From sequence record OQ101254.1: a DNA stretch of 64,000 bases, one strand, 5' to 3'. A program made the translations under genes and the position numbers. Shown in pieces: positions 1 through 64,000 of the stretch. The notes under the pieces were generated by a model. The model was not told the origin of the DNA and made no database searches. It saw only the letters and a program-made list of their open reading frames with translations. Each line of letters begins with the position of its first letter. Position 1 is the first letter of the stretch. This stretch comes from Acinetobacter phage Acba_11.

Positions 1-97
1 ACCTTATATCAGATGTTCAAAATTATGAACAAGAAGTTTGACAAATGCTTGAACATGTTGTTCAATAAGTTGAATTAATATGTTCAGGAATTTGAAT
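1..97. promoter_or_regulatory. Early operator/promoter region (OR-like) upstream of cro-like gene
   Basis: At least three inverted-repeat pairs with TGTTCA/TGAACA half-sites (about 13-32, 48-66, 72-88) and a TTGACA -35 hexamer near 38-43. The repressor gene is presumably upstream of the window. Confidence 0.4.
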
Positions 98-286
98 ATG
101 AATGTAGAGCATTTGAGGGAGTTCTACGGTGTAGAAAATAACTCTCAACTAGCCAAGAAAATCAAAAAAGCACGCTCAGGTATTACCAAATGGGAGCGAG
201 AAGGCATACCACCAAGAACGCAAGCTGCCTTTGAAGTATTAACAAATGGAAAGCTAAAGGCTGACCGTCAAGCATTAACTGCCTAG
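98..286 (+). CDS. Cro/YdaS-like helix-turn-helix regulator (ORF open from 80; ATG 98 has the better RBS)
   Basis: HTH pattern NSQLAKKIKKARSGITKWEREGIPP. First gene of the rightward early operon, directly downstream of the operator repeats. Confidence 0.55.
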   Translation: MNVEHLREFYGVENNSQLAKKIKKARSGITKWEREGIPPRTQAAFEVLTNGKLKADRQALTA

Positions 287-294
287 GAAAAACC

Positions 295-570
295 ATGACT
301 AAACGTAAACCTAAGAAGGATGCGTCAATCACCATCCATATGCCTACAGACCACAAAGAACAGTTGGCTTCATTGGCTGAAATGCTAAGAGCAGGACAGG
401 GTGCAAGTGAGTATGTGTACGAAACTTTAATCAAGCCTCATCTCCAACAATTGAAAGCTGAGACAAAGATTAAACAAAAGATTTTCGGCTTAACAGAGAA
501 CGATAAAAACCATGAGCTGCATTCAGATTTATCCGTGCGCTCAGAAACAGCAGACATTAAAAAAGCCTGA
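295..570 (+). CDS. Hypothetical early protein, possible ribbon-helix-helix regulator
   Basis: The ITIHMPTDHKEQLASLAEMLRAGQG segment is compatible with an RHH beta-strand plus helix. Position analogous to cII. Confidence 0.3.
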   Translation: MTKRKPKKDASITIHMPTDHKEQLASLAEMLRAGQGASEYVYETLIKPHLQQLKAETKIKQKIFGLTENDKNHELHSDLSVRSETADIKKA

Positions 571-601
571 TCTCGTAAATCAGGCTTAGTGTTCAAACAA
601 G

Positions 602-793
602 GTGGACCAAATGAACTATCAAATATTAGCAGACATTGAACTAAATCGGAAGATTAGTTTATTTCAAAAAGCGGTTGAGGCTTATGCAATAGAACGCAGT
701 TTAAAAAACTCGGTTGCTGTAGCTGAGGCTAAAAGTAACTTGGAGCGTCATTACTATGAATCCTACAGCTTTGCGGTTCATAAGGGAGTATGA
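602..793 (+). CDS. Hypothetical protein
   Basis: ORF in the early operon. Confidence 0.3.
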   Translation: MDQMNYQILADIELNRKISLFQKAVEAYAIERSLKNSVAVAEAKSNLERHYYESYSFAVHKGV

Positions 794-925
794 GCATGAA
801 GTTTATGAAGGTGCGAAATATGCACGCCAGTATGGTGATCTTCAAAGGCTTTACGATGCTTCAAGTGATGAATTCTTCATTGAAGAAATCAACGATGCTT
901 ATGAAGAGTTTAAGAGGAGCTTGGT

Positions 926-1669
926 ATGACTAGTTTTATTTCTAATGCATTCCAGATTCCTAATGACCTAATAGATAACGGACATATGGCTAAGATGAAG
1001 GGTGCAGCTTTGCCTTGTTATCTTCTCATTGTTCGTAAAACGCGTGGCTGGAATAAACAAGCAGATAGCATCAGCCTATCTCAGTTTGTAAAAGCAACTG
1101 GATACAACAAGGATACTGTACAAAAAGGCCTATTAATTTTGGAAGAGATGGGTGTAATTATCCGCCTTGAAACTGACAAACAAATTAATGAATGGTCTCT
1201 AACTGACCAGATAATTACCACTGAAAACCATACTAAAAATTCGCCTAGCGAAAATTTAGCTATGCTAAAAAATAGTACGGAACCATACGAAAATTTAGTA
1301 TCAAACCATACTAAAAATTCGCCACACAATAACAATAATAAAAACAAAGAAAAACAAGGGGTGGGTTACTCAGAAAACTTTGAGAAGTTCTGGTCTGCAT
1401 ATCCAACTTGTAAACGTAAATCAGACAAGTCTGGCACTTATAAAACTTTCACAAAGCATGAAGGAAGTTTTGCGATTGAAACACTTCTTTCAATTCTTGA
1501 AAAACAAAAATCTGATGTCTCTTGGACAAAGCAGGATGGTGAGTTCATTCCATCACCTAGCACTTGGTTAAACCAAAAACAATGGGAAAACGAGTATTGG
1601 TTTCAGGTCAACAGCTCTGTGGTAGCTCCTGATTTCTCTAATGCCCAATTGCAATATGGAGACTGGTAA
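926..1669 (+). CDS. Replication initiation protein, lambda O-like (N-terminal DNA-binding domain)
   Basis: N-terminal AALPCYLLIVRKTRGWNKQADSISLSQF...GLLILEEMGVI resembles the replisome-organiser N-domain. Internal iterons and an A-rich tract. Stop overlaps the dnaB start (TAATG). Confidence 0.6.
   Translation: MTSFISNAFQIPNDLIDNGHMAKMKGAALPCYLLIVRKTRGWNKQADSISLSQFVKATGYNKDTVQKGLLILEEMGVIIRLETDKQINEWSLTDQIITTENHTKNSPSENLAMLKNSTEPYENLVSNHTKNSPHNNNNKNKEKQGVGYSENFEKFWSAYPTCKRKSDKSGTYKTFTKHEGSFAIETLLSILEKQKSDVSWTKQDGEFIPSPSTWLNQKQWENEYWFQVNSSVVAPDFSNAQLQYGDW
1226..1323. repeat. Origin-like iterons inside the O-like gene, followed by an A/T-rich tract
   Basis: AACCATACTAAAAATTCGCC at about 1226-1245 and 1304-1323 (78 bp apart). 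Variant AACCATACGAAAATTT at about 1281-1296. CGAAAATTTAG repeated. A-rich tract 1324-1360. Confidence 0.5.
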
Positions 1670-2994
1670 TGAGTACAAACATTCAAAATATGACAATTGA
1701 GCAGAGTGTGCTAGTCGCATTGATGACAGTGAGCCATTCCCTAGAGGTTGTCGCAAATGATCTTACCGAAGAACATTTTTACGCTGGTCGTCACAAGATT
1801 ATTTACAAGGCAATTGTTGAGCTTGCTAATGCTGATAAGCCATATGACTCAGTATTTGTCTGCAAGCATCTACAAGAGCGAAATCTTCTCAATGACATTG
1901 GTGGAGAAGAGTATTTAATTGAACTTAACAGTGCAGTTGGTAGCGTACACCACCTGGAATATTTTGTTGCTGAGTTGAATAAACTTAAGCAGCATCGTGA
2001 AGTTGAAAATATTGGTCTCTCGATTGCAGAGTGCGCTAAAGATTTGACCATTACTGATGTTTACTTAGCTGCTGAGAATTTATTTAGTTCGTCTAGTAAT
2101 TCAATTGAGCAAAAGCAAACAGGCTTTGATTTTAACCAAGCTTTAGAAAAGACACTTGAGCGATTTGAGAAAAAGATTGCCCAGAAGGAACAAAAGGGCT
2201 TCATAGGTGTCCAGTTCAATATTCCTCATCTTGATAACCTTCTTGGCACAATCGAGAAAGGACATTTTTGCGTAATTGGTGGTCGTCCGGGTAGTGGCAA
2301 GTCAACACTCGCGCAGATGTGTGCAATGCAAACTGCTAAGCGCTACAACATTCCTGTTTTATTTATCTCTGCTGAGATGGATACGCCAACCCTAACCAAC
2401 CGCATGATCTCAGCATTAGGGCATATCCCATATAACAATCTGCACAATGGGGAAATTTATGACGGGATGTTTGAAAAGCTTACTGCCACGATAGCTCAGT
2501 TCCGCAACCTTCCAATTTTTATTGAAGAGAAGCAGAAGCCAACAATTTCTGAAATCCAAAGCTATGCGCGTAAAGCAAAACGCAAATACAAGGCTCTAGG
2601 CTGCATCATTGTGGACTACTTGGGCTTAATTCGTGACCCATCTAAAAAAGACCGTGTTCAGGAAGTTGCATCAATTAGCCGTGATTTAAAAGCCATGGCT
2701 AAAGAGTTTGATTGTCCAGTAATTGCATTGGCTCAACTTAACCGTGGAGCAGAAGGACACAAGCCAGTAGCAAGTGATCTTAAGGATTCTGGACAGATTG
2801 AACAGGATGCAGACCAAATCATCATGGTTCATCCAATCCTCGAAAAAGAGACTAATGCGCCAACTGGTGTAACCGAGTTAATTATTGCCAAAAACCGTCA
2901 TGGCAAGCGTGGATCTGTGAATGTTCAAGACCGTTTAGATATTTGCCGTTTCGTTGGGATGTCATTCCCAGTGGAAGAGAGAGGTGCGGCGTGA
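1669..2994 (+). CDS. dnaB: Replicative DNA helicase, DnaB family
   Basis: Walker A GGRPGSGKST, Walker B IIVDYLGLI, DnaB N- and C-domains. 441 aa. Confidence 0.9.
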   Translation: MSTNIQNMTIEQSVLVALMTVSHSLEVVANDLTEEHFYAGRHKIIYKAIVELANADKPYDSVFVCKHLQERNLLNDIGGEEYLIELNSAVGSVHHLEYFVAELNKLKQHREVENIGLSIAECAKDLTITDVYLAAENLFSSSSNSIEQKQTGFDFNQALEKTLERFEKKIAQKEQKGFIGVQFNIPHLDNLLGTIEKGHFCVIGGRPGSGKSTLAQMCAMQTAKRYNIPVLFISAEMDTPTLTNRMISALGHIPYNNLHNGEIYDGMFEKLTATIAQFRNLPIFIEEKQKPTISEIQSYARKAKRKYKALGCIIVDYLGLIRDPSKKDRVQEVASISRDLKAMAKEFDCPVIALAQLNRGAEGHKPVASDLKDSGQIEQDADQIIMVHPILEKETNAPTGVTELIIAKNRHGKRGSVNVQDRLDICRFVGMSFPVEERGAA

Positions 2995-3242
2995 ATCCAA
3001 AACAAAGAGTAATCGCGTTCCAAAACATTTTTGACATTTTGTTGTTCGCAACGCATGCGACTGAGCCTTTCACAATGAAGGATTTACGTGACTATGTGTT
3101 AGATGCACCTAACAACACTATTCAATGCTATGTCCAAGAGCTAATCAAAAGTGGGTACCTAGAAAAAGATTCATATGCAACCTACAAGGCTACGCAATAC
3201 GCAAAAGACATCCTGAATGTTAAAGGGGAGCTGAAAGCATGA
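2991..3242 (+). CDS. Hypothetical protein (start uncertain: GTG 2991 overlapping the dnaB stop, or ATG 3075)
   Basis: ORF 2943..3242. The C-terminal part looks like a small winged-helix-type protein. Confidence 0.35.
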   Translation: MNPKQRVIAFQNIFDILLFATHATEPFTMKDLRDYVLDAPNNTIQCYVQELIKSGYLEKDSYATYKATQYAKDILNVKGELKA

Positions 3243-3415
3243 ACGAATTTGTAGATTACACCTCAATGATGAAGCTGCGCAGAGCGTACAACCTCGGTAC
3301 TCGCAATAAAGAAACAAGAGCAGCAGCGAACCTCTACGAGAAATTAAGAAAGCTGAAAATGCTAGACCAGCTTAAGCAGGAAGCCATTACTAAACGTTAC
3401 AAGGAGGCGGTATGA
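3239..3415 (+). CDS. Hypothetical 58-aa protein (below the ORF-track length cut-off)
   Basis: ATG overlaps the previous stop (ATGA) and its stop overlaps the next start (ATGA). Fills an otherwise empty gap in a tightly packed operon. Confidence 0.3.
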   Translation: MNEFVDYTSMMKLRRAYNLGTRNKETRAAANLYEKLRKLKMLDQLKQEAITKRYKEAV

Positions 3416-3744
3416 GTGGGTTATTTAATGTTTATAGCGCTTCGCGAACAGGGCATTTAATTGAAGGTTTAACGCCATTCGAAGTGTTAAGAGATATGGA
3501 TAAGAAGGGGGAATTAGTCGTTGGGGGGATATTTTACAGCAGGGGGCAAGTAAGAAAAGAGGGCATTGATAAATGTGCTGATCTAGTACTTATGCAAACT
3601 GATACTCCAAAAATGGAGTTTGATTGGAGTTCCAAGTACCTAAAGGTGTTCTTTTTTCAGCTTGAGAGTTCCAGGCCAATAGTTATTACACAGGATCTCT
3701 TAGATGCCTATGCCATCGTTAAACGTGACGGAGAACAACAATGA
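3412..3744 (+). CDS. Hypothetical protein
   Basis: Translationally coupled ORF. Confidence 0.45.
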   Translation: MSGLFNVYSASRTGHLIEGLTPFEVLRDMDKKGELVVGGIFYSRGQVRKEGIDKCADLVLMQTDTPKMEFDWSSKYLKVFFFQLESSRPIVITQDLLDAYAIVKRDGEQQ

Positions 3745-4115
3745 AACCAGAACATTTTATTCGTGAGCAAGGATTGGATAAGGCGCGAGAGGTTGTTGCT
3801 GCTTCTGCCAATGCTTTAGTGCAATGCAGTGATGGCACAACGTTTCATGTGAATGATCTAAAGCGTCTAGTGGAGTCAGCAGACCTTATTGAATCACTTG
3901 GGGGCTATGAAGCTGCTGTTAATGAGTTGTACCACCAGAAAGATCAACATGCGTGGGAACACAAATTAGGTCATGGAGAGGTTTTCGCTCATCCATGTTG
4001 GGAGTGGGATGACGTGATGCGTTTGGATCAAGCAATTAAGGATGATGAAGCAATTTATGCATTAGGCATCGAAAGCAAAGACCACGAATCAATATACGGA
4101 GGCGGGGATGAGTAA
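3741..4115 (+). CDS. Hypothetical protein
   Basis: ATGA overlap with the upstream gene. Confidence 0.45.
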   Translation: MKPEHFIREQGLDKAREVVAASANALVQCSDGTTFHVNDLKRLVESADLIESLGGYEAAVNELYHQKDQHAWEHKLGHGEVFAHPCWEWDDVMRLDQAIKDDEAIYALGIESKDHESIYGGGDE

Positions 4116-4253
4116 TAAAAAAGACACTCCAGATGGCGCTACACACTTCTTTACTTCGTTGGGTGGTCAAACAAGATTCTTCAAAATAGAAAGCGGCAAT
4201 CTAATGTGTTGGTACGAAGAACTAGGCGCTTGGAAACATCCGGCAGCTTCTAA

Positions 4254-4538
4254 TTGGCTTATGAAAAATATAAAGGTGATTCCGTGAGTAGTAGAAAAAT
4301 TAGATCAGAACTCAAGAAGAAAGGGATTCCCGCAGAAGTTCATTGGGAATACATGTCTGATTGTTATGGTGGTGGTGGTGCTTACTTTATTGACATAGAC
4401 GCCGATACTGAAAACAAACTCTTAGATGCGGACCCTGATTGTGAGCCACAACTCGATGTTGGGTATGCAGAGAGCCTTGAAGAAGCTTTGGAGTTTATTG
4501 ATCAATTGCCAAGTTTAAAAGGAGCCAGCCATGCGTGA
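4254..4538 (+). CDS. Hypothetical protein
   Basis: ORF; ATGA-type coupling to the next gene. Confidence 0.4.
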   Translation: MAYEKYKGDSVSSRKIRSELKKKGIPAEVHWEYMSDCYGGGGAYFIDIDADTENKLLDADPDCEPQLDVGYAESLEEALEFIDQLPSLKGASHA

Positions 4539-4863
4539 TTTTAAAGAGTTTGAACGTGGTGACTGGGTTGTCTTTGATACTTCAAAGCCATATTGCCGTT
4601 TACTGCCACCTTGCTTAATGAAATTTATTCAGATTGAAGACGGTGATGCTGTAGTTGAATCACAAGGCCGATGGAGCTTAGTAAGCCTGGCTGCGTTAAA
4701 ACCTGCGTCAGAAGATGACATTGAAGCAGGCCACCGCATTGATAAACCCTCGAATTCAAGGGAATTAGAAATCCTAGACAAGCCAGAAAACCACATTTCG
4801 CCTAACTGCAAAGTAACTGAGGCGCACATTAACGAGGCTGACAAGCTCAATAGATTGGGGTGA
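4531..4863 (+). CDS. Hypothetical protein
   Basis: ORF in operon. Confidence 0.4.
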   Translation: MRDFKEFERGDWVVFDTSKPYCRLLPPCLMKFIQIEDGDAVVESQGRWSLVSLAALKPASEDDIEAGHRIDKPSNSRELEILDKPENHISPNCKVTEAHINEADKLNRLG

Positions 4864-4866
4864 AGA

Positions 4867-5277
4867 ATGGATAAGTGTAGAGAAGAGTTTGAAAAGCAAA
4901 GGTACTGGATAGGGCTATTTAGAGCAGATGTCGACTTTGATGTGACTCTTGGGGAATTTGGAAGATATGTTTCAAATGGTTCAAGAAGAGTTGATGCAAT
5001 GTGCTTGGAGTCATTTAACGAAAAATGGGAAGCATGGGCCAATGCATGGCAGTCACAGCAAGCGAAAGTGGAGGAGCTGCAAACCCTATATACCCAACAA
5101 GGAATAAACATGTTGAAGATGCAAAAGCGGGTGGATGCAGTAATTATCGAAATTGAAAATATGTATTTATCAGGTGCCATTGGTTTTGACACGGTTAAGA
5201 AGTTAGAGCAAGCGCTCAAGGGGGATCAATACGATGAACATCGCAAGAAAGCAGAAGAGGCCATCTCAGAGAAATGA
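4867..5277 (+). CDS. Hypothetical protein (coiled-coil rich)
   Basis: ORF in operon. Confidence 0.4.
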   Translation: MDKCREEFEKQRYWIGLFRADVDFDVTLGEFGRYVSNGSRRVDAMCLESFNEKWEAWANAWQSQQAKVEELQTLYTQQGINMLKMQKRVDAVIIEIENMYLSGAIGFDTVKKLEQALKGDQYDEHRKKAEEAISEK

Positions 5278-5510
5278 CTAGACCGCAAAACGACACTTTG
5301 GAAAACATGAATCCAGCGTGTGTTCCTTGTAATACAAACAAGTCGTCTATGCCCTTGGAAGGGTGGCGGAGGATGCTCACACATTATCGTGATGTTCAGT
5401 TGTTACGAGATAGCACACATGCTCGTCATTTACTACGTTTTGGGCTGATTGAAATCAAATCTGAGCCTGTGAAGTTTTTCTTTGAGAGTTATAAAGAGGG
5501 CCAGTCATGA
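5274..5510 (+). CDS. Hypothetical protein with HNH-like C-terminal motif fragment
   Basis: LENMNPACVPCNTNKS resembles the NLxxLCxxCNxxK tail of HNH nucleases. The N-terminal His-Me part is absent. Confidence 0.3.
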   Translation: MTRPQNDTLENMNPACVPCNTNKSSMPLEGWRRMLTHYRDVQLLRDSTHARHLLRFGLIEIKSEPVKFFFESYKEGQS

Positions 5511-5689
5511 ATAAACCATTAGAAACTTTTGATATAGACGCAGCAAAGGCTCGCTACGAAAAATTACGAGGCCGATATAACCGGAGTGGGCTATCTAATA
5601 CTGATTACAACGAGCTACTTCAATTAGAAAAGGCAATCGAGCAAGCAAAGAAAGTTAATGAAGGAGCGCCGATTGATGAGCGAAAATAA
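5507..5689 (+). CDS. Hypothetical protein
   Basis: ORF in operon. Confidence 0.35.
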   Translation: MNKPLETFDIDAAKARYEKLRGRYNRSGLSNTDYNELLQLEKAIEQAKKVNEGAPIDERK

Positions 5690-6077
5690 GTTATCACCAA
5701 GACAGTTGGTACTCATTCGACGGGCAGCTGAAGATGCTATACATGCTTGCAATAGACATTACGGCCCATTTGTTGACTATGTTGCTCACCCATTAAATAT
5801 CATTTCATTGGTTGATATGGCGCAAGAAAGCCTACACCAGCAAGAGCTAATAAAACAAAAGGATACAGTAATAAAATTTGCTAACAGTATGGCGAATTTA
5901 GATCAACAGAAGTTCAAGGAATTACAAGAACGGATAAATCTTGCCCTGCAACAAATACAAGGCAATTTGCAATATGTTGAGCAGGATAAGAGAGAAAACT
6001 TTGAATTTCTGCAAATGGCTATGATTCGAGCATTTAAAGAATTAGAGAAAGTGCTCAATGGTGGTGAGCCTAAATGA
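5676..6077 (+). CDS. Hypothetical coiled-coil protein (ATG 5676 with AGGAG RBS; ORF open from 5658)
   Basis: RBS GAAGGAG upstream of ATG 5676. Confidence 0.4.
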   Translation: MSENKLSPRQLVLIRRAAEDAIHACNRHYGPFVDYVAHPLNIISLVDMAQESLHQQELIKQKDTVIKFANSMANLDQQKFKELQERINLALQQIQGNLQYVEQDKRENFEFLQMAMIRAFKELEKVLNGGEPK

Positions 6078-6481
6078 CATCGATGAGTTTAGCGGATTAT
6101 CACTCTAAATTTCCAAACGGCCATAAAGCTAAAAAGGGCCGTAATAAATTTAATGCTTCAAAAGTCACATTAGATGGGATGACTTTCGACAGCAAAAAAG
6201 AACTCAAGCGATATATCGAACTTAAAGCCATGCAGCAACGCGGTGAAATCTTTGGATTAGAGCACCATGCAAAATTTGAATTGGCTCCTAAAACTAAGAT
6301 AGAGGGGGAAAAGAGAACAAAGCCGGCACTTAGATATTTTGCTGATTTTACTTACTACCTCATCAATGGCGAGTACATCGTTGAGGACGTTAAGTCTATT
6401 GCTACTAGGAAATTACCTAGTTATCGCAATAAGAAACATTTAATGAAAACTGTACACGGTATTGATATTAGAGAGGTTTGA
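6074..6481 (+). CDS. DUF1064-family phage protein
   Basis: GMTFDSKKELKRYIELKAMQQRGEI...FELAPKTK...YFADFTYY..GEYIVEDVK matches the DUF1064 pattern common in phage early regions. Confidence 0.55.
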   Translation: MTSMSLADYHSKFPNGHKAKKGRNKFNASKVTLDGMTFDSKKELKRYIELKAMQQRGEIFGLEHHAKFELAPKTKIEGEKRTKPALRYFADFTYYLINGEYIVEDVKSIATRKLPSYRNKKHLMKTVHGIDIREV

Positions 6482-6490
6482 GAAAAGTTT

Positions 6491-6775
6491 ATGAGCGACA
6501 TTGAAACGGTAGGCTGGACGGCAGATAAGCGGTTTTTCATATTAAAAATTAATATGGAAACGAGTTTGACTACAGATGATTGTGAGGTTTTAGCAGGATT
6601 GTTTGTTGAAAAATATAGTCTGGAATTTTCAGGCTGCCAGTTTCATGGAAAGCTCGCAGTGATATGTGGAGATAAAGTTTACGTGAATCCTTGGGCGCTT
6701 GATCAAGAAGCAAGTGTAGATGAACCAGTTGAGGAACTGTCATTTAGTGAGTTCCAAACGTTATTGAATAATTAA
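6491..6775 (+). CDS. Hypothetical protein
   Basis: ORF in operon. Confidence 0.4.
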   Translation: MSDIETVGWTADKRFFILKINMETSLTTDDCEVLAGLFVEKYSLEFSGCQFHGKLAVICGDKVYVNPWALDQEASVDEPVEELSFSEFQTLLNN

Positions 6776-6796
6776 GGTATAGGGGGTGCTTATCTT

Positions 6797-7360
6797 ATGA
6801 CTACAGTTGTAATGGATTGGTCAAGATTTTCTATTTTTGAATGGTTCGTTTGTGGCTTAAACCCGAAATCACCTTCATTTGGTGCTGCGAACGTTAGATG
6901 TACTGATGGGAGGTCAATAGACTTTCATGACAAATTAGGGGTGGTAGCTGCAATGGGTGATCAACTAACAAAATCAGTTGCAATGGTCATTATGACCGAA
7001 GGAAAGTCCCAACGGGATTATGAATATGTTCGCAATCATTTAGCTAAAATAATGATTGATGGAGCAGAGAAAGATAAAAGAAGAGAGCCTAAGGGGATAG
7101 CTATTTACCACTTAGCTTGGTTAATTGCTCGTATTGTTATTGATTTTGCTTTAGATCCCGAATTAGAAAACGCACATAAGGATCCTGGTCGACTTGTTTA
7201 TGCCGGCATTAGAAGTTTCCAAATGGATCCGGAGGTATACCGCAAAACATGGAAACGATACGAAGATATGATGATTGCCGCGCTTAATGAAGAAATTTTA
7301 AAAGCTACTGTAATCGCTGAACGCTATAAGAAAGAAACCTTAAATGAAGCAAGAAATTAG
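6797..7360 (+). CDS. Hypothetical protein; positional candidate for a late-gene regulator/antiterminator
   Basis: Last gene of the early operon. Stop at 7360 immediately abuts the conserved late-promoter-like element at 7361. Confidence 0.4.
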   Translation: MTTVVMDWSRFSIFEWFVCGLNPKSPSFGAANVRCTDGRSIDFHDKLGVVAAMGDQLTKSVAMVIMTEGKSQRDYEYVRNHLAKIMIDGAEKDKRREPKGIAIYHLAWLIARIVIDFALDPELENAHKDPGRLVYAGIRSFQMDPEVYRKTWKRYEDMMIAALNEEILKATVIAERYKKETLNEARN

Positions 7361-7470
7361 TTTCCACTTTTGTGCTATTTGAGGTATAGTTTTATTAAAT
7401 TGGTCGAAGTATAAATTAGACCAAATTGCATTTAAAAGCTCATCTAAACAGGTGGGCTTTTTTATGGCCT
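7361..7470 (+). promoter_or_regulatory. Late-promoter-like element with downstream conserved box and weak terminator (copy 1 of 2; see 42261-42353)
   Basis: TTCCAC (7362-7367), 17-nt spacer, TATAGT (7385-7390). Then TTTATTAAATTGGTC, a 9-bp inverted repeat AAATTGGTC/GACCAAATT (about 7397-7427), TTAAAAGCTC and a T-run. The same architecture recurs after the tape-measure gene. Confidence 0.45.
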
Positions 7471-7479
7471 CATTAAAAG

Positions 7480-7509
7480 CTCGGGTCCTTAAGGATACCG
7501 AGTTTTTTT
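7480..7509 (+). terminator. Intrinsic terminator
   Basis: CTCGGGTCC-TTAA-GGATACCGAG hairpin followed by TTTTTTT. Paralogous to the 7780-7809 hairpin. Confidence 0.6.
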
Positions 7510-7540
7510 ATTTTTAGTCTTAATTCTAGGAATAAACAGC

Positions 7541-7771
7541 ATGACTATGACAAACGCTGAATTAGAGAATGAAATCAAAGCTCTAAAAACTCAAATTACA
7601 TCTCTTCAAGGAACTGTTAGCAATAAAGCTGATGCTACAGCAGTAAGTGCTTTGAATGCCCGAGTTACTAGTGTGGAAGGTGTAAATACAAGCCAAGGTA
7701 ATTCAATCACTACTTTGAATAATGGCTTAAATGCAGTTTCGACACGTGTTACTGCATTAGAAAATAAATAA
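7541..7771 (+). CDS. 76-aa protein composed of tail-fibre repeat units (homologous to the internal repeats of the 3489-aa J-like protein)
   Basis: KADATAVSALNARVTSVEGVNTSQGNSITTLNNGLNAVSTRV compared with J repeats such as KADATALNALTNRVSTAEGTITSQGNSITSL. Bracketed by paralogous terminators. Confidence 0.5.
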   Translation: MTMTNAELENEIKALKTQITSLQGTVSNKADATAVSALNARVTSVEGVNTSQGNSITTLNNGLNAVSTRVTALENK

Positions 7772-7779
7772 ATAAAAAA

Positions 7780-7809
7780 CTCGGTCCCAAATGGAGACCG
7801 AGTTTTTTT
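7780..7809 (+). terminator. Intrinsic terminator
   Basis: CTCGGTCC-CAAATG-GAGACCGAG hairpin followed by TTTTTTT. Confidence 0.7.
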
Positions 7810-7810
7810 A

Positions 7811-7956
7811 TATCGAGTAAAACCGGGGACGAAGTACTGCGGTAACAGCACTTCGACCTCCTGACAGATGTAGCCTGCCAAAAGCCAAGCCCAGCTATCG
7901 TGCACACGATTTGCGAAGGCTATCAAAAATATAAGCTTTTGCACAGGAAAATTTTT
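7811..7956 (+). promoter_or_regulatory. GC-rich leader upstream of dam containing an imperfect 10-bp hairpin (about 7830-7855) and a CCTCC box
   Basis: Local GC is far above the window average. CGAAGTACTG-CGGTAA-CAGCACTTCG stem-loop. No tRNA cloverleaf could be drawn. Confidence 0.3.
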
Positions 7957-8727
7957 ATGAAATCAAAACCAATAATTCCATGGCAAGGTGGTAAAACCCG
8001 TTTGGCTAAGGATTTGTTGTGTAAGTTCCCAGAACATTCATGTTATGTGGAATTATTTTGTGGTGGAGCAGCATTATTCTTCTTAAGAGAAGGACCAGCA
8101 AGAACTGAAGTAATAAATGATCTGAATGACGAGTTGGTAAATCTGTACCGGGTAGTGCAGAACCATTTAGAAGAATTTGTGCGTCAATTCAAATGGTGCA
8201 TTTCAAGTCGCCAGATTTTTGAATGGGAAAAACTAAAAGTACCAGACACACTAACGGATATTCAGCGAGCTGCAAGATTTTATTACCTTCAGCAACATGC
8301 GTTTGGTGGTAAGGTTTCTGGGCAGACATTTGGATATGCAACAACAGGCCGCTCTTTAAATCTCTTGCGGATAGAGGAAAGTTTAAGTGCAGCACATTTG
8401 CGTTTGAATGGAGTCTATATTGAAAACCTGTCCTGGGATATTTGCTTTGATAAGTATGACCGGGAACATACATTTTTTTATGCTGATCCGCCGTATCTAG
8501 ATACAGCAGGTTATGGAGTAGATTTTCCATTAGATCAGTATGAACTTCTTTCTGAAAAGATGAAGACTTGCAAAGGGAAGGTAATGCTATCAATTAATGA
8601 TCATGAAAAGATTCGTGAAATCTTTAAAGGTTTTAATTTTGCATGTACTTCAATTAATTATTCTGTTGGTCGTGATTTGGCTGCTAAGAGTAAGAAAAGT
8701 AATGAGCTGATAATTATGAATTATTGA
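7957..8727 (+). CDS. dam: DNA adenine methyltransferase, Dam family (ATG 7957; ORF open from 7900)
   Basis: N-terminal IIPWQGGKTRLAKDL (Dam PFLKWAGGK-like) and catalytic DPPY in FFYADPPYLDTAGYG. Confidence 0.8.
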   Translation: MKSKPIIPWQGGKTRLAKDLLCKFPEHSCYVELFCGGAALFFLREGPARTEVINDLNDELVNLYRVVQNHLEEFVRQFKWCISSRQIFEWEKLKVPDTLTDIQRAARFYYLQQHAFGGKVSGQTFGYATTGRSLNLLRIEESLSAAHLRLNGVYIENLSWDICFDKYDREHTFFYADPPYLDTAGYGVDFPLDQYELLSEKMKTCKGKVMLSINDHEKIREIFKGFNFACTSINYSVGRDLAAKSKKSNELIIMNY

Positions 8728-8775
8728 TCTCATAATTTGGTTTAAAAGTTTGCCGTAATAATTGCGGCGCAAACG

Positions 8776-8816
8776 GCCCCTCTAAAAAATGGTTATTGGA
8801 GGGGCTTTTTCTTTTT
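8776..8816 (+). terminator. Intrinsic terminator after dam
   Basis: GGCCCCTC...GAGGGGC stem with a TTTTTCTTTTT tail. Confidence 0.5.
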
Positions 8817-8834
8817 GGAGAAATAAAAGTGCGT

Positions 8835-9032
8835 ATGAGCCGATTATTACTAGCCACAACTGCTGGATTAATGGCCTTAAATACAAAACTAAGTGTTTTA
8901 AGCGCCTTGGTTGCATCATGTGGACACGCATCACCTTTGAGCTGTAAGGCAAATACAGTAAAGAGTAAACCTAACAAACTAAGTCAAAAGAAAAAACGCC
9001 TTATTGCTCGTCGTCTTAATAAACATAAGTGA
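8835..9032 (+). CDS. Hypothetical small protein (hydrophobic N-terminus, basic C-terminus)
   Basis: ATG 8835 within ORF 8796..9032. Confidence 0.25.
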   Translation: MSRLLLATTAGLMALNTKLSVLSALVASCGHASPLSCKANTVKSKPNKLSQKKKRLIARRLNKHK

Positions 9033-9041
9033 GCTGGATAA

Positions 9042-9215
9042 ATGGACAAAAACGAAGCTAAAAAAAATCTGGATAAATATTCACAGGAACTTGAGCGTTA
9101 TCAAAATCTCTCCAGATCGGGTCTTAGCCGTGATGAAATGTTAGTTATCGATAGAATAATTCTTAGATTAAAAAAGCAAGTTAATAATTTACGGACGGCC
9201 TTATATGGACAGTAA
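9042..9215 (+). CDS. Hypothetical 57-aa protein (below the ORF-track cut-off)
   Basis: Stop overlaps the start region of the 9205 gene. Fills a gap. Confidence 0.25.
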   Translation: MDKNEAKKNLDKYSQELERYQNLSRSGLSRDEMLVIDRIILRLKKQVNNLRTALYGQ

Positions 9216-9672
9216 CGATTATTTTTGGCTTACAAGAAAAAAAGAACCAAGAACAAAACCAAAAAGCCGCCCATTACCCAAAGCAACTCAAAAATACCTA
9301 GAAGCTGAAGAAGAATTTATTCATGCATTAGATGTGCTTGAAATCAAATATGAAAAGAAATTTAAGTTTAAATCTACAAAACATTGGCGATTTGATTTTC
9401 ATTTAATTGAACATCGTATTCTGGTCGAAATTGCGGGTGGTCCATGGTCAGGTGGTCGAAAAGGTAAGCTCAAAGATAAAGCTTGGAGTATGGATCGATA
9501 CGATGATGCTGAAGCAATGGGATATACGGTTGTTCGGTTAGAGGCAGCACCAAGTTTTAAAATTAATGAATCTGGCCCGTTACAGATACAAGCTCATTTT
9601 GCTAGTCAGTGGCTTAAAAACTTAAAGAGGCAAATATTTAATGGATCAGATCAGACCGTTTCCACCAACTGA
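9205..9672 (+). CDS. Endonuclease-fold protein (Vsr/DUF559-like), first gene of packaging module A
   Basis: HWRFDFHLIEHRILVEIAGGPWSGG resembles the Vsr-type pDF...IFVDG.FWHG core. Paralog at 21665. Confidence 0.45.
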   Translation: MDSNDYFWLTRKKEPRTKPKSRPLPKATQKYLEAEEEFIHALDVLEIKYEKKFKFKSTKHWRFDFHLIEHRILVEIAGGPWSGGRKGKLKDKAWSMDRYDDAEAMGYTVVRLEAAPSFKINESGPLQIQAHFASQWLKNLKRQIFNGSDQTVSTN

Positions 9673-10282
9673 TTTTATTGATCAAGCTGAAGAAGAGGAA
9701 GCAATTCGTTTAATACCGGCTCCAGACCTAAAAAAATGGGTTGTGGCTAATTACTTAACGATTGGTGGGCCTCTTTATAATCCAGATCATGATCATATTG
9801 CTGAGTTACTTCATGATAATGAAGAGTTCTTGGCATTTGCTTGGGCCTCTTCTGCATATAAAAGCAAGCAGGCGATGGTGCTGGGGCAGTGTGAAAAAGT
9901 AATGTTTAACGTCGGTGGCTGGCGTAAAGCTAGACAAGAGCAACAGATGCGTGACTGGTTCGGTTTTGTGCCAACATACTTAATAACTGTCGACGCTTCT
10001 TTCTGTGAGCGTGCAAACGATACAGAGTTCTGTTATTTGCTTGAACATGAGCTTTACCACATTGGAGTGATGAGAGACGAGGACGGAGAAATTGTTTATA
10101 GCGATAGTTCTGGTCTGCCTAAGCACTATCTTGCTGGTCATGACGTTGAAGAGTTTATTGGCGTAGTTAAACGGTGGGGACCAAGTAAGAATGTTAAGCG
10201 ACTTATTGAGGTCGCAAAAAATCCGCCGTTTGTTTCTGATTTAGATATTGCGAGATGCTGCGGGAACTGTGTAATCAATTGA
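9641..10282 (+). CDS. HExxH metallopeptidase-like protein with C-terminal CCGNC motif (module A)
   Basis: LLEHELYHIGVM zinc-binding motif. Near-identical paralog at 22062. Confidence 0.45.
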   Translation: MDQIRPFPPTDFIDQAEEEEAIRLIPAPDLKKWVVANYLTIGGPLYNPDHDHIAELLHDNEEFLAFAWASSAYKSKQAMVLGQCEKVMFNVGGWRKARQEQQMRDWFGFVPTYLITVDASFCERANDTEFCYLLEHELYHIGVMRDEDGEIVYSDSSGLPKHYLAGHDVEEFIGVVKRWGPSKNVKRLIEVAKNPPFVSDLDIARCCGNCVIN

Positions 10283-10303
10283 GCCTTATGGCTCTTTTTT
10301 TTG
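10281..10303 (+). terminator. Hairpin plus T9 run between the HExxH gene and terS (module A)
   Basis: GAGCC-TTAT-GGCTC followed by TTTTTTTTT. Homologous element at 22700-22725. Confidence 0.5.
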
Positions 10304-10340
10304 TCCTGTTTGCTGTACGTAGCTGTACGAAGGGGAATTT

Positions 10341-10811
10341 ATGGCAGCACTAAAAGAGCCTGTGAAAATATTTATTGTTCAAGCTCTTGCATGCCGTGAT
10401 ACCCCTCAAGAAGTGGTTGAACAGGTCAAGCAAGAGTTTGGAGTTGATATTAGTCGTAGCCAATGCGAATGCTATGACCCAACAAAATATTCGGGCAGAA
10501 ACTTAAGCAAGAAGTTTGTTGAGCTTTTTGAATTAACCAGAGAGAAGTTTGATAAAGGCTTAATTGATATTCCTATTGCTAATAAGTACTACCGACTGAA
10601 GCAATACCAAAGACAGCTTGAGAAGACTAGAAACGTCAAAACAGCCTTAAAAATTCTTGAGCAAGCCGCTAAAGACATTGGTGGTCAATTTACTAATCGT
10701 CAAGAAATTACAGGCAAAGACGGCGGACCAGTTCAAACAGTTAATTCTGAAATTCCAGTTCCAATGGAAGATTACTTAAAAGCGCGGAGGGAAGTCTTAG
10801 ATGAGTACTGA
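10341..10811 (+). CDS. terS: Putative terminase small subunit (DUF2280-like), module A
   Basis: 156 aa, directly upstream of and overlapping terL. The C-terminal 90 aa are identical to copy B; the N-terminal part has diverged. Confidence 0.5.
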   Translation: MAALKEPVKIFIVQALACRDTPQEVVEQVKQEFGVDISRSQCECYDPTKYSGRNLSKKFVELFELTREKFDKGLIDIPIANKYYRLKQYQRQLEKTRNVKTALKILEQAAKDIGGQFTNRQEITGKDGGPVQTVNSEIPVPMEDYLKARREVLDEY

Positions 10812-12228
10812 TGCGGCTCGGGATAAAGCCATCCAGATCGAGGCGCAAGAAGATTTATATTTCTTTACAAGGTACATGTTTAAGGAGCGCCGAGGCTACA
10901 AATGGATGCAAAATTGGCACCACTTAGAAATCTGCGAAGCATTAATGAAAGTTTATCGCGGTGAGACTAAGCGGTTAATTATTAACGTACCACCTCGATA
11001 TTCAAAAACTGAAATTGCTGTAATTAATTTTATGGCTTGGTGTTTTGGAAAGAAACCTGACTGTGAGTTTATTCATATCAGTTACTCGGCAATGCTTGCC
11101 GCAAATAATGCATTTCAGACTCGTAATATGGTTCAAGAAAAGGCTTATAAAAAGGTCTTTCCTGATCTTAAATTACGTGAGGATAGTAAAGCTAAGGATT
11201 TCTGGCGCACAGATGCAGGCGGAGTCTGCTATGCGACTGGTACTGGCGGTACCATTACAGGTTTTGGTGCAGGCAAAATGCGTGAAGGCTTTGGTGGTTG
11301 CATCATCATTGATGACCCGCATAAGGCCGATGAAGCCAAATCAAAAACTATCCGTGAAGGTGTAATTGACTGGTTCCAAAATACTCTCGAGTCTCGTACT
11401 AACTCACCAGAAACGCCAATTATTGTCATTATGCAGCGTCTTCATGAAGATGATTTGGCTGGATGGCTGCTAGGTGATAGAAAAGACGGCGTTCCTGTAG
11501 CTGGTGGTAACGGTGAAGTGTGGGAGCATCTATGTCTTTCGGCTATTCAAGAAGACGGATCTGCATTGTGGCCAGCAAAACACAATATTCAAAAGTTGAA
11601 GCAAATGGAGCAAGCTGCGCCGTATGTTTTTGCCGGGCAATATCGTCAAATGCCATCACCGCCAGCAGGTGGTTTTTTTAAGCCTGACAATATTGAAATT
11701 GTGGATGCTTTACCTGCTGATGTAGTGAAGCAAGTAAGGGCTTGGGACTTTGGTGCTACTGAGAATGAAGGCGACTTTACAGCAGGTGTTAGAGAAGCTC
11801 TTGGCGCAGATGGTTTTACTTACATTGTCGATGTTACAAGAGGACAGCTTGGTCCAGACAATGTTAATAAGCGCTTAAAACAAGTCACAGAGTTAGATGG
11901 GATGGGCGTAACGGTAAGGATTCCTCAAGATCCTGGTCAAGCTGGTAAATCACAAGCTAGTGCATTCGTAAAACTTCTTGCAGGATATGACGTCAAAGCC
12001 AAACCAGTTTCGGGAGACAAACTCACACGTGCACAACCTTTTGCGGCGCAAGTTAACGTGGGTAACGTGAGAATGCTTAGAGGTGATTGGAATAAAGACT
12101 TTATTGAAGAGCTTCGCAATTTTCCAAATGGAACGCATGACGACCAAGTTGATGCTGGTTCAGATGCATTTAATGAATTGAATGGAGGTTTTGAGGCCTT
12201 CTTTGCTGATATGGGATTTGCTCGATGA
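10801..12228 (+). CDS. terL: Terminase large subunit, module A
   Basis: 475 aa. ATPase-like PPRYSKTE and IIIDDPH motifs. C-terminal nuclease-domain HDDQVDA. Followed by a portal gene with ATGA overlap. Confidence 0.85.
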   Translation: MSTDAARDKAIQIEAQEDLYFFTRYMFKERRGYKWMQNWHHLEICEALMKVYRGETKRLIINVPPRYSKTEIAVINFMAWCFGKKPDCEFIHISYSAMLAANNAFQTRNMVQEKAYKKVFPDLKLREDSKAKDFWRTDAGGVCYATGTGGTITGFGAGKMREGFGGCIIIDDPHKADEAKSKTIREGVIDWFQNTLESRTNSPETPIIVIMQRLHEDDLAGWLLGDRKDGVPVAGGNGEVWEHLCLSAIQEDGSALWPAKHNIQKLKQMEQAAPYVFAGQYRQMPSPPAGGFFKPDNIEIVDALPADVVKQVRAWDFGATENEGDFTAGVREALGADGFTYIVDVTRGQLGPDNVNKRLKQVTELDGMGVTVRIPQDPGQAGKSQASAFVKLLAGYDVKAKPVSGDKLTRAQPFAAQVNVGNVRMLRGDWNKDFIEELRNFPNGTHDDQVDAGSDAFNELNGGFEAFFADMGFAR

Positions 12229-13676
12229 GTGACGTAACTTTTAAACATCCTGAATATGTTAAAAACTTGCCATATTGGCAGAAGCTAGATGATGTGTGTG
12301 AAGGCGAGGATGCTGTAAAGGCTAAAGGAGAAAAGTATCTTCCGAAACCCAATGCTCATGATCAATCACCTGCAAATAAAAGTGCTTATGAGGCTTATCG
12401 TACTCGGGCAGTCTTTTATGAAGTAACGGGGACTACATCTAATAGTTTAGTTGGTGCAGCTTTTGCAACCGATCCAAGTTTTAAATTTCCTCCAGAACTA
12501 GCTCACTTAGAACGCAATGCTAACGGCGCGGGATTAAGTGCTTATCAATTGGCACAGAACGGGATCCGACATTTATTAAAGCATTATCGTTGTGCTTTAT
12601 ATGTTGACTATCCTGCAGTTACACCGGCTCGAAATCTTGCGGAGTTTAAACAGCAAAAAGCCTACCCGATGATTCACTTATTGAATGCCATTGATGTGAT
12701 CAATTGGGATTCAATGATGATTGATAACCAGAAAAAGCTTTGCTTGGTGGTCATCCGTGAATTTACTTCAGAACGAGGCGCTGATGGCTTTAGCAAATCT
12801 GAGGTAGAGCAATACAGAGTACTTCGTTTAGAGCCTGATAATGAAGGAAACTTCATCTATACAGTTCAAGTTTACACAAAAGGCGACAAGGGTACATGGA
12901 AGGGCGAAGATAAGAAGTATCCCACTGATAATAACGGGGATTTCTGGTCTTATATTCCATTCACTTTTGTGGGGGCTATTGATAACTCTGAAGAGATTAA
13001 AAAGCCTCCATTGCTCCCATTGGCTAATCTTAATTTAGCTCATTATAGAGATAGTGCGGACTTTCAAGAGTCCGTTTTTTATATGGGCCAACCACAGTTT
13101 TATGCTAAGGGAGTTAATTGGGCTTGGTATGACGAGGCTAAAAAGCGTGGCATTTATATCGGTGCGAAAGTTCTATTACCTTTACCTGAAAACGGTGATT
13201 TGGGGATTGTACAAGCAGATCCAAACACATTAGCACGGGAAGCTATGAAGGATAAGTGGGAGCAAATGAAGGAGCTTGGTGCTCGACTTATTGAAAAAGG
13301 TTCCGCAGCTAAAAAGACTGCTACTGAATCTAACAGTGATGATGCCGTGCAGCATTCCGTTCTTTCACTTTGTGTTGTGAATATGAATGAAGCTTTGTCT
13401 ATGGCTTTACGTTGGGCTGCTAAATTTGTAGTACCTAATGTTGATGTTCTGACTAAAGATGAACTGATGTTCGAAATTAGTCAGGAATTTAACAAGCAAG
13501 GTTATTTAGCTGAGTTGGCTCGTCAATTGTTTGAAGCAGCTTTACAAGGTAGATCTTCATTCAAATCTTGGTGGGAATACAACCAAACAGGAATGTTTCC
13601 TAAACAAAAATATGAAGAAGAAATCCTAAATGTTGAAGCTGAACAGGATGGGACTTTGAATCAAGGAGTGAATTGA
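12225..13676 (+). CDS. Portal protein, module A
   Basis: 483 aa, between terL and the head-morphogenesis gene. Start overlaps the terL stop. Confidence 0.75.
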   Translation: MSDVTFKHPEYVKNLPYWQKLDDVCEGEDAVKAKGEKYLPKPNAHDQSPANKSAYEAYRTRAVFYEVTGTTSNSLVGAAFATDPSFKFPPELAHLERNANGAGLSAYQLAQNGIRHLLKHYRCALYVDYPAVTPARNLAEFKQQKAYPMIHLLNAIDVINWDSMMIDNQKKLCLVVIREFTSERGADGFSKSEVEQYRVLRLEPDNEGNFIYTVQVYTKGDKGTWKGEDKKYPTDNNGDFWSYIPFTFVGAIDNSEEIKKPPLLPLANLNLAHYRDSADFQESVFYMGQPQFYAKGVNWAWYDEAKKRGIYIGAKVLLPLPENGDLGIVQADPNTLAREAMKDKWEQMKELGARLIEKGSAAKKTATESNSDDAVQHSVLSLCVVNMNEALSMALRWAAKFVVPNVDVLTKDELMFEISQEFNKQGYLAELARQLFEAALQGRSSFKSWWEYNQTGMFPKQKYEEEILNVEAEQDGTLNQGVN

Positions 13677-13677
13677 T

Positions 13678-14781
13678 ATGGCGGCAACTATCAAAGAACT
13701 CTTAGAGGCACTAACTCAACACCAAGCATATCTTTTTCGCGCTTCATCAAAAACAGTTAATGAATTATTAGGTTTATTTAATGATGATACAAAAGCAATG
13801 CTTTCAAAGCTGCGTGATCTATTAGAGGAACTTAATGATTCAGAGAAAATTGCTTTAGCTGGTGGGAAGTATACAACGTCAAACCTCAGAGAGATTAAAG
13901 ATTTGATTGACCAATGGTTTGCTAGTGTAAATACAAGCTTACCTGAAGCTTTCACCGTCTCTGCTACCGCTTTAGCGGTTTATGAAGCTAATTACATAGC
14001 CAAGCTATACGGAGCGAAAAATAAAACTCTTAGCGGTGACAAGTTCTATTCTGCTGCTAAAAAGGTACCATTGGCTGGTGGTGCCCTAGTTGATGATCTT
14101 TTATCAAGAATTACTGAAGCTGCCCGTCAAAAAGTTGAATATGCAATCAGAGATGGTATTAACACTGGCAAAACTAATAGTGAGATTATTCAGCGTATCC
14201 GTGGTACCAAGAAGCTAAATTATGAAGACGGATTACTCAACAGCACAAAATCAGACATTGAGCGCACTGTAAGAACGGTTCGGAGCCATGTAGCTAACCA
14301 GGCATATTTAAAAAGTTTTGATCAAATTGGCTTCAAATATGTGCGATTTGTGAGTGTTCTTGATGGAAGAACTTCAAAACTTTGTGCATCCCTTGATGGA
14401 AGCTTTTGGGAAATAAATGACCCAGCAAAGCGCGTTCCTCCATTACATCCAAATTGTCGAAGCATTCTGGTACCAGTTGAGAAAGACGGTTCTTTAGCTG
14501 GTCAGCGTCCTTTTGTGATGGATGAGAGAAGAGTGAAAGACATCCCCAAAGAAGAGCGTGATCAGTTGATTGGGCAAATGGATGCAAACATAACATTTAA
14601 AGAGTTCTTCAAAAAGACAGATGACTTCTTTCAAAAAGAATGGTTGGGACCAAAGCGTTACAAACTCTTCAAAGAGGGAAAATTTGATTTTGAAAAGTTC
14701 TTCGATCCGGATGGACGTCTTTATACACTCGACCAACTTCGCATGTTGGACGAACAATTGTTCAAGAGGTTGGGAATATGA
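13678..14781 (+). CDS. Head morphogenesis protein (Mu gpF / SPP1 gp7 family), module A
   Basis: 367 aa with the HPNCRS motif typical of Mu F-like proteins. Confidence 0.75.
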   Translation: MAATIKELLEALTQHQAYLFRASSKTVNELLGLFNDDTKAMLSKLRDLLEELNDSEKIALAGGKYTTSNLREIKDLIDQWFASVNTSLPEAFTVSATALAVYEANYIAKLYGAKNKTLSGDKFYSAAKKVPLAGGALVDDLLSRITEAARQKVEYAIRDGINTGKTNSEIIQRIRGTKKLNYEDGLLNSTKSDIERTVRTVRSHVANQAYLKSFDQIGFKYVRFVSVLDGRTSKLCASLDGSFWEINDPAKRVPPLHPNCRSILVPVEKDGSLAGQRPFVMDERRVKDIPKEERDQLIGQMDANITFKEFFKKTDDFFQKEWLGPKRYKLFKEGKFDFEKFFDPDGRLYTLDQLRMLDEQLFKRLGI

Positions 14782-15039
14782 ATTTTACTTTAAGTGGTGA
14801 GGGGAAAATTCAACTATCTACTCGAGCAAAATACAGATTGCGTAGATGGCTTAGAAAACTTGAAAAGAGGTCGAAGTTATGAAGCAAATAACTATGACTC
14901 AAGCACAATACATCCTAAGTACAAATCTTATTGTTGTGCCTTTTGTAAGGAAGTTGATTCCAAGATATATGGCTATTTTAGGATACAACTTCAAACAGCC
15001 CACAGCACAGATTCCGCATTAAACCTAATTCAAACCATA

Positions 15040-15061
15040 GCACCTTCGGGTGCTTTTTTTA
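15040..15061 (+). terminator. Intrinsic terminator (GCACC-TTCG-GGTGC plus T7), conserved in both modules
   Basis: Same hairpin at about 28172-28192 in module B. Confidence 0.6.
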
Positions 15062-15073
15062 TATGAGGTCATC

Positions 15074-15586
15074 ATGACAAAGCAACCGCAAACACTTCAA
15101 GAGCTAGTTCAAAATGTTGAATATTTCAATGTGGACCAAGCATCACCAGATGCACTACCTAAACGCATTATATGCATCCTAAAACTTCACTCTGGAGTGC
15201 AAGTAAACGGCGAGTATTTGATTCCTGAAGGTTCACCTGTTGGTGATTACAATCCGTTTGCACTTACATCTGCCATTGAAAATTTAAAAAAGCTCGGATT
15301 TGAAATTATTGAACCACCTTCTGAACCACAAGTAATCGAAGGTGAGGCAGTTGAGGTTGGCCAGAATTTAGATGACCCATCACTTAAAGCGGTTGAAGCA
15401 CCAAAAATTAAAAGTCTGGAATCCCATGTAACTGTTACGGGCGCAGGGGTTAATACTTATGATGTTCGTCATGCAAATCTGCATTCAATTGAAGCATTGA
15501 CCTCACTTTTGAAGGTTACGAAGTTAAATACTGATGTGTCGAATGCTGCAAACTCTAAGCTTGTTGAACTTATTAATGGACTCTAA
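15074..15586 (+). CDS. Hypothetical protein (moron slot, module A only)
   Basis: ATG 15074 with GAGG RBS. No counterpart in module B. Confidence 0.45.
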   Translation: MTKQPQTLQELVQNVEYFNVDQASPDALPKRIICILKLHSGVQVNGEYLIPEGSPVGDYNPFALTSAIENLKKLGFEIIEPPSEPQVIEGEAVEVGQNLDDPSLKAVEAPKIKSLESHVTVTGAGVNTYDVRHANLHSIEALTSLLKVTKLNTDVSNAANSKLVELINGL

Positions 15587-15654
15587 GTTTCAGGCGTCTT
15601 GAGCATATTTTAATTTTAACCAGCACACTAAGGTGCTTTTTTTGTGAGAAAGAA

Positions 15655-15969
15655 ATGACCAAAGAAGTAACAGAGCAAGAGTTAGCGGAAAAGTCTGTGG
15701 CACCCCGAGTAACTAAAGCGCAAATTGATGCGATGATGGACCGCGTTACATATACAGTGGAGCAGCGCCCTGGAGGTACAACATCTACTTTTGTACATGC
15801 ATTTTTAGATGGAAAATTTTTTCTAGCAACGGGTTTTAGCGCATGTGTGAATGCAGAAAACTTTGATGCTGAAATGGGTGAGCGTATAGCTCGAAGCAAC
15901 GCAGAAAAGTCAGCCGAAAATAAACTTTGGGAACTCGAAGGCTATCGTTTATTTGCCACAAACTTCTAA
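15655..15969 (+). CDS. Gp49-like phage protein (N4 gp49 / Sf6 gp66 family), module A only
   Basis: ATGFSACVNAENFDAEMGERIARSNAEKSAENKLWELEGY matches the CV.P.NFD..G...A...A..K.WELEGY signature. Confidence 0.6.
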   Translation: MTKEVTEQELAEKSVAPRVTKAQIDAMMDRVTYTVEQRPGGTTSTFVHAFLDGKFFLATGFSACVNAENFDAEMGERIARSNAEKSAENKLWELEGYRLFATNF

Positions 15970-16010
15970 GTTTTTAATCGAAATAAAGCGTCCTTAGGGG
16001 CGCTTTTTTA

Positions 16011-16082
16011 ATGTCTGCCGGAAGCGGATGCGGACGGTGAATCCGGGCGGATGCCCACTTGTGTATATAGGTTGGATGACCA
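16011..16082 (+). promoter_or_regulatory. Conserved GC-rich element upstream of the scaffold gene (module A copy)
   Basis: TGCCGGAAGCGGATGCGGACGGTGAATCCGGGCGGATGCCCA, then TGTATATAGG, then ATG. Direct repeat GCGGATGC x2, 5-bp inverted repeat CGGAT/ATCCG. Conserved at about 28440-28508 despite diverged flanks. Confidence 0.4.
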
Positions 16083-16850
16083 ATGAAACTTAAAACAGTA
16101 ACGATCGACGGTAAAGTTTATGCGGAAGTAGACGGCGATAAGCCGATCTATATTCATGATGACGGCAAAGAAATGCCACATGATGCACCTCATTCGGTAG
16201 CAACAATTGCACGCTTAAACAATGAAGTTAAAACACATCGTGAAGCCAAAGAAGCAGCTGAAAAAGCATTAAAAGCTTTTGAAGGAATCGAAGACCCTGC
16301 GGCAGCTAAAAAGGCCTTACAAACAATCCAAAATCTCGATGATAAAAAGCTGGTGGATGCCGGTGAAGTTGAGAAAGTTAAAGCTGAAGCTATCAAAGCA
16401 GTTGAAGAAAAATATGCCCCGATTGTTGAGCAACGTGATGCTCTTGAGGCCTCATTGCATAAAGAGCTAATCGGCGGTGGTTTTGCTCGTTCTAAGTACA
16501 TTCAAGACAACATTGCAGTACCTGTGGATATGGTGCAAGCGACCTTTGGTCATCACTTCAAAATCGAAGAGGGCAAGGTGGTTGCATATGACCAGAACGG
16601 CGAAAAGATTTATTCACGTGTACGCCCAGGTGAACTTGCAAATGTTGATGAAGCTTTAGAGTCATTGGTTGGTGGATACCAGCATAAAGACTTAATTCTT
16701 AAAGGTGGTAAAGGGACTGGTGGAGGTTTCCAAAGCGGGGGCAAAGGTGGAGCACCTACTGGAATGAAACGCAGTGAAATGTCTGTTTCTCAGAAAGCAG
16801 ATTACATCAAAGAACATGGCAATGATGCCTTCCTAAAACTACCGAACTAA
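16083..16850 (+). CDS. Capsid scaffolding protein, module A
   Basis: 255 aa, helix-rich, Gly-rich C-terminal tail, immediately upstream of the major capsid gene. Confidence 0.6.
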   Translation: MKLKTVTIDGKVYAEVDGDKPIYIHDDGKEMPHDAPHSVATIARLNNEVKTHREAKEAAEKALKAFEGIEDPAAAKKALQTIQNLDDKKLVDAGEVEKVKAEAIKAVEEKYAPIVEQRDALEASLHKELIGGGFARSKYIQDNIAVPVDMVQATFGHHFKIEEGKVVAYDQNGEKIYSRVRPGELANVDEALESLVGGYQHKDLILKGGKGTGGGFQSGGKGGAPTGMKRSEMSVSQKADYIKEHGNDAFLKLPN

Positions 16851-16877
16851 TCATTAAATATTTGGAGATAAGTAGTT

Positions 16878-17834
16878 ATGACTACGACAGTTAATTCAGA
16901 CATGATCATCTATAATCAATTTGCTCAAACTGCTTATTTAGAGCGTTTGCAAGATAATTTGAATGTATTTAACCAAGCCTCTAATGGTGCAATTGTTTAT
17001 CGCAATGAGATCATTGAAGGTGATTTCAATAAAGAAGCATTCTACAAAGTGGGCGGTAGCATCAAACATCGTGATGTGAATTCAACCGCCAAAGTAGTTC
17101 CAGAGAAAATTGGTTCTGGTGAGTCTGTAGGCGTAAAAGTCCCATATAAATATGGTCCTTATGCATCAACTGAAGAGGCATTTAAGCGCCGTGCTCGTAC
17201 ACCAGAAGAATTTGCTATGGTTGTTGGTTACGATCTTGCAGATGCATTGGTTGCAGGCCGATTAGAGTACAGTTTAGCTTCTTTAAAAGCTGCTATTTCT
17301 AGCAATCCAGACATGGTTGCAAAAGGTAGTATCGTTGTTGATGGCCGCAAAGCATTGACTCGTGGTATGCGAAAGTTTGGTGATAAGTTTGGCCGCATTG
17401 GCTTATGGGTGATGAACTCAGATACATATTTCGATATTGTCGATGATGCAATCACTAAGCAAATTTATGGTGAATCTGAAATCGTTATCTACGGTGGTTT
17501 ACCGGGAACCTTAGGAAAGCCGGTCTTGGTGACGGACGCTGTAGGTGATAACGATGCTTTTGGTTTGCAGTATGGCGCTGTCACTGTAACTGAATCACAA
17601 GTACCGGGCTTCCGAGCTTATGACATGAATGATGAAGAAAACTTAGCAATCGGTATGCGTGCTGAAGGTGCATTTAACTTAGATATTCTTGGTTATAGTT
17701 GGGATACATCGAAAGGTGAAAATCCTGACCTTACATTACTTGGTTCAAGCGCTAACTGGATCAAATATGCAACCAGCAACAAAATGACAGCAGGTACCTT
17801 ACTTGATTTATCGGGTACAGCGACAACTGGTTAA
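16878..17834 (+). CDS. Major capsid protein, module A
   Basis: 318 aa, follows the scaffold gene, strong RBS GGAGATAAG. Paralog at 29304. Confidence 0.75.
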   Translation: MTTTVNSDMIIYNQFAQTAYLERLQDNLNVFNQASNGAIVYRNEIIEGDFNKEAFYKVGGSIKHRDVNSTAKVVPEKIGSGESVGVKVPYKYGPYASTEEAFKRRARTPEEFAMVVGYDLADALVAGRLEYSLASLKAAISSNPDMVAKGSIVVDGRKALTRGMRKFGDKFGRIGLWVMNSDTYFDIVDDAITKQIYGESEIVIYGGLPGTLGKPVLVTDAVGDNDAFGLQYGAVTVTESQVPGFRAYDMNDEENLAIGMRAEGAFNLDILGYSWDTSKGENPDLTLLGSSANWIKYATSNKMTAGTLLDLSGTATTG

Positions 17835-17854
17835 AACCTAAAAATTAAAACCTA

Positions 17855-17879
17855 AGGGGGCTAATAAGCCCTCTTTTTT
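17855..17879 (+). terminator. Intrinsic terminator after the major capsid gene
   Basis: AGGGGGC-TAATAA-GCCCTCT followed by TTTTTT. Confidence 0.6.
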
Positions 17880-17899
17880 ATTATTAAGAGAAAAGCGCC

Positions 17900-18565
17900 A
17901 TGAAGATTATCTATACACGCATTGCAGCAGCGGCTGCATTAGAGACAGGCATTATTGCTAACCCTGACTATTATGAAAACCCAAATTTGAAAGCAAAAGA
18001 GGTAATTATTTACGGTAATTATCCAAAGATTCAAAAGGATTATGAATCTTTGGAAGTTCCAGTTGAAGTTCGTAAGTTGGAAGTGCCACAAAAAACGACT
18101 TTGGCCACAGTAAATGTCGCAGTGGGAATTACCCCTGAACTTCAAGCTGTGATGGATGATGCAAAAGCTGAATGTGAAAAGGTAGTTGAAGAAAACACTC
18201 AGCTTAAGCAGAAAATTGCCATCTTAGAGCAGGCCGGTGGTAACCAGTCAGAGTTGTTATCTGAAAATTCACGATTAAAAGATGCAGCAGTTTTAGCAGA
18301 TAAAGCTCTCAAAGATGCTGAAGCTCAAGTGGTCGGTATAAAAACTGAATTTGAAGCTTTTAAAAATGATATTCCTGCAATGCAGGCACGTATTGCTGAA
18401 TTGGAAGCTGGAAAAGCGGCAGAAAACCCAGCTACAGAAACGGCAGCTAATGATTTTGAAAACTGGTCAAATGATCAATTAAAAGAGTATTTGGCTAGTA
18501 AAAACATTGGTTACAAGCCGTCTGCAACAAAAGCAGAACTTCTTAAATTAATCCCGAAGGAATAA
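17900..18565 (+). CDS. Head-associated coiled-coil protein with C-terminal HeH (Rho-N/SAP-like) motif, module A
   Basis: Central coiled coil. C-terminal LKEYLASKNIGYKPSATKAELLKLI. Confidence 0.4.
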   Translation: MKIIYTRIAAAAALETGIIANPDYYENPNLKAKEVIIYGNYPKIQKDYESLEVPVEVRKLEVPQKTTLATVNVAVGITPELQAVMDDAKAECEKVVEENTQLKQKIAILEQAGGNQSELLSENSRLKDAAVLADKALKDAEAQVVGIKTEFEAFKNDIPAMQARIAELEAGKAAENPATETAANDFENWSNDQLKEYLASKNIGYKPSATKAELLKLIPKE

Positions 18566-18569
18566 TGCA

Positions 18570-18959
18570 ATGAGCTTTATTACTGTAGATGACGCAAATT
18601 CAATTTTGGGCAGCGATTTTGCACCAGACAGTGATAAGGCTCGTCTGGTGAAGCTGGCAAATGTGTGGATGAAAAACAGAATTGGTTTTGTACCAGATCC
18701 AATTGATCCACTTCTTAAGGACGCGGCTTGTGAAATTATCAAAGGAATTCTGGCCAAAGTAATTTATAACGGCAAAGAGCAGCAGTTGAAGCGTAAGAAA
18801 GTTAAGGCTGATTCTGTTGAGTCAGAAAAAGAATTTCAAGACGGATCTGAAGCAATCTCTAGCTTTGAACAGATAGCAATTGATTTTATTGATTCACTTG
18901 ATTTGAAAGATCCAAATGCAAGTTTTAATGGCTTTGGCATACCACTTTACAGGGCATGA
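18570..18959 (+). CDS. Head-tail connector/adaptor protein candidate, module A
   Basis: Position after the capsid genes. Conserved in module B. Confidence 0.45.
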   Translation: MSFITVDDANSILGSDFAPDSDKARLVKLANVWMKNRIGFVPDPIDPLLKDAACEIIKGILAKVIYNGKEQQLKRKKVKADSVESEKEFQDGSEAISSFEQIAIDFIDSLDLKDPNASFNGFGIPLYRA

Positions 18960-19329
18960 TATGGGCTTACGTGACGAAATTCAGGCAGACATTGCTGAAG
19001 CATTTAATGATGATTTAGCAGATGCCATTCATACCTTTACATGTGAGCGGATCTCTAAAACGAATTGGGATCCTAAAACTGAAACTTATGTTGAAGTTAA
19101 AGAAAACTATTCTGGCCGTGGCGTTCTGTTTGGCTCATACAGTCAATATGAGATCCAAACACTTGGAGTACTGGCCACGGATAAAAAGGCAACCGTGCTT
19201 CAAAATGAAGTAACTATGACTCCAAAAATTGAAGATGAATGGTTAACTGCCTTAGGCTCATTCCGGGTAATTAATATTCAACAGGATCCAGCTAATACTA
19301 TTTGGAAATGTCAGCTTCGAAAAGTGTAG
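18916..19329 (+). CDS. Head completion protein candidate, module A
   Basis: Position. Paralog at 31341. Confidence 0.4.
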   Translation: MQVLMALAYHFTGHDMGLRDEIQADIAEAFNDDLADAIHTFTCERISKTNWDPKTETYVEVKENYSGRGVLFGSYSQYEIQTLGVLATDKKATVLQNEVTMTPKIEDEWLTALGSFRVINIQQDPANTIWKCQLRKV

Positions 19330-19337
19330 GGGCTAAA

Positions 19338-19742
19338 ATGGTTAATCCTGATTATGTTCCTGAATGGTATATCTCGCCTTTTCAACATGTGCAGTACACG
19401 CTTGCTCGAAATCAACTACACATGGATTTGTTATTTGAAGATATGGATAAGGCCGATCAATTTTTGGATATGGGAGCGGATGCGCAAGTTAGTACTTTTT
19501 CTGATGGTGCATATGCAATCGTCCAAATTGGTGATACGGCGGATAAAGACCGAATTCAAGTTTATGGATTGCTTTTACATGAAGCTGTTCATGTCTGGCA
19601 AAAGATTAAAAAGCTCATGGGTGAACGAGAACCGAGCTCTGAGTTTGAAGCTTATTCAATTCAGGCGATCGCTCAAGACCTTTTTAAAATGTATGAAGAA
19701 AGCGAGGTGAATGATGGGATGGAAGGGGAAAAAGCCAACTGA
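19338..19742 (+). CDS. Head-tail joining protein candidate, module A (ATG 19338)
   Basis: RBS AGGGGC. Paralog at 31763. Confidence 0.4.
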   Translation: MVNPDYVPEWYISPFQHVQYTLARNQLHMDLLFEDMDKADQFLDMGADAQVSTFSDGAYAIVQIGDTADKDRIQVYGLLLHEAVHVWQKIKKLMGEREPSSEFEAYSIQAIAQDLFKMYEESEVNDGMEGEKAN

Positions 19743-20082
19743 ATTTAGTTTTGATGTGTCTAAAGCAGCAGAAGACCAGGTGAAGCATATTGTTATGGAT
19801 ACTGTGCAATCCTTAGTTAATTTAAGTCCTGTTGATACTGGAGCATACCGTGCTTCACATATTGTTTCGGTTGGATCTGCTGATTTCGGCGTGCGTGAAC
19901 CTGAAACAAACCCTATTAACGACGCAGCGATTCAGGCAATGAAGATTAAGTTAGGTAATTTGGTTTATATCCAGAACAATAAAGCTTATGGACCGCGCTT
20001 AGAAAACGGCTGGTCTGATCAAGCACCACAAGGTATTTATGGCCTCACGTTTAACTTTATTTCTCAAAAGTACGGTGGCTAA
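19711..20082 (+). CDS. Head-tail joining/tail completion protein candidate, module A
   Basis: RBS GAGGTG. Paralog at 32139. Confidence 0.4.
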   Translation: MMGWKGKKPTEFSFDVSKAAEDQVKHIVMDTVQSLVNLSPVDTGAYRASHIVSVGSADFGVREPETNPINDAAIQAMKIKLGNLVYIQNNKAYGPRLENGWSDQAPQGIYGLTFNFISQKYGG

Positions 20083-20083
20083 A

Positions 20084-20482
20084 ATGGCAATGACTTTAGA
20101 GCAGACAAGGCAAGCTATTATTGATCGCATGCAAAGCTTTACGGGTATTGCTCAAGAACGGATTCAGTATCCAAATGCACCTGACTTTACTGTTCCAACA
20201 AAAGGTGTATGGTGCCGTTTAACGATTGCAGGTGGCCCGAGTTTTACCTCAGGCATTGCAGATAAGCCATGTACACGCCGTACCGGTAATATCATGATCC
20301 AATGCTTTGACCGATTACATACTGGAGAGAAGGCCGTAACGGTTCTAAGCGATGCATTGCTGGCTCATTTTGAATATTTCACAATCGAACACTTAGAATG
20401 TTTGAATGGCCAATCTATTTATGCGGGTAAAGATGCTGATTTCATTCAGTATAATGTGAGCATTGGGTACAAGGTGAATTGA
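20084..20482 (+). CDS. Tail completion protein candidate, module A (ATG 20084)
   Basis: RBS GGTGG. Paralog at 32509. Confidence 0.4.
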   Translation: MAMTLEQTRQAIIDRMQSFTGIAQERIQYPNAPDFTVPTKGVWCRLTIAGGPSFTSGIADKPCTRRTGNIMIQCFDRLHTGEKAVTVLSDALLAHFEYFTIEHLECLNGQSIYAGKDADFIQYNVSIGYKVN

Positions 20483-20483
20483 T

Positions 20484-20702
20484 ATGTCATGTATGCTGAC
20501 TTTAGAAGAAATCGAAATTAAACGGCAAGAACTGGAACGGCATCTTGAAGATGTTATGTCTGTTGAGTTGAGCAAATGGCAATCTGAAAACAAGCTATGT
20601 GTTTCTGATGTGAATATACGCTTGGCTAATGTTGTTAGTCTCGGAGGGCCTAAACATAACGTTGTTACTGGAGTAAGTGTCGATTTAGATAATGAGCTTT
20701 GA
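20484..20702 (+). CDS. Hypothetical 72-aa protein ending module A
   Basis: ATGA coupling to the upstream gene. Paralog at 32909. Confidence 0.4.
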   Translation: MSCMLTLEEIEIKRQELERHLEDVMSVELSKWQSENKLCVSDVNIRLANVVSLGGPKHNVVTGVSVDLDNEL

Positions 20703-20846
20703 GTTCAAGAAAAAGCTACTGCAAGGCGATTATTTTTAATGACCTCAGCATATTATCATTTGTGATTACATTCTGTTACAGATAATCTTTCATTTAATGA
20801 GTTAGATGAATTGAAAAGACAGTTCTTTGATGAAAAATAGAATAAA

Positions 20847-20868
20847 GCCACCCTCGGGTGGTTTTTTA
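20847..20868 (+). terminator. Terminator-like hairpin (CCACC-CTCG-GGTGG plus T6) followed by ATTGCG
   Basis: Homologous to the 33180-33203 hairpin that ends module B. Confidence 0.55.
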
Positions 20869-20881
20869 TTGCGAGGTCAAA

Positions 20882-21373
20882 ATGGAATTCAGACAAGTTG
20901 TTAAGAACCATTGCGACATTGCGCCAGTCACTAACTTTCTTAATGTGAATCATGGTAAGGCAGCGAGTGAAGGGAAGCCGTTAGTTGTATTGATTGCACC
21001 TCAAGAGAAAGACCGGACGAAAGCTCAAAACCGTTTGTACTGGATGTGGCTAAATCAGTGGGCTAAGAAGCAGGGAACGGATAAAGACTATGAACATCTG
21101 TTCTTTAAGAAGAACTTCTTATCCAAAATCTATGATCGTGATGACGTTGGCCAATACAAGAAAACATTCAAGGCTGTTAGAGAGTTGAAGGATTCTAAGC
21201 ATCCTCTTTATCAAGATGTAGCAAACGGCCTATGCGAGCTAATGAGCACTACAGACGCAAGTACAGCTCAATTCACAGAATACCTAAACGACATTCACGC
21301 ATTCTGCAATAAAAACGGGTGTTATTTGGAAACGCCTGATGATTTAAAATGGTGTTATAGTGATCCTTTATAA
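20882..21373 (+). CDS. ninB: NinB-like recombination protein (lambda NinB/Orf family)
   Basis: VVLIAPQEKDRTKAQNRLYWMWL vs lambda IVVTIQERNRSLDQNRKLWACL; C-terminal AQFTEYLNDIHAF vs EFAELLELIQAF. Confidence 0.55.
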   Translation: MEFRQVVKNHCDIAPVTNFLNVNHGKAASEGKPLVVLIAPQEKDRTKAQNRLYWMWLNQWAKKQGTDKDYEHLFFKKNFLSKIYDRDDVGQYKKTFKAVRELKDSKHPLYQDVANGLCELMSTTDASTAQFTEYLNDIHAFCNKNGCYLETPDDLKWCYSDPL

Positions 21374-21390
21374 TAAATAAGGGTCTATAA

Positions 21391-21624
21391 ATGTCAGAAA
21401 AGCGTGAATTTTCGGTAAAAGCTAAAGCAGAAGATGGCACTACAAACGGTTATGTAGTTGAGTTTGATATTTTTGATACACTAAACTTGGATGATGGGGA
21501 ATTTAAAAGCAAATCCTTCATTCCAAATGTAGTCATAATTGATCAAAATCGGATCCCAGTTTATTCAAAGAAATTTAGAGATCCGAGAGACGATAAAGAA
21601 TATACGATTCAAGGTAATTTTTAG
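21391..21624 (+). CDS. Hypothetical protein
   Basis: ORF with terminator at 21630-21650. Confidence 0.35.
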   Translation: MSEKREFSVKAKAEDGTTNGYVVEFDIFDTLNLDDGEFKSKSFIPNVVIIDQNRIPVYSKKFRDPRDDKEYTIQGNF

Positions 21625-21664
21625 TAGAACCGCCCAAGTGGCGGTTTTTTAATGGGCGAGAATA

Positions 21665-22099
21665 ATGGATTCTACAGAATACTTTTGGCTTACTCGGAAA
21701 AAAGAACCTAAAACTAAACCTAAAAGCCGGCCACTGCCAAAGCCTACACAAAAATATCTCGAGGCTGAGGCAACACTTAAGGAAGAGCTTGAGGATTTGT
21801 CGATTGGATTTGAACAGAAGTTTCAGCCGATCCATACCAAACACTGGCGCTTTGATTTTCATATTGTGAAATTGCGTTTGCTCATTGAAATTGAGGGTGG
21901 GCCCTGGTCTGGTGGACGTGGTGGAAAGCTGGCAAATAAAGCATGGAGTCTTGATCAATATGATCAAGCTGAAGAGATGGGTTATAAAATAGAGCGCTTT
22001 CATCCAGATTCTATTTTGTCGGGATATGTCATCAACTGGATAAAAAGTGAATTAGCGAGAATTGAAGATGGAGCAGATCAGACCATTTCCACCGACTGA
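21665..22099 (+). CDS. Endonuclease-fold protein (Vsr/DUF559-like), module B
   Basis: HWRFDFHIVKLRLLIEIEGGPWSGG. About 60 percent identical to the 9205 product. Confidence 0.45.
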   Translation: MDSTEYFWLTRKKEPKTKPKSRPLPKPTQKYLEAEATLKEELEDLSIGFEQKFQPIHTKHWRFDFHIVKLRLLIEIEGGPWSGGRGGKLANKAWSLDQYDQAEEMGYKIERFHPDSILSGYVINWIKSELARIEDGADQTISTD

Positions 22100-22709
22100 T
22101 TTTATTGATCAAGCTGAAGAAGAGGAAGCAATTAGACTAACACCAGCACCGGACTTAAAAAAATGGGTTGTGGCTAATTACTTAACTATTGGGGGTCCTA
22201 TTTATAATCCAGATCATGATCATATTGCTGAGCTGCTTCATGATAATGACGAGTTTTTAGCATTCGCGTGGGCCTCTTCTGCATATAAAAGCAAGCAAGC
22301 TATGGTGTTAGGCCAGTGCGAAAAAGTCATGTTCAATGTTGGTGGCTGGCGTAAAGCTCGACAAGAGCAACAGATGCGTGATTGGTTTGGTTTTGTACCT
22401 ACTTATTTAATAACTGTCGACGCTTCTTTCTGTGAGCGTGCAAACGATACAGAGTTCTGTTACTTACTTGAACATGAGCTTTACCACATTGGAGTGATGA
22501 GAGACGAGGACGGAGAAATTGTTTATAGCGATAGTTCTGGTCTTCCTAAGCACTATCTTGCTGGTCATGACGTTGAAGAGTTTATTGGCGTAGTTAAACG
22601 TTATGGACCAAGCAAAAATGTTAAGCGACTTATTGAAGTCGCAAAAAATCCGCCGTTTGTTTCGAATCTTGATATTTCAAAATGCTGCGGCAACTGTGTA
22701 ATCAATTGA
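22062..22709 (+). CDS. HExxH metallopeptidase-like protein, module B
   Basis: LLEHELYHIGVM. Over 95 percent identical to the 9641 product. Confidence 0.45.
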   Translation: MKMEQIRPFPPTDFIDQAEEEEAIRLTPAPDLKKWVVANYLTIGGPIYNPDHDHIAELLHDNDEFLAFAWASSAYKSKQAMVLGQCEKVMFNVGGWRKARQEQQMRDWFGFVPTYLITVDASFCERANDTEFCYLLEHELYHIGVMRDEDGEIVYSDSSGLPKHYLAGHDVEEFIGVVKRYGPSKNVKRLIEVAKNPPFVSNLDISKCCGNCVIN

Positions 22710-22767
22710 GCCTAATGGCTCTTTTTTTTGCCCATTTTGTTATACGTAGTTATACGATGAGGAAGTT

Positions 22768-23238
22768 ATGGCGACACTAAAAGAGCCTGTGAAAATCTTT
22801 ATAGTTCAGTCTCTTGCTTGTCGTGATACACCTCAAGAAGTGGCTGAACTCGTAAAACAAGAGTTTGGCGTTGATATAGATCGTGTTCAAGTTGCAACTT
22901 ATGACCCTACAAAGGTTGCTGGTAAGAACTTAAGCAAAAAGTATGTCGAACTATTTGAAAAAACCAGAGATGAGTTTGATAAAGGCTTAATTGATATTCC
23001 AATTGCTAATAAGTACTACCGATTGAAGCAATACCAAAGACAACTTGAGAAGACTAGAAACGTCAAAACAGCCTTAAAAATTCTTGAGCAAGCCGCTAAA
23101 GACATTGGTGGTCAATTTACTAATCGCCAAGAAATTACAGGCAAAGACGGCGGACCAGTCCAAACAGTTAATTCAGAAATTCCAGTTCCAATGGAAGATT
23201 ACTTAAAAGCGCGGAGGGAAGTCTTAGATGAGTACTGA
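22768..23238 (+). CDS. terS: Putative terminase small subunit, module B
   Basis: Paralog of 10341..10811. N-terminal third diverged, C-terminal two thirds near-identical. Confidence 0.5.
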   Translation: MATLKEPVKIFIVQSLACRDTPQEVAELVKQEFGVDIDRVQVATYDPTKVAGKNLSKKYVELFEKTRDEFDKGLIDIPIANKYYRLKQYQRQLEKTRNVKTALKILEQAAKDIGGQFTNRQEITGKDGGPVQTVNSEIPVPMEDYLKARREVLDEY

Positions 23239-24655
23239 TGCGGCTCGGGATAAAGCCATCCGGATCGAGGCGCAAGAAGATTTATATTTCTTCACAAGGT
23301 ACATGTTTAAGGAGCGCCGTGGTTATAAATGGATGCAAAATTGGCACCACTTAGAAATCTGCGAAGCTTTAATGAAAGTTTATCGCGGAGAGATAAAGCG
23401 GTTAATTATTAACGTTCCACCACGATATTCTAAAACTGAAATTGCTGTAATTAATTTCATGGCTTGGTGTTTTGGTAAGAATCCAGACTGTGAGTTTATT
23501 CATATCAGTTACTCGGCAATGCTTGCCGCAAATAATGCCTTCCAAATACGAACTCTTGTACAAGAAGAGGCGTATAGAAAAGTCTTTCCTGAGCTTACAT
23601 TGCGTGATGATAGTAAGGCTAAAGACTTCTGGAGAACTTCTCAAGGCGGTGTCTGCTATGCGACAGGTACAGGCGGTACGATTACTGGTTTTGGTGCAGG
23701 AAAACTTCGTAAAGGCTTTGGTGGCTGCATTATTATTGATGACCCACATAAAGCACATGAAGCTTCATCAAAAACTATTCGAGAAGGGGTAATTGATTGG
23801 TTTCAGAACACACTCGAATCGCGTACTAACTCGCCAGATACGCCGATCATTGTGATTATGCAGCGACTTCATGAAGATGATTTAGCTGGATGGTTGCTAG
23901 GTGATAGAAAAGACGGCGTTCCTGTAGCTGGTGGTAACGGTGAAGTGTGGGAGCATCTATGTCTTTCAGCTATTCAGGAAGACGGATCCGCACTGTGGCC
24001 AGCAAAACACAATATCCAAAAATTGAGGCTAATGGAGCAAGCAGCACCATATGTATTTGCCGGGCAGTACCGACAAATGCCATCACCGCCAGCAGGCGGT
24101 TTTTTTAAGCCCGACAATATTCAAATTGTTGATGCTTTGCCTGCGGATGTAGTGAAACAAGTTAGGGCTTGGGATTTTGGGGCTACCGAAAATGAGGGCG
24201 ACTTTACAGTAGGTGTGCGAGAAGCTCTAGGCGCAGATGGTTTTACTTACATTGTCGATGTAACTAGAGGACAGCTTGGACCTGACAATGTGAATAAGCG
24301 CTTAGAACAAACAGCAAAAATAGATGGGAAAAACGTTTCTGTGCGTCTACCACAAGATCCCGGTCAAGCTGGTAAATCACAAGCTAGTTCATTTGTGAAG
24401 CTTCTTGCGGGTTATAGCGTGATAGCTAAGCCAATTTCAGGTGACAAGCTTACACGTGCACAACCATTTGCGGCCCAAGTTAACGTAGGAAATGTACGAA
24501 TGCTCAAAGGTGAATGGAATAAGGATTTTATTGATGAGCTTCGTCATTTTCCTAATGGCACACATGACGACCAAGTGGATGCAGCTTCAGATGCGTTTAA
24601 TGAATTACATGAAGGTTTTGAAGCCTTCTTTGCTGATATGGGATTTGCTCGATGA
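23228..24655 (+). CDS. terL: Terminase large subunit, module B
   Basis: 475 aa, about 90 percent identical by eye to the 10801 product. All motifs intact. Confidence 0.85.
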   Translation: MSTDAARDKAIRIEAQEDLYFFTRYMFKERRGYKWMQNWHHLEICEALMKVYRGEIKRLIINVPPRYSKTEIAVINFMAWCFGKNPDCEFIHISYSAMLAANNAFQIRTLVQEEAYRKVFPELTLRDDSKAKDFWRTSQGGVCYATGTGGTITGFGAGKLRKGFGGCIIIDDPHKAHEASSKTIREGVIDWFQNTLESRTNSPDTPIIVIMQRLHEDDLAGWLLGDRKDGVPVAGGNGEVWEHLCLSAIQEDGSALWPAKHNIQKLRLMEQAAPYVFAGQYRQMPSPPAGGFFKPDNIQIVDALPADVVKQVRAWDFGATENEGDFTVGVREALGADGFTYIVDVTRGQLGPDNVNKRLEQTAKIDGKNVSVRLPQDPGQAGKSQASSFVKLLAGYSVIAKPISGDKLTRAQPFAAQVNVGNVRMLKGEWNKDFIDELRHFPNGTHDDQVDAASDAFNELHEGFEAFFADMGFAR

Positions 24656-26103
24656 GTGATGTAACTTTTCAACATGCTGAATATGTTAAGAACTTGCCAT
24701 ACTGGCAAAAACTTGATGATGTTTGTGAAGGTGAAGATGCAGTTAAGGCTAAAGGTGAAAAATATTTGCCGATGCCAAATGCACATGATAAATCACCTGC
24801 AAATAAAAGCGCTTATGAGGCTTATCTTACCCGTGCAGTCTTTTATGAAGTAACAGGGACTACATTAAATAGTTTAGTTGGTGCAGCTTTTGCAACCGAT
24901 CCAAGTTTTAAATTTCCTCCGGAACTTGCTCATTTAGAACGTAATGCAAATGGTGCTGGTTTAAGTACTTATCAATTGGCTCAAAATGGAATTCGCCATT
25001 TATTGAAGCATTATCGTTGTGCTTTATATGTAGATTATCCTGATGTGCCGCCAGCTCGTAATCTAGCGGAATTTAAAGCACAAAAAGCCTATCCGATGAT
25101 TCATTTACTAAATGCCCTTGATGTAGTGAATTGGGATTCAGTAATGATCGATAACCAGAAAAAGCTTTGCTTAGTGGTTATACGTGAATTTAAGTCTGAG
25201 CGCGGTGCTGATGGATTTAGTAAAACCGAACAAGAGCAATATCGTGTACTTCGTTTAGAGCAAGAGGGAAATGGGGAATATATTTATTCCGTTCAGGTGT
25301 ACACAAAGGGTGAAAAGGGTAACTGGGTTGGCGGAGAGAAGAAGTTTCCAACAGATTACAACGGGAATTTCTGGACCTATATACCTTTTACATTTGTAGG
25401 TGCAATTGATAATTCAGAAGAGATTAAAAAGCCACCATTACTTCCTTTGGCTAATCTCAATTTAGCCCATTACAGAGACAGTGCGGACTTTCAAGAGTCC
25501 GTTTTTTATATGGGGCAACCTCAATATTATGCGAAGGGTGTTAATTGGGAGTGGTATGACCAAGCCAAGAAACGTGGCATCTACATTGGAGCGAAAGTAC
25601 TTTTGCCTTTACCTGAAAATGGTGGTTTAGGAATTGTACAAGCCGACCCTAATACTCTTGCCCGGGAAGCGATGAAAGATAAGTGGGAAAAAATGAAGGA
25701 GATGGGGGCGCGTTTAATTGAGAAGGGCTCGGGAAGTAAAAAGACCGCTACCGAAGCGAATAGTGATGACGCCGTTCAGCATTCAGTTCTTTCGCTCTGT
25801 GTCGTTAATATGAATGAAGCCTTGTCAGCAGCATTACGATGGGCTGCTAAGTTTGTAACGCCTAATGTGGATGTTCTAACTAAAGATGATTTGATGTTCG
25901 AAATCAGTCAAGAATTTAACAAACAGGGTTATTTAGCTGAGTTAGCTCGACAGTTATTTGAAGCAGCTCTACAAGGCCGATCTTCATTTAAATCATGGTG
26001 GGAATACAACCAAACAGGTATGTTCCCTAAACAAAAATATGAAGAAGAGCTTCAGAATGTTGAAGCAGAGCAAGATGGGACTTTAAATCAAAAGGTAGAG
26101 TGA
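24652..26103 (+). CDS. Portal protein, module B
   Basis: 483 aa paralog of 12225..13676. Confidence 0.75.
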   Translation: MSDVTFQHAEYVKNLPYWQKLDDVCEGEDAVKAKGEKYLPMPNAHDKSPANKSAYEAYLTRAVFYEVTGTTLNSLVGAAFATDPSFKFPPELAHLERNANGAGLSTYQLAQNGIRHLLKHYRCALYVDYPDVPPARNLAEFKAQKAYPMIHLLNALDVVNWDSVMIDNQKKLCLVVIREFKSERGADGFSKTEQEQYRVLRLEQEGNGEYIYSVQVYTKGEKGNWVGGEKKFPTDYNGNFWTYIPFTFVGAIDNSEEIKKPPLLPLANLNLAHYRDSADFQESVFYMGQPQYYAKGVNWEWYDQAKKRGIYIGAKVLLPLPENGGLGIVQADPNTLAREAMKDKWEKMKEMGARLIEKGSGSKKTATEANSDDAVQHSVLSLCVVNMNEALSAALRWAAKFVTPNVDVLTKDDLMFEISQEFNKQGYLAELARQLFEAALQGRSSFKSWWEYNQTGMFPKQKYEEELQNVEAEQDGTLNQKVE

Positions 26104-26104
26104 G

Positions 26105-27208
26105 ATGGCAACAGATATCAAAAAACTATTTGAAGTACTCACTCAGCACCAGGCCTATCTTTATCGTGCTTCATCAAAAACGGTAAATGAGTTATTGGCT
26201 TTATTCAATGATGATACGAGCAAGATGCTATCTAAGCTTCGGGATTTATTGGATGAGCTTAATGAGTCGGAGAAAGTTGCTTTAGCTGGTGGTAAATATA
26301 CAACTTCAAATTTAAGGGAAATTAGGGATTTGATTGCCCAATGGTTTGCCAGTGTTAATTTAGCATTACCTGAAGCTTTTGCCGTTTCTGCTACGGCGCT
26401 GGCTGTTTATGAGGCCAATTACGTATCTAAGCTCTATGGAGCAAAAATTAATAAGTCTGATGGGGAAAAACTATTCTTATCCGCTAAAAAAGTTCCGTTG
26501 GCAGGTGGCGCTCTTGTCGATGATCTGCTTTCAAGAATTGCTGAAAGTGCCCGTCAAAAGGTTGAGTATGCAATTCGAGATGGTATTAATTCAGGCAAAA
26601 CTAACCAAGAAATTGTTCAGCGTATTCGTGGTACCAAACGGCTTAACTATGAAGATGGGATCTTAAATGGTACCAAAACTGATATTGAGCGAACGGTAAG
26701 AACTGTGCGAAGTCATGTAGCTAATCAAGCCTATCTAAATAGCTTCAACCAAATTGGCTTTGAATATGTCCGATTTGTGAGTGTTCTTGATGGACGAACT
26801 TCTAAGCTTTGCGCTTCATTAGATGGTTCAGTGTGGGAAATAAATGATCCGGCAAAGCGAGTGCCGCCGTTACATCCTAACTGTCGCAGTATCTTGGTTC
26901 CGGTCGAGAAGGACGGTCAACTTGTTGGCGAACGGCCATTTGTAATGGACGAACGTAGAGTTAAAGACATCCCCAAAGAAGAGCGAAGCCAGTTAATAGG
27001 ACAGTTAGATGCAAACACCACATTCAAAGAGTTCTTTAAGAAAACAGATGATTTCTTTCAAAGGGAGTGGCTAGGGCCAAAGCGCTTTAAGCTCTATAAA
27101 GATGGGAAATTTGATTTTGATAAGTTCTTTGATCCTGAAGGCCGTTTCTATAGCTTAGATGATTTGAGAAAGTTGGATGAAAAAGCTTTTAAAAAGTTGG
27201 GTCTGTAA
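26105..27208 (+). CDS. Head morphogenesis protein (Mu gpF / SPP1 gp7 family), module B
   Basis: 367 aa, HPNCRS motif. Confidence 0.75.
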   Translation: MATDIKKLFEVLTQHQAYLYRASSKTVNELLALFNDDTSKMLSKLRDLLDELNESEKVALAGGKYTTSNLREIRDLIAQWFASVNLALPEAFAVSATALAVYEANYVSKLYGAKINKSDGEKLFLSAKKVPLAGGALVDDLLSRIAESARQKVEYAIRDGINSGKTNQEIVQRIRGTKRLNYEDGILNGTKTDIERTVRTVRSHVANQAYLNSFNQIGFEYVRFVSVLDGRTSKLCASLDGSVWEINDPAKRVPPLHPNCRSILVPVEKDGQLVGERPFVMDERRVKDIPKEERSQLIGQLDANTTFKEFFKKTDDFFQREWLGPKRFKLYKDGKFDFDKFFDPEGRFYSLDDLRKLDEKAFKKLGL

Positions 27209-27252
27209 TTTTTCTTATGTTATATTTTTTAAAACATCAGAATTTATACAAT

Positions 27253-27645
27253 ATGAAAACAATAGCTTTTGTATGTCTAACCCTAATTTCCATCACTTGT
27301 TTAGCTGAACCAAGTCAAAAATATCTTAAAGAATATGATCGATTGTCTGAAGCTTTGGAGTCAGCAATGGCAAATGCATATTCTTTTGATCCTGCAACTG
27401 GTCAAGTAAAACAGGCTACTCAAGGTTTAGAAGCTAAAAATAATTTATGTAGAGCTGCCCAGGCGAAACTAAACCTCACCACGTTTTTAAAAGACAATTT
27501 AGAGGAATCTAAAGAGCTTTATAAATCTATTGATGGTGCAGAGACTCTAGATAAAAATTATCTTAGTGGAAAACAGCAGGAACAACAAAATCTCGTTTCA
27601 AATTTGAAAAAAGACCTTGTTGGAACTGGATTTAACTGTGAGTAA
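27253..27645 (+). CDS. Secreted/periplasmic protein with signal peptide (moron, module B only)
   Basis: MKTIAFVCLTLISITCLAEPSQ signal peptide, two Cys in the mature part, AT-rich flanks. No counterpart in module A. Confidence 0.5.
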   Translation: MKTIAFVCLTLISITCLAEPSQKYLKEYDRLSEALESAMANAYSFDPATGQVKQATQGLEAKNNLCRAAQAKLNLTTFLKDNLEESKELYKSIDGAETLDKNYLSGKQQEQQNLVSNLKKDLVGTGFNCE

Positions 27646-27743
27646 TTATTGCCGATTACAGGTAATTCTAAACTCACTTAAGACACAATTTTCACCTATA
27701 TAAGCGCCCAAATGGCGCTTTTGTCATTTATGGAGTTTGGCTT

Positions 27744-27986
27744 ATGAGTGAATCAAAAGTTAGACATTTGGTACTTAAAAGAGTTTCAGATAAATCTTCT
27801 CATCTTGCTCTTTGTGACGAGGAAACAGGTATTCCATTAGCTGGATTAACCGCTGTAAAAATGAATTGTAGTGTTTTTGAGGGTCCAGCGACTATCACGG
27901 CAACATTTGATGTAGGTGGTCCTCAAGGCATCCGCTTAGTTGGTGATGAACCTAGACAAAAGGTTTGGAGTGCAAAGGAAACGTAG
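27744..27986 (+). CDS. Hypothetical protein (module B only)
   Basis: ORF preceded by hairpin at about 27700-27722. Confidence 0.35.
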   Translation: MSESKVRHLVLKRVSDKSSHLALCDEETGIPLAGLTAVKMNCSVFEGPATITATFDVGGPQGIRLVGDEPRQKVWSAKET

Positions 27987-28203
27987 CGAAAGGCACTACA
28001 AATGCCTGAAAAGCAAATCAATATGTCAGATGCTCAATATATTCTGAGCACAAAATGAATTCTGGTGCCATTTCTTCAAATTAAGGTTTCAAGCCATGGC
28101 AATTTATGGTTTTACTTTTGAAAGATTAAAATCAATCGCACTCATCAAATAGAACTTAATTTTTAACCATAGCACCTTCGGGTGCTTTTTTTGCGAGAAG
28201 AAA

Positions 28204-28395
28204 ATGCCAAGCCCTATTATCCAATATTTCCAATATGAACATTTACCTGAACATTTGCAGCAAGTTAGTAAGCCAATTGGTGATTTAGCTCGGCAAATGG
28301 ATGAGCAACTTCCTGACGGGCCTGAAAAATCCACAGGATTAAGAAAGCTACTTGAAGCAAAAGATGCATTTGTACGCCAAGCTTTAAGTAAATAA
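28204..28395 (+). CDS. Hypothetical 63-aa protein (module B only)
   Basis: ORF between two terminators (28172-28192 and 28413-28434). Confidence 0.35.
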   Translation: MPSPIIQYFQYEHLPEHLQQVSKPIGDLARQMDEQLPDGPEKSTGLRKLLEAKDAFVRQALSK

Positions 28396-28439
28396 TCATT
28401 TATAGAAATGAAGCGTCCTAAAGGGCGCTTTTTTATTGC

Positions 28440-28508
28440 CTGCCGAAAGCGGATGCTAACGGCGAATCCGGGCGGATGCCCATTTTGTATATATAGGTTG
28501 GATGACCA
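28440..28508 (+). promoter_or_regulatory. Conserved GC-rich element upstream of the scaffold gene (module B copy)
   Basis: TGCCGAAAGCGGATGCTAACGGCGAATCCGGGCGGATGCCCA, then TTTTGTATATATAGG, then ATG. GCGGATGC x2. Confidence 0.4.
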
Positions 28509-29276
28509 ATGAAACTTAAAACAGTAACAATCGACGGTAAAGTTTATGCGGAAGTAGACGGTGATAAGCCGATCTATATTCATGATGACGGCAAAGAAAT
28601 GCCACATGATGCACCACACTCGGTAGCAACAATTGCACGCTTAAACAATGAAGCTAAAACACATCGTGAAGCCAAAGAAGCAGCCGAAAAAGCATTAAAA
28701 GCTTTTGAAGGAATTGAAGACCCAGCGGCAGCTAAAAAGGCATTACAAACAATCCAAAATCTCGATGATAAAAAGCTGGTGGATGCCGGTGAAGTTGAGA
28801 AAGTTAAAGCTGAAGCTATCAAAGCAGTTGAGGAAAAATATGCCCCGATTGTTGCGCAACGTGATGCTCTAGAAGCCTCTTTACATAAAGAACTTATCGG
28901 CGGTGGTTTTGCTCGTTCTAAGTACATTCAAGACAACATTGCAGTACCTGTGGACATGGTTCAGGCAACCTTTGGTCATCACTTCAAAATCGAAGAAGGC
29001 AAGGTGGTTGCATATGATCCGAACGGCGAAAAGATTTATTCACGTGTCCGCCCGGGTGAACTTGCAAATGTTGATGAAGCTTTAGAGTCATTGGTTGGTG
29101 GATACCAGCATAAAGACTTAATTCTTAAAGGTGGTAAAGGAACTGGTGGCGGTTTTCAAGGTGGGGGCAAAGGTGGAGCGCCTGCAGGAATGAAACGCAG
29201 TGAAATGTCTGTTTCTCAGAAAGCTGACTACATCAAAGAACATTGCAATGATGCCTTCCTAAAACTGCCGAACTAA
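28509..29276 (+). CDS. Capsid scaffolding protein, module B
   Basis: Paralog of 16083..16850. Confidence 0.6.
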   Translation: MKLKTVTIDGKVYAEVDGDKPIYIHDDGKEMPHDAPHSVATIARLNNEAKTHREAKEAAEKALKAFEGIEDPAAAKKALQTIQNLDDKKLVDAGEVEKVKAEAIKAVEEKYAPIVAQRDALEASLHKELIGGGFARSKYIQDNIAVPVDMVQATFGHHFKIEEGKVVAYDPNGEKIYSRVRPGELANVDEALESLVGGYQHKDLILKGGKGTGGGFQGGGKGGAPAGMKRSEMSVSQKADYIKEHCNDAFLKLPN

Positions 29277-29303
29277 TCATTAAAAATTTGGAGATAAGTA
29301 GTT

Positions 29304-30260
29304 ATGACTACAACAGTTAATTCAGACATGATCATCTACAACCAATTGGCTCAAACTGCTTATTTAGAGCGTTTGCAAGACAATTTGAACGTATTTAACC
29401 AGGCCTCTAATGGTGCAATTGTATATCGCAATGAGATTATTGAAGGTGATTTCAATAAAGAGGCATTTTACAAAGTGGGCGGTAGCATCAAGCATCGTGA
29501 TGTGAATTCAACCGCCAAAGTAGTGCCTGAGAAGATTGGGTCTGGTGAATCTGTAGGCGTAAAAGTCCCATATAAATATGGTCCTTATGCTTCAACCGAA
29601 GAGGCATTCAAACGCCGTGCACGCACACCTGAAGAGTTTGCCATGATTCTTGGTTATGATTTAGCAGATGCATTAGTTGCAGGACGTTTACAGTACAGTT
29701 TAGCCTCCTTAAAAGCAGCTATTTCTAGCAACCCGGATATGGTTGCCAAAGGCAGTATTGCTGTAGATGGGCGTAAAGCATTAACACGTGGTATGCGTAA
29801 GTTTGGCGATAAGTTTGGACGTATTAGTTTATGGGTAATGAACTCAGATACTTATTTCGATATTGTCGATGATGCAATCACTAATCAAATTTATGGCGAA
29901 TCTGAAATCGTTATCTATGGTGGTTTACCGGGTACCTTAGGTAAGCCGGTATTGGTTACAGATGCCGTAGGTGATGATGATGCATTTGGTTTGCAAATGG
30001 GTGCAGTTACTGTTACAGAATCACAAGTACCAGGCTTCCGCGCGTATGACATCAATGATGAAGAAAACTTGGCAATCGGTATGCGTGCTGAGGGTACATT
30101 TAACCTAGATATTCTTGGTTATAGCTGGGATACATCAAAAGGTGAAAACCCTGACCTTACTTTACTTGGTTCAAGTGCCAACTGGAAAAAACATGCTACT
30201 AGCAACAAAATGACAGCAGGCACATTGCTTGATCTATCTGGCACAACAACAACTGGTTAA
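29304..30260 (+). CDS. Major capsid protein, module B
   Basis: 318-aa paralog of 16878..17834, about 95 percent identical. Confidence 0.75.
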   Translation: MTTTVNSDMIIYNQLAQTAYLERLQDNLNVFNQASNGAIVYRNEIIEGDFNKEAFYKVGGSIKHRDVNSTAKVVPEKIGSGESVGVKVPYKYGPYASTEEAFKRRARTPEEFAMILGYDLADALVAGRLQYSLASLKAAISSNPDMVAKGSIAVDGRKALTRGMRKFGDKFGRISLWVMNSDTYFDIVDDAITNQIYGESEIVIYGGLPGTLGKPVLVTDAVGDDDAFGLQMGAVTVTESQVPGFRAYDINDEENLAIGMRAEGTFNLDILGYSWDTSKGENPDLTLLGSSANWKKHATSNKMTAGTLLDLSGTTTTG

Positions 30261-30324
30261 CTCATAAACATCTCACTATAAGAGGGCTATTAAGCCCTCT
30301 TTTTACATTTAAGAGAAATGCATC

Positions 30325-30990
30325 ATGAAGCTAATTTATACACGTATTGCTGCTGCAGCTGCGTTAGAGGTTGGAACTATTGCCAATCCTGATTATTACG
30401 AACATCCGAATCGAAGTGCTGAAGAAGTAATTATTTACGGTGATTACCCGAAAATCCAAAATGATTACCAAGCTCTGGATATTCCTGTTGAAGTTCGCAA
30501 ATTGGAAGAGCCTGCAAAAACGACATTGGCCACTGTAAATGTAGCGGTTGGAATTACTCCAGAGCTGCAAGAAGTTATTGATAAAACTAAAGCTGAGTGT
30601 GAAAAGGTTGTTGAGGAAAACGGGCAACTTAAACAGAAAATCGAAATCTTGGAACAAGCTAGTGGTGATAGTTCGGAGTTAATTTCTGAAAACTCACGTT
30701 TAAAAGATGCTGTACTCCAAGCTGACAATGCTACTAAAGCGGCTGAAGAAAAGGTAGTAAGCATTCAAGCAGAGTTTGATGCTTTTAAAAATGATGTTGC
30801 TGCTATGCAAGCGCGTATTGCTGAATTGGAAGCTGGAAAAGCGGCAGAAAATTCAGCAACAGAAACGGCAGCTAATGATTTTGAAAACTGGTCAAATGAT
30901 CAATTAAAAGAGTATTTGGCTAGTAAAAACATTGGTTACAAACCGTCTGCAACAAAAGCAGAACTCCTTAAATTAATCCCGAAGGAATAA
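30325..30990 (+). CDS. Head-associated coiled-coil protein with C-terminal HeH motif, module B
   Basis: Paralog of 17900..18565. C-terminal 60 aa identical. Confidence 0.4.
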   Translation: MKLIYTRIAAAAALEVGTIANPDYYEHPNRSAEEVIIYGDYPKIQNDYQALDIPVEVRKLEEPAKTTLATVNVAVGITPELQEVIDKTKAECEKVVEENGQLKQKIEILEQASGDSSELISENSRLKDAVLQADNATKAAEEKVVSIQAEFDAFKNDVAAMQARIAELEAGKAAENSATETAANDFENWSNDQLKEYLASKNIGYKPSATKAELLKLIPKE

Positions 30991-30994
30991 TGCA

Positions 30995-31384
30995 ATGAGC
31001 TTTATTACTGTAGATGACGCAAATTCAATTTTGGGCAGCGATTTTGCACCAGACAGTGATAAAGCTCGTCTGGTAAAGCTGGCTAATGTTTGGATGAAAA
31101 AACGGATTGGTTTTGTACCAGATCCTATTGATCCACTTCTTAAAGACGCGGCTTGTGAAATTATCAAAGGAATTCTGGCCAAAGTAATTTATAACGGCAA
31201 AGACCAGCAGTTGAAACGTAAGAAAGTTAAAGCTGATTCTGTTGAGTCAGAAAAAGAATATCAGGACGGATCTGAAGCAATCTCTAGCTTTGAACAGATA
31301 GCAATTGATTTTATTGATTCACTTGAATTGAAAGATCCAAATGCAAGTTTTAATGGCTTTGGCATACCACTTTACAGGGCATGA
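30995..31384 (+). CDS. Head-tail connector/adaptor candidate, module B
   Basis: Paralog of 18570..18959. Confidence 0.45.
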   Translation: MSFITVDDANSILGSDFAPDSDKARLVKLANVWMKKRIGFVPDPIDPLLKDAACEIIKGILAKVIYNGKDQQLKRKKVKADSVESEKEYQDGSEAISSFEQIAIDFIDSLELKDPNASFNGFGIPLYRA

Positions 31385-31754
31385 TATGGGCTTACGTGAC
31401 GAAATTCAGGCAGATATTGCTGAAGCATTTAATGAGGATCTGGCGGATGCGGTCCAAACATTTACATGTGACAGGGTTGTTAGTACCAACTGGAACCCTA
31501 AAACAAACACCTCTGAAAATGTCATTGAGCATTATGAGGGGCGTGGCGTTCTGTTTGGCTCATACAATCAATATGAAATACAAACTCTCGGAGTACTGGC
31601 CACAGATAAAAAGGCAACTGTGCTGCAGAATGAAGTTACCAAAGAGCCGATGATTGATGACGAATGGAGTACGGCGCAAGGTACATATCGCATCATGCAT
31701 ATCAAACAAGATCCAATCAGTGCAAGCTGGAAATGTCAGCTTCGAAAAGTGTAG
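31341..31754 (+). CDS. Head completion protein candidate, module B
   Basis: Paralog of 18916..19329. Confidence 0.4.
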   Translation: MQVLMALAYHFTGHDMGLRDEIQADIAEAFNEDLADAVQTFTCDRVVSTNWNPKTNTSENVIEHYEGRGVLFGSYNQYEIQTLGVLATDKKATVLQNEVTKEPMIDDEWSTAQGTYRIMHIKQDPISASWKCQLRKV

Positions 31755-31762
31755 GGGCTAAA

Positions 31763-32167
31763 ATGGTTAATACCGAATATGTTCCAGAGTGGTACATCAC
31801 ACCTTTTCAGCATGTGCAATACACGCTTGCTAGAAATCAGCTTCACATGGATTTGTTATTTGAAGATATGGATGAAGCTGATCAATTTTTGGATATGGGA
31901 GCGGATGCACAGGTTAGTACTTTTTCTGATGGTGCATATGCAATCGTCCAAATTGGTGATACGGCGGATAAAGACAAAATTCAAGTATATGGATTGCTTT
32001 TACATGAAGCGGTTCACGTTTGGCAAATAGTAAAGAAGCGAATGGGTGAAAGTGAACCAAGTGTTGAGTTTGAAGCATATTCAATTCAAGCGATCGCTCA
32101 AGACCTATTTGAAATGTACGAAGCAAGCGAGGTGAGCAATGGGATGGAAGGGGAAAAAGCCGACTAG
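31763..32167 (+). CDS. Head-tail joining protein candidate, module B (ATG 31763; ORF open from 31664)
   Basis: Same length as the 19338..19742 product. Confidence 0.4.
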   Translation: MVNTEYVPEWYITPFQHVQYTLARNQLHMDLLFEDMDEADQFLDMGADAQVSTFSDGAYAIVQIGDTADKDKIQVYGLLLHEAVHVWQIVKKRMGESEPSVEFEAYSIQAIAQDLFEMYEASEVSNGMEGEKAD

Positions 32168-32507
32168 CTTTAGTGTTGATGTGGTGAAAAATGCTGAAGA
32201 ACAAGTAAAGAAAATCACGATGGATACCGTGCAATCACTTGTAGTTTCGAGTCCAGTTGATACAGGTGCTTACAGAGCTTCTCATATCGTATCTATTGGA
32301 ACTGCTGATTATGGTGTTCGTGAACCATCAACTAATCCAGTTCAAGATGCAGCAGTTCAAGCAGTCAAGTTTAAGCTTGGAAATCTGATCTTTATTCAAA
32401 ACAACAAAGCCTATGGTCCGCGATTAGAAAACGGTTGGTCTGATCAAGCACCTCTTGGTATTTACAGCACTACTTTCACTTACATTACTCAAAAATATGG
32501 TGGCTAA
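32139..32507 (+). CDS. Head-tail joining/tail completion candidate, module B
   Basis: Paralog of 19711..20082. Confidence 0.4.
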   Translation: MGWKGKKPTSFSVDVVKNAEEQVKKITMDTVQSLVVSSPVDTGAYRASHIVSIGTADYGVREPSTNPVQDAAVQAVKFKLGNLIFIQNNKAYGPRLENGWSDQAPLGIYSTTFTYITQKYGG

Positions 32508-32508
32508 G

Positions 32509-32907
32509 ATGCCAATGACATTAGAGCAAGCTAGACAAGCAATAGTCGACCGTATGATGGCCTTTACAGGAATTTCTCAAGAAAGAATCCATTATCCAAA
32601 TGCACCAGGCTTCTTAGCACCAGCAAAGGGCTTATGGTGCCGCTTAACCATTAAATGGGGTCCAAGTTTCATTGCTGGGTTAGCCGATACACCCTGTACT
32701 CGACGTACTGGGAATATCTTGATTCAATGCTTTGCAAGACCAGACACGGGAGACCAGGCAATAACCATTCTAAGTGTTGCATTACTTTCACATTTTGAAT
32801 ATTTCAGGATTGGGCATTTAGAATGCTTTCAAGGTCAAACGATAGATGCGGGTAAAGATGCTGACTTTCTGCAGTACAATGTGACGATTGGATTTACGGT
32901 GAATTGA
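32509..32907 (+). CDS. Tail completion protein candidate, module B (ATG 32509)
   Basis: Paralog of 20084..20482. Confidence 0.4.
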   Translation: MPMTLEQARQAIVDRMMAFTGISQERIHYPNAPGFLAPAKGLWCRLTIKWGPSFIAGLADTPCTRRTGNILIQCFARPDTGDQAITILSVALLSHFEYFRIGHLECFQGQTIDAGKDADFLQYNVTIGFTVN

Positions 32908-32908
32908 T

Positions 32909-33121
32909 ATGTCTTACATGCTGACGCTAGAAGAAAGTGAAATTAAAAAACAAGAGCTTGAACGACACTTGGCAGATGTAATGGCTAAGGAGCTAAGTAA
33001 ATGGCAGTTGTCTAATAAATTATGTATTTCTGATGTAAAAATTCGCCTCGCTAATGTTAATAGCATAAATGGACCAAATTTAAATATTGTTACTGGAGTA
33101 AGTGTTGATTTGGATGATTGA
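32909..33121 (+). CDS. Hypothetical 70-aa protein ending module B
   Basis: Paralog of 20484..20702. Confidence 0.4.
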   Translation: MSYMLTLEESEIKKQELERHLADVMAKELSKWQLSNKLCISDVKIRLANVNSINGPNLNIVTGVSVDLDD

Positions 33122-33141
33122 TATTAAGTTTTAAAGAAGTT

Positions 33142-33203
33142 ACCGCCTGAGGGCGGTTTTTTTACGTCCCTAATTTTATAGCCACCTTCGGGTGGCTTTT
33201 TTT
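33142..33203 (+). terminator. Tandem intrinsic terminators before the major tail gene
   Basis: ACCGCC-TGAG-GGCGGT plus T7 (about 33142-33164) and AGCCACC-TTCG-GGTGGCT plus T7 (about 33180-33203). Confidence 0.6.
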
Positions 33204-33228
33204 ATGCCTAACGTCGGAGTATATAGAT

Positions 33229-34158
33229 ATGTCGAGTGGTGCACGTCAGATAACACAAATCGCGAAGGAAACCACTGTTGGTACCACACCTTCACCCTTC
33301 GCACGTACGACCTTTGAATTTACTGAAAATGGCCTTGATGCGACAGTAACAAAGGAAGACTCTAACTCAATCACAAGTGGCCGTATTGCACGTTCATCAA
33401 TGATTACCGGTGCAGAGTATGCCGGTGAATTAAAATGTGAAGCGAAGTACAGTTCATTAGTTCAAGACTTAATGGCTGCAGCTGCTTTTAATAACTGGTC
33501 GTCAAATGTATTAACTTTTGGTGGCACACTTCGTCAAACATTTTCTGTTTTACGTGGCTTTGAAGATGTTAATGACTACCATGTTTTCCGTGGATGTCAT
33601 GTAAACACTTTTGGAATTGATATTCCTGAAGCTGGCTTAATTACAATGACTTTCGGCCTTATGGCTCTTGGTCGTACAAACTTTTCTTCAGCACCGGCTG
33701 GAACAATTACAGCGGCAGATAACAATCCTAAAATGTCGAATGTCTCTGTAGGTGACATTTTAATTGACGGCGTTTCTCAAGCTGGGATTTCATGCTTGAC
33801 CGCTTTTACATTTAATTGGGATAACACTATGCAGCTACAACGCTGTTTAGGTGGTGGTATTGATGCACGTGCAATCCTAGAAATGCTTGCAACAGGTACA
33901 GGTTCATTTACCGCAGCTTGGTCACGCAATACATCCGATATGTATGAAAAGCAATTCACTAACAAAACGATTTCATTAAAAGTTCCAATCACTGATACAG
34001 ATGGGAATAAATATGAAATTTTTATTCCTAAAGCTGAAATTACTGCCCCATTACCTAGTGGTGGTAATTCAGATCTTTTAAATGCTTCATTCGAATATAA
34101 AGTCGTAGAAGTAGCCCCAACCATCACTCGTACACCAGCAGCAGTTCCTGCGTCTTAA
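33229..34158 (+). CDS. Major tail (tube) protein
   Basis: 309 aa, first gene after the head module and immediately upstream of the G/G-T chaperone pair. No motif-level match to lambda V was confirmed. Confidence 0.6.
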   Translation: MSSGARQITQIAKETTVGTTPSPFARTTFEFTENGLDATVTKEDSNSITSGRIARSSMITGAEYAGELKCEAKYSSLVQDLMAAAAFNNWSSNVLTFGGTLRQTFSVLRGFEDVNDYHVFRGCHVNTFGIDIPEAGLITMTFGLMALGRTNFSSAPAGTITAADNNPKMSNVSVGDILIDGVSQAGISCLTAFTFNWDNTMQLQRCLGGGIDARAILEMLATGTGSFTAAWSRNTSDMYEKQFTNKTISLKVPITDTDGNKYEIFIPKAEITAPLPSGGNSDLLNASFEYKVVEVAPTITRTPAAVPAS

Positions 34159-34202
34159 TCAATCTGATAGCAGCCTTAGGGCTGCTTTTTTTGGAGTTTA
34201 AA

Positions 34203-34736
34203 ATGGCTTTAAAAGTAAGCATTCAGACTAGTAAAACAGTTAGTAAATGGCGTAAGTATATTGATGGTGAAGGGAATGTATTAGCTGAATTTAAAGTACG
34301 TGGTATCTCATATAAACCATATCAAGTGGCCCTTGAGCGTGCAAATAATCAGATTGCATCAAAAGGTTATGATGTAACTAAAGCTAGTAAAGACGACAAG
34401 CTATATCATGAATTGCTTCTTGAAGCTGCGGCCTGCCATTTAATTGAGGACTGGAAAGGCGTAGTTTTTGAAGAAGTAACCGAAAATCAAGAACTGATTG
34501 TGTCTGAACCAGAATATTCGCAGGAAAATGCAATTAAGTTGTTGAATCTAGGCGATCTTGGTGTGGCAATTTGGTTGTTTGTGAGACAAGAGGCGGAAAA
34601 TATCCAAAAAGAAGCTGATGCATATAAGGATGAAGTAGTGGGAAAGTCATTAACCTCTACAACTGGACCAAGTTCAACTCAGAAGAAGAAGCGAGCGACT
34701 ACAACAAGAAACAAACAGCAATTGCAAAAGCCTTAA
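34203..34736 (+). CDS. G: Tail assembly chaperone, lambda gpG-like (ATG 34203 with GGAG RBS)
   Basis: Position between the major tail protein and the tape measure. Contains the GGGAAAG slippery heptamer near its 3' end. Confidence 0.7.
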   Translation: MALKVSIQTSKTVSKWRKYIDGEGNVLAEFKVRGISYKPYQVALERANNQIASKGYDVTKASKDDKLYHELLLEAAACHLIEDWKGVVFEEVTENQELIVSEPEYSQENAIKLLNLGDLGVAIWLFVRQEAENIQKEADAYKDEVVGKSLTSTTGPSSTQKKKRATTTRNKQQLQKP

Positions 34737-34990
34737 ATTTAAAAATAGCTGAAACCATCCAAAAGCCTGAATACTCATTTACAGCCAATGCCATTCTTTC
34801 AGCATATAACGTAATTTCCCGTTCAAGGCGTTATGAGCAAGGCATTCCCTTGGCTTTGGATATTGCAGCTATATCTGCCTATTGTGATCATTATGAGATC
34901 CCAGTCGAAAGAGATATTTTTAACGACTGTATTTTTGCATTGGATAATTTGTTTTTGGATGAGGTGCATAAGAAAGCGAGTAAAAAATAG
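34203..34990 (+). other. GT: Predicted G-T fusion product via programmed -1 ribosomal frameshift at GGGAAAG (34640-34646)
   Basis: Frame 0 reads gtG GGA AAG (VGK). The -1 frame is closed by TGA at 34631-34633 and then open for 114 codons from 34646 to TAG at 34988-34990. No start codon is needed. Identical heptamer to lambda G-T. Confidence 0.65.
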
Positions 34991-35119
34991 AAATCTATAT
35001 TGCATTTGGCAAAAATCAAAGATAAATTGATGTCTCATACTTCTCACTCTTTGAGTAAGGGCCGCCGGTCGAATGTCGGGCTTTTTTTGTTAAGTGGTAA
35101 TTCACCTACAAAGGAAAGC

Positions 35120-35263
35120 ATGATGAAGAACCTTACTCATGCAGAACCCTATTTCATCATGCGTGAAAAAAAGGAACTGCAAAAGAGACTTTTAGATAAG
35201 AACAATGAACTATTGGAATTGATGCAAAGAGTTGAAAAATACTTGATGAGGATAGAAAAATAG
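35120..35263 (+). CDS. Hypothetical 47-aa protein (below the cut-off) in the accessory island
   Basis: ATG after the hairpin at about 35050-35085, RBS AAGGAAAG. Ends before the bidirectional terminator at 35281-35310. Confidence 0.3.
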   Translation: MMKNLTHAEPYFIMREKKELQKRLLDKNNELLELMQRVEKYLMRIEK

Positions 35264-35280
35264 AGAGTTGTCTTTCTACA

Positions 35281-35310
35281 AAAAAGCCCGCCTAATCAGC
35301 GGGTTTATTT
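35281..35310. terminator. Bidirectional intrinsic terminator (AAAAA-GCCCGC-CTAATCA-GCGGGT-TTATTT)
   Basis: Sits between convergent genes 35120..35263 (+) and 35292..35558 (-). Confidence 0.6.
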
Positions 35311-35558
35311 GTTTCTAGCTCTTCAATTCGTGCCATTAGTTTTTCAATTAAAACAGTTGCGCGATCTAAATTCTTATTGCTCATATCTATAAGCTTCATA
35401 ACTTCAGTTGGGATTTTCTCATTTATATCAAGGCTTTCTTCAAGTCTTGCAACTATTTCAGCAGTTAAAGATCTTTCATTGTCTTTAGCCTTCTCTTCTA
35501 ATAATTCTTTGAGCTTGCTAGGCATTCTAAAATTCACTTGAGAATAATCTTTAGCCAT
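35292..35558 (-). CDS. Arc/Mnt-family ribbon-helix-helix repressor (88 aa from ATG at 35558; ORF open to 35582)
   Basis: NFRMPSKLKELLEEKAKDNERSLTAEIVARLEESL matches the Arc/MetJ RHH fold. Confidence 0.65.
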   Translation of the reverse strand: MAKDYSQVNFRMPSKLKELLEEKAKDNERSLTAEIVARLEESLDINEKIPTEVMKLIDMSNKNLDRATVLIEKLMARIEELETNKPAD

Positions 35559-35582
35559 GGACCATATACCGCAAATTGACAA

Positions 35583-35680
35583 TTAACTAATCATATATAG
35601 CAAAAGTGCTTTACACAATGAAGCAAGAGTGCTATAAAGTAAAAATGCTATATAGCAAAGGTGCTTTATTGGAGGTAAAA
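35583..35680. promoter_or_regulatory. Divergent promoter/operator region between the two RHH genes
   Basis: Direct repeats TATAGCAAA(A/G)GTGCTTTA at about 35596-35613 and 35651-35668, with a related inverted copy GTGCTATAAAG at about 35628-35638. Confidence 0.5.
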
Positions 35681-35842
35681 ATGACAAGGCATGATAAGCA
35701 AATGAACGTTCGTATGGCACATGAAACAGTAAGTGAATTAAAGGAGGTAGCAAAGAAAAATCGTCGATCGGTAACGGCTCAGTTAAATCAAATCATAGAA
35801 GACTGGCTAAAAGAACAGAAACAACAGGATGCGAAAGCATGA
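35681..35842 (+). CDS. Arc-like ribbon-helix-helix repressor, 53 aa (ATG 35681, RBS GGAGGT)
   Basis: NVRMAHETVSELKEVAKKNRRSVTAQLNQIIEDWL. Same length as P22 Arc. Confidence 0.65.
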   Translation: MTRHDKQMNVRMAHETVSELKEVAKKNRRSVTAQLNQIIEDWLKEQKQQDAKA

Positions 35843-35921
35843 AATTAACAGACAACAAAAAAGCCCCTGAATCTTGGCGGATGCGGAGCTTGATTGAAGT
35901 CATAACAGTGAGATATGAACT

Positions 35922-36308
35922 ATGTTAAATATACCATTCGAATTTGATAAAGACAAGGTTCTAGATATTACCGATCTACTGCCAACCATTCCTATTGAGA
36001 TTCTTGAGAAAGTAACAGATCAAAACGGTTCTGTTTCGGCAGATGAAGAAAATTTTCTAAAATCTGTAGGCCGTGCTGCGGAAAATGCAAACCTTCCAGT
36101 TTTAAAGGGATTAAGTGCTATTGGTGTGTTGCTTGCCAACGCAAATGAAGAAATACCGTTAGGAACATTTAATGATGTTGGCTGGTTAATACAATCGCTT
36201 AGCGAACAAGTTTTAGCTATAAGCCATATGCAAGGGTTCGCTGACTTACTTCTTGATGCAAGTAATAAGAACAAAATCTCTAAGGGCAATGGAGGGCTAA
36301 TGTCATGA
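35922..36308 (+). CDS. Hypothetical protein upstream of ant
   Basis: ORF with ATGA coupling to the ant-like gene. Confidence 0.4.
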   Translation: MLNIPFEFDKDKVLDITDLLPTIPIEILEKVTDQNGSVSADEENFLKSVGRAAENANLPVLKGLSAIGVLLANANEEIPLGTFNDVGWLIQSLSEQVLAISHMQGFADLLLDASNKNKISKGNGGLMS

Positions 36309-36844
36309 ATATGCTTATTAACCAAGAAACTTTAATTCCAGTTGTTGATAGAGATATTGGCGGAGAGGTTCAGCCTTCTGTTGATGCACGTGAATTGCAT
36401 AAGTGGCTTAAATCTGGGGAAATGTTTGCCACATGGATAAAAAAACGGATTAAGACCTATAAATTTATTGAAAATGAAGACTATATTAGTTTTTTGGTAA
36501 ACCCCAAAAAACCTAATGGTGGGCGTTCTTCAAGAGAATACATATTAACTATTGATATGGCTAAAGAGCTGTCAATGGTTGAAAACAATGAACAAGGTCG
36601 GGTTGCAAGACGTTATTTTATTAACTGTGAAAAAGCATTGCGACAAACAGCATTTGGATTAATGAACCAATTCAACAGAGCTGTATTAGAGTTTGAGAAG
36701 TTTACTGAAATTGCTTCAAATGCTGGAAGAACATTATGTTTGGTTGGTAAGCAGTACAAACCTCAAGCATTAAGTAAGGTTGAGGAGCTGAAGCAAAAGA
36801 TTACGCCTTTGCTCCCATTCGAAGAAGACGAGATGCAAGCTTAA
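36305..36844 (+). CDS. ant: Antirepressor (AntA N-terminal domain plus KilAC-like C-terminal domain)
   Basis: VDARELHKWLKSGEMFATWIKKRIKTYKFIENEDY (AntA) and ARRYFINCEKAL (KilA-C). Confidence 0.7.
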   Translation: MNMLINQETLIPVVDRDIGGEVQPSVDARELHKWLKSGEMFATWIKKRIKTYKFIENEDYISFLVNPKKPNGGRSSREYILTIDMAKELSMVENNEQGRVARRYFINCEKALRQTAFGLMNQFNRAVLEFEKFTEIASNAGRTLCLVGKQYKPQALSKVEELKQKITPLLPFEEDEMQA

Positions 36845-36940
36845 AAGAATTAAGAACCCGCCAAGTGCGGGTTTTCTTCATGTGACATTTAGTAACCAGT
36901 TTGTTAAAGTTAGTACACTTTATAACAAACGGTGAAATTC

Positions 36941-37447
36941 ATGAAAAAGATTATTTTTATTCTAGCTGCACTAGGAATTATTACAAGTCATGGGTGTATT
37001 ACTATTCCTTCTCCAGAAGAAGTCCAAAGAAATGCTTATAAAGGATATTCTGAAGTGGTAGAACTGAATAGTATTCCTAAAGATCAAATATTTGAACTTT
37101 CAAAAATCTGGATTGCTAAATCTTTTAATTCTGCAAACAATGTCATTCAGTATGCGGATAAAAATACTGGAATAATCATAGGGAAAGGTAACTTTTCTCT
37201 TAAATGCCCTGACAATGTAAAAGGTATGAATTGCTTAGCTTATACATCAACTAAAGCAGAATTTACTTTGAAAATAGAGATAAAAGATGGCAAATCCAGA
37301 TTGACCTTTAGTGATGTACACCAAGCTGTAAATAACTACCCATTTTATGACAATATTTCTAAACCTATTATTGATTCCCAGATTAAAGGGATAGTTAAGA
37401 ACTATGGTCTTGATATCATAAATCAAAAGAATGATTCAAATTGGTAG
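36941..37447 (+). CDS. Predicted lipoprotein (candidate superinfection-exclusion/moron protein)
   Basis: MKKIIFILAALGIITSHGC signal peptide with lipobox-like Cys. Flanked by terminators. Confidence 0.5.
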   Translation: MKKIIFILAALGIITSHGCITIPSPEEVQRNAYKGYSEVVELNSIPKDQIFELSKIWIAKSFNSANNVIQYADKNTGIIIGKGNFSLKCPDNVKGMNCLAYTSTKAEFTLKIEIKDGKSRLTFSDVHQAVNNYPFYDNISKPIIDSQIKGIVKNYGLDIINQKNDSNW

Positions 37448-37547
37448 TAATTTGCTAATAAATAAAAGGTTAAATACTCATACTTAATAGTTTTTAAATA
37501 CCAAATAGCCCACTCATCGAGTGGGTTTTTTAATACCCAAAACAAAA

Positions 37548-37576
37548 CCCCAGTAGCGCTAACTACTGGGGTTTTT
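37548..37576 (+). terminator. Strong intrinsic terminator (9-bp stem CCCCAGTAG/CTACTGGGG plus T5)
   Basis: Precedes the 49-aa membrane peptide gene. Another hairpin lies at about 37509-37531. Confidence 0.65.
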
Positions 37577-37617
37577 CATTCCACCCACCGACGAAAGTAA
37601 GAGGAAAGTAAATCTAT

Positions 37618-37767
37618 ATGGAGCATTTTAAACCAATAGTGGAGCTTATGAAAGTGTCTATTGAAAAGTATGGCTTATGGCAGACAATTATTGCCTTTTT
37701 AATTTTGTTTTCCATACCAATTCTAATCTGGAAATTACCTGAAATCATTGCAGCGATTAAAGCCTAA
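37618..37767 (+). CDS. 49-aa hydrophobic single-pass membrane peptide (below the ORF-track cut-off)
   Basis: MEHFKPIVELMKVSIEKYGLWQTIIAFLILFSIPILIWKLPEIIAAIKA. RBS AAGAGGAAA. Insulated by terminators at 37548-37576 and 37768-37796. Confidence 0.45.
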   Translation: MEHFKPIVELMKVSIEKYGLWQTIIAFLILFSIPILIWKLPEIIAAIKA

Positions 37768-37806
37768 AACCGACCTATCAATGGTCGGTTTTTTATTACC
37801 GAAATT

Positions 37807-38166
37807 TTGGAAGCAAATATGACGGATAAATCCAAATGGTTTGTTTTTAAGAAAAATGATCAAGTTTTTGGATGTTTCAGGATTAAGCCTTTTTCCGATC
37901 CTGAATTTGGTAAAGCCTATAAAATGCTTTGTACCAAAAAAAGTATTTTTAGAATGAGTGCCATGCGATCTGCCCAAGAGTTTGCAAAAATTATCGCAAC
38001 TCATCTTATACAGGATTGGGAAAATATTGAACTTTCAAAAACAGGAATAGCTGGAGAAAAGGAAACACGGTATTCGCCTCAATCGGCCTATCAGCTATTG
38101 ATGTATGGAGATCTAGGGGCTGAGATAACTTCATGGATCTTGGAAAAGTCCAAAAGTATTGCCTAG
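37807..38166 (+). CDS. Second tail assembly chaperone paralog (gpG-like) without frameshift site
   Basis: HLIQDWENIEL...YSPQSAYQLLMYGDLGAEI parallels HLIEDWKGVVF...YSQENAIKLLNLGDLGVAI in the 34203 gene. No XXXYYYZ heptamer near its end. Confidence 0.55.
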   Translation: MEANMTDKSKWFVFKKNDQVFGCFRIKPFSDPEFGKAYKMLCTKKSIFRMSAMRSAQEFAKIIATHLIQDWENIELSKTGIAGEKETRYSPQSAYQLLMYGDLGAEITSWILEKSKSIA

Positions 38167-38226
38167 TTAAGACTCGATTTATTGCCGCCGCTTAAGGTGG
38201 TTTTTTATTGCCTGAAGGAAAGTCAA

Positions 38227-41200
38227 ATGGCTCAAGAAGCTCGCTTAGTAATTGTTATTGATTCGGAACGTGCGAAACGCACTGCACAAGACTTATCAGT
38301 TGAATTGGATAGCATCACCAAAAAAGGGGATTTCGCCTCGAAATCTATGGACCGGATGTCTGTAGCAACTCGTGCACTAGCAGGGTATATGGCTGGTTTA
38401 TTAACAGTAGGTTCAGCCATTTCAAAGATGGATACATATACTGGACTACAAAACCGCCTTAAGTTGGTCACTAATAATCAAGTTGAACTAAATAAAGCTA
38501 CGGAAGACACTTTCCGAATTGCTCAAAAAACCTATTCAGCATGGGATTCTGTTCTACAGGTCTACCAGCGTTTTAGTGATAATGCCAAAACTTTAAACCT
38601 CACAATGGATGACACAGCACGTTTAACTGAAACAGTTTCTAAAGCTGTAGCAATTAGTGGTGCAAGTGCAGAAGCTGCTGATGCAGCTTTAGTTCAGTTC
38701 GGGCAGGCCTTGGCTAGTGGAACGTTGCGTGGAGAAGAACTTAATTCTGTAATGGAGCAAACCCCAGCACTAGCAAAGGCTATTGCTAAAGGTATGGGTA
38801 TTACTGTAGGTGAATTACGTTCAGTAGCAGCTGAAGGAAAAATTACTTCACAAGAAATTGTAAAAGCGCTTAGAAATGTAGAATCTGATGTTGATGCTCT
38901 TTTTGCTAAAACAGATATCACAATCGAGCAGTCTCTCACACTCCTAAACAACGAGATCACAAAATTTGTTGGCGAAGCAGGTAAGGGAAGTGGTGCGGCA
39001 CAGGTATTAGCTGGATCAGTTCAAACTCTTGCAAGTAATTTAGATTTAATTGCTGATGGGGCTTTAGTAGTTGGTATTGGATATATCACTCGTGCAATTT
39101 TGATGAAGAGCGCTGCTATTAAAGAGGGAATGGCTTCAACTTTAGCGAGCCGCCAAGCATCTGTATTAAATGCTCAAGCAGAATATGCAGAAGCTACCGC
39201 TGCTTTGAATGCAGCAAAAGCTCATCTCGCGAATGTGCGAGCAACAAATGCAGAAACCCAAGCTAAATTTGGCGCAACAGCGGCAGCAACTCGATACGCA
39301 CAAGCACAGGCAGCAGTAACTGCTGCTACAAATGCACAAACAGCAGCTCAAATTAAGCTAAATACTGCAACTTCAATTGCAGGGAGACTAGCTAAAGGGG
39401 CGTTTGGATTAATTGGTGGGTGGGCTGGAGTTGCAACATTAGGAGTAATGGGATTAGCGGCAGCCTATTCTTATTTTAATAATAAGGCAGAGGGGGCAAA
39501 GCAAAAGCTTGCTGAACAAGCTAAAGTTGCTGAGAAAGCTGATGAGGAGTTAAAAAAATTAACTGGCAATGATAAGGCTAAAGCAGTTAATGATTTAACT
39601 ACTGCTTTTAATGCACAAAATAAAGCATTAGAGAAATCATCGCGTGCTGTAGGGTCTGCATTAATTGATATCGAGAACTATGCACGAGGAAATAGGGAGG
39701 TTGAAAAAATTTCCCAAGAAGCGAGAACTGGAACTATCAGCTATACAGAAGCCATTGAACGTCTAAATAAAATTAAGTTGCCTACAGATCTATATGAAAA
39801 TCTGAAAAAACAGGCTGCGCAGTATGATGACAATGCATCTAAAGCAAGTTTATCAGCTGAGAAACTTAAATTATTAAGAGTTGAAGTGAAACTTGGAGGT
39901 AATGAAGCACAAAATGCGGCAATTCAGCATCAAAAACAAGCGGATGCTTTAGGAAATACTGCTACTGAAGCAGAAAAGGCAACTAAGGCTTTGCAAGATT
40001 ATCAAGCCAAGCAAAAAGATAGCGTTATTGATTCAATCTATAAATCAGGTTGGCTTGATAAAGGTTACACTGTTGCTCAAGCTAATGCCATTTTAGAACT
40101 GCAAAAAGCTAAAGGAATGAGTGCAATTTTGTCTAAAGATGAAATTGATAGCGCACTTAGAAATCTCAAGATCATCGAAGAACAACAGGAGCGAGAAGAT
40201 AAATTAACTGAAGCTAAAAGAAAGCAAACCAAGGAAAGTGAGAAAAAACTTAAAATCACACAAGCTGAATTGGAAGTAGCCAAGCGATCTGCTGCTTTAA
40301 TTGAATCGAGTGGTTTAGGTAAATATGCTGAAAGCAAAGGGATACCATCAAGTGTAATTGCAGGCTTATTGGCTCAAGAATCTAAAGGTATTCGAGAAGC
40401 TAAGAGTCATACTGGTGCAATAGGATATTTTCAAACAACCAGTGGTTATCGTAAACAGAACAATATGTCTGTTGCTGATAGTTATGACTTGGAAAAGTCG
40501 GGCAAAATTGTAATTGATAATATCGCCAAGGTTTATGAAAAAACAGGTGACTTGGCTCAGGCAATACTTTCCCATAATGCAGGTGAGGGTGGAGCAAGAC
40601 AGTTTACTAAAACTGGCAAGGTTAAAGGCAGTGCAGAGCGAAATAAGGAGGTTTCGCAGTATGTAGCTAAGGTTTCAAGGTATTCCGATATCATTGCTGG
40701 TGGTGTTGGCAAAGGCGGTTTATCCGATGGTGATAGCGATAGAGCCTATGGAAAGCAAATCAAGGCACGTTTAGAGTTAGTTAAGCAAGGTCTAAACCTT
40801 CAAGAGCAATATGAGGAGGAGCAAGCGAAGCGAACCAAGGCTCGTAACGAAGAAATTAACCTTGCGCAACAAACGGGTCAAACAGCCTTAATCCCAAAAA
40901 TTAATGAGCGTTATGATGCTGAAGATAAGTTAGCTCAAAAACAATTTGATTTTGAGGTAAATGGTTATAAGTGGACTGAAGAACAAAAGCTTGATTACAC
41001 ATATGAAACCAATTCATTACGTCTGGTTACTGAGGGGAAATTAACAGAAGAACAGCGCAAAATTGCGATTGATTCGTTTAAGTTACAGCAGCAACAAGAA
41101 TTAGGTTTACTAAAACTTGCTCAAGAGCAACGTCTTTTTCAGGCTAAACAAGCTCTACTGACAGAAACCCAAGCCATGCAGGAACGTTACAGACTCGAAC

Positions 41201-42249
41201 GGGAGGAAATTCTTAAGAATACCAAGCTTTCTATAGAAGAGCGGCAAAAGCTAATCGCATTATCTAAAGCCAATCAGGATAAAGAGACACGCGATAAAGT
41301 GAATAATGCTGTTCAAAACTGGGGTGGTATTCAGGCGAGTATCACTGGTAATAGTGGTCAATTCGCTTTAGAACAGGAGCGCTTTCGCCGTTATGATGCT
41401 TCTCAAAAAGTATTTGATAGCCAGCTTGCTGATATTGAAACTCAGGAACAAGATCCAAATGCAAATATGGTAGCTCTAAATGCACAACGTGAACAAATCA
41501 TGAAGGAGCACTTTGAGCGTTTGAAATTGATTGAATCTACTTATCAAAATGATTCAATGAATCTCCAGTTGGGTTATGGAGCTAGTGTCACAGGGGCATT
41601 GGCTGGCATGTTTAAAAATATGCTTGGTGAGTCATCAAGTGCTTATCACGTTCTTTATGAAAGTCAACGTGCATTCGCATTGGCGCAGGCTGGAATGAAC
41701 ATGTGGAAAGCTGCTTCAGATGCTTACGCAAATGAGCCAGGTACTTGGTACCAAAAAGCGGCAGCAGCAGCGATCGCGACAATTAAATCAGGTACATTTG
41801 TATCTCTCATCCAAGCTGCAACCCCGCAAGGATTTGCGGATGGTGGTTATACAGGTAACGGCCTAAAACACACTCCAGCAGGGATTGTGCATAAAGGCGA
41901 AGTCGTATGGTCGCAAGAAGATATCAAACGCTGGGGTGGTGTTAGCGTTGTTGAAAGTATGCGTCAAAGCAATCCAAGTGGTTATGCGAACGGAGGTTAC
42001 GTTTCTAATAATCAGTCTGATGCTATTGCAATACGTAGAGAGTCTAGACAGTTTGAGGCAATCAACTCTAATCAATCTCAATTGAATACGAACGAAAAGC
42101 CAATAAATGTGTATGTCACTGTTAATGCCGATGGCACAAGTAAAACAGAGACAGAAAACGACTCAAAACAATTGGGCCAAATGATTGGTAATGCAGTAAG
42201 AACTATTATTCGCCAGGAACAAAGACAAGGTGGTTTGTTATCTAAGTAA
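38227..42249 (+). CDS. H: Tail tape measure protein with embedded lytic transglycosylase (SLT) domain (ATG 38227; ORF open from 38182)
   Basis: 1341 aa, Ala/Gln-rich coiled coil. SLT motifs LAQESKG...GYFQ...SHNAG around 40330-40600. Position upstream of the M/L/K/I/J homologs. Confidence 0.9.
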   Translation: MAQEARLVIVIDSERAKRTAQDLSVELDSITKKGDFASKSMDRMSVATRALAGYMAGLLTVGSAISKMDTYTGLQNRLKLVTNNQVELNKATEDTFRIAQKTYSAWDSVLQVYQRFSDNAKTLNLTMDDTARLTETVSKAVAISGASAEAADAALVQFGQALASGTLRGEELNSVMEQTPALAKAIAKGMGITVGELRSVAAEGKITSQEIVKALRNVESDVDALFAKTDITIEQSLTLLNNEITKFVGEAGKGSGAAQVLAGSVQTLASNLDLIADGALVVGIGYITRAILMKSAAIKEGMASTLASRQASVLNAQAEYAEATAALNAAKAHLANVRATNAETQAKFGATAAATRYAQAQAAVTAATNAQTAAQIKLNTATSIAGRLAKGAFGLIGGWAGVATLGVMGLAAAYSYFNNKAEGAKQKLAEQAKVAEKADEELKKLTGNDKAKAVNDLTTAFNAQNKALEKSSRAVGSALIDIENYARGNREVEKISQEARTGTISYTEAIERLNKIKLPTDLYENLKKQAAQYDDNASKASLSAEKLKLLRVEVKLGGNEAQNAAIQHQKQADALGNTATEAEKATKALQDYQAKQKDSVIDSIYKSGWLDKGYTVAQANAILELQKAKGMSAILSKDEIDSALRNLKIIEEQQEREDKLTEAKRKQTKESEKKLKITQAELEVAKRSAALIESSGLGKYAESKGIPSSVIAGLLAQESKGIREAKSHTGAIGYFQTTSGYRKQNNMSVADSYDLEKSGKIVIDNIAKVYEKTGDLAQAILSHNAGEGGARQFTKTGKVKGSAERNKEVSQYVAKVSRYSDIIAGGVGKGGLSDGDSDRAYGKQIKARLELVKQGLNLQEQYEEEQAKRTKARNEEINLAQQTGQTALIPKINERYDAEDKLAQKQFDFEVNGYKWTEEQKLDYTYETNSLRLVTEGKLTEEQRKIAIDSFKLQQQQELGLLKLAQEQRLFQAKQALLTETQAMQERYRLEREEILKNTKLSIEERQKLIALSKANQDKETRDKVNNAVQNWGGIQASITGNSGQFALEQERFRRYDASQKVFDSQLADIETQEQDPNANMVALNAQREQIMKEHFERLKLIESTYQNDSMNLQLGYGASVTGALAGMFKNMLGESSSAYHVLYESQRAFALAQAGMNMWKAASDAYANEPGTWYQKAAAAAIATIKSGTFVSLIQAATPQGFADGGYTGNGLKHTPAGIVHKGEVVWSQEDIKRWGGVSVVESMRQSNPSGYANGGYVSNNQSDAIAIRRESRQFEAINSNQSQLNTNEKPINVYVTVNADGTSKTETENDSKQLGQMIGNAVRTIIRQEQRQGGLLSK

Positions 42250-42260
42250 CGCCTGAACTG

Positions 42261-42353
42261 TTTCCACTTTTCCGTTAATTGGGGTATAGTTTAATTAATA
42301 TGGTCATACTTTAGTTATGGTCCTTAAAAGCTCGCTTATTGCGGGCTTTTTTT
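42261..42353 (+). promoter_or_regulatory. Second late-promoter-like element with conserved box and terminator (copy 2 of 2)
   Basis: TTCCAC (42262-42267), 17-nt spacer, TATAGT (42285-42290). Then TTAATTAATATGGTC...TTAAAAGCTC and GCTCGC-TTATT-GCGGGC plus T7. Near-identical core to 7361-7470. Confidence 0.45.
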
Positions 42354-42366
42354 GTGAGAAATAATC

Positions 42367-42708
42367 ATGAGTGACTTAAAATTTACCTTTGAGTGTGATC
42401 TTGAAGGTAATAATCAAACCCAACGTTTTAATACGTTATCAACAAAATTTGGTGACGGATATGAACAAAATACTTCAATTGGTATAAACAATCGATCTGG
42501 TGAATGGACCTATCAGCGCACAGCTAAGAAAGCTGAAATTTTGGAAATTAAAGCATTCTTTGATAAGCACAAGGGTGCTAATTCTTTTCTATGGGATTCG
42601 CCGTTAGATGGTGAAGTGCGCGTTAAAGCAGGGGATTATCAACCTGTTTGCTTGGGTGGAGATACGTGGCGCATTACAACCACATTTACTCAAGTTTTCT
42701 ATCCATAA
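42367..42708 (+). CDS. M: Minor tail protein, lambda gpM homolog
   Basis: FGDGYEQN / ANSFLWDSP vs lambda M FGDGYSQR / WKSFLWTPP. 113 aa. Confidence 0.8.
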   Translation: MSDLKFTFECDLEGNNQTQRFNTLSTKFGDGYEQNTSIGINNRSGEWTYQRTAKKAEILEIKAFFDKHKGANSFLWDSPLDGEVRVKAGDYQPVCLGGDTWRITTTFTQVFYP

Positions 42709-42762
42709 TTTTTTCTCAACGGCTCCTTAAGGAGCTTTTTTATTGCTTATTGGAGCAGAAAC

Positions 42763-43113
42763 ATGGCTATTAAAACTTTAGATCTTGCTGAAGCATATAT
42801 TGTCGGTGAATTACGCACTCAATTATTAGATGCACGTAGTTTCGGGAATAATTTGCCTGCTGGCAGAATTGAAACTTTAGCGATTAATTATGATCGACCT
42901 TCTGATTCAGTGAATATTGCTGTTACACCAGGTGGTGGTTTAAACGGAAGTATGACTTTACTTGATGCTGACATCACAAAGTGGGCAATTCAAACGATCT
43001 TAAACACAGCTTATCTCTATCAGGTAGATGTAAACACTTTAAGCCTTAAATATGACTTGGCTGCTAAAAAAATTACTATTGAATATACTCCAGTTGTTTC
43101 AGGTCAAGCTTAA
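42763..43113 (+). CDS. Hypothetical protein inserted between the M and L homologs
   Basis: ORF preceded by hairpin at 42734-42753. No lambda counterpart at this position. Confidence 0.4.
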   Translation: MAIKTLDLAEAYIVGELRTQLLDARSFGNNLPAGRIETLAINYDRPSDSVNIAVTPGGGLNGSMTLLDADITKWAIQTILNTAYLYQVDVNTLSLKYDLAAKKITIEYTPVVSGQA

Positions 43114-43122
43114 GGAGGTCTC

Positions 43123-43821
43123 ATGACTTTACAAAGTGACTTCCAGAAACTTGAACCAGGTGGATTAATTCACCTGTATGAATTAGATGCCAGCTCGTAT
43201 GGAGTTGGCATTCTTCGATTTCATGGCCATCAGCAAATGGAAAGTATTTTTTGGCAGGGTCAGGAGTTTGAAGCTATTAGTCTGGATGTCTCTGGTTTAG
43301 AAATGAGATCAGATGGTAAGGCTTCGGCTCCCACATTAACAATCGCCAATAACCTGAACGGAATACAAGGTGCAATTTCAGCTTACTGTCTCCAATGTAA
43401 AGATTTCGTTGGAGCTAAACTCAAAGTTATAACCACACTCACCAAGTATCTTGATGCCAAGAACTTTCCTGAAGGCAATCCAACAGCATCAAATGAATCA
43501 AAAGAGCAGATTTGGTATATCGAGCAGAAAACATCTGAAAATGCTCAACAAGTAACTTTTGAGCTTTCAAACCCGATTGATTTTGAGGGGTTGAGAATAC
43601 CAGTTCGTCAAATTACTTCATTGTGCCATTGGTGCACGATGGGGAAATATCGTGGTGAAGAATGTGGTTATACCGGCGCTGCTATGTTTACAGAAAAGGA
43701 TGAGCCAACTGATAACCCTGCATTAGATCGATGTGGAGGAAGGTTGCGCTCTTGCCGATTACGCTTTGGAGAAAACAAGCCCCTTCCTTTTGGAGGATTC
43801 CCAGCATCAAGCTTAGTTTGA
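43123..43821 (+). CDS. L: Minor tail protein, lambda gpL homolog (Fe-S cysteine cluster)
   Basis: FWQGQEFEAISLD, CHWCTMGKYRGEECGYTGA and C-terminal FGGF match lambda L TWQGRQYQPYPIQ, CTWTYRGDECGYSGP and GNFGGF. Confidence 0.9.
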   Translation: MTLQSDFQKLEPGGLIHLYELDASSYGVGILRFHGHQQMESIFWQGQEFEAISLDVSGLEMRSDGKASAPTLTIANNLNGIQGAISAYCLQCKDFVGAKLKVITTLTKYLDAKNFPEGNPTASNESKEQIWYIEQKTSENAQQVTFELSNPIDFEGLRIPVRQITSLCHWCTMGKYRGEECGYTGAAMFTEKDEPTDNPALDRCGGRLRSCRLRFGENKPLPFGGFPASSLV

Positions 43822-43827
43822 GGTCCT

Positions 43828-44583
43828 ATGAAACTAACAGCAAAAATCAAAAAAGCGGTAATGGCCCATGCTGATGAATGCTATCCGCATGAATGCTGTG
43901 GGGTCATTGTAGACAAGGAATATATCCCTTGTCGAAATGTAGCAAACAAATCAGATCAGTTTGAAATACATCCTGAAGACTTAGCTTTTGCAGAAGACCA
44001 GGGCGAGATATTAGCGTATGTGCATTCCCACCCTGACGGAACTACAAGAGCCTCAGAACTAGACTTAATTCAAATTGAGTTACATCAAAAGCCTTGGGTA
44101 ATTTGTTCCTATCCGGATCTAGATTTTCAAATATATGAACCATGTGGTTATCGCGCCCCTTTAGTGGGGCGTAATTATTTTCACGGTTGGCAGGATTGCT
44201 ACGCTCTTATACGCGATTTTTATAGTCGTGAATTAGGAGTCGAACTTATGGATTTCGAGCGTAAAGATGCTTGGTGGGAAGATAAAGATCATCCATCACT
44301 TTATCTTGAGAATTATGAGAAAGCAGGCTTCTATGAAGTAGATACGCCGCAATATGGCGATATGCTTGTTTGTCGTGTTGGGCGTACTGAACATCCCAAT
44401 CATGCGGTTGTTTGGCTTGGGGATAATGGGCAGCTTAAATCGGAACAAACTGAGCAATGCATAGGTTCAAGTCTAATTCTTCATCATCCATATAATCGTA
44501 AATCTGTTCGTGAAATTTATGGCCAACAATGGCAAGAGCGAACAGTAAAGATATTGAGGCATCGAGATGTTAAAAACCATTAA
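43828..44583 (+). CDS. K: Tail assembly protein, lambda gpK homolog (JAMM/MPN plus NlpC/P60)
   Basis: YPHECCGVI; EILAYVHSHPDG..SELD (JAMM motif); HGWQDCYALIRDFY; PNHAVVW. All parallel lambda K. Confidence 0.9.
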   Translation: MKLTAKIKKAVMAHADECYPHECCGVIVDKEYIPCRNVANKSDQFEIHPEDLAFAEDQGEILAYVHSHPDGTTRASELDLIQIELHQKPWVICSYPDLDFQIYEPCGYRAPLVGRNYFHGWQDCYALIRDFYSRELGVELMDFERKDAWWEDKDHPSLYLENYEKAGFYEVDTPQYGDMLVCRVGRTEHPNHAVVWLGDNGQLKSEQTEQCIGSSLILHHPYNRKSVREIYGQQWQERTVKILRHRDVKNH

Positions 44584-45238
44584 ACTGTATGGAGTATTGG
44601 GACAAAAGTTTGGCCGTGAATTTAAACTTGATGTTTTAAATACACGTGAAGCTATGCGTGCAGTAGCAGTACAAGTTGAAGGTTTCGAGCAGTTCATGTT
44701 GAAAGCACATGAGCAGGGACTCCAGTTTGCTGTATTTCTTAAGAGTAAAAATTCAAGCAAAAAGCGTGGAAAGAAAAGCCCATCAATTTATGACCATGAA
44801 TCAAAACGACTGATTACTGGAGACAATATCAGTGAAGACCAGCTTGATATGACTACACAAGCTGAAGTTATTCATGTTGTGCCTAGAGTAGTTGGAGCGG
44901 GCGGGGGTGGTGGCCTTCAAACAATTATCGGGGCTGTTATGGTAGTTGTAGGGGTGGTTGTAGGGGTGTTTGCTGGATGGACTGGTGTTGGTGCAGTTGT
45001 GGCACAAGGGTTAATCGGGTCGGGTATCGGCATGATGCTTGGTGGTGTGGCAATGATGCTTATGCCAAAGGTCGATAATACTCAGGACCAAAACCAAGAT
45101 GGTAATAGGGCAAACCAAGGATTCGGTGGAGCTGTAACTACGGTTGCCCAAGGGAACCCTGTTCCAGTTTTATCTGGCCAACGTGAAGTTGGTGGATTCA
45201 TTGTGAGTGCTGGTCAGTATCCTGAAGACCAGATGTAG
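44567..45238 (+). CDS. I: Tail assembly protein, lambda gpI homolog
   Basis: IHVVPRVVGAGGGG plus a Gly-rich hydrophobic segment and NPVPVLSGQREVGG parallel lambda I IHIVPRVAGAKSGG and NVLPVLYGEMRVGS. Confidence 0.9.
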   Translation: MLKTIKLYGVLGQKFGREFKLDVLNTREAMRAVAVQVEGFEQFMLKAHEQGLQFAVFLKSKNSSKKRGKKSPSIYDHESKRLITGDNISEDQLDMTTQAEVIHVVPRVVGAGGGGGLQTIIGAVMVVVGVVVGVFAGWTGVGAVVAQGLIGSGIGMMLGGVAMMLMPKVDNTQDQNQDGNRANQGFGGAVTTVAQGNPVPVLSGQREVGGFIVSAGQYPEDQM

Positions 45239-45261
45239 AAAATTTGTTGTGATGTTTTTTT

Positions 45262-45285
45262 AAGGCGCTTTAAGCGCCTTTTTTA
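45262..45285 (+). terminator. Hairpin plus T-run followed by ATTGCG immediately upstream of the J-like gene
   Basis: AAGGCGC-TTTAA-GCGCCTT, TTTTTT, ATTGCG. Confidence 0.55.
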
Positions 45286-45304
45286 TTGCGCGAGATTTAA
45301 ACCT

Positions 45305-48300
45305 ATGGCGATTGTAAAAGGCGCGAAAAAGGGCAAAGGTGAGGCAAGAAAACCTGTAGTTGCTCCAGATTCCGCACAATCTAAAACCTATATAAAAATC
45401 TTATATGGTTTAGGTGAAGGCGAAATTGAAGGATTAGCCAATGGCAATCAATCAATATTTCTTGAAGGAACTCCACTACAAGATGCCAATGGGAATCTGA
45501 ATTATTCAAACGTAAAACTAGATTTCCGTAAAGGAACTAATGATCAAGATTACATTGAAGGTTTTCCTTCAGTAGAAAGTGAAACTGCTGTCGATGTCGA
45601 ATTGAAGTCAGGTGCTCCATGGGTACGAGCTTTTAATAATATTGATCTTGATGCCGTTCGTATTCGCTTAAAGTGGGGACCACTTCGCCAGCAGGACTCA
45701 AGCACTGGTGATGTTAGTGGTATAACAATTGAATATGCTATCGATATACAAACTGACGGTGGTGCCTGGACAGAAGTATTAAAAACAAAAATATCCGATA
45801 AGACTTCTGCAAATTATGAACGAGCTCACCGTATTGATTTACCAAAGGCCGATAGTGGTTGGTTAATCCGGGTACGTCGCATTACACCTAATTCAACCTC
45901 TGAGTTTGTAAGCGACAAAATGTATGTTGAGGCATTTACTGAAGTTGTTGATGCAAAATTAAGATACCCAAATACGGCATTATTAGGTCTGCAATATGAT
46001 GCCGAAACTTTTGGAAATGTGGCGAAATTAGCTGTAGATCTGAAAGGTCGATTGCTTTTAGTACCAACCAATTACAACCCGCAAACGCGACAATATACTG
46101 GAATTTGGGATGGTACTTTTAAAAGAGCTTACACAAATAACCCGGCATGGATTTACTACGACCTTTGTACAAATGATCGTTATGGTTTAGGAAATCGCTT
46201 AACCCCATTCATGATTGATAAATGGTCTTTGTACCGTTTAGCTCAATACTGCGATCAAAGCGTTTCCGACGGACTTGGCGGCCAAGAACCTAGATTTACA
46301 TGTAATGTGTACATTCAAAATGCTGAAGATGCTTTCAGTATATTAATGAAATTGGCTGGTGTCTTTCGAGCGATTGCCTTCTGGGATGGTACAAGCATTA
46401 TATGTGATGCCGATATACCACAAGACACATATTTCACCTATACCCGTGCAAATGTGGTTGGTGGTGTTTTCGAATACTCAGGAACACGTGCACGTGATCG
46501 GCATAATGTAGTTAAGGTTGCGTGGGATAATCCTGCAAATCACTATAAAACAGAATACGAATTTGTTCGCGATGAAAATGCTATTGCTGAGTCTGGCCAA
46601 GTACGCATTCTTGAATTAGATGCGTGGGGATGTACTTCTCGTGGCCAGGCTCAACGTGCAGGCCACTGGGCTTTAAAATCCGAGCAAAAGGAGACTCGTA
46701 CAGTTTCGTTTAAAGTCGGTTTAGATGGGCATATTCCACTGCCAGGAAGAGTAATTGAAATTGCGGATGAACTGTTTGCAGGACGTGCTAATGGCGGACG
46801 TGTATCTAAAATTTCTGCTGATCTCAAAAGCATAACCATTGATCGAGATGACGTTATTGCTAAAGCTGGTGATCGTCTGGTTATCAATGGCGAAAATGGC
46901 AAAGCACAAACGCGAATTGTTCAGTCGATCTCTGGTCGGGTTATCACAGTAACACTTCCATTCGATGAGAATTCAATTGCTGTACAAAACGTATGGGTTC
47001 TTGATGCTCAAGATTTAGCGACAATGAAGTTCCGCGTAATTTCAATCTCGCAAGAAGAAAAACACCAATTTAGCATTACAGCGCTTCAGTACAACCCGCA
47101 AAAATTTGATGAAATTGATAACGGGGCATTCTTTGAAGATGCACCTATTTCAATTATTAATCCTTCAATCCAGGAACCGGTTAAAGATGTTTTGATTACG
47201 ACTGAAAGTCGTGTTGATCAGGGTATTAATATCACCACAATGATTGTGTCTTGGATGCAAGCGAAAGGTGCCGTTAAGTATCTGGTTGAGTGGCGAAAAG
47301 ATGATGGATCGTGGATCCGGTTACCGCAAACAGGAAATAATTCAGTCGAGGTACCTGGTGTTTATTCAGGTCAATATCAAGCTCGTGTTACCGCAATTTC
47401 TGCTTTTGAAATCGCATCTTTACCGGTTACATCTTCCTTAACTGAAATTACTGGAAAGCAGGGATTACCGCCGAAAATAGCTTTTATACGTGCCACAGGT
47501 ATTTTGTTTGGAATGAAGCTTGATTGGGGATTCCCTCCAACAGGTGCAAAAGATACAGCTTATACCGAAATTGAAGTTTCACCTGATGGCATCAACAATA
47601 TTGCTCAATTAGGATTGTTTGCATATCCGACTACCACTACCACAATCCAAGGTTTACAACCTAATCTTAGACAGTTTTATCGCGGTCGATTAATTGACCG
47701 GATTGGCAATGTTGGTCCTTGGTCTGAATGGGTCAATGGTACGACCACAGCAGATCCGGAAGCGGTTCTTGATCTTATTTCTGGTCATATTAATGAGAGT
47801 GATCTTGCCCAAGAGCTTCAAGGTAAAATTGAAAATTCAGTCGATGTATCTGAAGCAGCCCAAGCTGCAGCAAATAATGCCCAAGCTGTTGCTAGTAGCG
47901 CCCAAACTGCAGCTAACAATGCCCAGGCTGTGGCCTCTGAAGCTAAGACGGCGGCCTCGAGTGCTCAATCGGCAGCAACCACTGCTCAAACACAAGCTTC
48001 TTCAGCCCAAAAAATAGCAAATGATGCGAGTGTTATAGCGACCAATGCTAAAAATACTGCTGATCAGGCAGCTGAAGATGCGTCTTCAGCAATAACGGCA
48101 GCAGCAGAAGCAAAAACTACTGCTACTAATGCGAATACGACCGCAACGAATGCACAAACAACCGCAAATAATGCTTCTTCGGCAGCATCAAAAGTTGCTT
48201 CAGATTTAACAACCTCAACAAATCAGTTGAATAAGAAAATCGCTGATGAAACTGATGCACGCACAGCGGCAATTTCTAAACTGAATGATGGTCTCACCAC

Positions 48301-51300
48301 AGAAACGTCTCAGCGCAAGTCAGAAGATGCTGCACTGTTAAACAATATTGAGACTTATAAGTCGAGCACCAATGGCACTTTGTCTAGTCTGCAAACGCAA
48401 ATTAATACCAACGCGACAAATACAAGTGCAAATACATCAAAAATTTCTTCGCTTGACTCTCGTTTAACCACAAACGAAGGCAAAACCGCAGATGCGATTA
48501 ATGCAGCGGCAACAGCTCAACAAACTGCCAATACCGCCGTTACTAATGCGGCAGCAGCAGCTTCGGCAGTTACCTCACTAAAATCAGAGTTGAGTACAGG
48601 CAAAGGCATCAACAATATCATTGCGCCTTTTTCTGATCCGCAAGAACTATCACCTTACATTATCGGTGCGTCGAGAACCGTTGCCTTAGTAAAATCACCA
48701 ATGCGTATTAAGGGTAATGCTTATGACGTTACATTTAATGCGGTGGCTGGCAGTATTTATTTTGGTTCCTCGTCACTAGCAACAGTCAATACTGCGGCGG
48801 CAGGTGTTGTCAGTGGCGGAAAGCGTTACATGCTAAGCGCTTATTTAAAGAACCTCGATGCCACTAAACAGGCAGATGTTTACTTTACATTGCATTGGTT
48901 TAAACGTGCAGCAAACGGCACTTTCACGGCTTCTCAAAGTGTTTTATTAAATCAGGCAACTAACAACACACGAGTAACACCTTCAAACGACGGCGGTACA
49001 ATTAGCTGTAAAGCTGTAGCAGCACCACCAGATGCAGTTGCCTTTGCGGTTATCTGTTCTGGCAACGGCGTTTATAACGTCGCTGGTTCACGCATTCTCA
49101 TTGACATGTTAATGCTTGAAGAGGTCGTTGGTGTCGATGTACCTGCTTCAACATGGACAGCAGGACCAACTGATTTAAGTGCTATTAAATCCGCTCTTGA
49201 TGCCAATGCTTCTGCTATTAGCAAAATCGATACCCGTGTAACAAATGCCGAAGGCACCATTACAAGCCAAGGCAATTCAATTACTCAATTGAATAACAGC
49301 GTTACGTCAATCAATGGCGAACTTACGAAGAAAGCTGATGCTACGGCTTTAAATGCCTTAACCAACCGAGTATCGACAGCAGAAGGCACAATTACAAGTC
49401 AAGGCAATTCAATTACGTCTTTACGTAATGATTTAAACGCAACCAATGACAAGGTTTCGTCAAAAGCGGACTCAAGTGCATTAAATTCCTTAGATTCTAA
49501 GGTTACAAGCATTGATGGAAGAGTAACTAGCAATACGAGTGCTGTGACCTCATTGCAAGGTCGTGTTTCAACCGTCGAGGGTGGACTTTCATCGAAAGCA
49601 GATGCCTCGGCATTAAACAATTACTACACCAAAACAGAGGCGGATTCTGCCGCTTCTGGCGCAATCGATAAGTTCAACAGTCAATTGACGATCGGCGGAG
49701 TAAACGCTGTTGCGAACTCAGAGGCTCCACGTACTTCAACGGCAGCGACTAACAAAGAATACTTGCTGTACGAACGCAGCGCCGAATTAAAAACGTTCTA
49801 TGACGAGAACCTTGAGAAGCCAATCACGATTTCGTTTGAAATGAGCGTTCCTGTGGCTGGACCAGTTCAAGTTTATTCGTCAAATGGTTCTGCTCACCAA
49901 TTCGTTACTTCCGTTAACGCGGTTATCGTCAATCAGTTTGCCAAATACTCAGTAACAGTTAGTCCAAAATCGCACACCGCAAGTACAACTGTTTCAACAA
50001 TTGAGTTCTATGGAACGTATGGAACTGGTCGTATCCCGACGATTCGTAAATTACAAATTGAAGCGGGCACAAAGGCTACCGCTTGGAGTCCAAGCCCTCG
50101 TGATACAAAGGCTGCAATTGACGCCAATGCTTCTGCAATTCAAACGACCCAAACAAAAGTTGACAATATCGATGGTCGGCTAACCACTGCTACAGATTCG
50201 ATTACGTCACTAAATTCGCGCATGTCTACAGCCGAAGGGAATATCAACAGCACAAATACTGCGGTTGGTGGACTTTCGACACGCATGGCAACCGCTGAGG
50301 GCAAGATCACCAATCAAAGTGATTCAATTGCATCGCTACAAAATAGCGTCACCTCAATCAATGGAACACTGGCAAACAAAGCCGATTCAAGCGCGGTCAA
50401 TAACTTAACTAGCCGAGTGGAAACAGCCGAGGGCAAGATTTCAAGTCAAAGCGGGCAGATTACTTCGCTTAGCAATAGCCTTGATCTAACAAACAGCAAC
50501 TTGAACGACGTAAATGTTCTGGCGCGACTGTTATCGCTTGGTAAGCCTCTACGCGAGGATCCAACTTTTAAAACTACCTCTTCGGGCGGTTTGTCTGCAT
50601 ACAATTTCCCTGCGGGAACCTCATGGATTAAGCAAGCCAAGTCAACAGACAACCCAACTGGCTCAACCCATGAAATGCTTATTAAGGCAACTCAAGCGTT
50701 GGGTGGTGGTTGGTATCCAACTGCTCCAACGCTCGTGCTTACTGCTAATAAGACATTCTTAATTAACCAAATTATTAAGATGCCAGTAGGCACGAGATTG
50801 CTACCTGTAGGTAACACCACTGGTACGGGTGGTTATATCAGAATCTTGGGTAACGATCTTGGGACTGGCAAATTTGAAACGTACTACTCGGTCGTTCAGG
50901 GTGGATCTGACTTAAGCAGCTCTATTCAGGGTCATTTCCGTGTAATTGCTGGGACCAACCCGCCAGTACCAACCGTTGATAGTCCAGTTTTTGTAATCCT
51001 CGCTTCATACGAAGTGTTTGATGTTACGGCTGTAAATGACACCATTCCAAAAGCGTATAGCGATGCTATTGCAGCCAATGCGAATGCTATTAACACGATC
51101 TCAAACGCCGTCAGCCAGCAAGGCAATACAATTGCTTCTCACAGCAATTCGATTACCCAACTCAACAACAGCATTACTAGCATTAATGGCGCACTTTCGA
51201 ATAAAGCGGACGCGAGTGCATTACAGTCATTGGATTCAAAAGTAACGCTAATCGATGGCAAAGTTACTTCAAATTCATCGGCCTTAACGGCTTTACAAAG

Positions 51301-54300
51301 CAGCTTTGAGGGAATTCCAAATCAAGGCGTGAATCTGCTCGGCCCTGAAATTTCCAACCCAATCGAAAAGCCAAATTGGATTTCAGGCCTTCCATTTGAA
51401 GTTATTCAATCACCAGATACGGTGAATGTGCGTGCGTTCCAATTCACGATGACTGCTAACACCACTAGCGGCACTTACTTCAATATTGGCGGTGGTCAAG
51501 TGCCTCGCCAATGGTTAACTGAAGGCAAATATATCTTTAGTTTTGTTGCTAAAACAGTTGATGGTGCGCCACCCCACCCGATTGACTGGGTAATGTACAA
51601 CGTTAGCACTACTCGCCAACGTTTCAATATTACAGCGACATTAACTCGTTACAGTGCGGTATTCACCGTTCCTGCCGGCGGCGCGGCAGCATGTATGTTG
51701 TTGTACGGAAATCCTGCTGGCAAACCTGCTGGCCAAGTTATCAATATCGAAAGAATGATGCTTGAACGCCAAGTCGGCAACAACACCACGCCTTCGACTT
51801 GGATTGCAGGGTCAGATCCAACTGGAATGATCATTTCCACTCAAGCAAAAGCGACTGACCTGTTCAATACAGCCACGAATCAAAATAATGCAACTGCGGG
51901 ACGTGTTACTAGCCTCGAAAGTCGCATGACAACCACAGAAGGCAATTTAAGCAAAAAGGCTGATGCTTCTGCGCTTCAAAACCTCGACACGAAAGTTACG
52001 AATGTCGATGGCAAGGTAACGTCAAATACCAACGCTATCACCTCGCTCAATTCCGCGTTAAGCAATGCCACATCAAGTATTTCAATGAATGCGGGTAATG
52101 CACAGGGCGATTGGACATTCTTTAATACGTCAGGCGAATACTCAATTGTTGCACAAGCGGACGGACAAGCTGGTCGAGTTATTCAACTGGGTAACAACGC
52201 GGGCAATGACATTGTTTGGATGCATCCAAACAACTTCATTCCGTTTGACGCAACCAAAACATATCGCTTACGAGTGCGTTATCGCCGTCGTGCAGGCAAT
52301 GGCACCATTTATGTCGGTGTCTCGCAGAAAACCCCAGACAAGGCACTATACGTAACAACAGCCAACGCATTATCGGGCGACATGGGATCTTCTAACTATG
52401 TCGTTAATGCCCACGCGCCTGCGATCGATGAATGGCAAGAAATCGTTGCGTATATCAAAGGTCGATCAGCAGGAGCGGCATCAGGTTCAGGCTCAAAAAC
52501 AAGCCCACGTACTGTTTCACAACAAGCAGGCTTCATCACGCCGATGTTTATTGCAAACTATTCGGCGCAAACGGGCATTGTTGAGCTTGATTACCTAATT
52601 CTGGAAGATGCAGAGGCAATTGTTGCCAATGATGCAAATGCATCAGCGATTAGCGCTCTTGATACCAAAGTATCAGAAGTTGATGGACGCTTAACGACAG
52701 CAACAAATTCAATCACTTCGCTTAACTCTCGTATGAGTGCAGCAGAAGGGAATATCTCAGCGGCAAACTCGGCTCTAAGCGGGCTTTCGACAAGAATGAC
52801 GGCTGCTGAAAATGGTTTAACAAATCAAAGCAACGCGATTACTAATTTAAGTAACAGCTTGACGGTTACAACCAATACAGCCAACGCTGCATTGCCAAAG
52901 ATTCAGGGCGGCACTGGCGCAGCTAAGTTATTTAGAGGCGTGCTGGTGTGGCAACAAAACGGCGCAAATCTAACTGGCAATATCGTAATCCAAACGCCAA
53001 TTACGTTCACAAATAAAATGTTCCGACTTTCACTTACTGGCTATAACTACTTGGCCGCTAAGAATGAAATTAATCTGAACATTGGGGGTTATGCATATTC
53101 GGGCACCTCTCTACTTCAACATGGTGTAGTGAATTCGGGCACCATGCCAATTCGAGTTCGCATGGGCGTCCGTAATGGCACAGTAGTCATTATTTTGACG
53201 TCCCAAGCGCCCGGTGCTTATTGGCAGTATCCAAAATTCAACATTGATGCCGAAATCGGCTATACAACTCCGCCAGACGAATGGATGAATGGTTGGTCTG
53301 CAAGCTTCATGGCAGAGGCAGACCTCGCATCTAATGGCATTTCGGCGATCATTGAGCCGTCTTTATTAGACATTTCAACAACGCTTAATGCCACTGCATC
53401 TGCAATTAGCAATCTGACAAATACTGTGTCTCAACAGGGTAATACAATTACTTCACAAAGTAATTCTATTACCACCTTAACCAACAAGATTACTAACAAC
53501 GATTTATCGAATCTTGTTCTTAATCCTGATTTCGTAGACCCGAAAAGCGATTGGACATCTGGCGTAATTGTTGATGCGACTGACGCAGCACCTAACCCGC
53601 CTTCTCCAAAAGCATTAAGACTGAATAACCGCGATAGTTATTACGGTCCTTTTGTCAAATGTAATGTTGGCGACATGTTCTACGTTTCGGCTTGGTTTGC
53701 AACGCCAAATACATCAGTAATCGCTTCTGCTGTACTTGGTTTCAATACTCGAAACAGTGCAGGTACTTATACTTGGTATAGTGTTGCCGTCAAGTCTACA
53801 GATAAAAATGCTTGGGGTATGGTGGAAGGTTATTTCACTGTGCCAAATGGCATGGTTGAAATTCGACCTTGGCTTCAAGTAAGTATTGCTGCGTCAGAGG
53901 CAGCGGGGCAGCAATGGCATGTTACGAACATTCAAGTACGTAACATTACAGGTAATAAGAAATTAGCAACCGACTTGCAAGCAACCTCGTCTGCATTAAG
54001 TACGCTTGATTCCAAAGTTGCAAACATTGACGGCCGTGTAACTTCCGCATCTAACAATATTGTTTCGCTCAACAATAGCGTCACAAACATCAATGCCGCA
54101 CTTTCTCAGAAAGCGGATGCGGCGGCATTGAATTCCCTTTCTAACCGTGTAACCACTGCCGAAGGGAATATCACTAGTCAGGGTAATTCAATTACCTCAT
54201 TGACCAACTCGTTAGCTGTGAGCGGAAAGGCGGGCACAAACCTTCTCATCAAGTCAAATCAAGTCGGTACATATGATGGTGTCTCTTATCCGCATCACAC

Positions 54301-55774
54301 CTACAAACTCGGTGAAGATTGGGAAATTGGGGCTACCTATACTTTAATTTGGTGCGCTGAACATAAACGAGGGACTGGTGATACAAACTCATCACTTGCT
54401 GTATACGCAGGTGGTGGCTCACAACATCTACAAGCCGTAGTAAATACGAATGGTAAGGTTGTCAGCAAAGTTACCTTTGTTAAAAACAGCGCAGTTGCCT
54501 CTGGCCCAATTATCCACTTCTACATGCTCAACCGTCCGACAGCCGACAAGGGTAGCGTTGGTACGGTTTATTGGGCAGTTCTTGTTAAAGGCGATGTACT
54601 CACTACGGACGCGTGGATTCCGAGCCCATATGATTACATCCCTGATAGCAATGCAAACGCTTCTGCTATCGCAAATCTCACTAATACAGTAAGTCAGCAA
54701 GGCAATACTATTACCTCAAATAGCAGCAGCATTACCTCGCTAAACAATAGCATCACCAATATTAACAGCACATTAGCAACAAAAGCAGATAGTTCTGCGC
54801 TTACAAACCTCGCAAGCCGCGTAACCGCAACAGAAGGTGCAATTACATCCCACGGCTCAAGCATTACTTCACTGAATGCATCTGTGAATGGTTTATTAAA
54901 GGATGTTTCAGTATCCGATACGCGGTCAACAAATCAGCCGCCGTCATGGTACTGGTCAAACTATCCATTACGTATCGTTCGCGAGTTCAAACAAGCATCT
55001 GTGCTAGGTTTAACTGGCATGGGCACTTATGTCTCTCTTGAAACATACGTTTATTGGACTGACGCATCTGGTGGCCCAATTATTCAAATTGCACGCGGCA
55101 CAGATTCGAAACTTACTGCTGAACGTCGTAGTGCGAGTACAGCGGCATGGAGTACATGGACACAAGATATAAAAGCAATAAGTGATGGGCTTGCAAATAA
55201 GGCTGAAGCATCCGCACTTTCATCACTTGACTCGAAAGTGTCGGTTATTGATGGGAAAGTTTCTACTCAGGCCTCAAGTATTACTACACTGCAAACTACA
55301 GTTGGTGGTAATACAGCCTCTATTCAATCTCAACAACAATCAATTGATGGCCTGAAAGCAAGAGCAACATTGAAGCTGCAATCCGGCAATTTGGTTGGTG
55401 GCGTTGGCATTGAGAATGACAGCAAAACAGTCGATTTCATCATCCAAGCTAATAAGTTTGCAATTGGTGCGCCTTCAACTGTTTCCGGCTCTGTGACGCC
55501 TAAATATGCATTCGTCTATCAATCAACAGCAACAACTCTGCCGAATGGGACAGTGATTCCTGCTGGCTTGTACTTAGACAGCGCGTCTATTAGCTATATC
55601 AACGCCAACAAAATTTATGCAGATAGTTTAAGTGCTATTAGTGCAAATCTTGGTACCTTTACCTCATTGGCAGATCAATCAAAACCAAATGGTGCTAGGA
55701 CTGTAATTAGTGGTGAGAGGATCGAAGTTTACGACGAAAACAATGTTATGCGTGTACGGATTGGGAGATGGTAA
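45305..55774 (+). CDS. J: Giant tail fibre / host specificity protein, lambda gpJ homolog at the N-terminus with a ~2500-aa repeat-rich distal part (3489 aa)
   Basis: NTALLGLQYDAETFG...PTNYNPQTRQYTGIWDGTFKRAYTNN...YCDQSVSDGLGGQEPRFTCN...DAWGCTSRGQAQRAGHW aligns closely with lambda J residues ~230-620. The distal region consists of dozens of KADxxALxxLxxRVxxxEGxITSQGNSITSL-type repeats. Confidence 0.95.
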   Translation: MAIVKGAKKGKGEARKPVVAPDSAQSKTYIKILYGLGEGEIEGLANGNQSIFLEGTPLQDANGNLNYSNVKLDFRKGTNDQDYIEGFPSVESETAVDVELKSGAPWVRAFNNIDLDAVRIRLKWGPLRQQDSSTGDVSGITIEYAIDIQTDGGAWTEVLKTKISDKTSANYERAHRIDLPKADSGWLIRVRRITPNSTSEFVSDKMYVEAFTEVVDAKLRYPNTALLGLQYDAETFGNVAKLAVDLKGRLLLVPTNYNPQTRQYTGIWDGTFKRAYTNNPAWIYYDLCTNDRYGLGNRLTPFMIDKWSLYRLAQYCDQSVSDGLGGQEPRFTCNVYIQNAEDAFSILMKLAGVFRAIAFWDGTSIICDADIPQDTYFTYTRANVVGGVFEYSGTRARDRHNVVKVAWDNPANHYKTEYEFVRDENAIAESGQVRILELDAWGCTSRGQAQRAGHWALKSEQKETRTVSFKVGLDGHIPLPGRVIEIADELFAGRANGGRVSKISADLKSITIDRDDVIAKAGDRLVINGENGKAQTRIVQSISGRVITVTLPFDENSIAVQNVWVLDAQDLATMKFRVISISQEEKHQFSITALQYNPQKFDEIDNGAFFEDAPISIINPSIQEPVKDVLITTESRVDQGINITTMIVSWMQAKGAVKYLVEWRKDDGSWIRLPQTGNNSVEVPGVYSGQYQARVTAISAFEIASLPVTSSLTEITGKQGLPPKIAFIRATGILFGMKLDWGFPPTGAKDTAYTEIEVSPDGINNIAQLGLFAYPTTTTTIQGLQPNLRQFYRGRLIDRIGNVGPWSEWVNGTTTADPEAVLDLISGHINESDLAQELQGKIENSVDVSEAAQAAANNAQAVASSAQTAANNAQAVASEAKTAASSAQSAATTAQTQASSAQKIANDASVIATNAKNTADQAAEDASSAITAAAEAKTTATNANTTATNAQTTANNASSAASKVASDLTTSTNQLNKKIADETDARTAAISKLNDGLTTETSQRKSEDAALLNNIETYKSSTNGTLSSLQTQINTNATNTSANTSKISSLDSRLTTNEGKTADAINAAATAQQTANTAVTNAAAAASAVTSLKSELSTGKGINNIIAPFSDPQELSPYIIGASRTVALVKSPMRIKGNAYDVTFNAVAGSIYFGSSSLATVNTAAAGVVSGGKRYMLSAYLKNLDATKQADVYFTLHWFKRAANGTFTASQSVLLNQATNNTRVTPSNDGGTISCKAVAAPPDAVAFAVICSGNGVYNVAGSRILIDMLMLEEVVGVDVPASTWTAGPTDLSAIKSALDANASAISKIDTRVTNAEGTITSQGNSITQLNNSVTSINGELTKKADATALNALTNRVSTAEGTITSQGNSITSLRNDLNATNDKVSSKADSSALNSLDSKVTSIDGRVTSNTSAVTSLQGRVSTVEGGLSSKADASALNNYYTKTEADSAASGAIDKFNSQLTIGGVNAVANSEAPRTSTAATNKEYLLYERSAELKTFYDENLEKPITISFEMSVPVAGPVQVYSSNGSAHQFVTSVNAVIVNQFAKYSVTVSPKSHTASTTVSTIEFYGTYGTGRIPTIRKLQIEAGTKATAWSPSPRDTKAAIDANASAIQTTQTKVDNIDGRLTTATDSITSLNSRMSTAEGNINSTNTAVGGLSTRMATAEGKITNQSDSIASLQNSVTSINGTLANKADSSAVNNLTSRVETAEGKISSQSGQITSLSNSLDLTNSNLNDVNVLARLLSLGKPLREDPTFKTTSSGGLSAYNFPAGTSWIKQAKSTDNPTGSTHEMLIKATQALGGGWYPTAPTLVLTANKTFLINQIIKMPVGTRLLPVGNTTGTGGYIRILGNDLGTGKFETYYSVVQGGSDLSSSIQGHFRVIAGTNPPVPTVDSPVFVILASYEVFDVTAVNDTIPKAYSDAIAANANAINTISNAVSQQGNTIASHSNSITQLNNSITSINGALSNKADASALQSLDSKVTLIDGKVTSNSSALTALQSSFEGIPNQGVNLLGPEISNPIEKPNWISGLPFEVIQSPDTVNVRAFQFTMTANTTSGTYFNIGGGQVPRQWLTEGKYIFSFVAKTVDGAPPHPIDWVMYNVSTTRQRFNITATLTRYSAVFTVPAGGAAACMLLYGNPAGKPAGQVINIERMMLERQVGNNTTPSTWIAGSDPTGMIISTQAKATDLFNTATNQNNATAGRVTSLESRMTTTEGNLSKKADASALQNLDTKVTNVDGKVTSNTNAITSLNSALSNATSSISMNAGNAQGDWTFFNTSGEYSIVAQADGQAGRVIQLGNNAGNDIVWMHPNNFIPFDATKTYRLRVRYRRRAGNGTIYVGVSQKTPDKALYVTTANALSGDMGSSNYVVNAHAPAIDEWQEIVAYIKGRSAGAASGSGSKTSPRTVSQQAGFITPMFIANYSAQTGIVELDYLILEDAEAIVANDANASAISALDTKVSEVDGRLTTATNSITSLNSRMSAAEGNISAANSALSGLSTRMTAAENGLTNQSNAITNLSNSLTVTTNTANAALPKIQGGTGAAKLFRGVLVWQQNGANLTGNIVIQTPITFTNKMFRLSLTGYNYLAAKNEINLNIGGYAYSGTSLLQHGVVNSGTMPIRVRMGVRNGTVVIILTSQAPGAYWQYPKFNIDAEIGYTTPPDEWMNGWSASFMAEADLASNGISAIIEPSLLDISTTLNATASAISNLTNTVSQQGNTITSQSNSITTLTNKITNNDLSNLVLNPDFVDPKSDWTSGVIVDATDAAPNPPSPKALRLNNRDSYYGPFVKCNVGDMFYVSAWFATPNTSVIASAVLGFNTRNSAGTYTWYSVAVKSTDKNAWGMVEGYFTVPNGMVEIRPWLQVSIAASEAAGQQWHVTNIQVRNITGNKKLATDLQATSSALSTLDSKVANIDGRVTSASNNIVSLNNSVTNINAALSQKADAAALNSLSNRVTTAEGNITSQGNSITSLTNSLAVSGKAGTNLLIKSNQVGTYDGVSYPHHTYKLGEDWEIGATYTLIWCAEHKRGTGDTNSSLAVYAGGGSQHLQAVVNTNGKVVSKVTFVKNSAVASGPIIHFYMLNRPTADKGSVGTVYWAVLVKGDVLTTDAWIPSPYDYIPDSNANASAIANLTNTVSQQGNTITSNSSSITSLNNSITNINSTLATKADSSALTNLASRVTATEGAITSHGSSITSLNASVNGLLKDVSVSDTRSTNQPPSWYWSNYPLRIVREFKQASVLGLTGMGTYVSLETYVYWTDASGGPIIQIARGTDSKLTAERRSASTAAWSTWTQDIKAISDGLANKAEASALSSLDSKVSVIDGKVSTQASSITTLQTTVGGNTASIQSQQQSIDGLKARATLKLQSGNLVGGVGIENDSKTVDFIIQANKFAIGAPSTVSGSVTPKYAFVYQSTATTLPNGTVIPAGLYLDSASISYINANKIYADSLSAISANLGTFTSLADQSKPNGARTVISGERIEVYDENNVMRVRIGRW

Positions 55775-56098
55775 ATGCCCACAGGAATGATAATAAATTC
55801 TGAATCAGGGGAAGTTGTTTTTGATGGAACTGTGAAGATCCCTAAAATACTAGGGAAGGTTCTAATCGAGAATGGACAAACTTCAGCAGTATTAAACCTT
55901 AACAAGCCACTTGATGGCACGATGTTTTTTATTCCAAAAGGATTAGCAACTACAGTCGATTCAATCTATGCCCCTTTGGGAATTAACTATGAAGTAAGTC
56001 TTAGTTCTAACAAGCAGGTTGTAACGGTTAAATACATCGCGACCAGTGAGCAGCCAAAAGCAGGGACTGATTTTGAAGTTTATATTGGTGAATATTGA
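55775..56098 (+). CDS. Hypothetical protein downstream of the tail fibre gene
   Basis: ATG overlaps the J stop (TAAATG). Possible fibre accessory protein. Confidence 0.45.
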   Translation: MPTGMIINSESGEVVFDGTVKIPKILGKVLIENGQTSAVLNLNKPLDGTMFFIPKGLATTVDSIYAPLGINYEVSLSSNKQVVTVKYIATSEQPKAGTDFEVYIGEY

Positions 56099-56823
56099 TG
56101 GATAACTATTTCTTAGTAAAGAATGACTTCATAAATGCTATTGATGATGACTATTTCAATCTTGCATTTATTAGAAAACAACGTTTTAACTTCACATCTG
56201 AACCTGGGATTACCTATTACTATCGTACTTTTGAAGTAGATATAACAGGGATAGATTTTCCTGTTATTGCAATTAGTTGTGTTTGTCCTTCTGCTTATTT
56301 AAGTATGAAAGCCAATACGCTTTCTATTGTTTGCTCAGCAAGTAATTATGATGGTGTGGCTAATTCAGTTAGCAATTTAAATAATTCATCTAAGTATTTA
56401 GATGTGTTTGTTTTTGGTCGATTGCCTAGAAGCAGTATTCCAGAACATGGTATTGGTGTAGTCTGTTTAGATGCATCAAGTAAAGTAGTTTATTACAGTG
56501 GTGCAGAGTATTTGAAACCCATAAAAATGTTTATTGATCCCAATACTTATCGACCAATGTTTAATTCAAACTACAATACTCAGGTCGAGTATTTGCCGAT
56601 TGGCAAGTCTTATGCATGTATTCCCTTAAATAGAGTAAATACTGTTTATTCGGAGTGGACGCCTGAAGGTCAAGATGTCATAGCAATGTCATCAGTTTGT
56701 GCTATTGAGGGCAATACTATTACTTATACCTCAAATCAGGTGCAAGTCGCACAAGATATTAGTGCTGTTTACAATGGATATTGTAGACATATGTACATGT
56801 TAATCGATGTATCGAACTATTAA
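56095..56823 (+). CDS. Hypothetical protein (Cys-containing, 242 aa) downstream of the tail fibre gene
   Basis: ATGATGG overlap with the upstream gene. Terminator at 56840-56863. Confidence 0.45.
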   Translation: MMDNYFLVKNDFINAIDDDYFNLAFIRKQRFNFTSEPGITYYYRTFEVDITGIDFPVIAISCVCPSAYLSMKANTLSIVCSASNYDGVANSVSNLNNSSKYLDVFVFGRLPRSSIPEHGIGVVCLDASSKVVYYSGAEYLKPIKMFIDPNTYRPMFNSNYNTQVEYLPIGKSYACIPLNRVNTVYSEWTPEGQDVIAMSSVCAIEGNTITYTSNQVQVAQDISAVYNGYCRHMYMLIDVSNY

Positions 56824-56890
56824 TAAACCTTTAATTATCAGCACCCAATTCGGGTGCTTTTTTAATGCCTAAAAATATCTGGAGAAATTT

Positions 56891-57280
56891 ATGGAACCAG
56901 TTTCCACTAGCGGTTTTACAGCACTTTTAAAATTATATGGGATTGCAATCATGGTGACTTTAGCAGTCGGTTTGGTTGCAGCAGTTGTATTAATGACTCG
57001 TATGCCACGCTCACCACAAGAGTGGGCAGTTGGTTTGATCTGTACGGTTGTATCAAGTTTGGCTGGCGGCTCATTCATTATTGTGAAGTGGGGACTTCAT
57101 GAATGGGTTACTGATGTATGGGGGATGATTGCTCTAGGTGGGTTCTTCTTTGTTTGTGGTTTACCCGGTTGGGCTTTAGTCCGTTGGATTTTTAATTTTA
57201 TAGATAAACAGGAAGGTAAAACGATCGTTGAAGTGATCAAAGAGTTTAAGAATGCCAGAAAAGACATTGAAAACAGTTAA
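56891..57280 (+). CDS. Holin (3-4 predicted transmembrane segments)
   Basis: Hydrophobic stretches IAIMVTLAVGLVAAVVLM, VGLICTVVSSLAGGSFIIV and IALGGFFFVCGLPGWALV. Charged C-terminus. Immediately upstream of the endolysin. Confidence 0.65.
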   Translation: MEPVSTSGFTALLKLYGIAIMVTLAVGLVAAVVLMTRMPRSPQEWAVGLICTVVSSLAGGSFIIVKWGLHEWVTDVWGMIALGGFFFVCGLPGWALVRWIFNFIDKQEGKTIVEVIKEFKNARKDIENS

Positions 57281-57322
57281 TACCGCCTTCGGGCGGTTTT
57301 TTTATATCTGAAGGAAACCGAA

Positions 57323-57865
57323 ATGAATATTGAAAAATATCTTGATGAATTAATTAAGCGTGAAGGCGGGTATGTAAATAACCCAGCTGATCGGGGCGGT
57401 GCAACTAAATATGGCATCACACAAGCTGTTGCGCGTGAAAATGGCTGGAATGGCAATATGAAAGATTTGCCGCTTGATGTGGCCAAAGCTATTTACAAGA
57501 AGCAATACTGGACAGCTCCGCGATTTGACCAAGTAAATACAATCAGCTCAGCAGTGGCCGAAGAGCTTCTAGACACTGGTGTGAATTGCGGTACCGGCTT
57601 TGCAAAACCTCTTTTACAACGAGCTTTGAACTTACTAAACAACCAAGGTAAAGCTGGATATGCAGATTTAGAGGTTGATGGTGTTTATGGATCTGAAACT
57701 CTTAGAGCTCTAAAAACATACTTGTCAAAACGTGGGAAAGAAGGTGAGAAGGTTCTGGTGCGAGTGCTCAATATTATGCAAGGGCAACGCTACATTGAAA
57801 TCTGTGAGCGTAATCCAAAGCAGGAACAGTTTTTCTATGGCTGGATTGCTAACCGGATCGGCTAG
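57323..57865 (+). CDS. Endolysin, glycoside hydrolase family 108 with C-terminal peptidoglycan-binding domain
   Basis: N-terminal EGGYVNNPADRGGATKYGITQ (GH108 signature). C-terminal PG_binding_3-like region. Confidence 0.85.
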   Translation: MNIEKYLDELIKREGGYVNNPADRGGATKYGITQAVARENGWNGNMKDLPLDVAKAIYKKQYWTAPRFDQVNTISSAVAEELLDTGVNCGTGFAKPLLQRALNLLNNQGKAGYADLEVDGVYGSETLRALKTYLSKRGKEGEKVLVRVLNIMQGQRYIEICERNPKQEQFFYGWIANRIG

Positions 57866-57866
57866 C

Positions 57867-58004
57867 ATGAAAATCTTTCACAGTAAGCGAACTAAGTTTG
57901 CTTCGATTATTACTGTGCTGTGTATTCTATTATCGGGCTGCACAGCCCATACGATCAAAAATAATATTAGAGTCAGCATTTGCGTACAGTGTGTTGTTAA
58001 TTGA
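57867..58004 (+). CDS. 45-aa lipoprotein (mini o-spanin-like) immediately after the endolysin
   Basis: MKIFHSKRTKFASIITVLCILLSGC: signal peptide with a perfect lipobox LLSGC. Mature part 21 aa with 3 Cys. ATG one nt after the endolysin stop. Confidence 0.45.
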   Translation: MKIFHSKRTKFASIITVLCILLSGCTAHTIKNNIRVSICVQCVVN

Positions 58005-58026
58005 CATTTTGTACCAACTACCTAAG

Positions 58027-58058
58027 GTTGGCCAAAGCAGCTGCAGTATTTGGCCAAC
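58027..58058. repeat. Perfect 10-bp inverted repeat GTTGGCCAAA / TTTGGCCAAC flanking the palindromic GCAGCTGC (candidate attP core or terminator-like structure)
   Basis: Located in the non-coding AT-rich stretch between the lysis genes and int. Confidence 0.4.
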
Positions 58059-58185
58059 TTCTCGATATTAATTTAAGTTATTGAAAAATAGTAACTAGAG
58101 AAAAAATAACATTTATGTTTGATTGGCATTTTGTATCAAAAAATAGAAGAGTAATTAAAATAGCCTTTTTCTTCTGAGAATAATT

Positions 58186-58234
58186 TTGCGCAAAAATATC
58201 AATATTAAGCAAATATGAGCATAAATTTGCGCAA
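58186..58234. promoter_or_regulatory. Two palindromic TTTGCGCAAA-type operator-like sites 41 bp apart
   Basis: TTTTGCGCAAAA (about 58184-58195) and ATTTGCGCAATA (about 58225-58236), upstream of the small gene at 58299. Confidence 0.35.
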
Positions 58235-58298
58235 TACACTTAACTTACTTGAACGATGGATTGATGTATCATTATTAAAATTACTTTGAATTATTGTT

Positions 58299-58493
58299 AT
58301 GTCTTCACAGTTAATCAAAATTCATTATCATGCATATTCTCGCGTTGCAGATCTATTAGCAGATCTAGATAAGAAAGGAGAGGTCACTAAAATTTATGAC
58401 CTCAATGGCAACGAATTAAAAATTAATTTCTTGCGTGACGAAGTTTATTATAAAAAAGTCTGGTGGCATTTTCAGAAGAAGCAAGGCGGTTAA
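58299..58493 (+). CDS. Hypothetical 64-aa protein convergent with int
   Basis: ORF downstream of the operator-like palindromes. Stop overlaps the int stop region. Confidence 0.35.
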   Translation: MSSQLIKIHYHAYSRVADLLADLDKKGEVTKIYDLNGNELKINFLRDEVYYKKVWWHFQKKQGG

Positions 58494-59686
58494 ACCGCCC
58501 AGCTATCCACAATATTAGCCCAGTCCTGTAGCATTTTTCGCCTGCTTTCTAAATATTTGGCATGGTTATATGTGGCCCTAGTTTTATTACCATCTGCATG
58601 CGCTAATTGTTTTTCAATCCATTTGTCATCGTAATCCTTTTCATTTAACAAGGTTGATGCAGTGGCACGAAAGTCATGAGCAGTGACATCAGACAAGCCA
58701 ATGTAATCGAGCATTTTATTCATTGTAGTAGCGGAGAGCATCCCATCTTGATAGATGGCTGGAAAAACATATTCACGATTACCTACAATGTTGCGCTGTT
58801 CTTGAAGAATATTAAAAACTTGGTCAGACATAGGAACGATATGAATACGTTTCTTTTTCATCATCTCTTTTGGGAATGTAATTGTTCTAGCTTCAAAATC
58901 AACATATTCCCATTTCATGCGGCGGATCTCGATAGTCCTGAGCATAGAGTAGAGCATTACAAGGCCAGCATTTTTAACTGTAGTAGATCCACCATAGCTA
59001 TTTAATTTATTTCTAAGTTGCACAGCCTCATATTTTTCCATGGGTCTGGCATGTTCTATTTCGGGACGTTCTACAACGTTTTTAACGGCATAGGTTGGAT
59101 CATAGTCGGCTCTAAGTGTGGCGATTGCATAACGCATTACGCCGCCAATAAAAGTACGATTTTGAATTGCTGACACTTCGCCAGTACCATGGTTTTTTTG
59201 ACGCTTAACTCGTGTAATCGTCTTTTTCATAATAGTCAAAACGTCTGCTGAGGTGACTTCTTTAATATCCTTATCACCAATAACTTTTAAAATATCTTTA
59301 TCTAAGGCGCGTTGAAAAGCTTCTTGATACCTTTCTGAACGATTATTTAATTTTTCTGCTTTATATTCTGCAGCAACATGTTTAAAGAGAACCCTATTGT
59401 CATACTCATCAGATTTAGCCTTTTTTTGGTTTTCTTTTTCTTCAACTGGATTTATACCGCTTGCAACTAAAGATTTAGCTTCATCTCTTTTAGTACGGGC
59501 TTCAGCTAATCCCACAATAGGGTATTCACCTAAGCTCATCATTTGTGTTTTTTTGAGCCATTGAAAACGATAGCGCCAATACTTCTTGCCATTAGGTTTT
59601 ATTTCAACACACAAACCATCGGAATCACCAAGCCTATAAAGCTTTTCTTTCGGTTTTGCACTTCTAATTTTTGAGTCACTTAACAT
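58490..59686 (-). CDS. int: Tyrosine integrase, P4-type (N-terminal arm-binding DUF4102-like domain)
   Basis: N-terminal MLSDSKIRSAKPKEKLYRLGDSDGLCVEIKPNGKKYWRYRF. C-terminal catalytic HDFRATAST...HADGNKTRATYNHAKY. Confidence 0.9.
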   Translation of the reverse strand: MLSDSKIRSAKPKEKLYRLGDSDGLCVEIKPNGKKYWRYRFQWLKKTQMMSLGEYPIVGLAEARTKRDEAKSLVASGINPVEEKENQKKAKSDEYDNRVLFKHVAAEYKAEKLNNRSERYQEAFQRALDKDILKVIGDKDIKEVTSADVLTIMKKTITRVKRQKNHGTGEVSAIQNRTFIGGVMRYAIATLRADYDPTYAVKNVVERPEIEHARPMEKYEAVQLRNKLNSYGGSTTVKNAGLVMLYSMLRTIEIRRMKWEYVDFEARTITFPKEMMKKKRIHIVPMSDQVFNILQEQRNIVGNREYVFPAIYQDGMLSATTMNKMLDYIGLSDVTAHDFRATASTLLNEKDYDDKWIEKQLAHADGNKTRATYNHAKYLESRRKMLQDWANIVDSWAV

Positions 59687-59991
59687 GAAATCTTGAGTAT
59701 CCGGTTATGATTTTTAGGGTCATACTCAAAATGATACTCAAGATTGGTGATTTTGCATAGTTTGCTTAGATTTGCCTAGATTTGTAATTTTAATAAATTT
59801 CAATAATTTGTGATTTTCAAAATTTTGCTAGATTTTTTTAGATTTGTTCAATACTTCTTTTCGATCATTAGAAGCATTTTAGATTCAACTCACTAATATA
59901 TAAAGGGATTTTATTTTGGGGTGATTTTGATACTCAATTTGGTACTCAATATTGAAAAAGTACCTATCTCATTGTATAAAATAAAGCCACC
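59687..59991. promoter_or_regulatory. int-xis intergenic region with arm-site-like repeats (candidate attP arm / int promoter)
   Basis: 11-bp inverted repeat TCTTGAGTATC / GATACTCAAGA (about 59691-59701 and 59733-59743). TACTCAA motif x5. TAGATTT(G) x4 between about 59767 and 59846. Confidence 0.4.
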
Positions 59992-60261
59992 TCAATAGGT
60001 GGCTACTTTACCAGATTCTTTTGTGTCTGTAACGACAGATTGCACGTAGGACAATAACCAAAAACTTTTTCGCCCATCCTTGTATGGCCTTTGGTATCTG
60101 CCTTCACGAATCCGAGCGTCTAGAGTTTCAGGTTCGATATTGAGCATGTGTGCAAATTCTTCACGACCAACTCGGCGTTCTTCTTTTGACTGAGCAATAC
60201 GTTCAGCTACAGCAACAATCTTTTCTAGAATGCTAGCCTCTATTTTAACTATTTGTCCCAT
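59992..60261 (-). CDS. xis: Excisionase / AlpA-family DNA-binding protein
   Basis: EFAHMLNIEPETLDARIREGRYQRPYKDGRKSFW matches the AlpA/Xis winged-helix pattern. Adjacent to int. Confidence 0.6.
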   Translation of the reverse strand: MGQIVKIEASILEKIVAVAERIAQSKEERRVGREEFAHMLNIEPETLDARIREGRYQRPYKDGRKSFWLLSYVQSVVTDTKESGKVATY

Positions 60262-60744
60262 TCACCCCTCCTTACTTTCCGCTTTCATAAAAGTAATCCA
60301 ATGTGTGTTGCTGCGCTTTCCGCTTATGTGGCCAAACAATGGCTTTTGATCTGTTAGCTCTAAAAGTTCACTAACTTTGATCTGTGTTTCATTCCATTTG
60401 AAAATTAAAACACCGCCATTGGTCAACACACGGAAGCACTCTGCAAAACCTTTGCGAATATCTTCGCGCCAATCTTCTGACAACTTCCCATACTTGGCAG
60501 CTAACCAACTTTGTTTACCAGCTTTCACCAGGTGAGGAGGATCAAACACAACTAAAGTGAATTGGCCATCCTTAAAAGGCATGTCGCGAAAGTCCATCAT
60601 TACATCCGGTTCAATCACTAAAGAACGACCATCACATAATGTATGTTCTTCTTTTCTGATATCGCCATACACTACATTTGGATTATTCCGATCAAACCAC
60701 ATCATGCGAGAGCCACAGCATGGATCTAAAATTTGTGCATTCAT
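60262..60744 (-). CDS. Small SAM-dependent DNA methyltransferase (DPPH motif)
   Basis: Motif I-like LDPCCGSR and motif IV VVFDPPHLV. 160 aa. Confidence 0.6.
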   Translation of the reverse strand: MNAQILDPCCGSRMMWFDRNNPNVVYGDIRKEEHTLCDGRSLVIEPDVMMDFRDMPFKDGQFTLVVFDPPHLVKAGKQSWLAAKYGKLSEDWREDIRKGFAECFRVLTNGGVLIFKWNETQIKVSELLELTDQKPLFGHISGKRSNTHWITFMKAESKEG

Positions 60745-61130
60745 CCCTCAGCTCCCGATTCGCTTGCTTCAACCATTGCCTTGTATCCAGTTTTACTAAG
60801 CGCTGACATTGGCGCGACTGAATAACGTTCATATGCTTGGAACATCTTTTCTGTAGGCACCTTTGGCATTAGCACATAACCCTCTGGCACCGCCTGAGCT
60901 TTGGCTTTTTCTAGCTCTGCTCTAAGTCTGTCAATTTCACATGCTGCATGGTGACAAATAACACGTAATTCATCTTCGTTATATTCATCTGCATGCATCA
61001 TCATTAAATGACTGATTTCCGTTCCTTGCTGGCTATCACCATCAAACACCCAAACAGCACCATCATCTTGCTCAAAACGTAGATTAACTTCTCTTTCCTT
61101 ATTCAAATCTGTCATGCTGCTGCTCCTCAC
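60741..61130 (-). CDS. Hypothetical protein
   Basis: Translationally coupled ORF in the leftward early operon. Confidence 0.45.
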   Translation of the reverse strand: MRSSSMTDLNKEREVNLRFEQDDGAVWVFDGDSQQGTEISHLMMMHADEYNEDELRVICHHAACEIDRLRAELEKAKAQAVPEGYVLMPKVPTEKMFQAYERYSVAPMSALSKTGYKAMVEASESGAEG

Positions 61131-62008
61131 GCATTGCCTTGTGTACCAATTAAAGAATGCTTGCGACTACTACAAGCGCTAACGATTTCAGCTTCACAAT
61201 TAGTGCCTTTGAACTGTGAATAGATGATTCCAAGTTCAGCGACATCTGTAGTTGCATTGATACGCTTGATAGCTTCATCAAAAGCTGCTTGAAGCGCTTC
61301 TTCTTGACTACGACCATCGTTAAGCCAAGCAATAAGCTTTTCACCTGTTTCCTTTGTGATTACTTCACCGGCAGGATTAAATAGTTTGGTACGGTCTTTG
61401 GTTGGTAAAACAACATGGCTTTCATGCACTACATCAAGCGCAACTGTTAGTTCATACTCATAGCCATCACGTTGCTCAGCCTTCATACCAAGCTTCATGA
61501 TTTTCTTGTTTTCACCTTGAACTGTCTCAGTTTTAGCGCGAGTAGTTGAGATGATGTGCATATCTGTTTGAAGGATTGCATCAATGAATTTACGGTGACG
61601 CGGTGTAGTTTCAGACCATGCTGACCATGTGTTACCACGGAATTTGTTCGCTGCTGTCTGATCATTAATTTCCAAACATCCACCAGTTCCAATCCATTCA
61701 TGACTAGCACTATCAATGATAAGAACTTCATAGCCCATGTTATGTGCTGCATGGATCGCACCAGCAAAGCGTTCAGGACTATAGGGCGGCTTTAATGGCA
61801 ATGTGTCAAAGGTAAATTCATTTGCATATAAAGATGCAGATTCATTTTCTGTATCAATAACTGCAATCTTTTTGCCAAGACTTGAAGCCAACACAAGGGC
61901 AGAGTAGGTTTTACCCGAACCACTGGCGCCATTAAGATTTAGCTTAAGCTTTGCTTTTTTACGTTCTGCTTTAGTGAAAGAGAACTGTTCTTTACTTTGC
62001 ATGTTCAT
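61127..62008 (-). CDS. RecA-fold ATPase, Sak4-like (candidate single-strand annealing/recombination protein)
   Basis: Walker A NLNGASGSGKTYSALVLA, Walker B VLIIDSASHEW. Size and position typical of phage Sak4. Confidence 0.6.
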   Translation of the reverse strand: MNMQSKEQFSFTKAERKKAKLKLNLNGASGSGKTYSALVLASSLGKKIAVIDTENESASLYANEFTFDTLPLKPPYSPERFAGAIHAAHNMGYEVLIIDSASHEWIGTGGCLEINDQTAANKFRGNTWSAWSETTPRHRKFIDAILQTDMHIISTTRAKTETVQGENKKIMKLGMKAEQRDGYEYELTVALDVVHESHVVLPTKDRTKLFNPAGEVITKETGEKLIAWLNDGRSQEEALQAAFDEAIKRINATTDVAELGIIYSQFKGTNCEAEIVSACSSRKHSLIGTQGNA

Positions 62009-62010
62009 CT

Positions 62011-62331
62011 TTAATCACCTTTATATTTCGAATTTGAATAAATCGGAGACAGTTCACGAGTCGTTTCTTCTTTCTTAACTACGACTTGATTAACTGGTCC
62101 GCATTTGTAATTTGGTTCTTTCTCGCCGATTGGTGTGCAATGCTCTAAAGTTAATGCCCATCTCTTCCAAGACTTTGAAAGTGCATCCCAGTAGAACATC
62201 TGGTCTTTATTTGCTTTCAGTTTCCAATCGCTGCCACCAAAAGTGCTGTAGTGAGTTGCTTCATCTTCTTCACCAACACAGCAACCAAATTGTTCAAGAA
62301 ATTCTGCATTGAAGAAAAAGCCCATACACAC
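62011..62331 (-). CDS. Hypothetical protein
   Basis: ORF in operon. Confidence 0.4.
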   Translation of the reverse strand: MCMGFFFNAEFLEQFGCCVGEEDEATHYSTFGGSDWKLKANKDQMFYWDALSKSWKRWALTLEHCTPIGEKEPNYKCGPVNQVVVKKEETTRELSPIYSNSKYKGD

Positions 62332-62332
62332 C

Positions 62333-62542
62333 TCACGCTTTAATAGTTGCTAAAAGTTTTGCAGTGTGTTGGCGCTCCATTTCTGCAATCTTGCGTTGCC
62401 AGTTGCGGTATTCTTTAGAGTCGATGTCACCACGTTGGAAAGCATATTCAACTGCACCTGCTAGAAGCTCGGGATGTTTGCTTAAGTCTTTCAAAAGCTT
62501 TGATTCAGCAGCATCAAACGAGATATTGGCTAACATATTCAT
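62333..62542 (-). CDS. Hypothetical protein
   Basis: ORF in operon. Confidence 0.4.
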   Translation of the reverse strand: MNMLANISFDAAESKLLKDLSKHPELLAGAVEYAFQRGDIDSKEYRNWQRKIAEMERQHTAKLLATIKA

Positions 62543-63327
62543 GAGTTAGTACCTCTCAGCTTGTCTGCAAATGCATTGCGTTCTTCGCGAGTTTTGAACT
62601 CGTAAGTGACTGCATACACCAATGAATTGTGTTGAGTTTCTTTGTTTGGTTTAGGAAGCTCAGCGTTTACGGTTAGTGTGGTTGGTTTGAGGCGATACTT
62701 AAAACCACTTTCCTTAATGCGCTCTTCATCAATGAAGTTCTTAGCATTAATGTTTGTGATATCTAAGTCTGTCCAATTAGGAAAGTCTTTACTGATCCAT
62801 TGAACAAGGCGTCCACATGCTATATATCGCAACGCCTCCGCACCGCTAATCAAGGCTGGGTCTTGGGTAATTGGTTTTAACTTTGCTAGTGTTTCTGCAT
62901 TTCCACTTAAGTCAGAAATTACCCATTCATTTGCTGATTCAGCATAGAAAAATAAACGGTTATCACTTGTCTGATATAAGTTATAGTGCGTCCCATCACT
63001 TACATTCGCATCCTTCACATCATTCCGATGCAAAACAACAAGGTCTCGAAGCTGAGGAAGGGTGAGTTCTTTAAATACAAGTGGAGAATCAATATGAGTG
63101 CCACTTGAATATGCAATTTCACCTTTCTCTTTAGCTAGAATCCAATGTGCTTTTAGCAAGCAATCTTGTTCATCAAACTTCTTTGGTGTCCATACATAGC
63201 CAAGGTCATTAAGGGCCTTGATAATCTCATTTGTGTGAGTATTAATGATTTTGTAGTTATCCATGAGAGGGCTCCTTGTCTTGCTCACCCTCACTAAGCT
63301 CTTTAAGTCCTTTAAGGGTTTGTTCAA
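62539..63327 (-). CDS. Hypothetical protein (262 aa)
   Basis: ORF in operon. Confidence 0.45.
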   Translation of the reverse strand: MNKPLKDLKSLVRVSKTRSPLMDNYKIINTHTNEIIKALNDLGYVWTPKKFDEQDCLLKAHWILAKEKGEIAYSSGTHIDSPLVFKELTLPQLRDLVVLHRNDVKDANVSDGTHYNLYQTSDNRLFFYAESANEWVISDLSGNAETLAKLKPITQDPALISGAEALRYIACGRLVQWISKDFPNWTDLDITNINAKNFIDEERIKESGFKYRLKPTTLTVNAELPKPNKETQHNSLVYAVTYEFKTREERNAFADKLRGTNS

Positions 63328-63484
63328 CTAAGTGTGAGAAATCAACTTCATAACTAATTCTTGAACCATCTTCAGATTTAAGCTTCAATGAGATGCTTGG
63401 AAGCTCTATGCCTTCATGTTCAACAAGCATCATTAGGGCTTCAATTACCACAACTGAAACGGTTGCAACTGATTTTGTATCCAT
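63257..63484 (-). CDS. Hypothetical acidic protein
   Basis: ORF in operon. Confidence 0.35.
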   Translation of the reverse strand: MDTKSVATVSVVVIEALMMLVEHEGIELPSISLKLKSEDGSRISYEVDFSHLVEQTLKGLKELSEGEQDKEPSHG

Positions 63485-63669
63485 TAGTTAGCTCCTTCCA
63501 CTTGCACACGCACATACATGTTCTGTTTTGCTTTGAGTTCGTTGACGTGTTGCTCGTCGGCACATGAACGAAGAAGACCAACAAACAAGAAGAAAACAAT
63601 CCAAAACAATAAGAAGCCTGATGTGCCATCAATGAAAGCCTGCTTGATTGAATATTTATTCTGAATCAT
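63484..63669 (-). CDS. Small membrane protein, 61 aa (ATG at 63669 with GAGGAG RBS; ORF open to 63705)
   Basis: Hydrophobic segment SGFLLFWIVFFLFVGLL. RBS GAGGAGACTAGCAATG. Confidence 0.4.
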   Translation of the reverse strand: MIQNKYSIKQAFIDGTSGFLLFWIVFFLFVGLLRSCADEQHVNELKAKQNMYVRVQVEGAN

Positions 63670-64000
63670 TGCTAGTCTCCTCAACTGGATGAACGTAGCT
63701 ATCACACATATTCAAAAGCATTGATTTATGCTGATTCCAGAATTCAAGTGCTTCGCTATCCATGCGTGTGATACGTGCATCGTCAAATGACTTCCAATCT
63801 GCAACCGCATGTTCTTGGCAGCCAATACGCATCTTGCCTAAGCCACTGATAATCACATCCCAGCGCAACCCGTAGACAATAAGTGGGGCAGCTTTAGCAC
63901 AGCTAAGGTTGGCACCGCGAAGGTCGGCATCGCGAAGGTTGGCACAGCTAAGGTTGGCACCGCGAAGGTCGGCATCGCGAAGGTTGGCATAGCTAAGGTT
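63656..64000 (-). CDS. Pentapeptide-repeat protein, C-terminal part (gene continues beyond the window end)
   Basis: The reading frame of ORF 63656..63868 stays open upstream through ...NLSYANLRDADLRGANLSCANLRDADLRGANLSCAKAAPLIVYG..., which are canonical A(D/N)LxG/x pentapeptide repeats. The in-track TTG start is probably internal. Confidence 0.55.
   Translation of the reverse strand, partial: NLSYANLRDADLRGANLSCANLRDADLRGANLSCAKAAPLIVYGLRWDVIISGLGKMRIGCQEHAVADWKSFDDARITRMDSEALEFWNQHKSMLLNMCDSYVHPVEETSNDSE

Follow-up and report, generated by a model that had tools for sequence, protein, structure and literature searches.

What is a small set of regulatory genes doing in the middle of a phage tail operon? 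We analyzed a 64,000-nt stretch of the Acinetobacter phage Acba_11 (OQ101254.1; hereafter the window), in which the region 34991–37800 of an A. baumannii Vieuvirus-type prophage is flanked by a verified G/GT tail-chaperone pair on one side and the tape-measure gene on the other. The left boundary is the gene for the tail assembly chaperone G (34191/34203–34736, plus strand; phrog_313, E 1.4e-52) with its −1 frameshift extension T, which runs to 34990 on the same strand (phrog_313, E 5.8e-9). A lambda-type slippery heptamer, GGGAAAG, was read from the sequence at 34640–34646, and the −1 frame stays open as far as 34990; the G/GT pair is genuine. At the right boundary is a second tail-assembly-chaperone paralogue, G′ (37819–38166, plus strand; phrog_313, E 7.7e-20), which aligns with G over 58 aa at 33% identity (E 9e-8). 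G′ stands between the region and the tape-measure gene (38182/38227–42249), directly 5′ of the latter.

An initial annotation had described this region as an island inserted between G-T and the tape-measure gene, and had proposed comparing related phages to define its endpoints. Comparison with relatives supports the island. The region is 100% identical in phage Acba_14. Phage AM106 is 99.5% identical to the window up to 34962, where the identity stops and HicA/HicB plus an outer-membrane protein take the place of the island; the last ~50 nt of T (34914–34962) is a junction common to phages with differing cargo. HicAB toxin-antitoxin genes occupy the same slot in AM106 and vB_AbaS_Gln, the latter carrying G′ together with the same tape-measure type and being 97% identical from 37789 onward. 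The ant cassette itself is nearly unchanged (99.9% identity) in phages with divergent tail genes, the chaperone being only 58% and the tail tube only 32% identical. Because relatives with identical tail genes hold other cargo, for instance HicAB, in this slot, the region is a mosaic cluster of accessory genes, and the cross-phage comparison shows that mobility of the cassette is modular.

The features named earlier for the island, that is, a divergent pair of ribbon-helix-helix (RHH) genes, intergenic repeats, a 128-aa gene, and Ant, were all found where described, and the inventory had to be extended by orf47, a DUF4468 lipoprotein, a 49-aa membrane protein, and G′ at the right edge. Terminator-like hairpins are in excess (11 found vs 3.0 ± 1.7 expected). 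The earlier statement that every unit is insulated by terminators fails for the arc-like gene, orf128, and ant, as no plus-strand terminator lies between them. Directly 3′ of the T frame is a terminator-like hairpin with a T-run (35060–35085, plus strand; stem 35065–35079, then TTTTTTT), followed by orf47 (35120–35263, plus strand), a small helical 47-aa ORF that matches phrog_34228 over its full length (E 6e-35). It is 100% identical in every cassette-bearing locus and is thus a constant companion of the cassette. The GenBank version of orf47 (77 aa from 35030) was rejected, as it would read through the terminator hairpin. The hairpin scan also gave a bidirectional terminator common to orf47 and the mnt-like gene (35284–35306, both strands), a terminator 3′ of ant (36855–36878), and two hairpins farther downstream (37507–37527 and 37544–37575). 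A ~110-nt linker (36851–36963) holding the post-ant terminator recurs at module borders of other phages. The DUF4468 lipoprotein gene (36941–37447, plus strand; Pfam E 1.3e-18; phrog_4002), whose product carries a signal peptide with a terminal Cys, and the ant cassette assort independently of each other. The accessory gene for the 49-aa membrane protein (37618–37767, plus strand; phrog_35629, E 9e-30) is followed by a hairpin and T-run read from the sequence (37770–37794).

The core of the cassette is the RHH pair, and Pfam Arc is the best match of both members, in line with their earlier description as a divergent Arc/Mnt-like pair. The Mnt-like protein (88 aa; 35292–35558, minus strand; Pfam Arc PF03869, E 1e-10) has an N-terminal Arc-type ribbon-helix-helix with the beta strand QVNFRM and a C-terminal helix, confidently modeled by AF2 at residues 50–83. 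Its residues 2–44 match P22 Mnt (PDB 1mnt, E 0.0037), and Pfam gave no match to PF11423 (Repressor_Mnt, the C-terminal tetramerisation domain of Mnt). The Arc-like protein (53 aa; 35681–35842, plus strand; Pfam Arc, E 2.3e-7) has the beta strand QMNVRM, and GGAGG lies 6 nt 5′ of its start codon; the gene is 162 nt long, as is P22 arc. Its PDB matches are a designed Arc variant, Arc, and Mnt, and P22 Arc and Mnt are weak PDB matches for both RHH proteins. At the sequence level, both proteins are homologous to the Arc/Mnt family.

The PHROG families matched by both proteins are labeled "partition protein ATPase"; weak Pfam matches to ParG, TraY, and FitA-like families and the HicAB genes in the slot of AM106 and vB_AbaS_Gln point the same way. 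The pair could then be a toxin-antitoxin or plasmid-partition (ParG/CopG-like) module, or generic autoregulators, with Ant as an independent accessory. We consider this extremely improbable: neither a toxin nor a ParA-type ATPase adjoins the pair, Arc is the best Pfam match for both proteins, the pair recurs with a downstream Bro/KilA/AntA/Rha gene in most related loci, and, in 29 of the 38 loci, a sar-like element physically connects the arc-like gene with its downstream neighbor.

The repeats reported between the divergent RHH genes proved to be an array of four operator-like units, all confined to the 122-nt intergenic region. Within the 64 kb, TATAGCAAARGTGCTTTA is present exactly twice (positions 35596 and 35651; 0.20 expected), and both copies belong to 16-nt units of the form ATAWAGCAARAGTGCT at 35595, 35618, 35634, and 35650. 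Each unit of this array (35595–35665) contains an AGCA-N4-TGCT palindrome, the third reading AGTA, and three of the five such palindromes in the whole window fall within 35599–35665. The 74-aa version of the arc-like gene in GenBank was set aside, as its start (35618) would fall within the array. We infer that the RHH proteins bind DNA; the DNA-reading residues Q-N-R are an identical trio in the two. In a related locus (L017), the half-sites of the units are conserved while the N4 centers and flanks vary. Among 20 or more related loci that retain the divergent RHH pair, palindrome sequence and beta-strand residues vary together: AGCA(C) half-sites accompany Q-x-N-x-R, and ACCAC half-sites accompany Q-x-K-x-R.

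Two putative promoters were read from the same intergenic region. A rightward, P_ant-like candidate (35610–35638, plus strand; TTTACA, 17 nt, TGC-TATAAA) is conserved in L016 and L017, and it has repeat 2 in its spacer and repeats 3 and 4 around +1, the same arrangement as that of the arc and mnt operators in P22. A leftward, P_mnt-like candidate may be marked by the extended −10 element TGCTATATA (35594–35602, minus strand). A consensus promoter scan of the intergenic region reported neither, the P_ant-like promoter being missed because TATAAA lacks the conserved final T; promoter-like sites overall were not enriched (14 found vs 14.3 expected).

The spacer between the arc-like gene and orf128 contains a candidate sar-like antisense RNA of ~69 nt (35853–35921, minus strand), whose sequence complements the orf128 ribosome-binding site and start codon. 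This RNA, a defining part of immI, had gone unnoticed in the initial annotation. Its predicted terminator stem pairs 35885–35891 with 35861–35867 and is followed by a U-run. In an alignment of 18 loci (A1), 94.4% of the hairpin cells are paired, compared with 87.0% in shuffles (0/500 reach the observed value) and 19–63% in shifted-register controls, and four pairs have compensatory changes on both sides. The candidate promoter, P_sar (35928–35956, minus strand), lies within the first codons of orf128 and consists of −35 TTGTCT (35956–35951), a 17-nt spacing, and TG-n-TATATT (−10 at 35933–35928); the promoter scan scored it 9/12 matches with TG. Three positions of the −10, namely T, A, and the final T, do not vary in A1 (columns T14, A15, T19), although the N-termini of the overlapping proteins are non-homologous. 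A covariance model (R1), built without P22, matched P22 at 2522–2616 on the minus strand (33.7 bits, E 1e-4), an interval that coincides with the annotated sar and P_sar; the annotated P_sar has the same position as our candidate. R1 also matched sequences outside its training set, namely L023 and the second cassettes in L011 and L013. In L024, L025, and L034, the terminator sequence is visibly homologous to that of P22 sar. The Rfam sar model (RF00262) hit L024 at the correct place and strand with a sub-threshold score (35.9 bits, gathering score 43; E 0.0016), and it did not match the window even at E ≤ 1. Comparative sequence data thus show homology and covariation for both the sar-like element and its −10 promoter element, and we infer that the RNA is expressed.

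The hairpin is palindromic and can form on either strand, and in the window it is weak as a terminator (7 bp including one G.U; the candidate RNA folds at −17.9 kcal/mol, z −2.1, vs z −5.3 for P22 sar). It might therefore work on the plus strand, for example in processing, stabilizing, or attenuating an arc-ant mRNA, with no antisense RNA made, and the conserved TAnnnT would then reflect a constraint on the mRNA or the protein N-terminus. This seems very unlikely to us. The mismatches in most loci are G.U pairs on the minus strand, where such pairs are frequent, whereas the plus strand would have C.A there; only on the minus strand is the stem followed by a T/U-run; the invariant TAnnnT, with TG two bases upstream, lies at the annotated P22 P_sar position; and the homologous P22 element is an experimentally characterized antisense RNA (PMC2629481, references 62–64).

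The first gene 3′ of the sar-like element is orf128 (35922–36308, plus strand), the 128-aa gene of the earlier description, which encodes a helical protein that matches phrog_14904 (E 1.6e-86) and has no Pfam match. Its AF2 model (pLDDT 81) has two long helices (40–72 and 80–123), and the fold had no significant match in the PDB. Homologues fall into 62 clusters, of which all those bearing a species name are Acinetobacter, and the three largest clusters together occur on >800 contigs. The sequence encoding its invariant C-terminus (GNGGLMS) overlaps that of the ant RBS and ATG; the two genes overlap by ATGA, and ant is translationally coupled. The Ant-type protein (179 aa; 36305–36844, plus strand) had been described as an AntA/KilAC antirepressor. 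The AntA part is correct (PF08346, residues 26–95, E 2.4e-27), whereas Pfam assigns the second domain to ORF11CD3 (PF10549, residues 119–171, E 1.2e-18) and finds no KilAC. Its PHROG match is phrog_5817, "anti-repressor Ant" (E 1.4e-64); "antirepressor" on AntA proteins is an annotation label. Across related loci, the regulatory part is conserved and the gene 3′ of it varies (AntA, Bro-N, KilA-N, Rha, ORF6N); in Ab105-2phi, orf128 is identical and Ant is replaced by a BRO antirepressor.

Taken together, the cassette is probably a P22 immI-type "ant moron", that is, an accessory cassette under its own regulation that a temperate Acinetobacter siphophage carries within its late (tail) operon. 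In the lysogen, the mnt-like gene would be expressed from a leftward promoter of its own, and its product would bind the AGCA-N4-TGCT repeats and shut the rightward promoter. Upon infection or loss of Mnt, the rightward promoter would fire and the Arc-like protein, orf128, and Ant would be made. The Arc-like protein, with the same Q-N-R as the Mnt-like protein, would bind the same repeats and quickly close the promoter again, leaving a short pulse of expression. The antisense RNA, with its predicted 5′ end within the first codons of orf128 and its 3′ end just past the arc-like gene, would pair with the RBS and start codon of orf128 and block translation of orf128 and the coupled ant, and this block would also cover read-through transcripts of the late operon. 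Ant would most likely bind and inactivate a CI-type repressor, either the phage's own or that of related resident prophages. The phage's own CI consists of an HTH and a Peptidase_S24 autocleavage domain, so induction of the phage need not require Ant.

The same S24 domain would also suit a different target, in which the regulators act as described and orf128 and Ant serve as an inter-phage weapon or host-takeover effector rather than an antirepressor against the own CI. Made in a brief pulse at infection, they might act on heterologous prophages or satellites by inducing or disarming them, or keep out superinfecting phages. The payload is freely swapped (AntA, Bro-N, KilA-N, Rha, ORF6N+ANT), module breaks coincide exactly with the ATG of orf128 (35924) and with the junction between orf128 and ant, the lineage-specific orf128 remains with the regulators while Ant is exchanged, and P22 Ant reportedly acts on superinfecting phage and is not required for either lysis or lysogeny (PMC11016777). 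We nevertheless regard this reading as unlikely. No defense or anti-defense family was found among the neighboring genes with Pfam and PHROGs, and the payload families are all classically annotated as antirepressors or Bro/KilA regulators, so it differs from an antirepressor cassette in target only.

The comparison with P22 supports the proposed mnt-arc-ant logic of immI: order, orientation, and sizes match the annotated P22 locus, and the sar-like element can be added. Embedding in the late operon is no departure from P22, where the hypervariable ant moron likewise lies inside the late operon (PMC2629481; the roles of mnt, arc, and sar are summarized in PMC11016777). In both phages, a minus-strand mnt is divergent from arc across a short control region with palindromic operators, both repressors are of the Arc family, arc has 162 nt, and a spacer leads to the downstream gene. 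In both, this post-arc spacer holds a ~70-nt antisense RNA gene (predicted here) whose terminator abuts the arc stop and whose promoter lies in the first codons of the next gene, and the whole is a terminator-bounded late-operon cassette, highly variable among relatives. The slots differ, being G/GT–tape-measure in this Acinetobacter siphovirus and gene 16/sieA–tailspike gene in P22. The predicted antisense target here is orf128, which has no P22 counterpart, with ant coupled behind it. Ant is AntA + ORF11CD3, unrelated to the P22_AR_N + P22_AR_C of P22 Ant, and the Mnt-like protein is without PF11423. Both repressors here are Q-N-R with four similar repeats, whereas P22 has one distinct operator each for Arc (Q-N-R) and Mnt (H-N-R). 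Compared with RF00262, the element shares position, strand, length class, and type of terminator sequence (plus strand, P22 GAAGCCCC...GGGCTTC vs AAGCCCC...GGAGCTT in the window), and it differs in scoring below the Rfam threshold, in its short stem (7 bp), and in having no predicted equivalent of the 5′ stem-loop of P22 sar.

Lambdoid morons are accessory genes inserted in late operons but transcribed independently, each from a promoter of its own and up to its own terminator. The three parts of the island (ant cassette, DUF4468 lipoprotein, 49-aa membrane protein) resemble them as terminator-separated, independently assorting units, with differing cargo (HicAB, BRO/Rha) at the same slot in relatives; the slot here differs in being placed between G/GT and the tape-measure gene, with the G′ paralogue on its far side. 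The AntA domain of Ant (PF08346, "AntA/AntB antirepressor") also recalls P1/P7 immI (c4, icd, ant), since the family is named after P1/P7-type antirepressors, whose ant is likewise checked by RNA. Control of P1 ant is by the processed, trans-acting c4 RNA, whereas control here is P22-like, with an RHH repressor pair and a predicted cis-antisense RNA. The cassette is a new example of the known P22-type antirepressor control, not a new kind.

The region 34000-38400 was 100% identical in the Acinetobacter phages Acba_14, Aclw_9, and Acba_18 and near-identical in several further temperate siphophages of A. baumannii, including members classified as Vieuvirus. The tail tube gene (33229-34158) lies upstream of the G tail chaperone gene (34191-34736), which matched phrog_313 (E 1.4e-52), a profile that covers both the G and T parts. 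GGGAAAG at 34640-34646, read in the G frame, is the lambda slippery heptamer, and from it the -1 frame (T) stays open to 34990; G/GT is a genuine lambda-type chaperone pair. With the tape-measure gene starting at 38182 or 38227, the initial placement of an island (34991-37800) between G/GT and this gene was borne out. A second chaperone paralogue, G' (37819-38166; phrog_313, E 7.7e-20; 33% identity to G), immediately precedes the tape-measure gene. It lacks a T-type extension and accompanies the same type of tape-measure gene in other phages. G/GT thus adjoins the tube gene and G' adjoins the tape-measure gene, and the cargo slot sits between these two chaperone loci.

Two other features of the window were recorded. 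The distal tail region holds a single ORF of 3489 aa (10.5 kb; 45305-55774; 'putative main tail protein' in the Acba_14 annotation), which is unusually large for a siphophage tail gene. Self-BLAST revealed two tandem packaging/head modules (9217-20690 and 21677-33115) that are ~85% identical. The sequence to the left of a junction at ~20784 is of the Ab1656-2/A1626.2 type and that to the right is of the Acba_15/16/4 type; no deposited phage record spans this junction, which could stem from tandem or chimeric prophages, a recombinant, or an assembly join.

The island differs among relatives and is not a constant part of the tail module, as comparison with phages lacking it demonstrated. AM106 was 99.5% identical to the window from the tube gene to an endpoint at 34962, in the last codons of T, beyond which it carries HicA, HicB, and an outer-membrane protein, followed by its tape-measure gene. 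In vB_AbaS_Gln, the cargo is HicB, two DUF4468 proteins, BRO, and Rha, and the same G' and tape-measure gene follow at 97% identity from 37789 onward. Ab105-2phi shares 34914-36308 at 99.9% (orf47, mnt, arc, spacer, and orf128) and then carries a BRO antirepressor, and Ab11510-phi, also with different cargo, shares 34914-36957. Some cassette-bearing phages share just 58% identity with the window in the chaperone and just 32% in the tube protein, which indicates that the cassette moves between tail modules. The module break points are gene borders or terminators, and the island, which further includes orf47, a DUF4468 lipoprotein gene, and a gene for a 49-aa membrane protein, is a mosaic. Terminator-like hairpins were enriched (11 observed vs 3.0 ± 1.7 expected). 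Seven terminators separate T from the tape-measure gene, and the island may throttle the distal tail genes, an effect that has been proposed for P22. The statement that every unit is insulated by terminators did not hold, however: no plus-strand terminator separates the arc-like gene, orf128, and ant, which make up a single unit. Accessory genes that sit as a set within a phage operon and are expressed independently are, by published definition, a moron, and the pattern of the island fits this definition.

The slot is also a general cargo hotspot in these Acinetobacter phages (8092-9333 of the AM106 locus and 1-4884 of the vB_AbaS_Gln locus), with HicA/HicB toxin-antitoxin genes, DUF4468 or outer-membrane lipoproteins, BRO, and Rha. 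The ant terminator and the beginning of the DUF4468 gene region make up a linker of ~110 nt (36851-36963), which is found again at module borders in other phages with 85-95% identity and is once inverted, at a different place, in Ab105-2phi.

The minus-strand and divergent 53-aa ribbon-helix-helix (RHH) genes of the initial annotation were both present, as the Mnt-like gene (35292-35558, minus strand, 88 aa) and the Arc-like gene (35681-35842, plus strand). Both products belong to the Pfam Arc family (PF03869; E 1e-10 and 2.3e-7, respectively), exceeding its gathering score, and in the PDB both matched P22 Mnt and Arc, weakly but specifically. As in P22 immI, mnt is on one strand, and arc and the payload are divergent from it across a short shared control region. 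P22 Mnt matches the C-terminal tetramerisation domain PF11423 (Repressor_Mnt; E 1.6e-20), whereas a Pfam search of the Mnt-like protein gave no match to it. Its C-terminal helix (residues 50-83) was predicted confidently by AF2, and this model suggests a possible oligomerisation role comparable to that of PF11423; the model, of the monomer without an alignment, was poor in the RHH part (one long helix, pLDDT 53-71), and only the C-terminal helix was usable. An RHH pair could also be read as part of a toxin-antitoxin or ParG partition module, but Pfam and PHROGs found no toxin or ParA family among the neighbouring ORFs; with these partner genes absent, neither reading was retained. In GenBank (Acba_14), the Arc-like gene starts at 35618 (74 aa), inside the operator array, and orf47 at 35030 (77 aa), through a terminator hairpin. 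The 53-aa Arc-like and 47-aa orf47 (end at 35263) forms have their own RBS, and their lengths match P22 Arc and the PHROG profile.

The operator repeats described between the RHH genes were present, though with a different extent. The 18-mer first noted occurs exactly twice in 64 kb (0.2 expected), and the array consists of four 16-nt units (35595, 35618, 35634, and 35650), each with an AGCA-N4-TGCT palindrome at its centre; of five palindromes of this kind in the whole window, three fall inside one 67-bp stretch here. Scanning IMG/VR with the Mnt-like protein yielded 38 loci with GC contents of 38% to 67%. Most of these loci pair the Mnt-like gene with a divergent RHH gene of 49-70 aa that precedes a larger gene, and the short intergenic regions all hold repeated palindromes whose sequence depends on the lineage. 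The palindrome is AGCA-N4-TGCT in the window and in loci L016 and L017, AGCA-N3-TGCT in L018, AAGCAC-G-GTGCTT in L019, and ACCAC(C)GGTGGT in L021, L022, and L023, the last resembling the P22 mnt operator GGTCCACGGTGGACC. The outward-facing residues of the beta-strand covary with the palindrome, Q-x-N-x-R accompanying AGCA(C) and Q-x-K-x-R accompanying ACCAC half-sites, and the two RHH proteins of each locus have one triad in common. The P22 pair differs (H-N-R in Mnt, Q-N-R in Arc), whereas both repressors of the window have identical recognition residues, which would account for a single repeat type present four times in place of two distinct operators. The coding flanks of the window and L017 are ~78% identical. 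Between the two, neither the proposed promoter hexamers nor the half-sites of repeats 1, 3, and 4 have changed; the left half of repeat 2 differs, as do the N4 centres. These comparisons suggest the four repeats as candidate operators for both repressors, overlapping the candidate promoters.

The candidate rightward promoter is TTTACA (35610), 17 nt, and TGC-TATAAA (35633), and the candidate leftward promoter is the extended -10 TGCTATATA (35602-35594). A consensus promoter scan reported neither the ant nor the mnt candidate in the control region and found no enrichment of promoter-like sites (14 vs 14.3 expected), so these putative positions are our own reading. By analogy with P22 and the GC-rich loci, TTGACA at 35576-35581 had also been considered as the -35 of the ant promoter; it was set aside because no acceptable -10 lies 16-18 nt downstream and L017 has TCAACA there.

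The spacer from the arc-like stop codon to the next start codon was conserved even where the proteins of the loci differ strongly. On its minus strand it holds, in order, a TG-n-TAnnnT extended -10, the complement of the next start codon and its RBS, a hairpin, and a U-run. The candidate P_sar has the extended -10 TGGTATATT (-10 at 35933-35928, minus strand), with TTGTCT 17 nt upstream according to the promoter scan. We aligned this element from 18 loci. The T, A, and final T of the -10 were among the invariant columns, although the proteins encoded on the opposite strand are non-homologous. In the eight-pair terminator stem, 94.4% of cells were paired, compared with 87.0 ± 1.3% in shuffled alignments (0 of 500 shuffles reached 94.4%); both sides were changed in four pairs, and pairing fell to 19-63% in shifted registers. 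Many of these pairs are G.U on the minus strand and would mismatch as C.A on the plus strand, which indicates that the minus strand is the RNA strand. The predicted RNA runs from ~35921 to ~35853 (~69 nt, minus strand; stem 35885-35891 with 35861-35867), and its fold (-17.9 kcal/mol, z -2.1) is weaker than that of P22 sar (-29.5 kcal/mol, z -5.3). In the GC-rich versions of the element, the inner stem is longer.

The P22 element has the same geometry: in the P22 record, sar occupies 15021-15090 (70 nt), with its terminator right against the stop codon of arc and P_sar within the first codons of ant. The P22 sar terminator is visibly homologous in sequence to those of L024, L025, and L034. A covariance model built from the alignment with P22 left out found P22 (2522-2616 of its locus, minus strand; 33.7 bits, E ~1e-4), covering the annotated sar and P_sar, and also recovered untrained loci, namely L023 and the second cassettes of L011 and L013. 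Rfam sar (RF00262; gathering threshold, 43 bits) gave 97.8 bits for P22 and, at the right place and strand, a sub-threshold 35.9 bits (E 0.0016) for L024. An Rfam scan of 34000-38400 at E <= 1 gave no sar, only terminator look-alikes (Trp/Thr leaders and sRNAs below threshold). Together, these results suggest that the spacer carries a sar-like cis-antisense RNA whose predicted promoter is in the 5' end of the next gene. L011 is an IMG/VR prophage with two immI-like cassettes (2207-2693 and 4618-5264) in the same chaperone/tape-measure slot, each with a divergent RHH pair and a sar-like match; the second match (31.7 bits, E 5e-4) is outside the training set, as is that of L013 (2395-2495).

The spacer may in addition be a recombination joint between regulatory and payload modules, since it alone, and not the flanking repressor or payload genes, is conserved at the DNA level in some records. 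Locus L035 (4645-4746) shares only 35830-35933 with the window and phage phi9102 (47383-47452) only 35830-35902, both at 85% identity.

The unknown 128-aa gene, orf128 (35922-36308, plus strand), and ant (36305-36844, plus strand) were found as first described, overlapping by ATGA. Of the proposed AntA/KilAC architecture, the AntA domain was confirmed; KilAC was absent from the Pfam matches, and ORF11CD3 is in its place. Homologues of orf128 are confined to Acinetobacter, with the three largest clusters on >800 contigs and a lowest identity of 57%. Its product matched no Pfam family; AF2 predicted two long helices (pLDDT 81), and Foldseek matches of this model to PDB entries were all at E 0.4 or above and limited to generic helical hairpins, the CorA cytosolic domain among them. 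The invariant C-terminus of orf128 encodes the RBS and start codon of ant, which suggests that ant translation is probably coupled to orf128. Where a BRO protein replaces Ant, orf128 stays 100% identical. In L011 and L016, an AntA protein directly follows the sar-like element, which argues that orf128 is an optional extra payload gene and not part of the core. The larger gene after the RHH pair varies by locus (AntA, KilA-N, Bro-N, Bro-N+ANT, Rha, or ORF6N+ANT).

The main CI/Cro immunity region is not within the window and was read from the identical phage Acba_14, whose CI (ACBA14_074) has HTH and Peptidase_S24 domains. By analogy, a CI of this type is a plausible target of Ant; as it has Peptidase_S24, SOS induction may do without Ant. 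Close to CI, in the early-left region, Acba_14 also encodes a 242-aa pentapeptide-repeat protein (Pfam E 1.7e-53; 50610-51338, or 21611-22339 of locus L046) next to a type I restriction M-protein gene; it may lie beyond the end of the window.

These parts and their evolutionary conservation are shown by the comparisons above; for binding events, timing, and target, we took the roles of mnt, arc, and sar in P22 as a model (PMC11016777, PMC2629481). In a lysogen, the Mnt-like protein would hold the rightward promoter off. After infection, a pulse of the Arc-like protein, orf128 product, and Ant would be made, and the Arc-like protein would then shut the promoter. The antisense RNA would block translation of orf128 and, via coupling, also of ant, and this block would extend to late read-through transcripts, whose path to the tape-measure gene leads across the island.

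Work towards therapy induces, recombines, and engineers temperate A. baumannii phages of this type, as in the deletion of CI to obtain lytic derivatives. If a second, P22-like circuit inactivates CI-type repressors, it would affect prophage stability, cross-induction of co-resident prophages, and such engineered phages. The cassette also offers a simple testable model for keeping accessory genes silent in a late operon. GenBank over-extends the Arc-like gene and orf47, lacks the putative RNA gene, and lists Ant and orf128 as hypothetical. Our literature search on Acinetobacter immI, Mnt/Arc/antirepressor, or the Vieuvirus variable region found no description of the cassette, and the transcriptome paper of Hare et al. 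held no usable data on it.

The most interesting by-product is that the mnt-arc-sar unit with exchangeable payloads is widespread and largely unannotated among the loci compared, the phages that carry it including relatives of a Pseudomonas phage. One small regulatory unit is apparently reused for many Bro/KilA/AntA/Rha payloads, and the sar antisense RNA would reach well beyond P22-like enterobacterial phages. A broader proposal, in our judgement rather more doubtful than probable, is that mnt-arc-sar is a payload-independent portable cassette, that the sar-like family is much broader than RF00262, its promoter constraining the first codons of whichever gene follows (AntA, Bro-N, KilA-N, Rha, ORF6N, or orf128), and that orf128 is the RNA target in Acinetobacter and a possible partner, gate, or co-effector of the antirepressor.

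The finding of the initial annotation is thus real, and its immI interpretation is right and now better founded. It had pointed to the embedding in the late operon; this embedding was seen, but P22 immI, the 'ant moron', itself sits in the late operon, where an unusually high rate of change has been noted (PMC2629481), so this position is a likeness to P22 and not a difference. Judged by its sequence, the cassette is a P22 immI-type 'ant moron' and not categorically new, although its host genus and its late-operon slot are both new for this type. It differs from P22 immI in its four similar operators, in orf128 as the predicted direct target of the RNA, and in the family of its Ant, which in P22 consists of P22_AR_N (PF10547) and P22_AR_C (PF10548).
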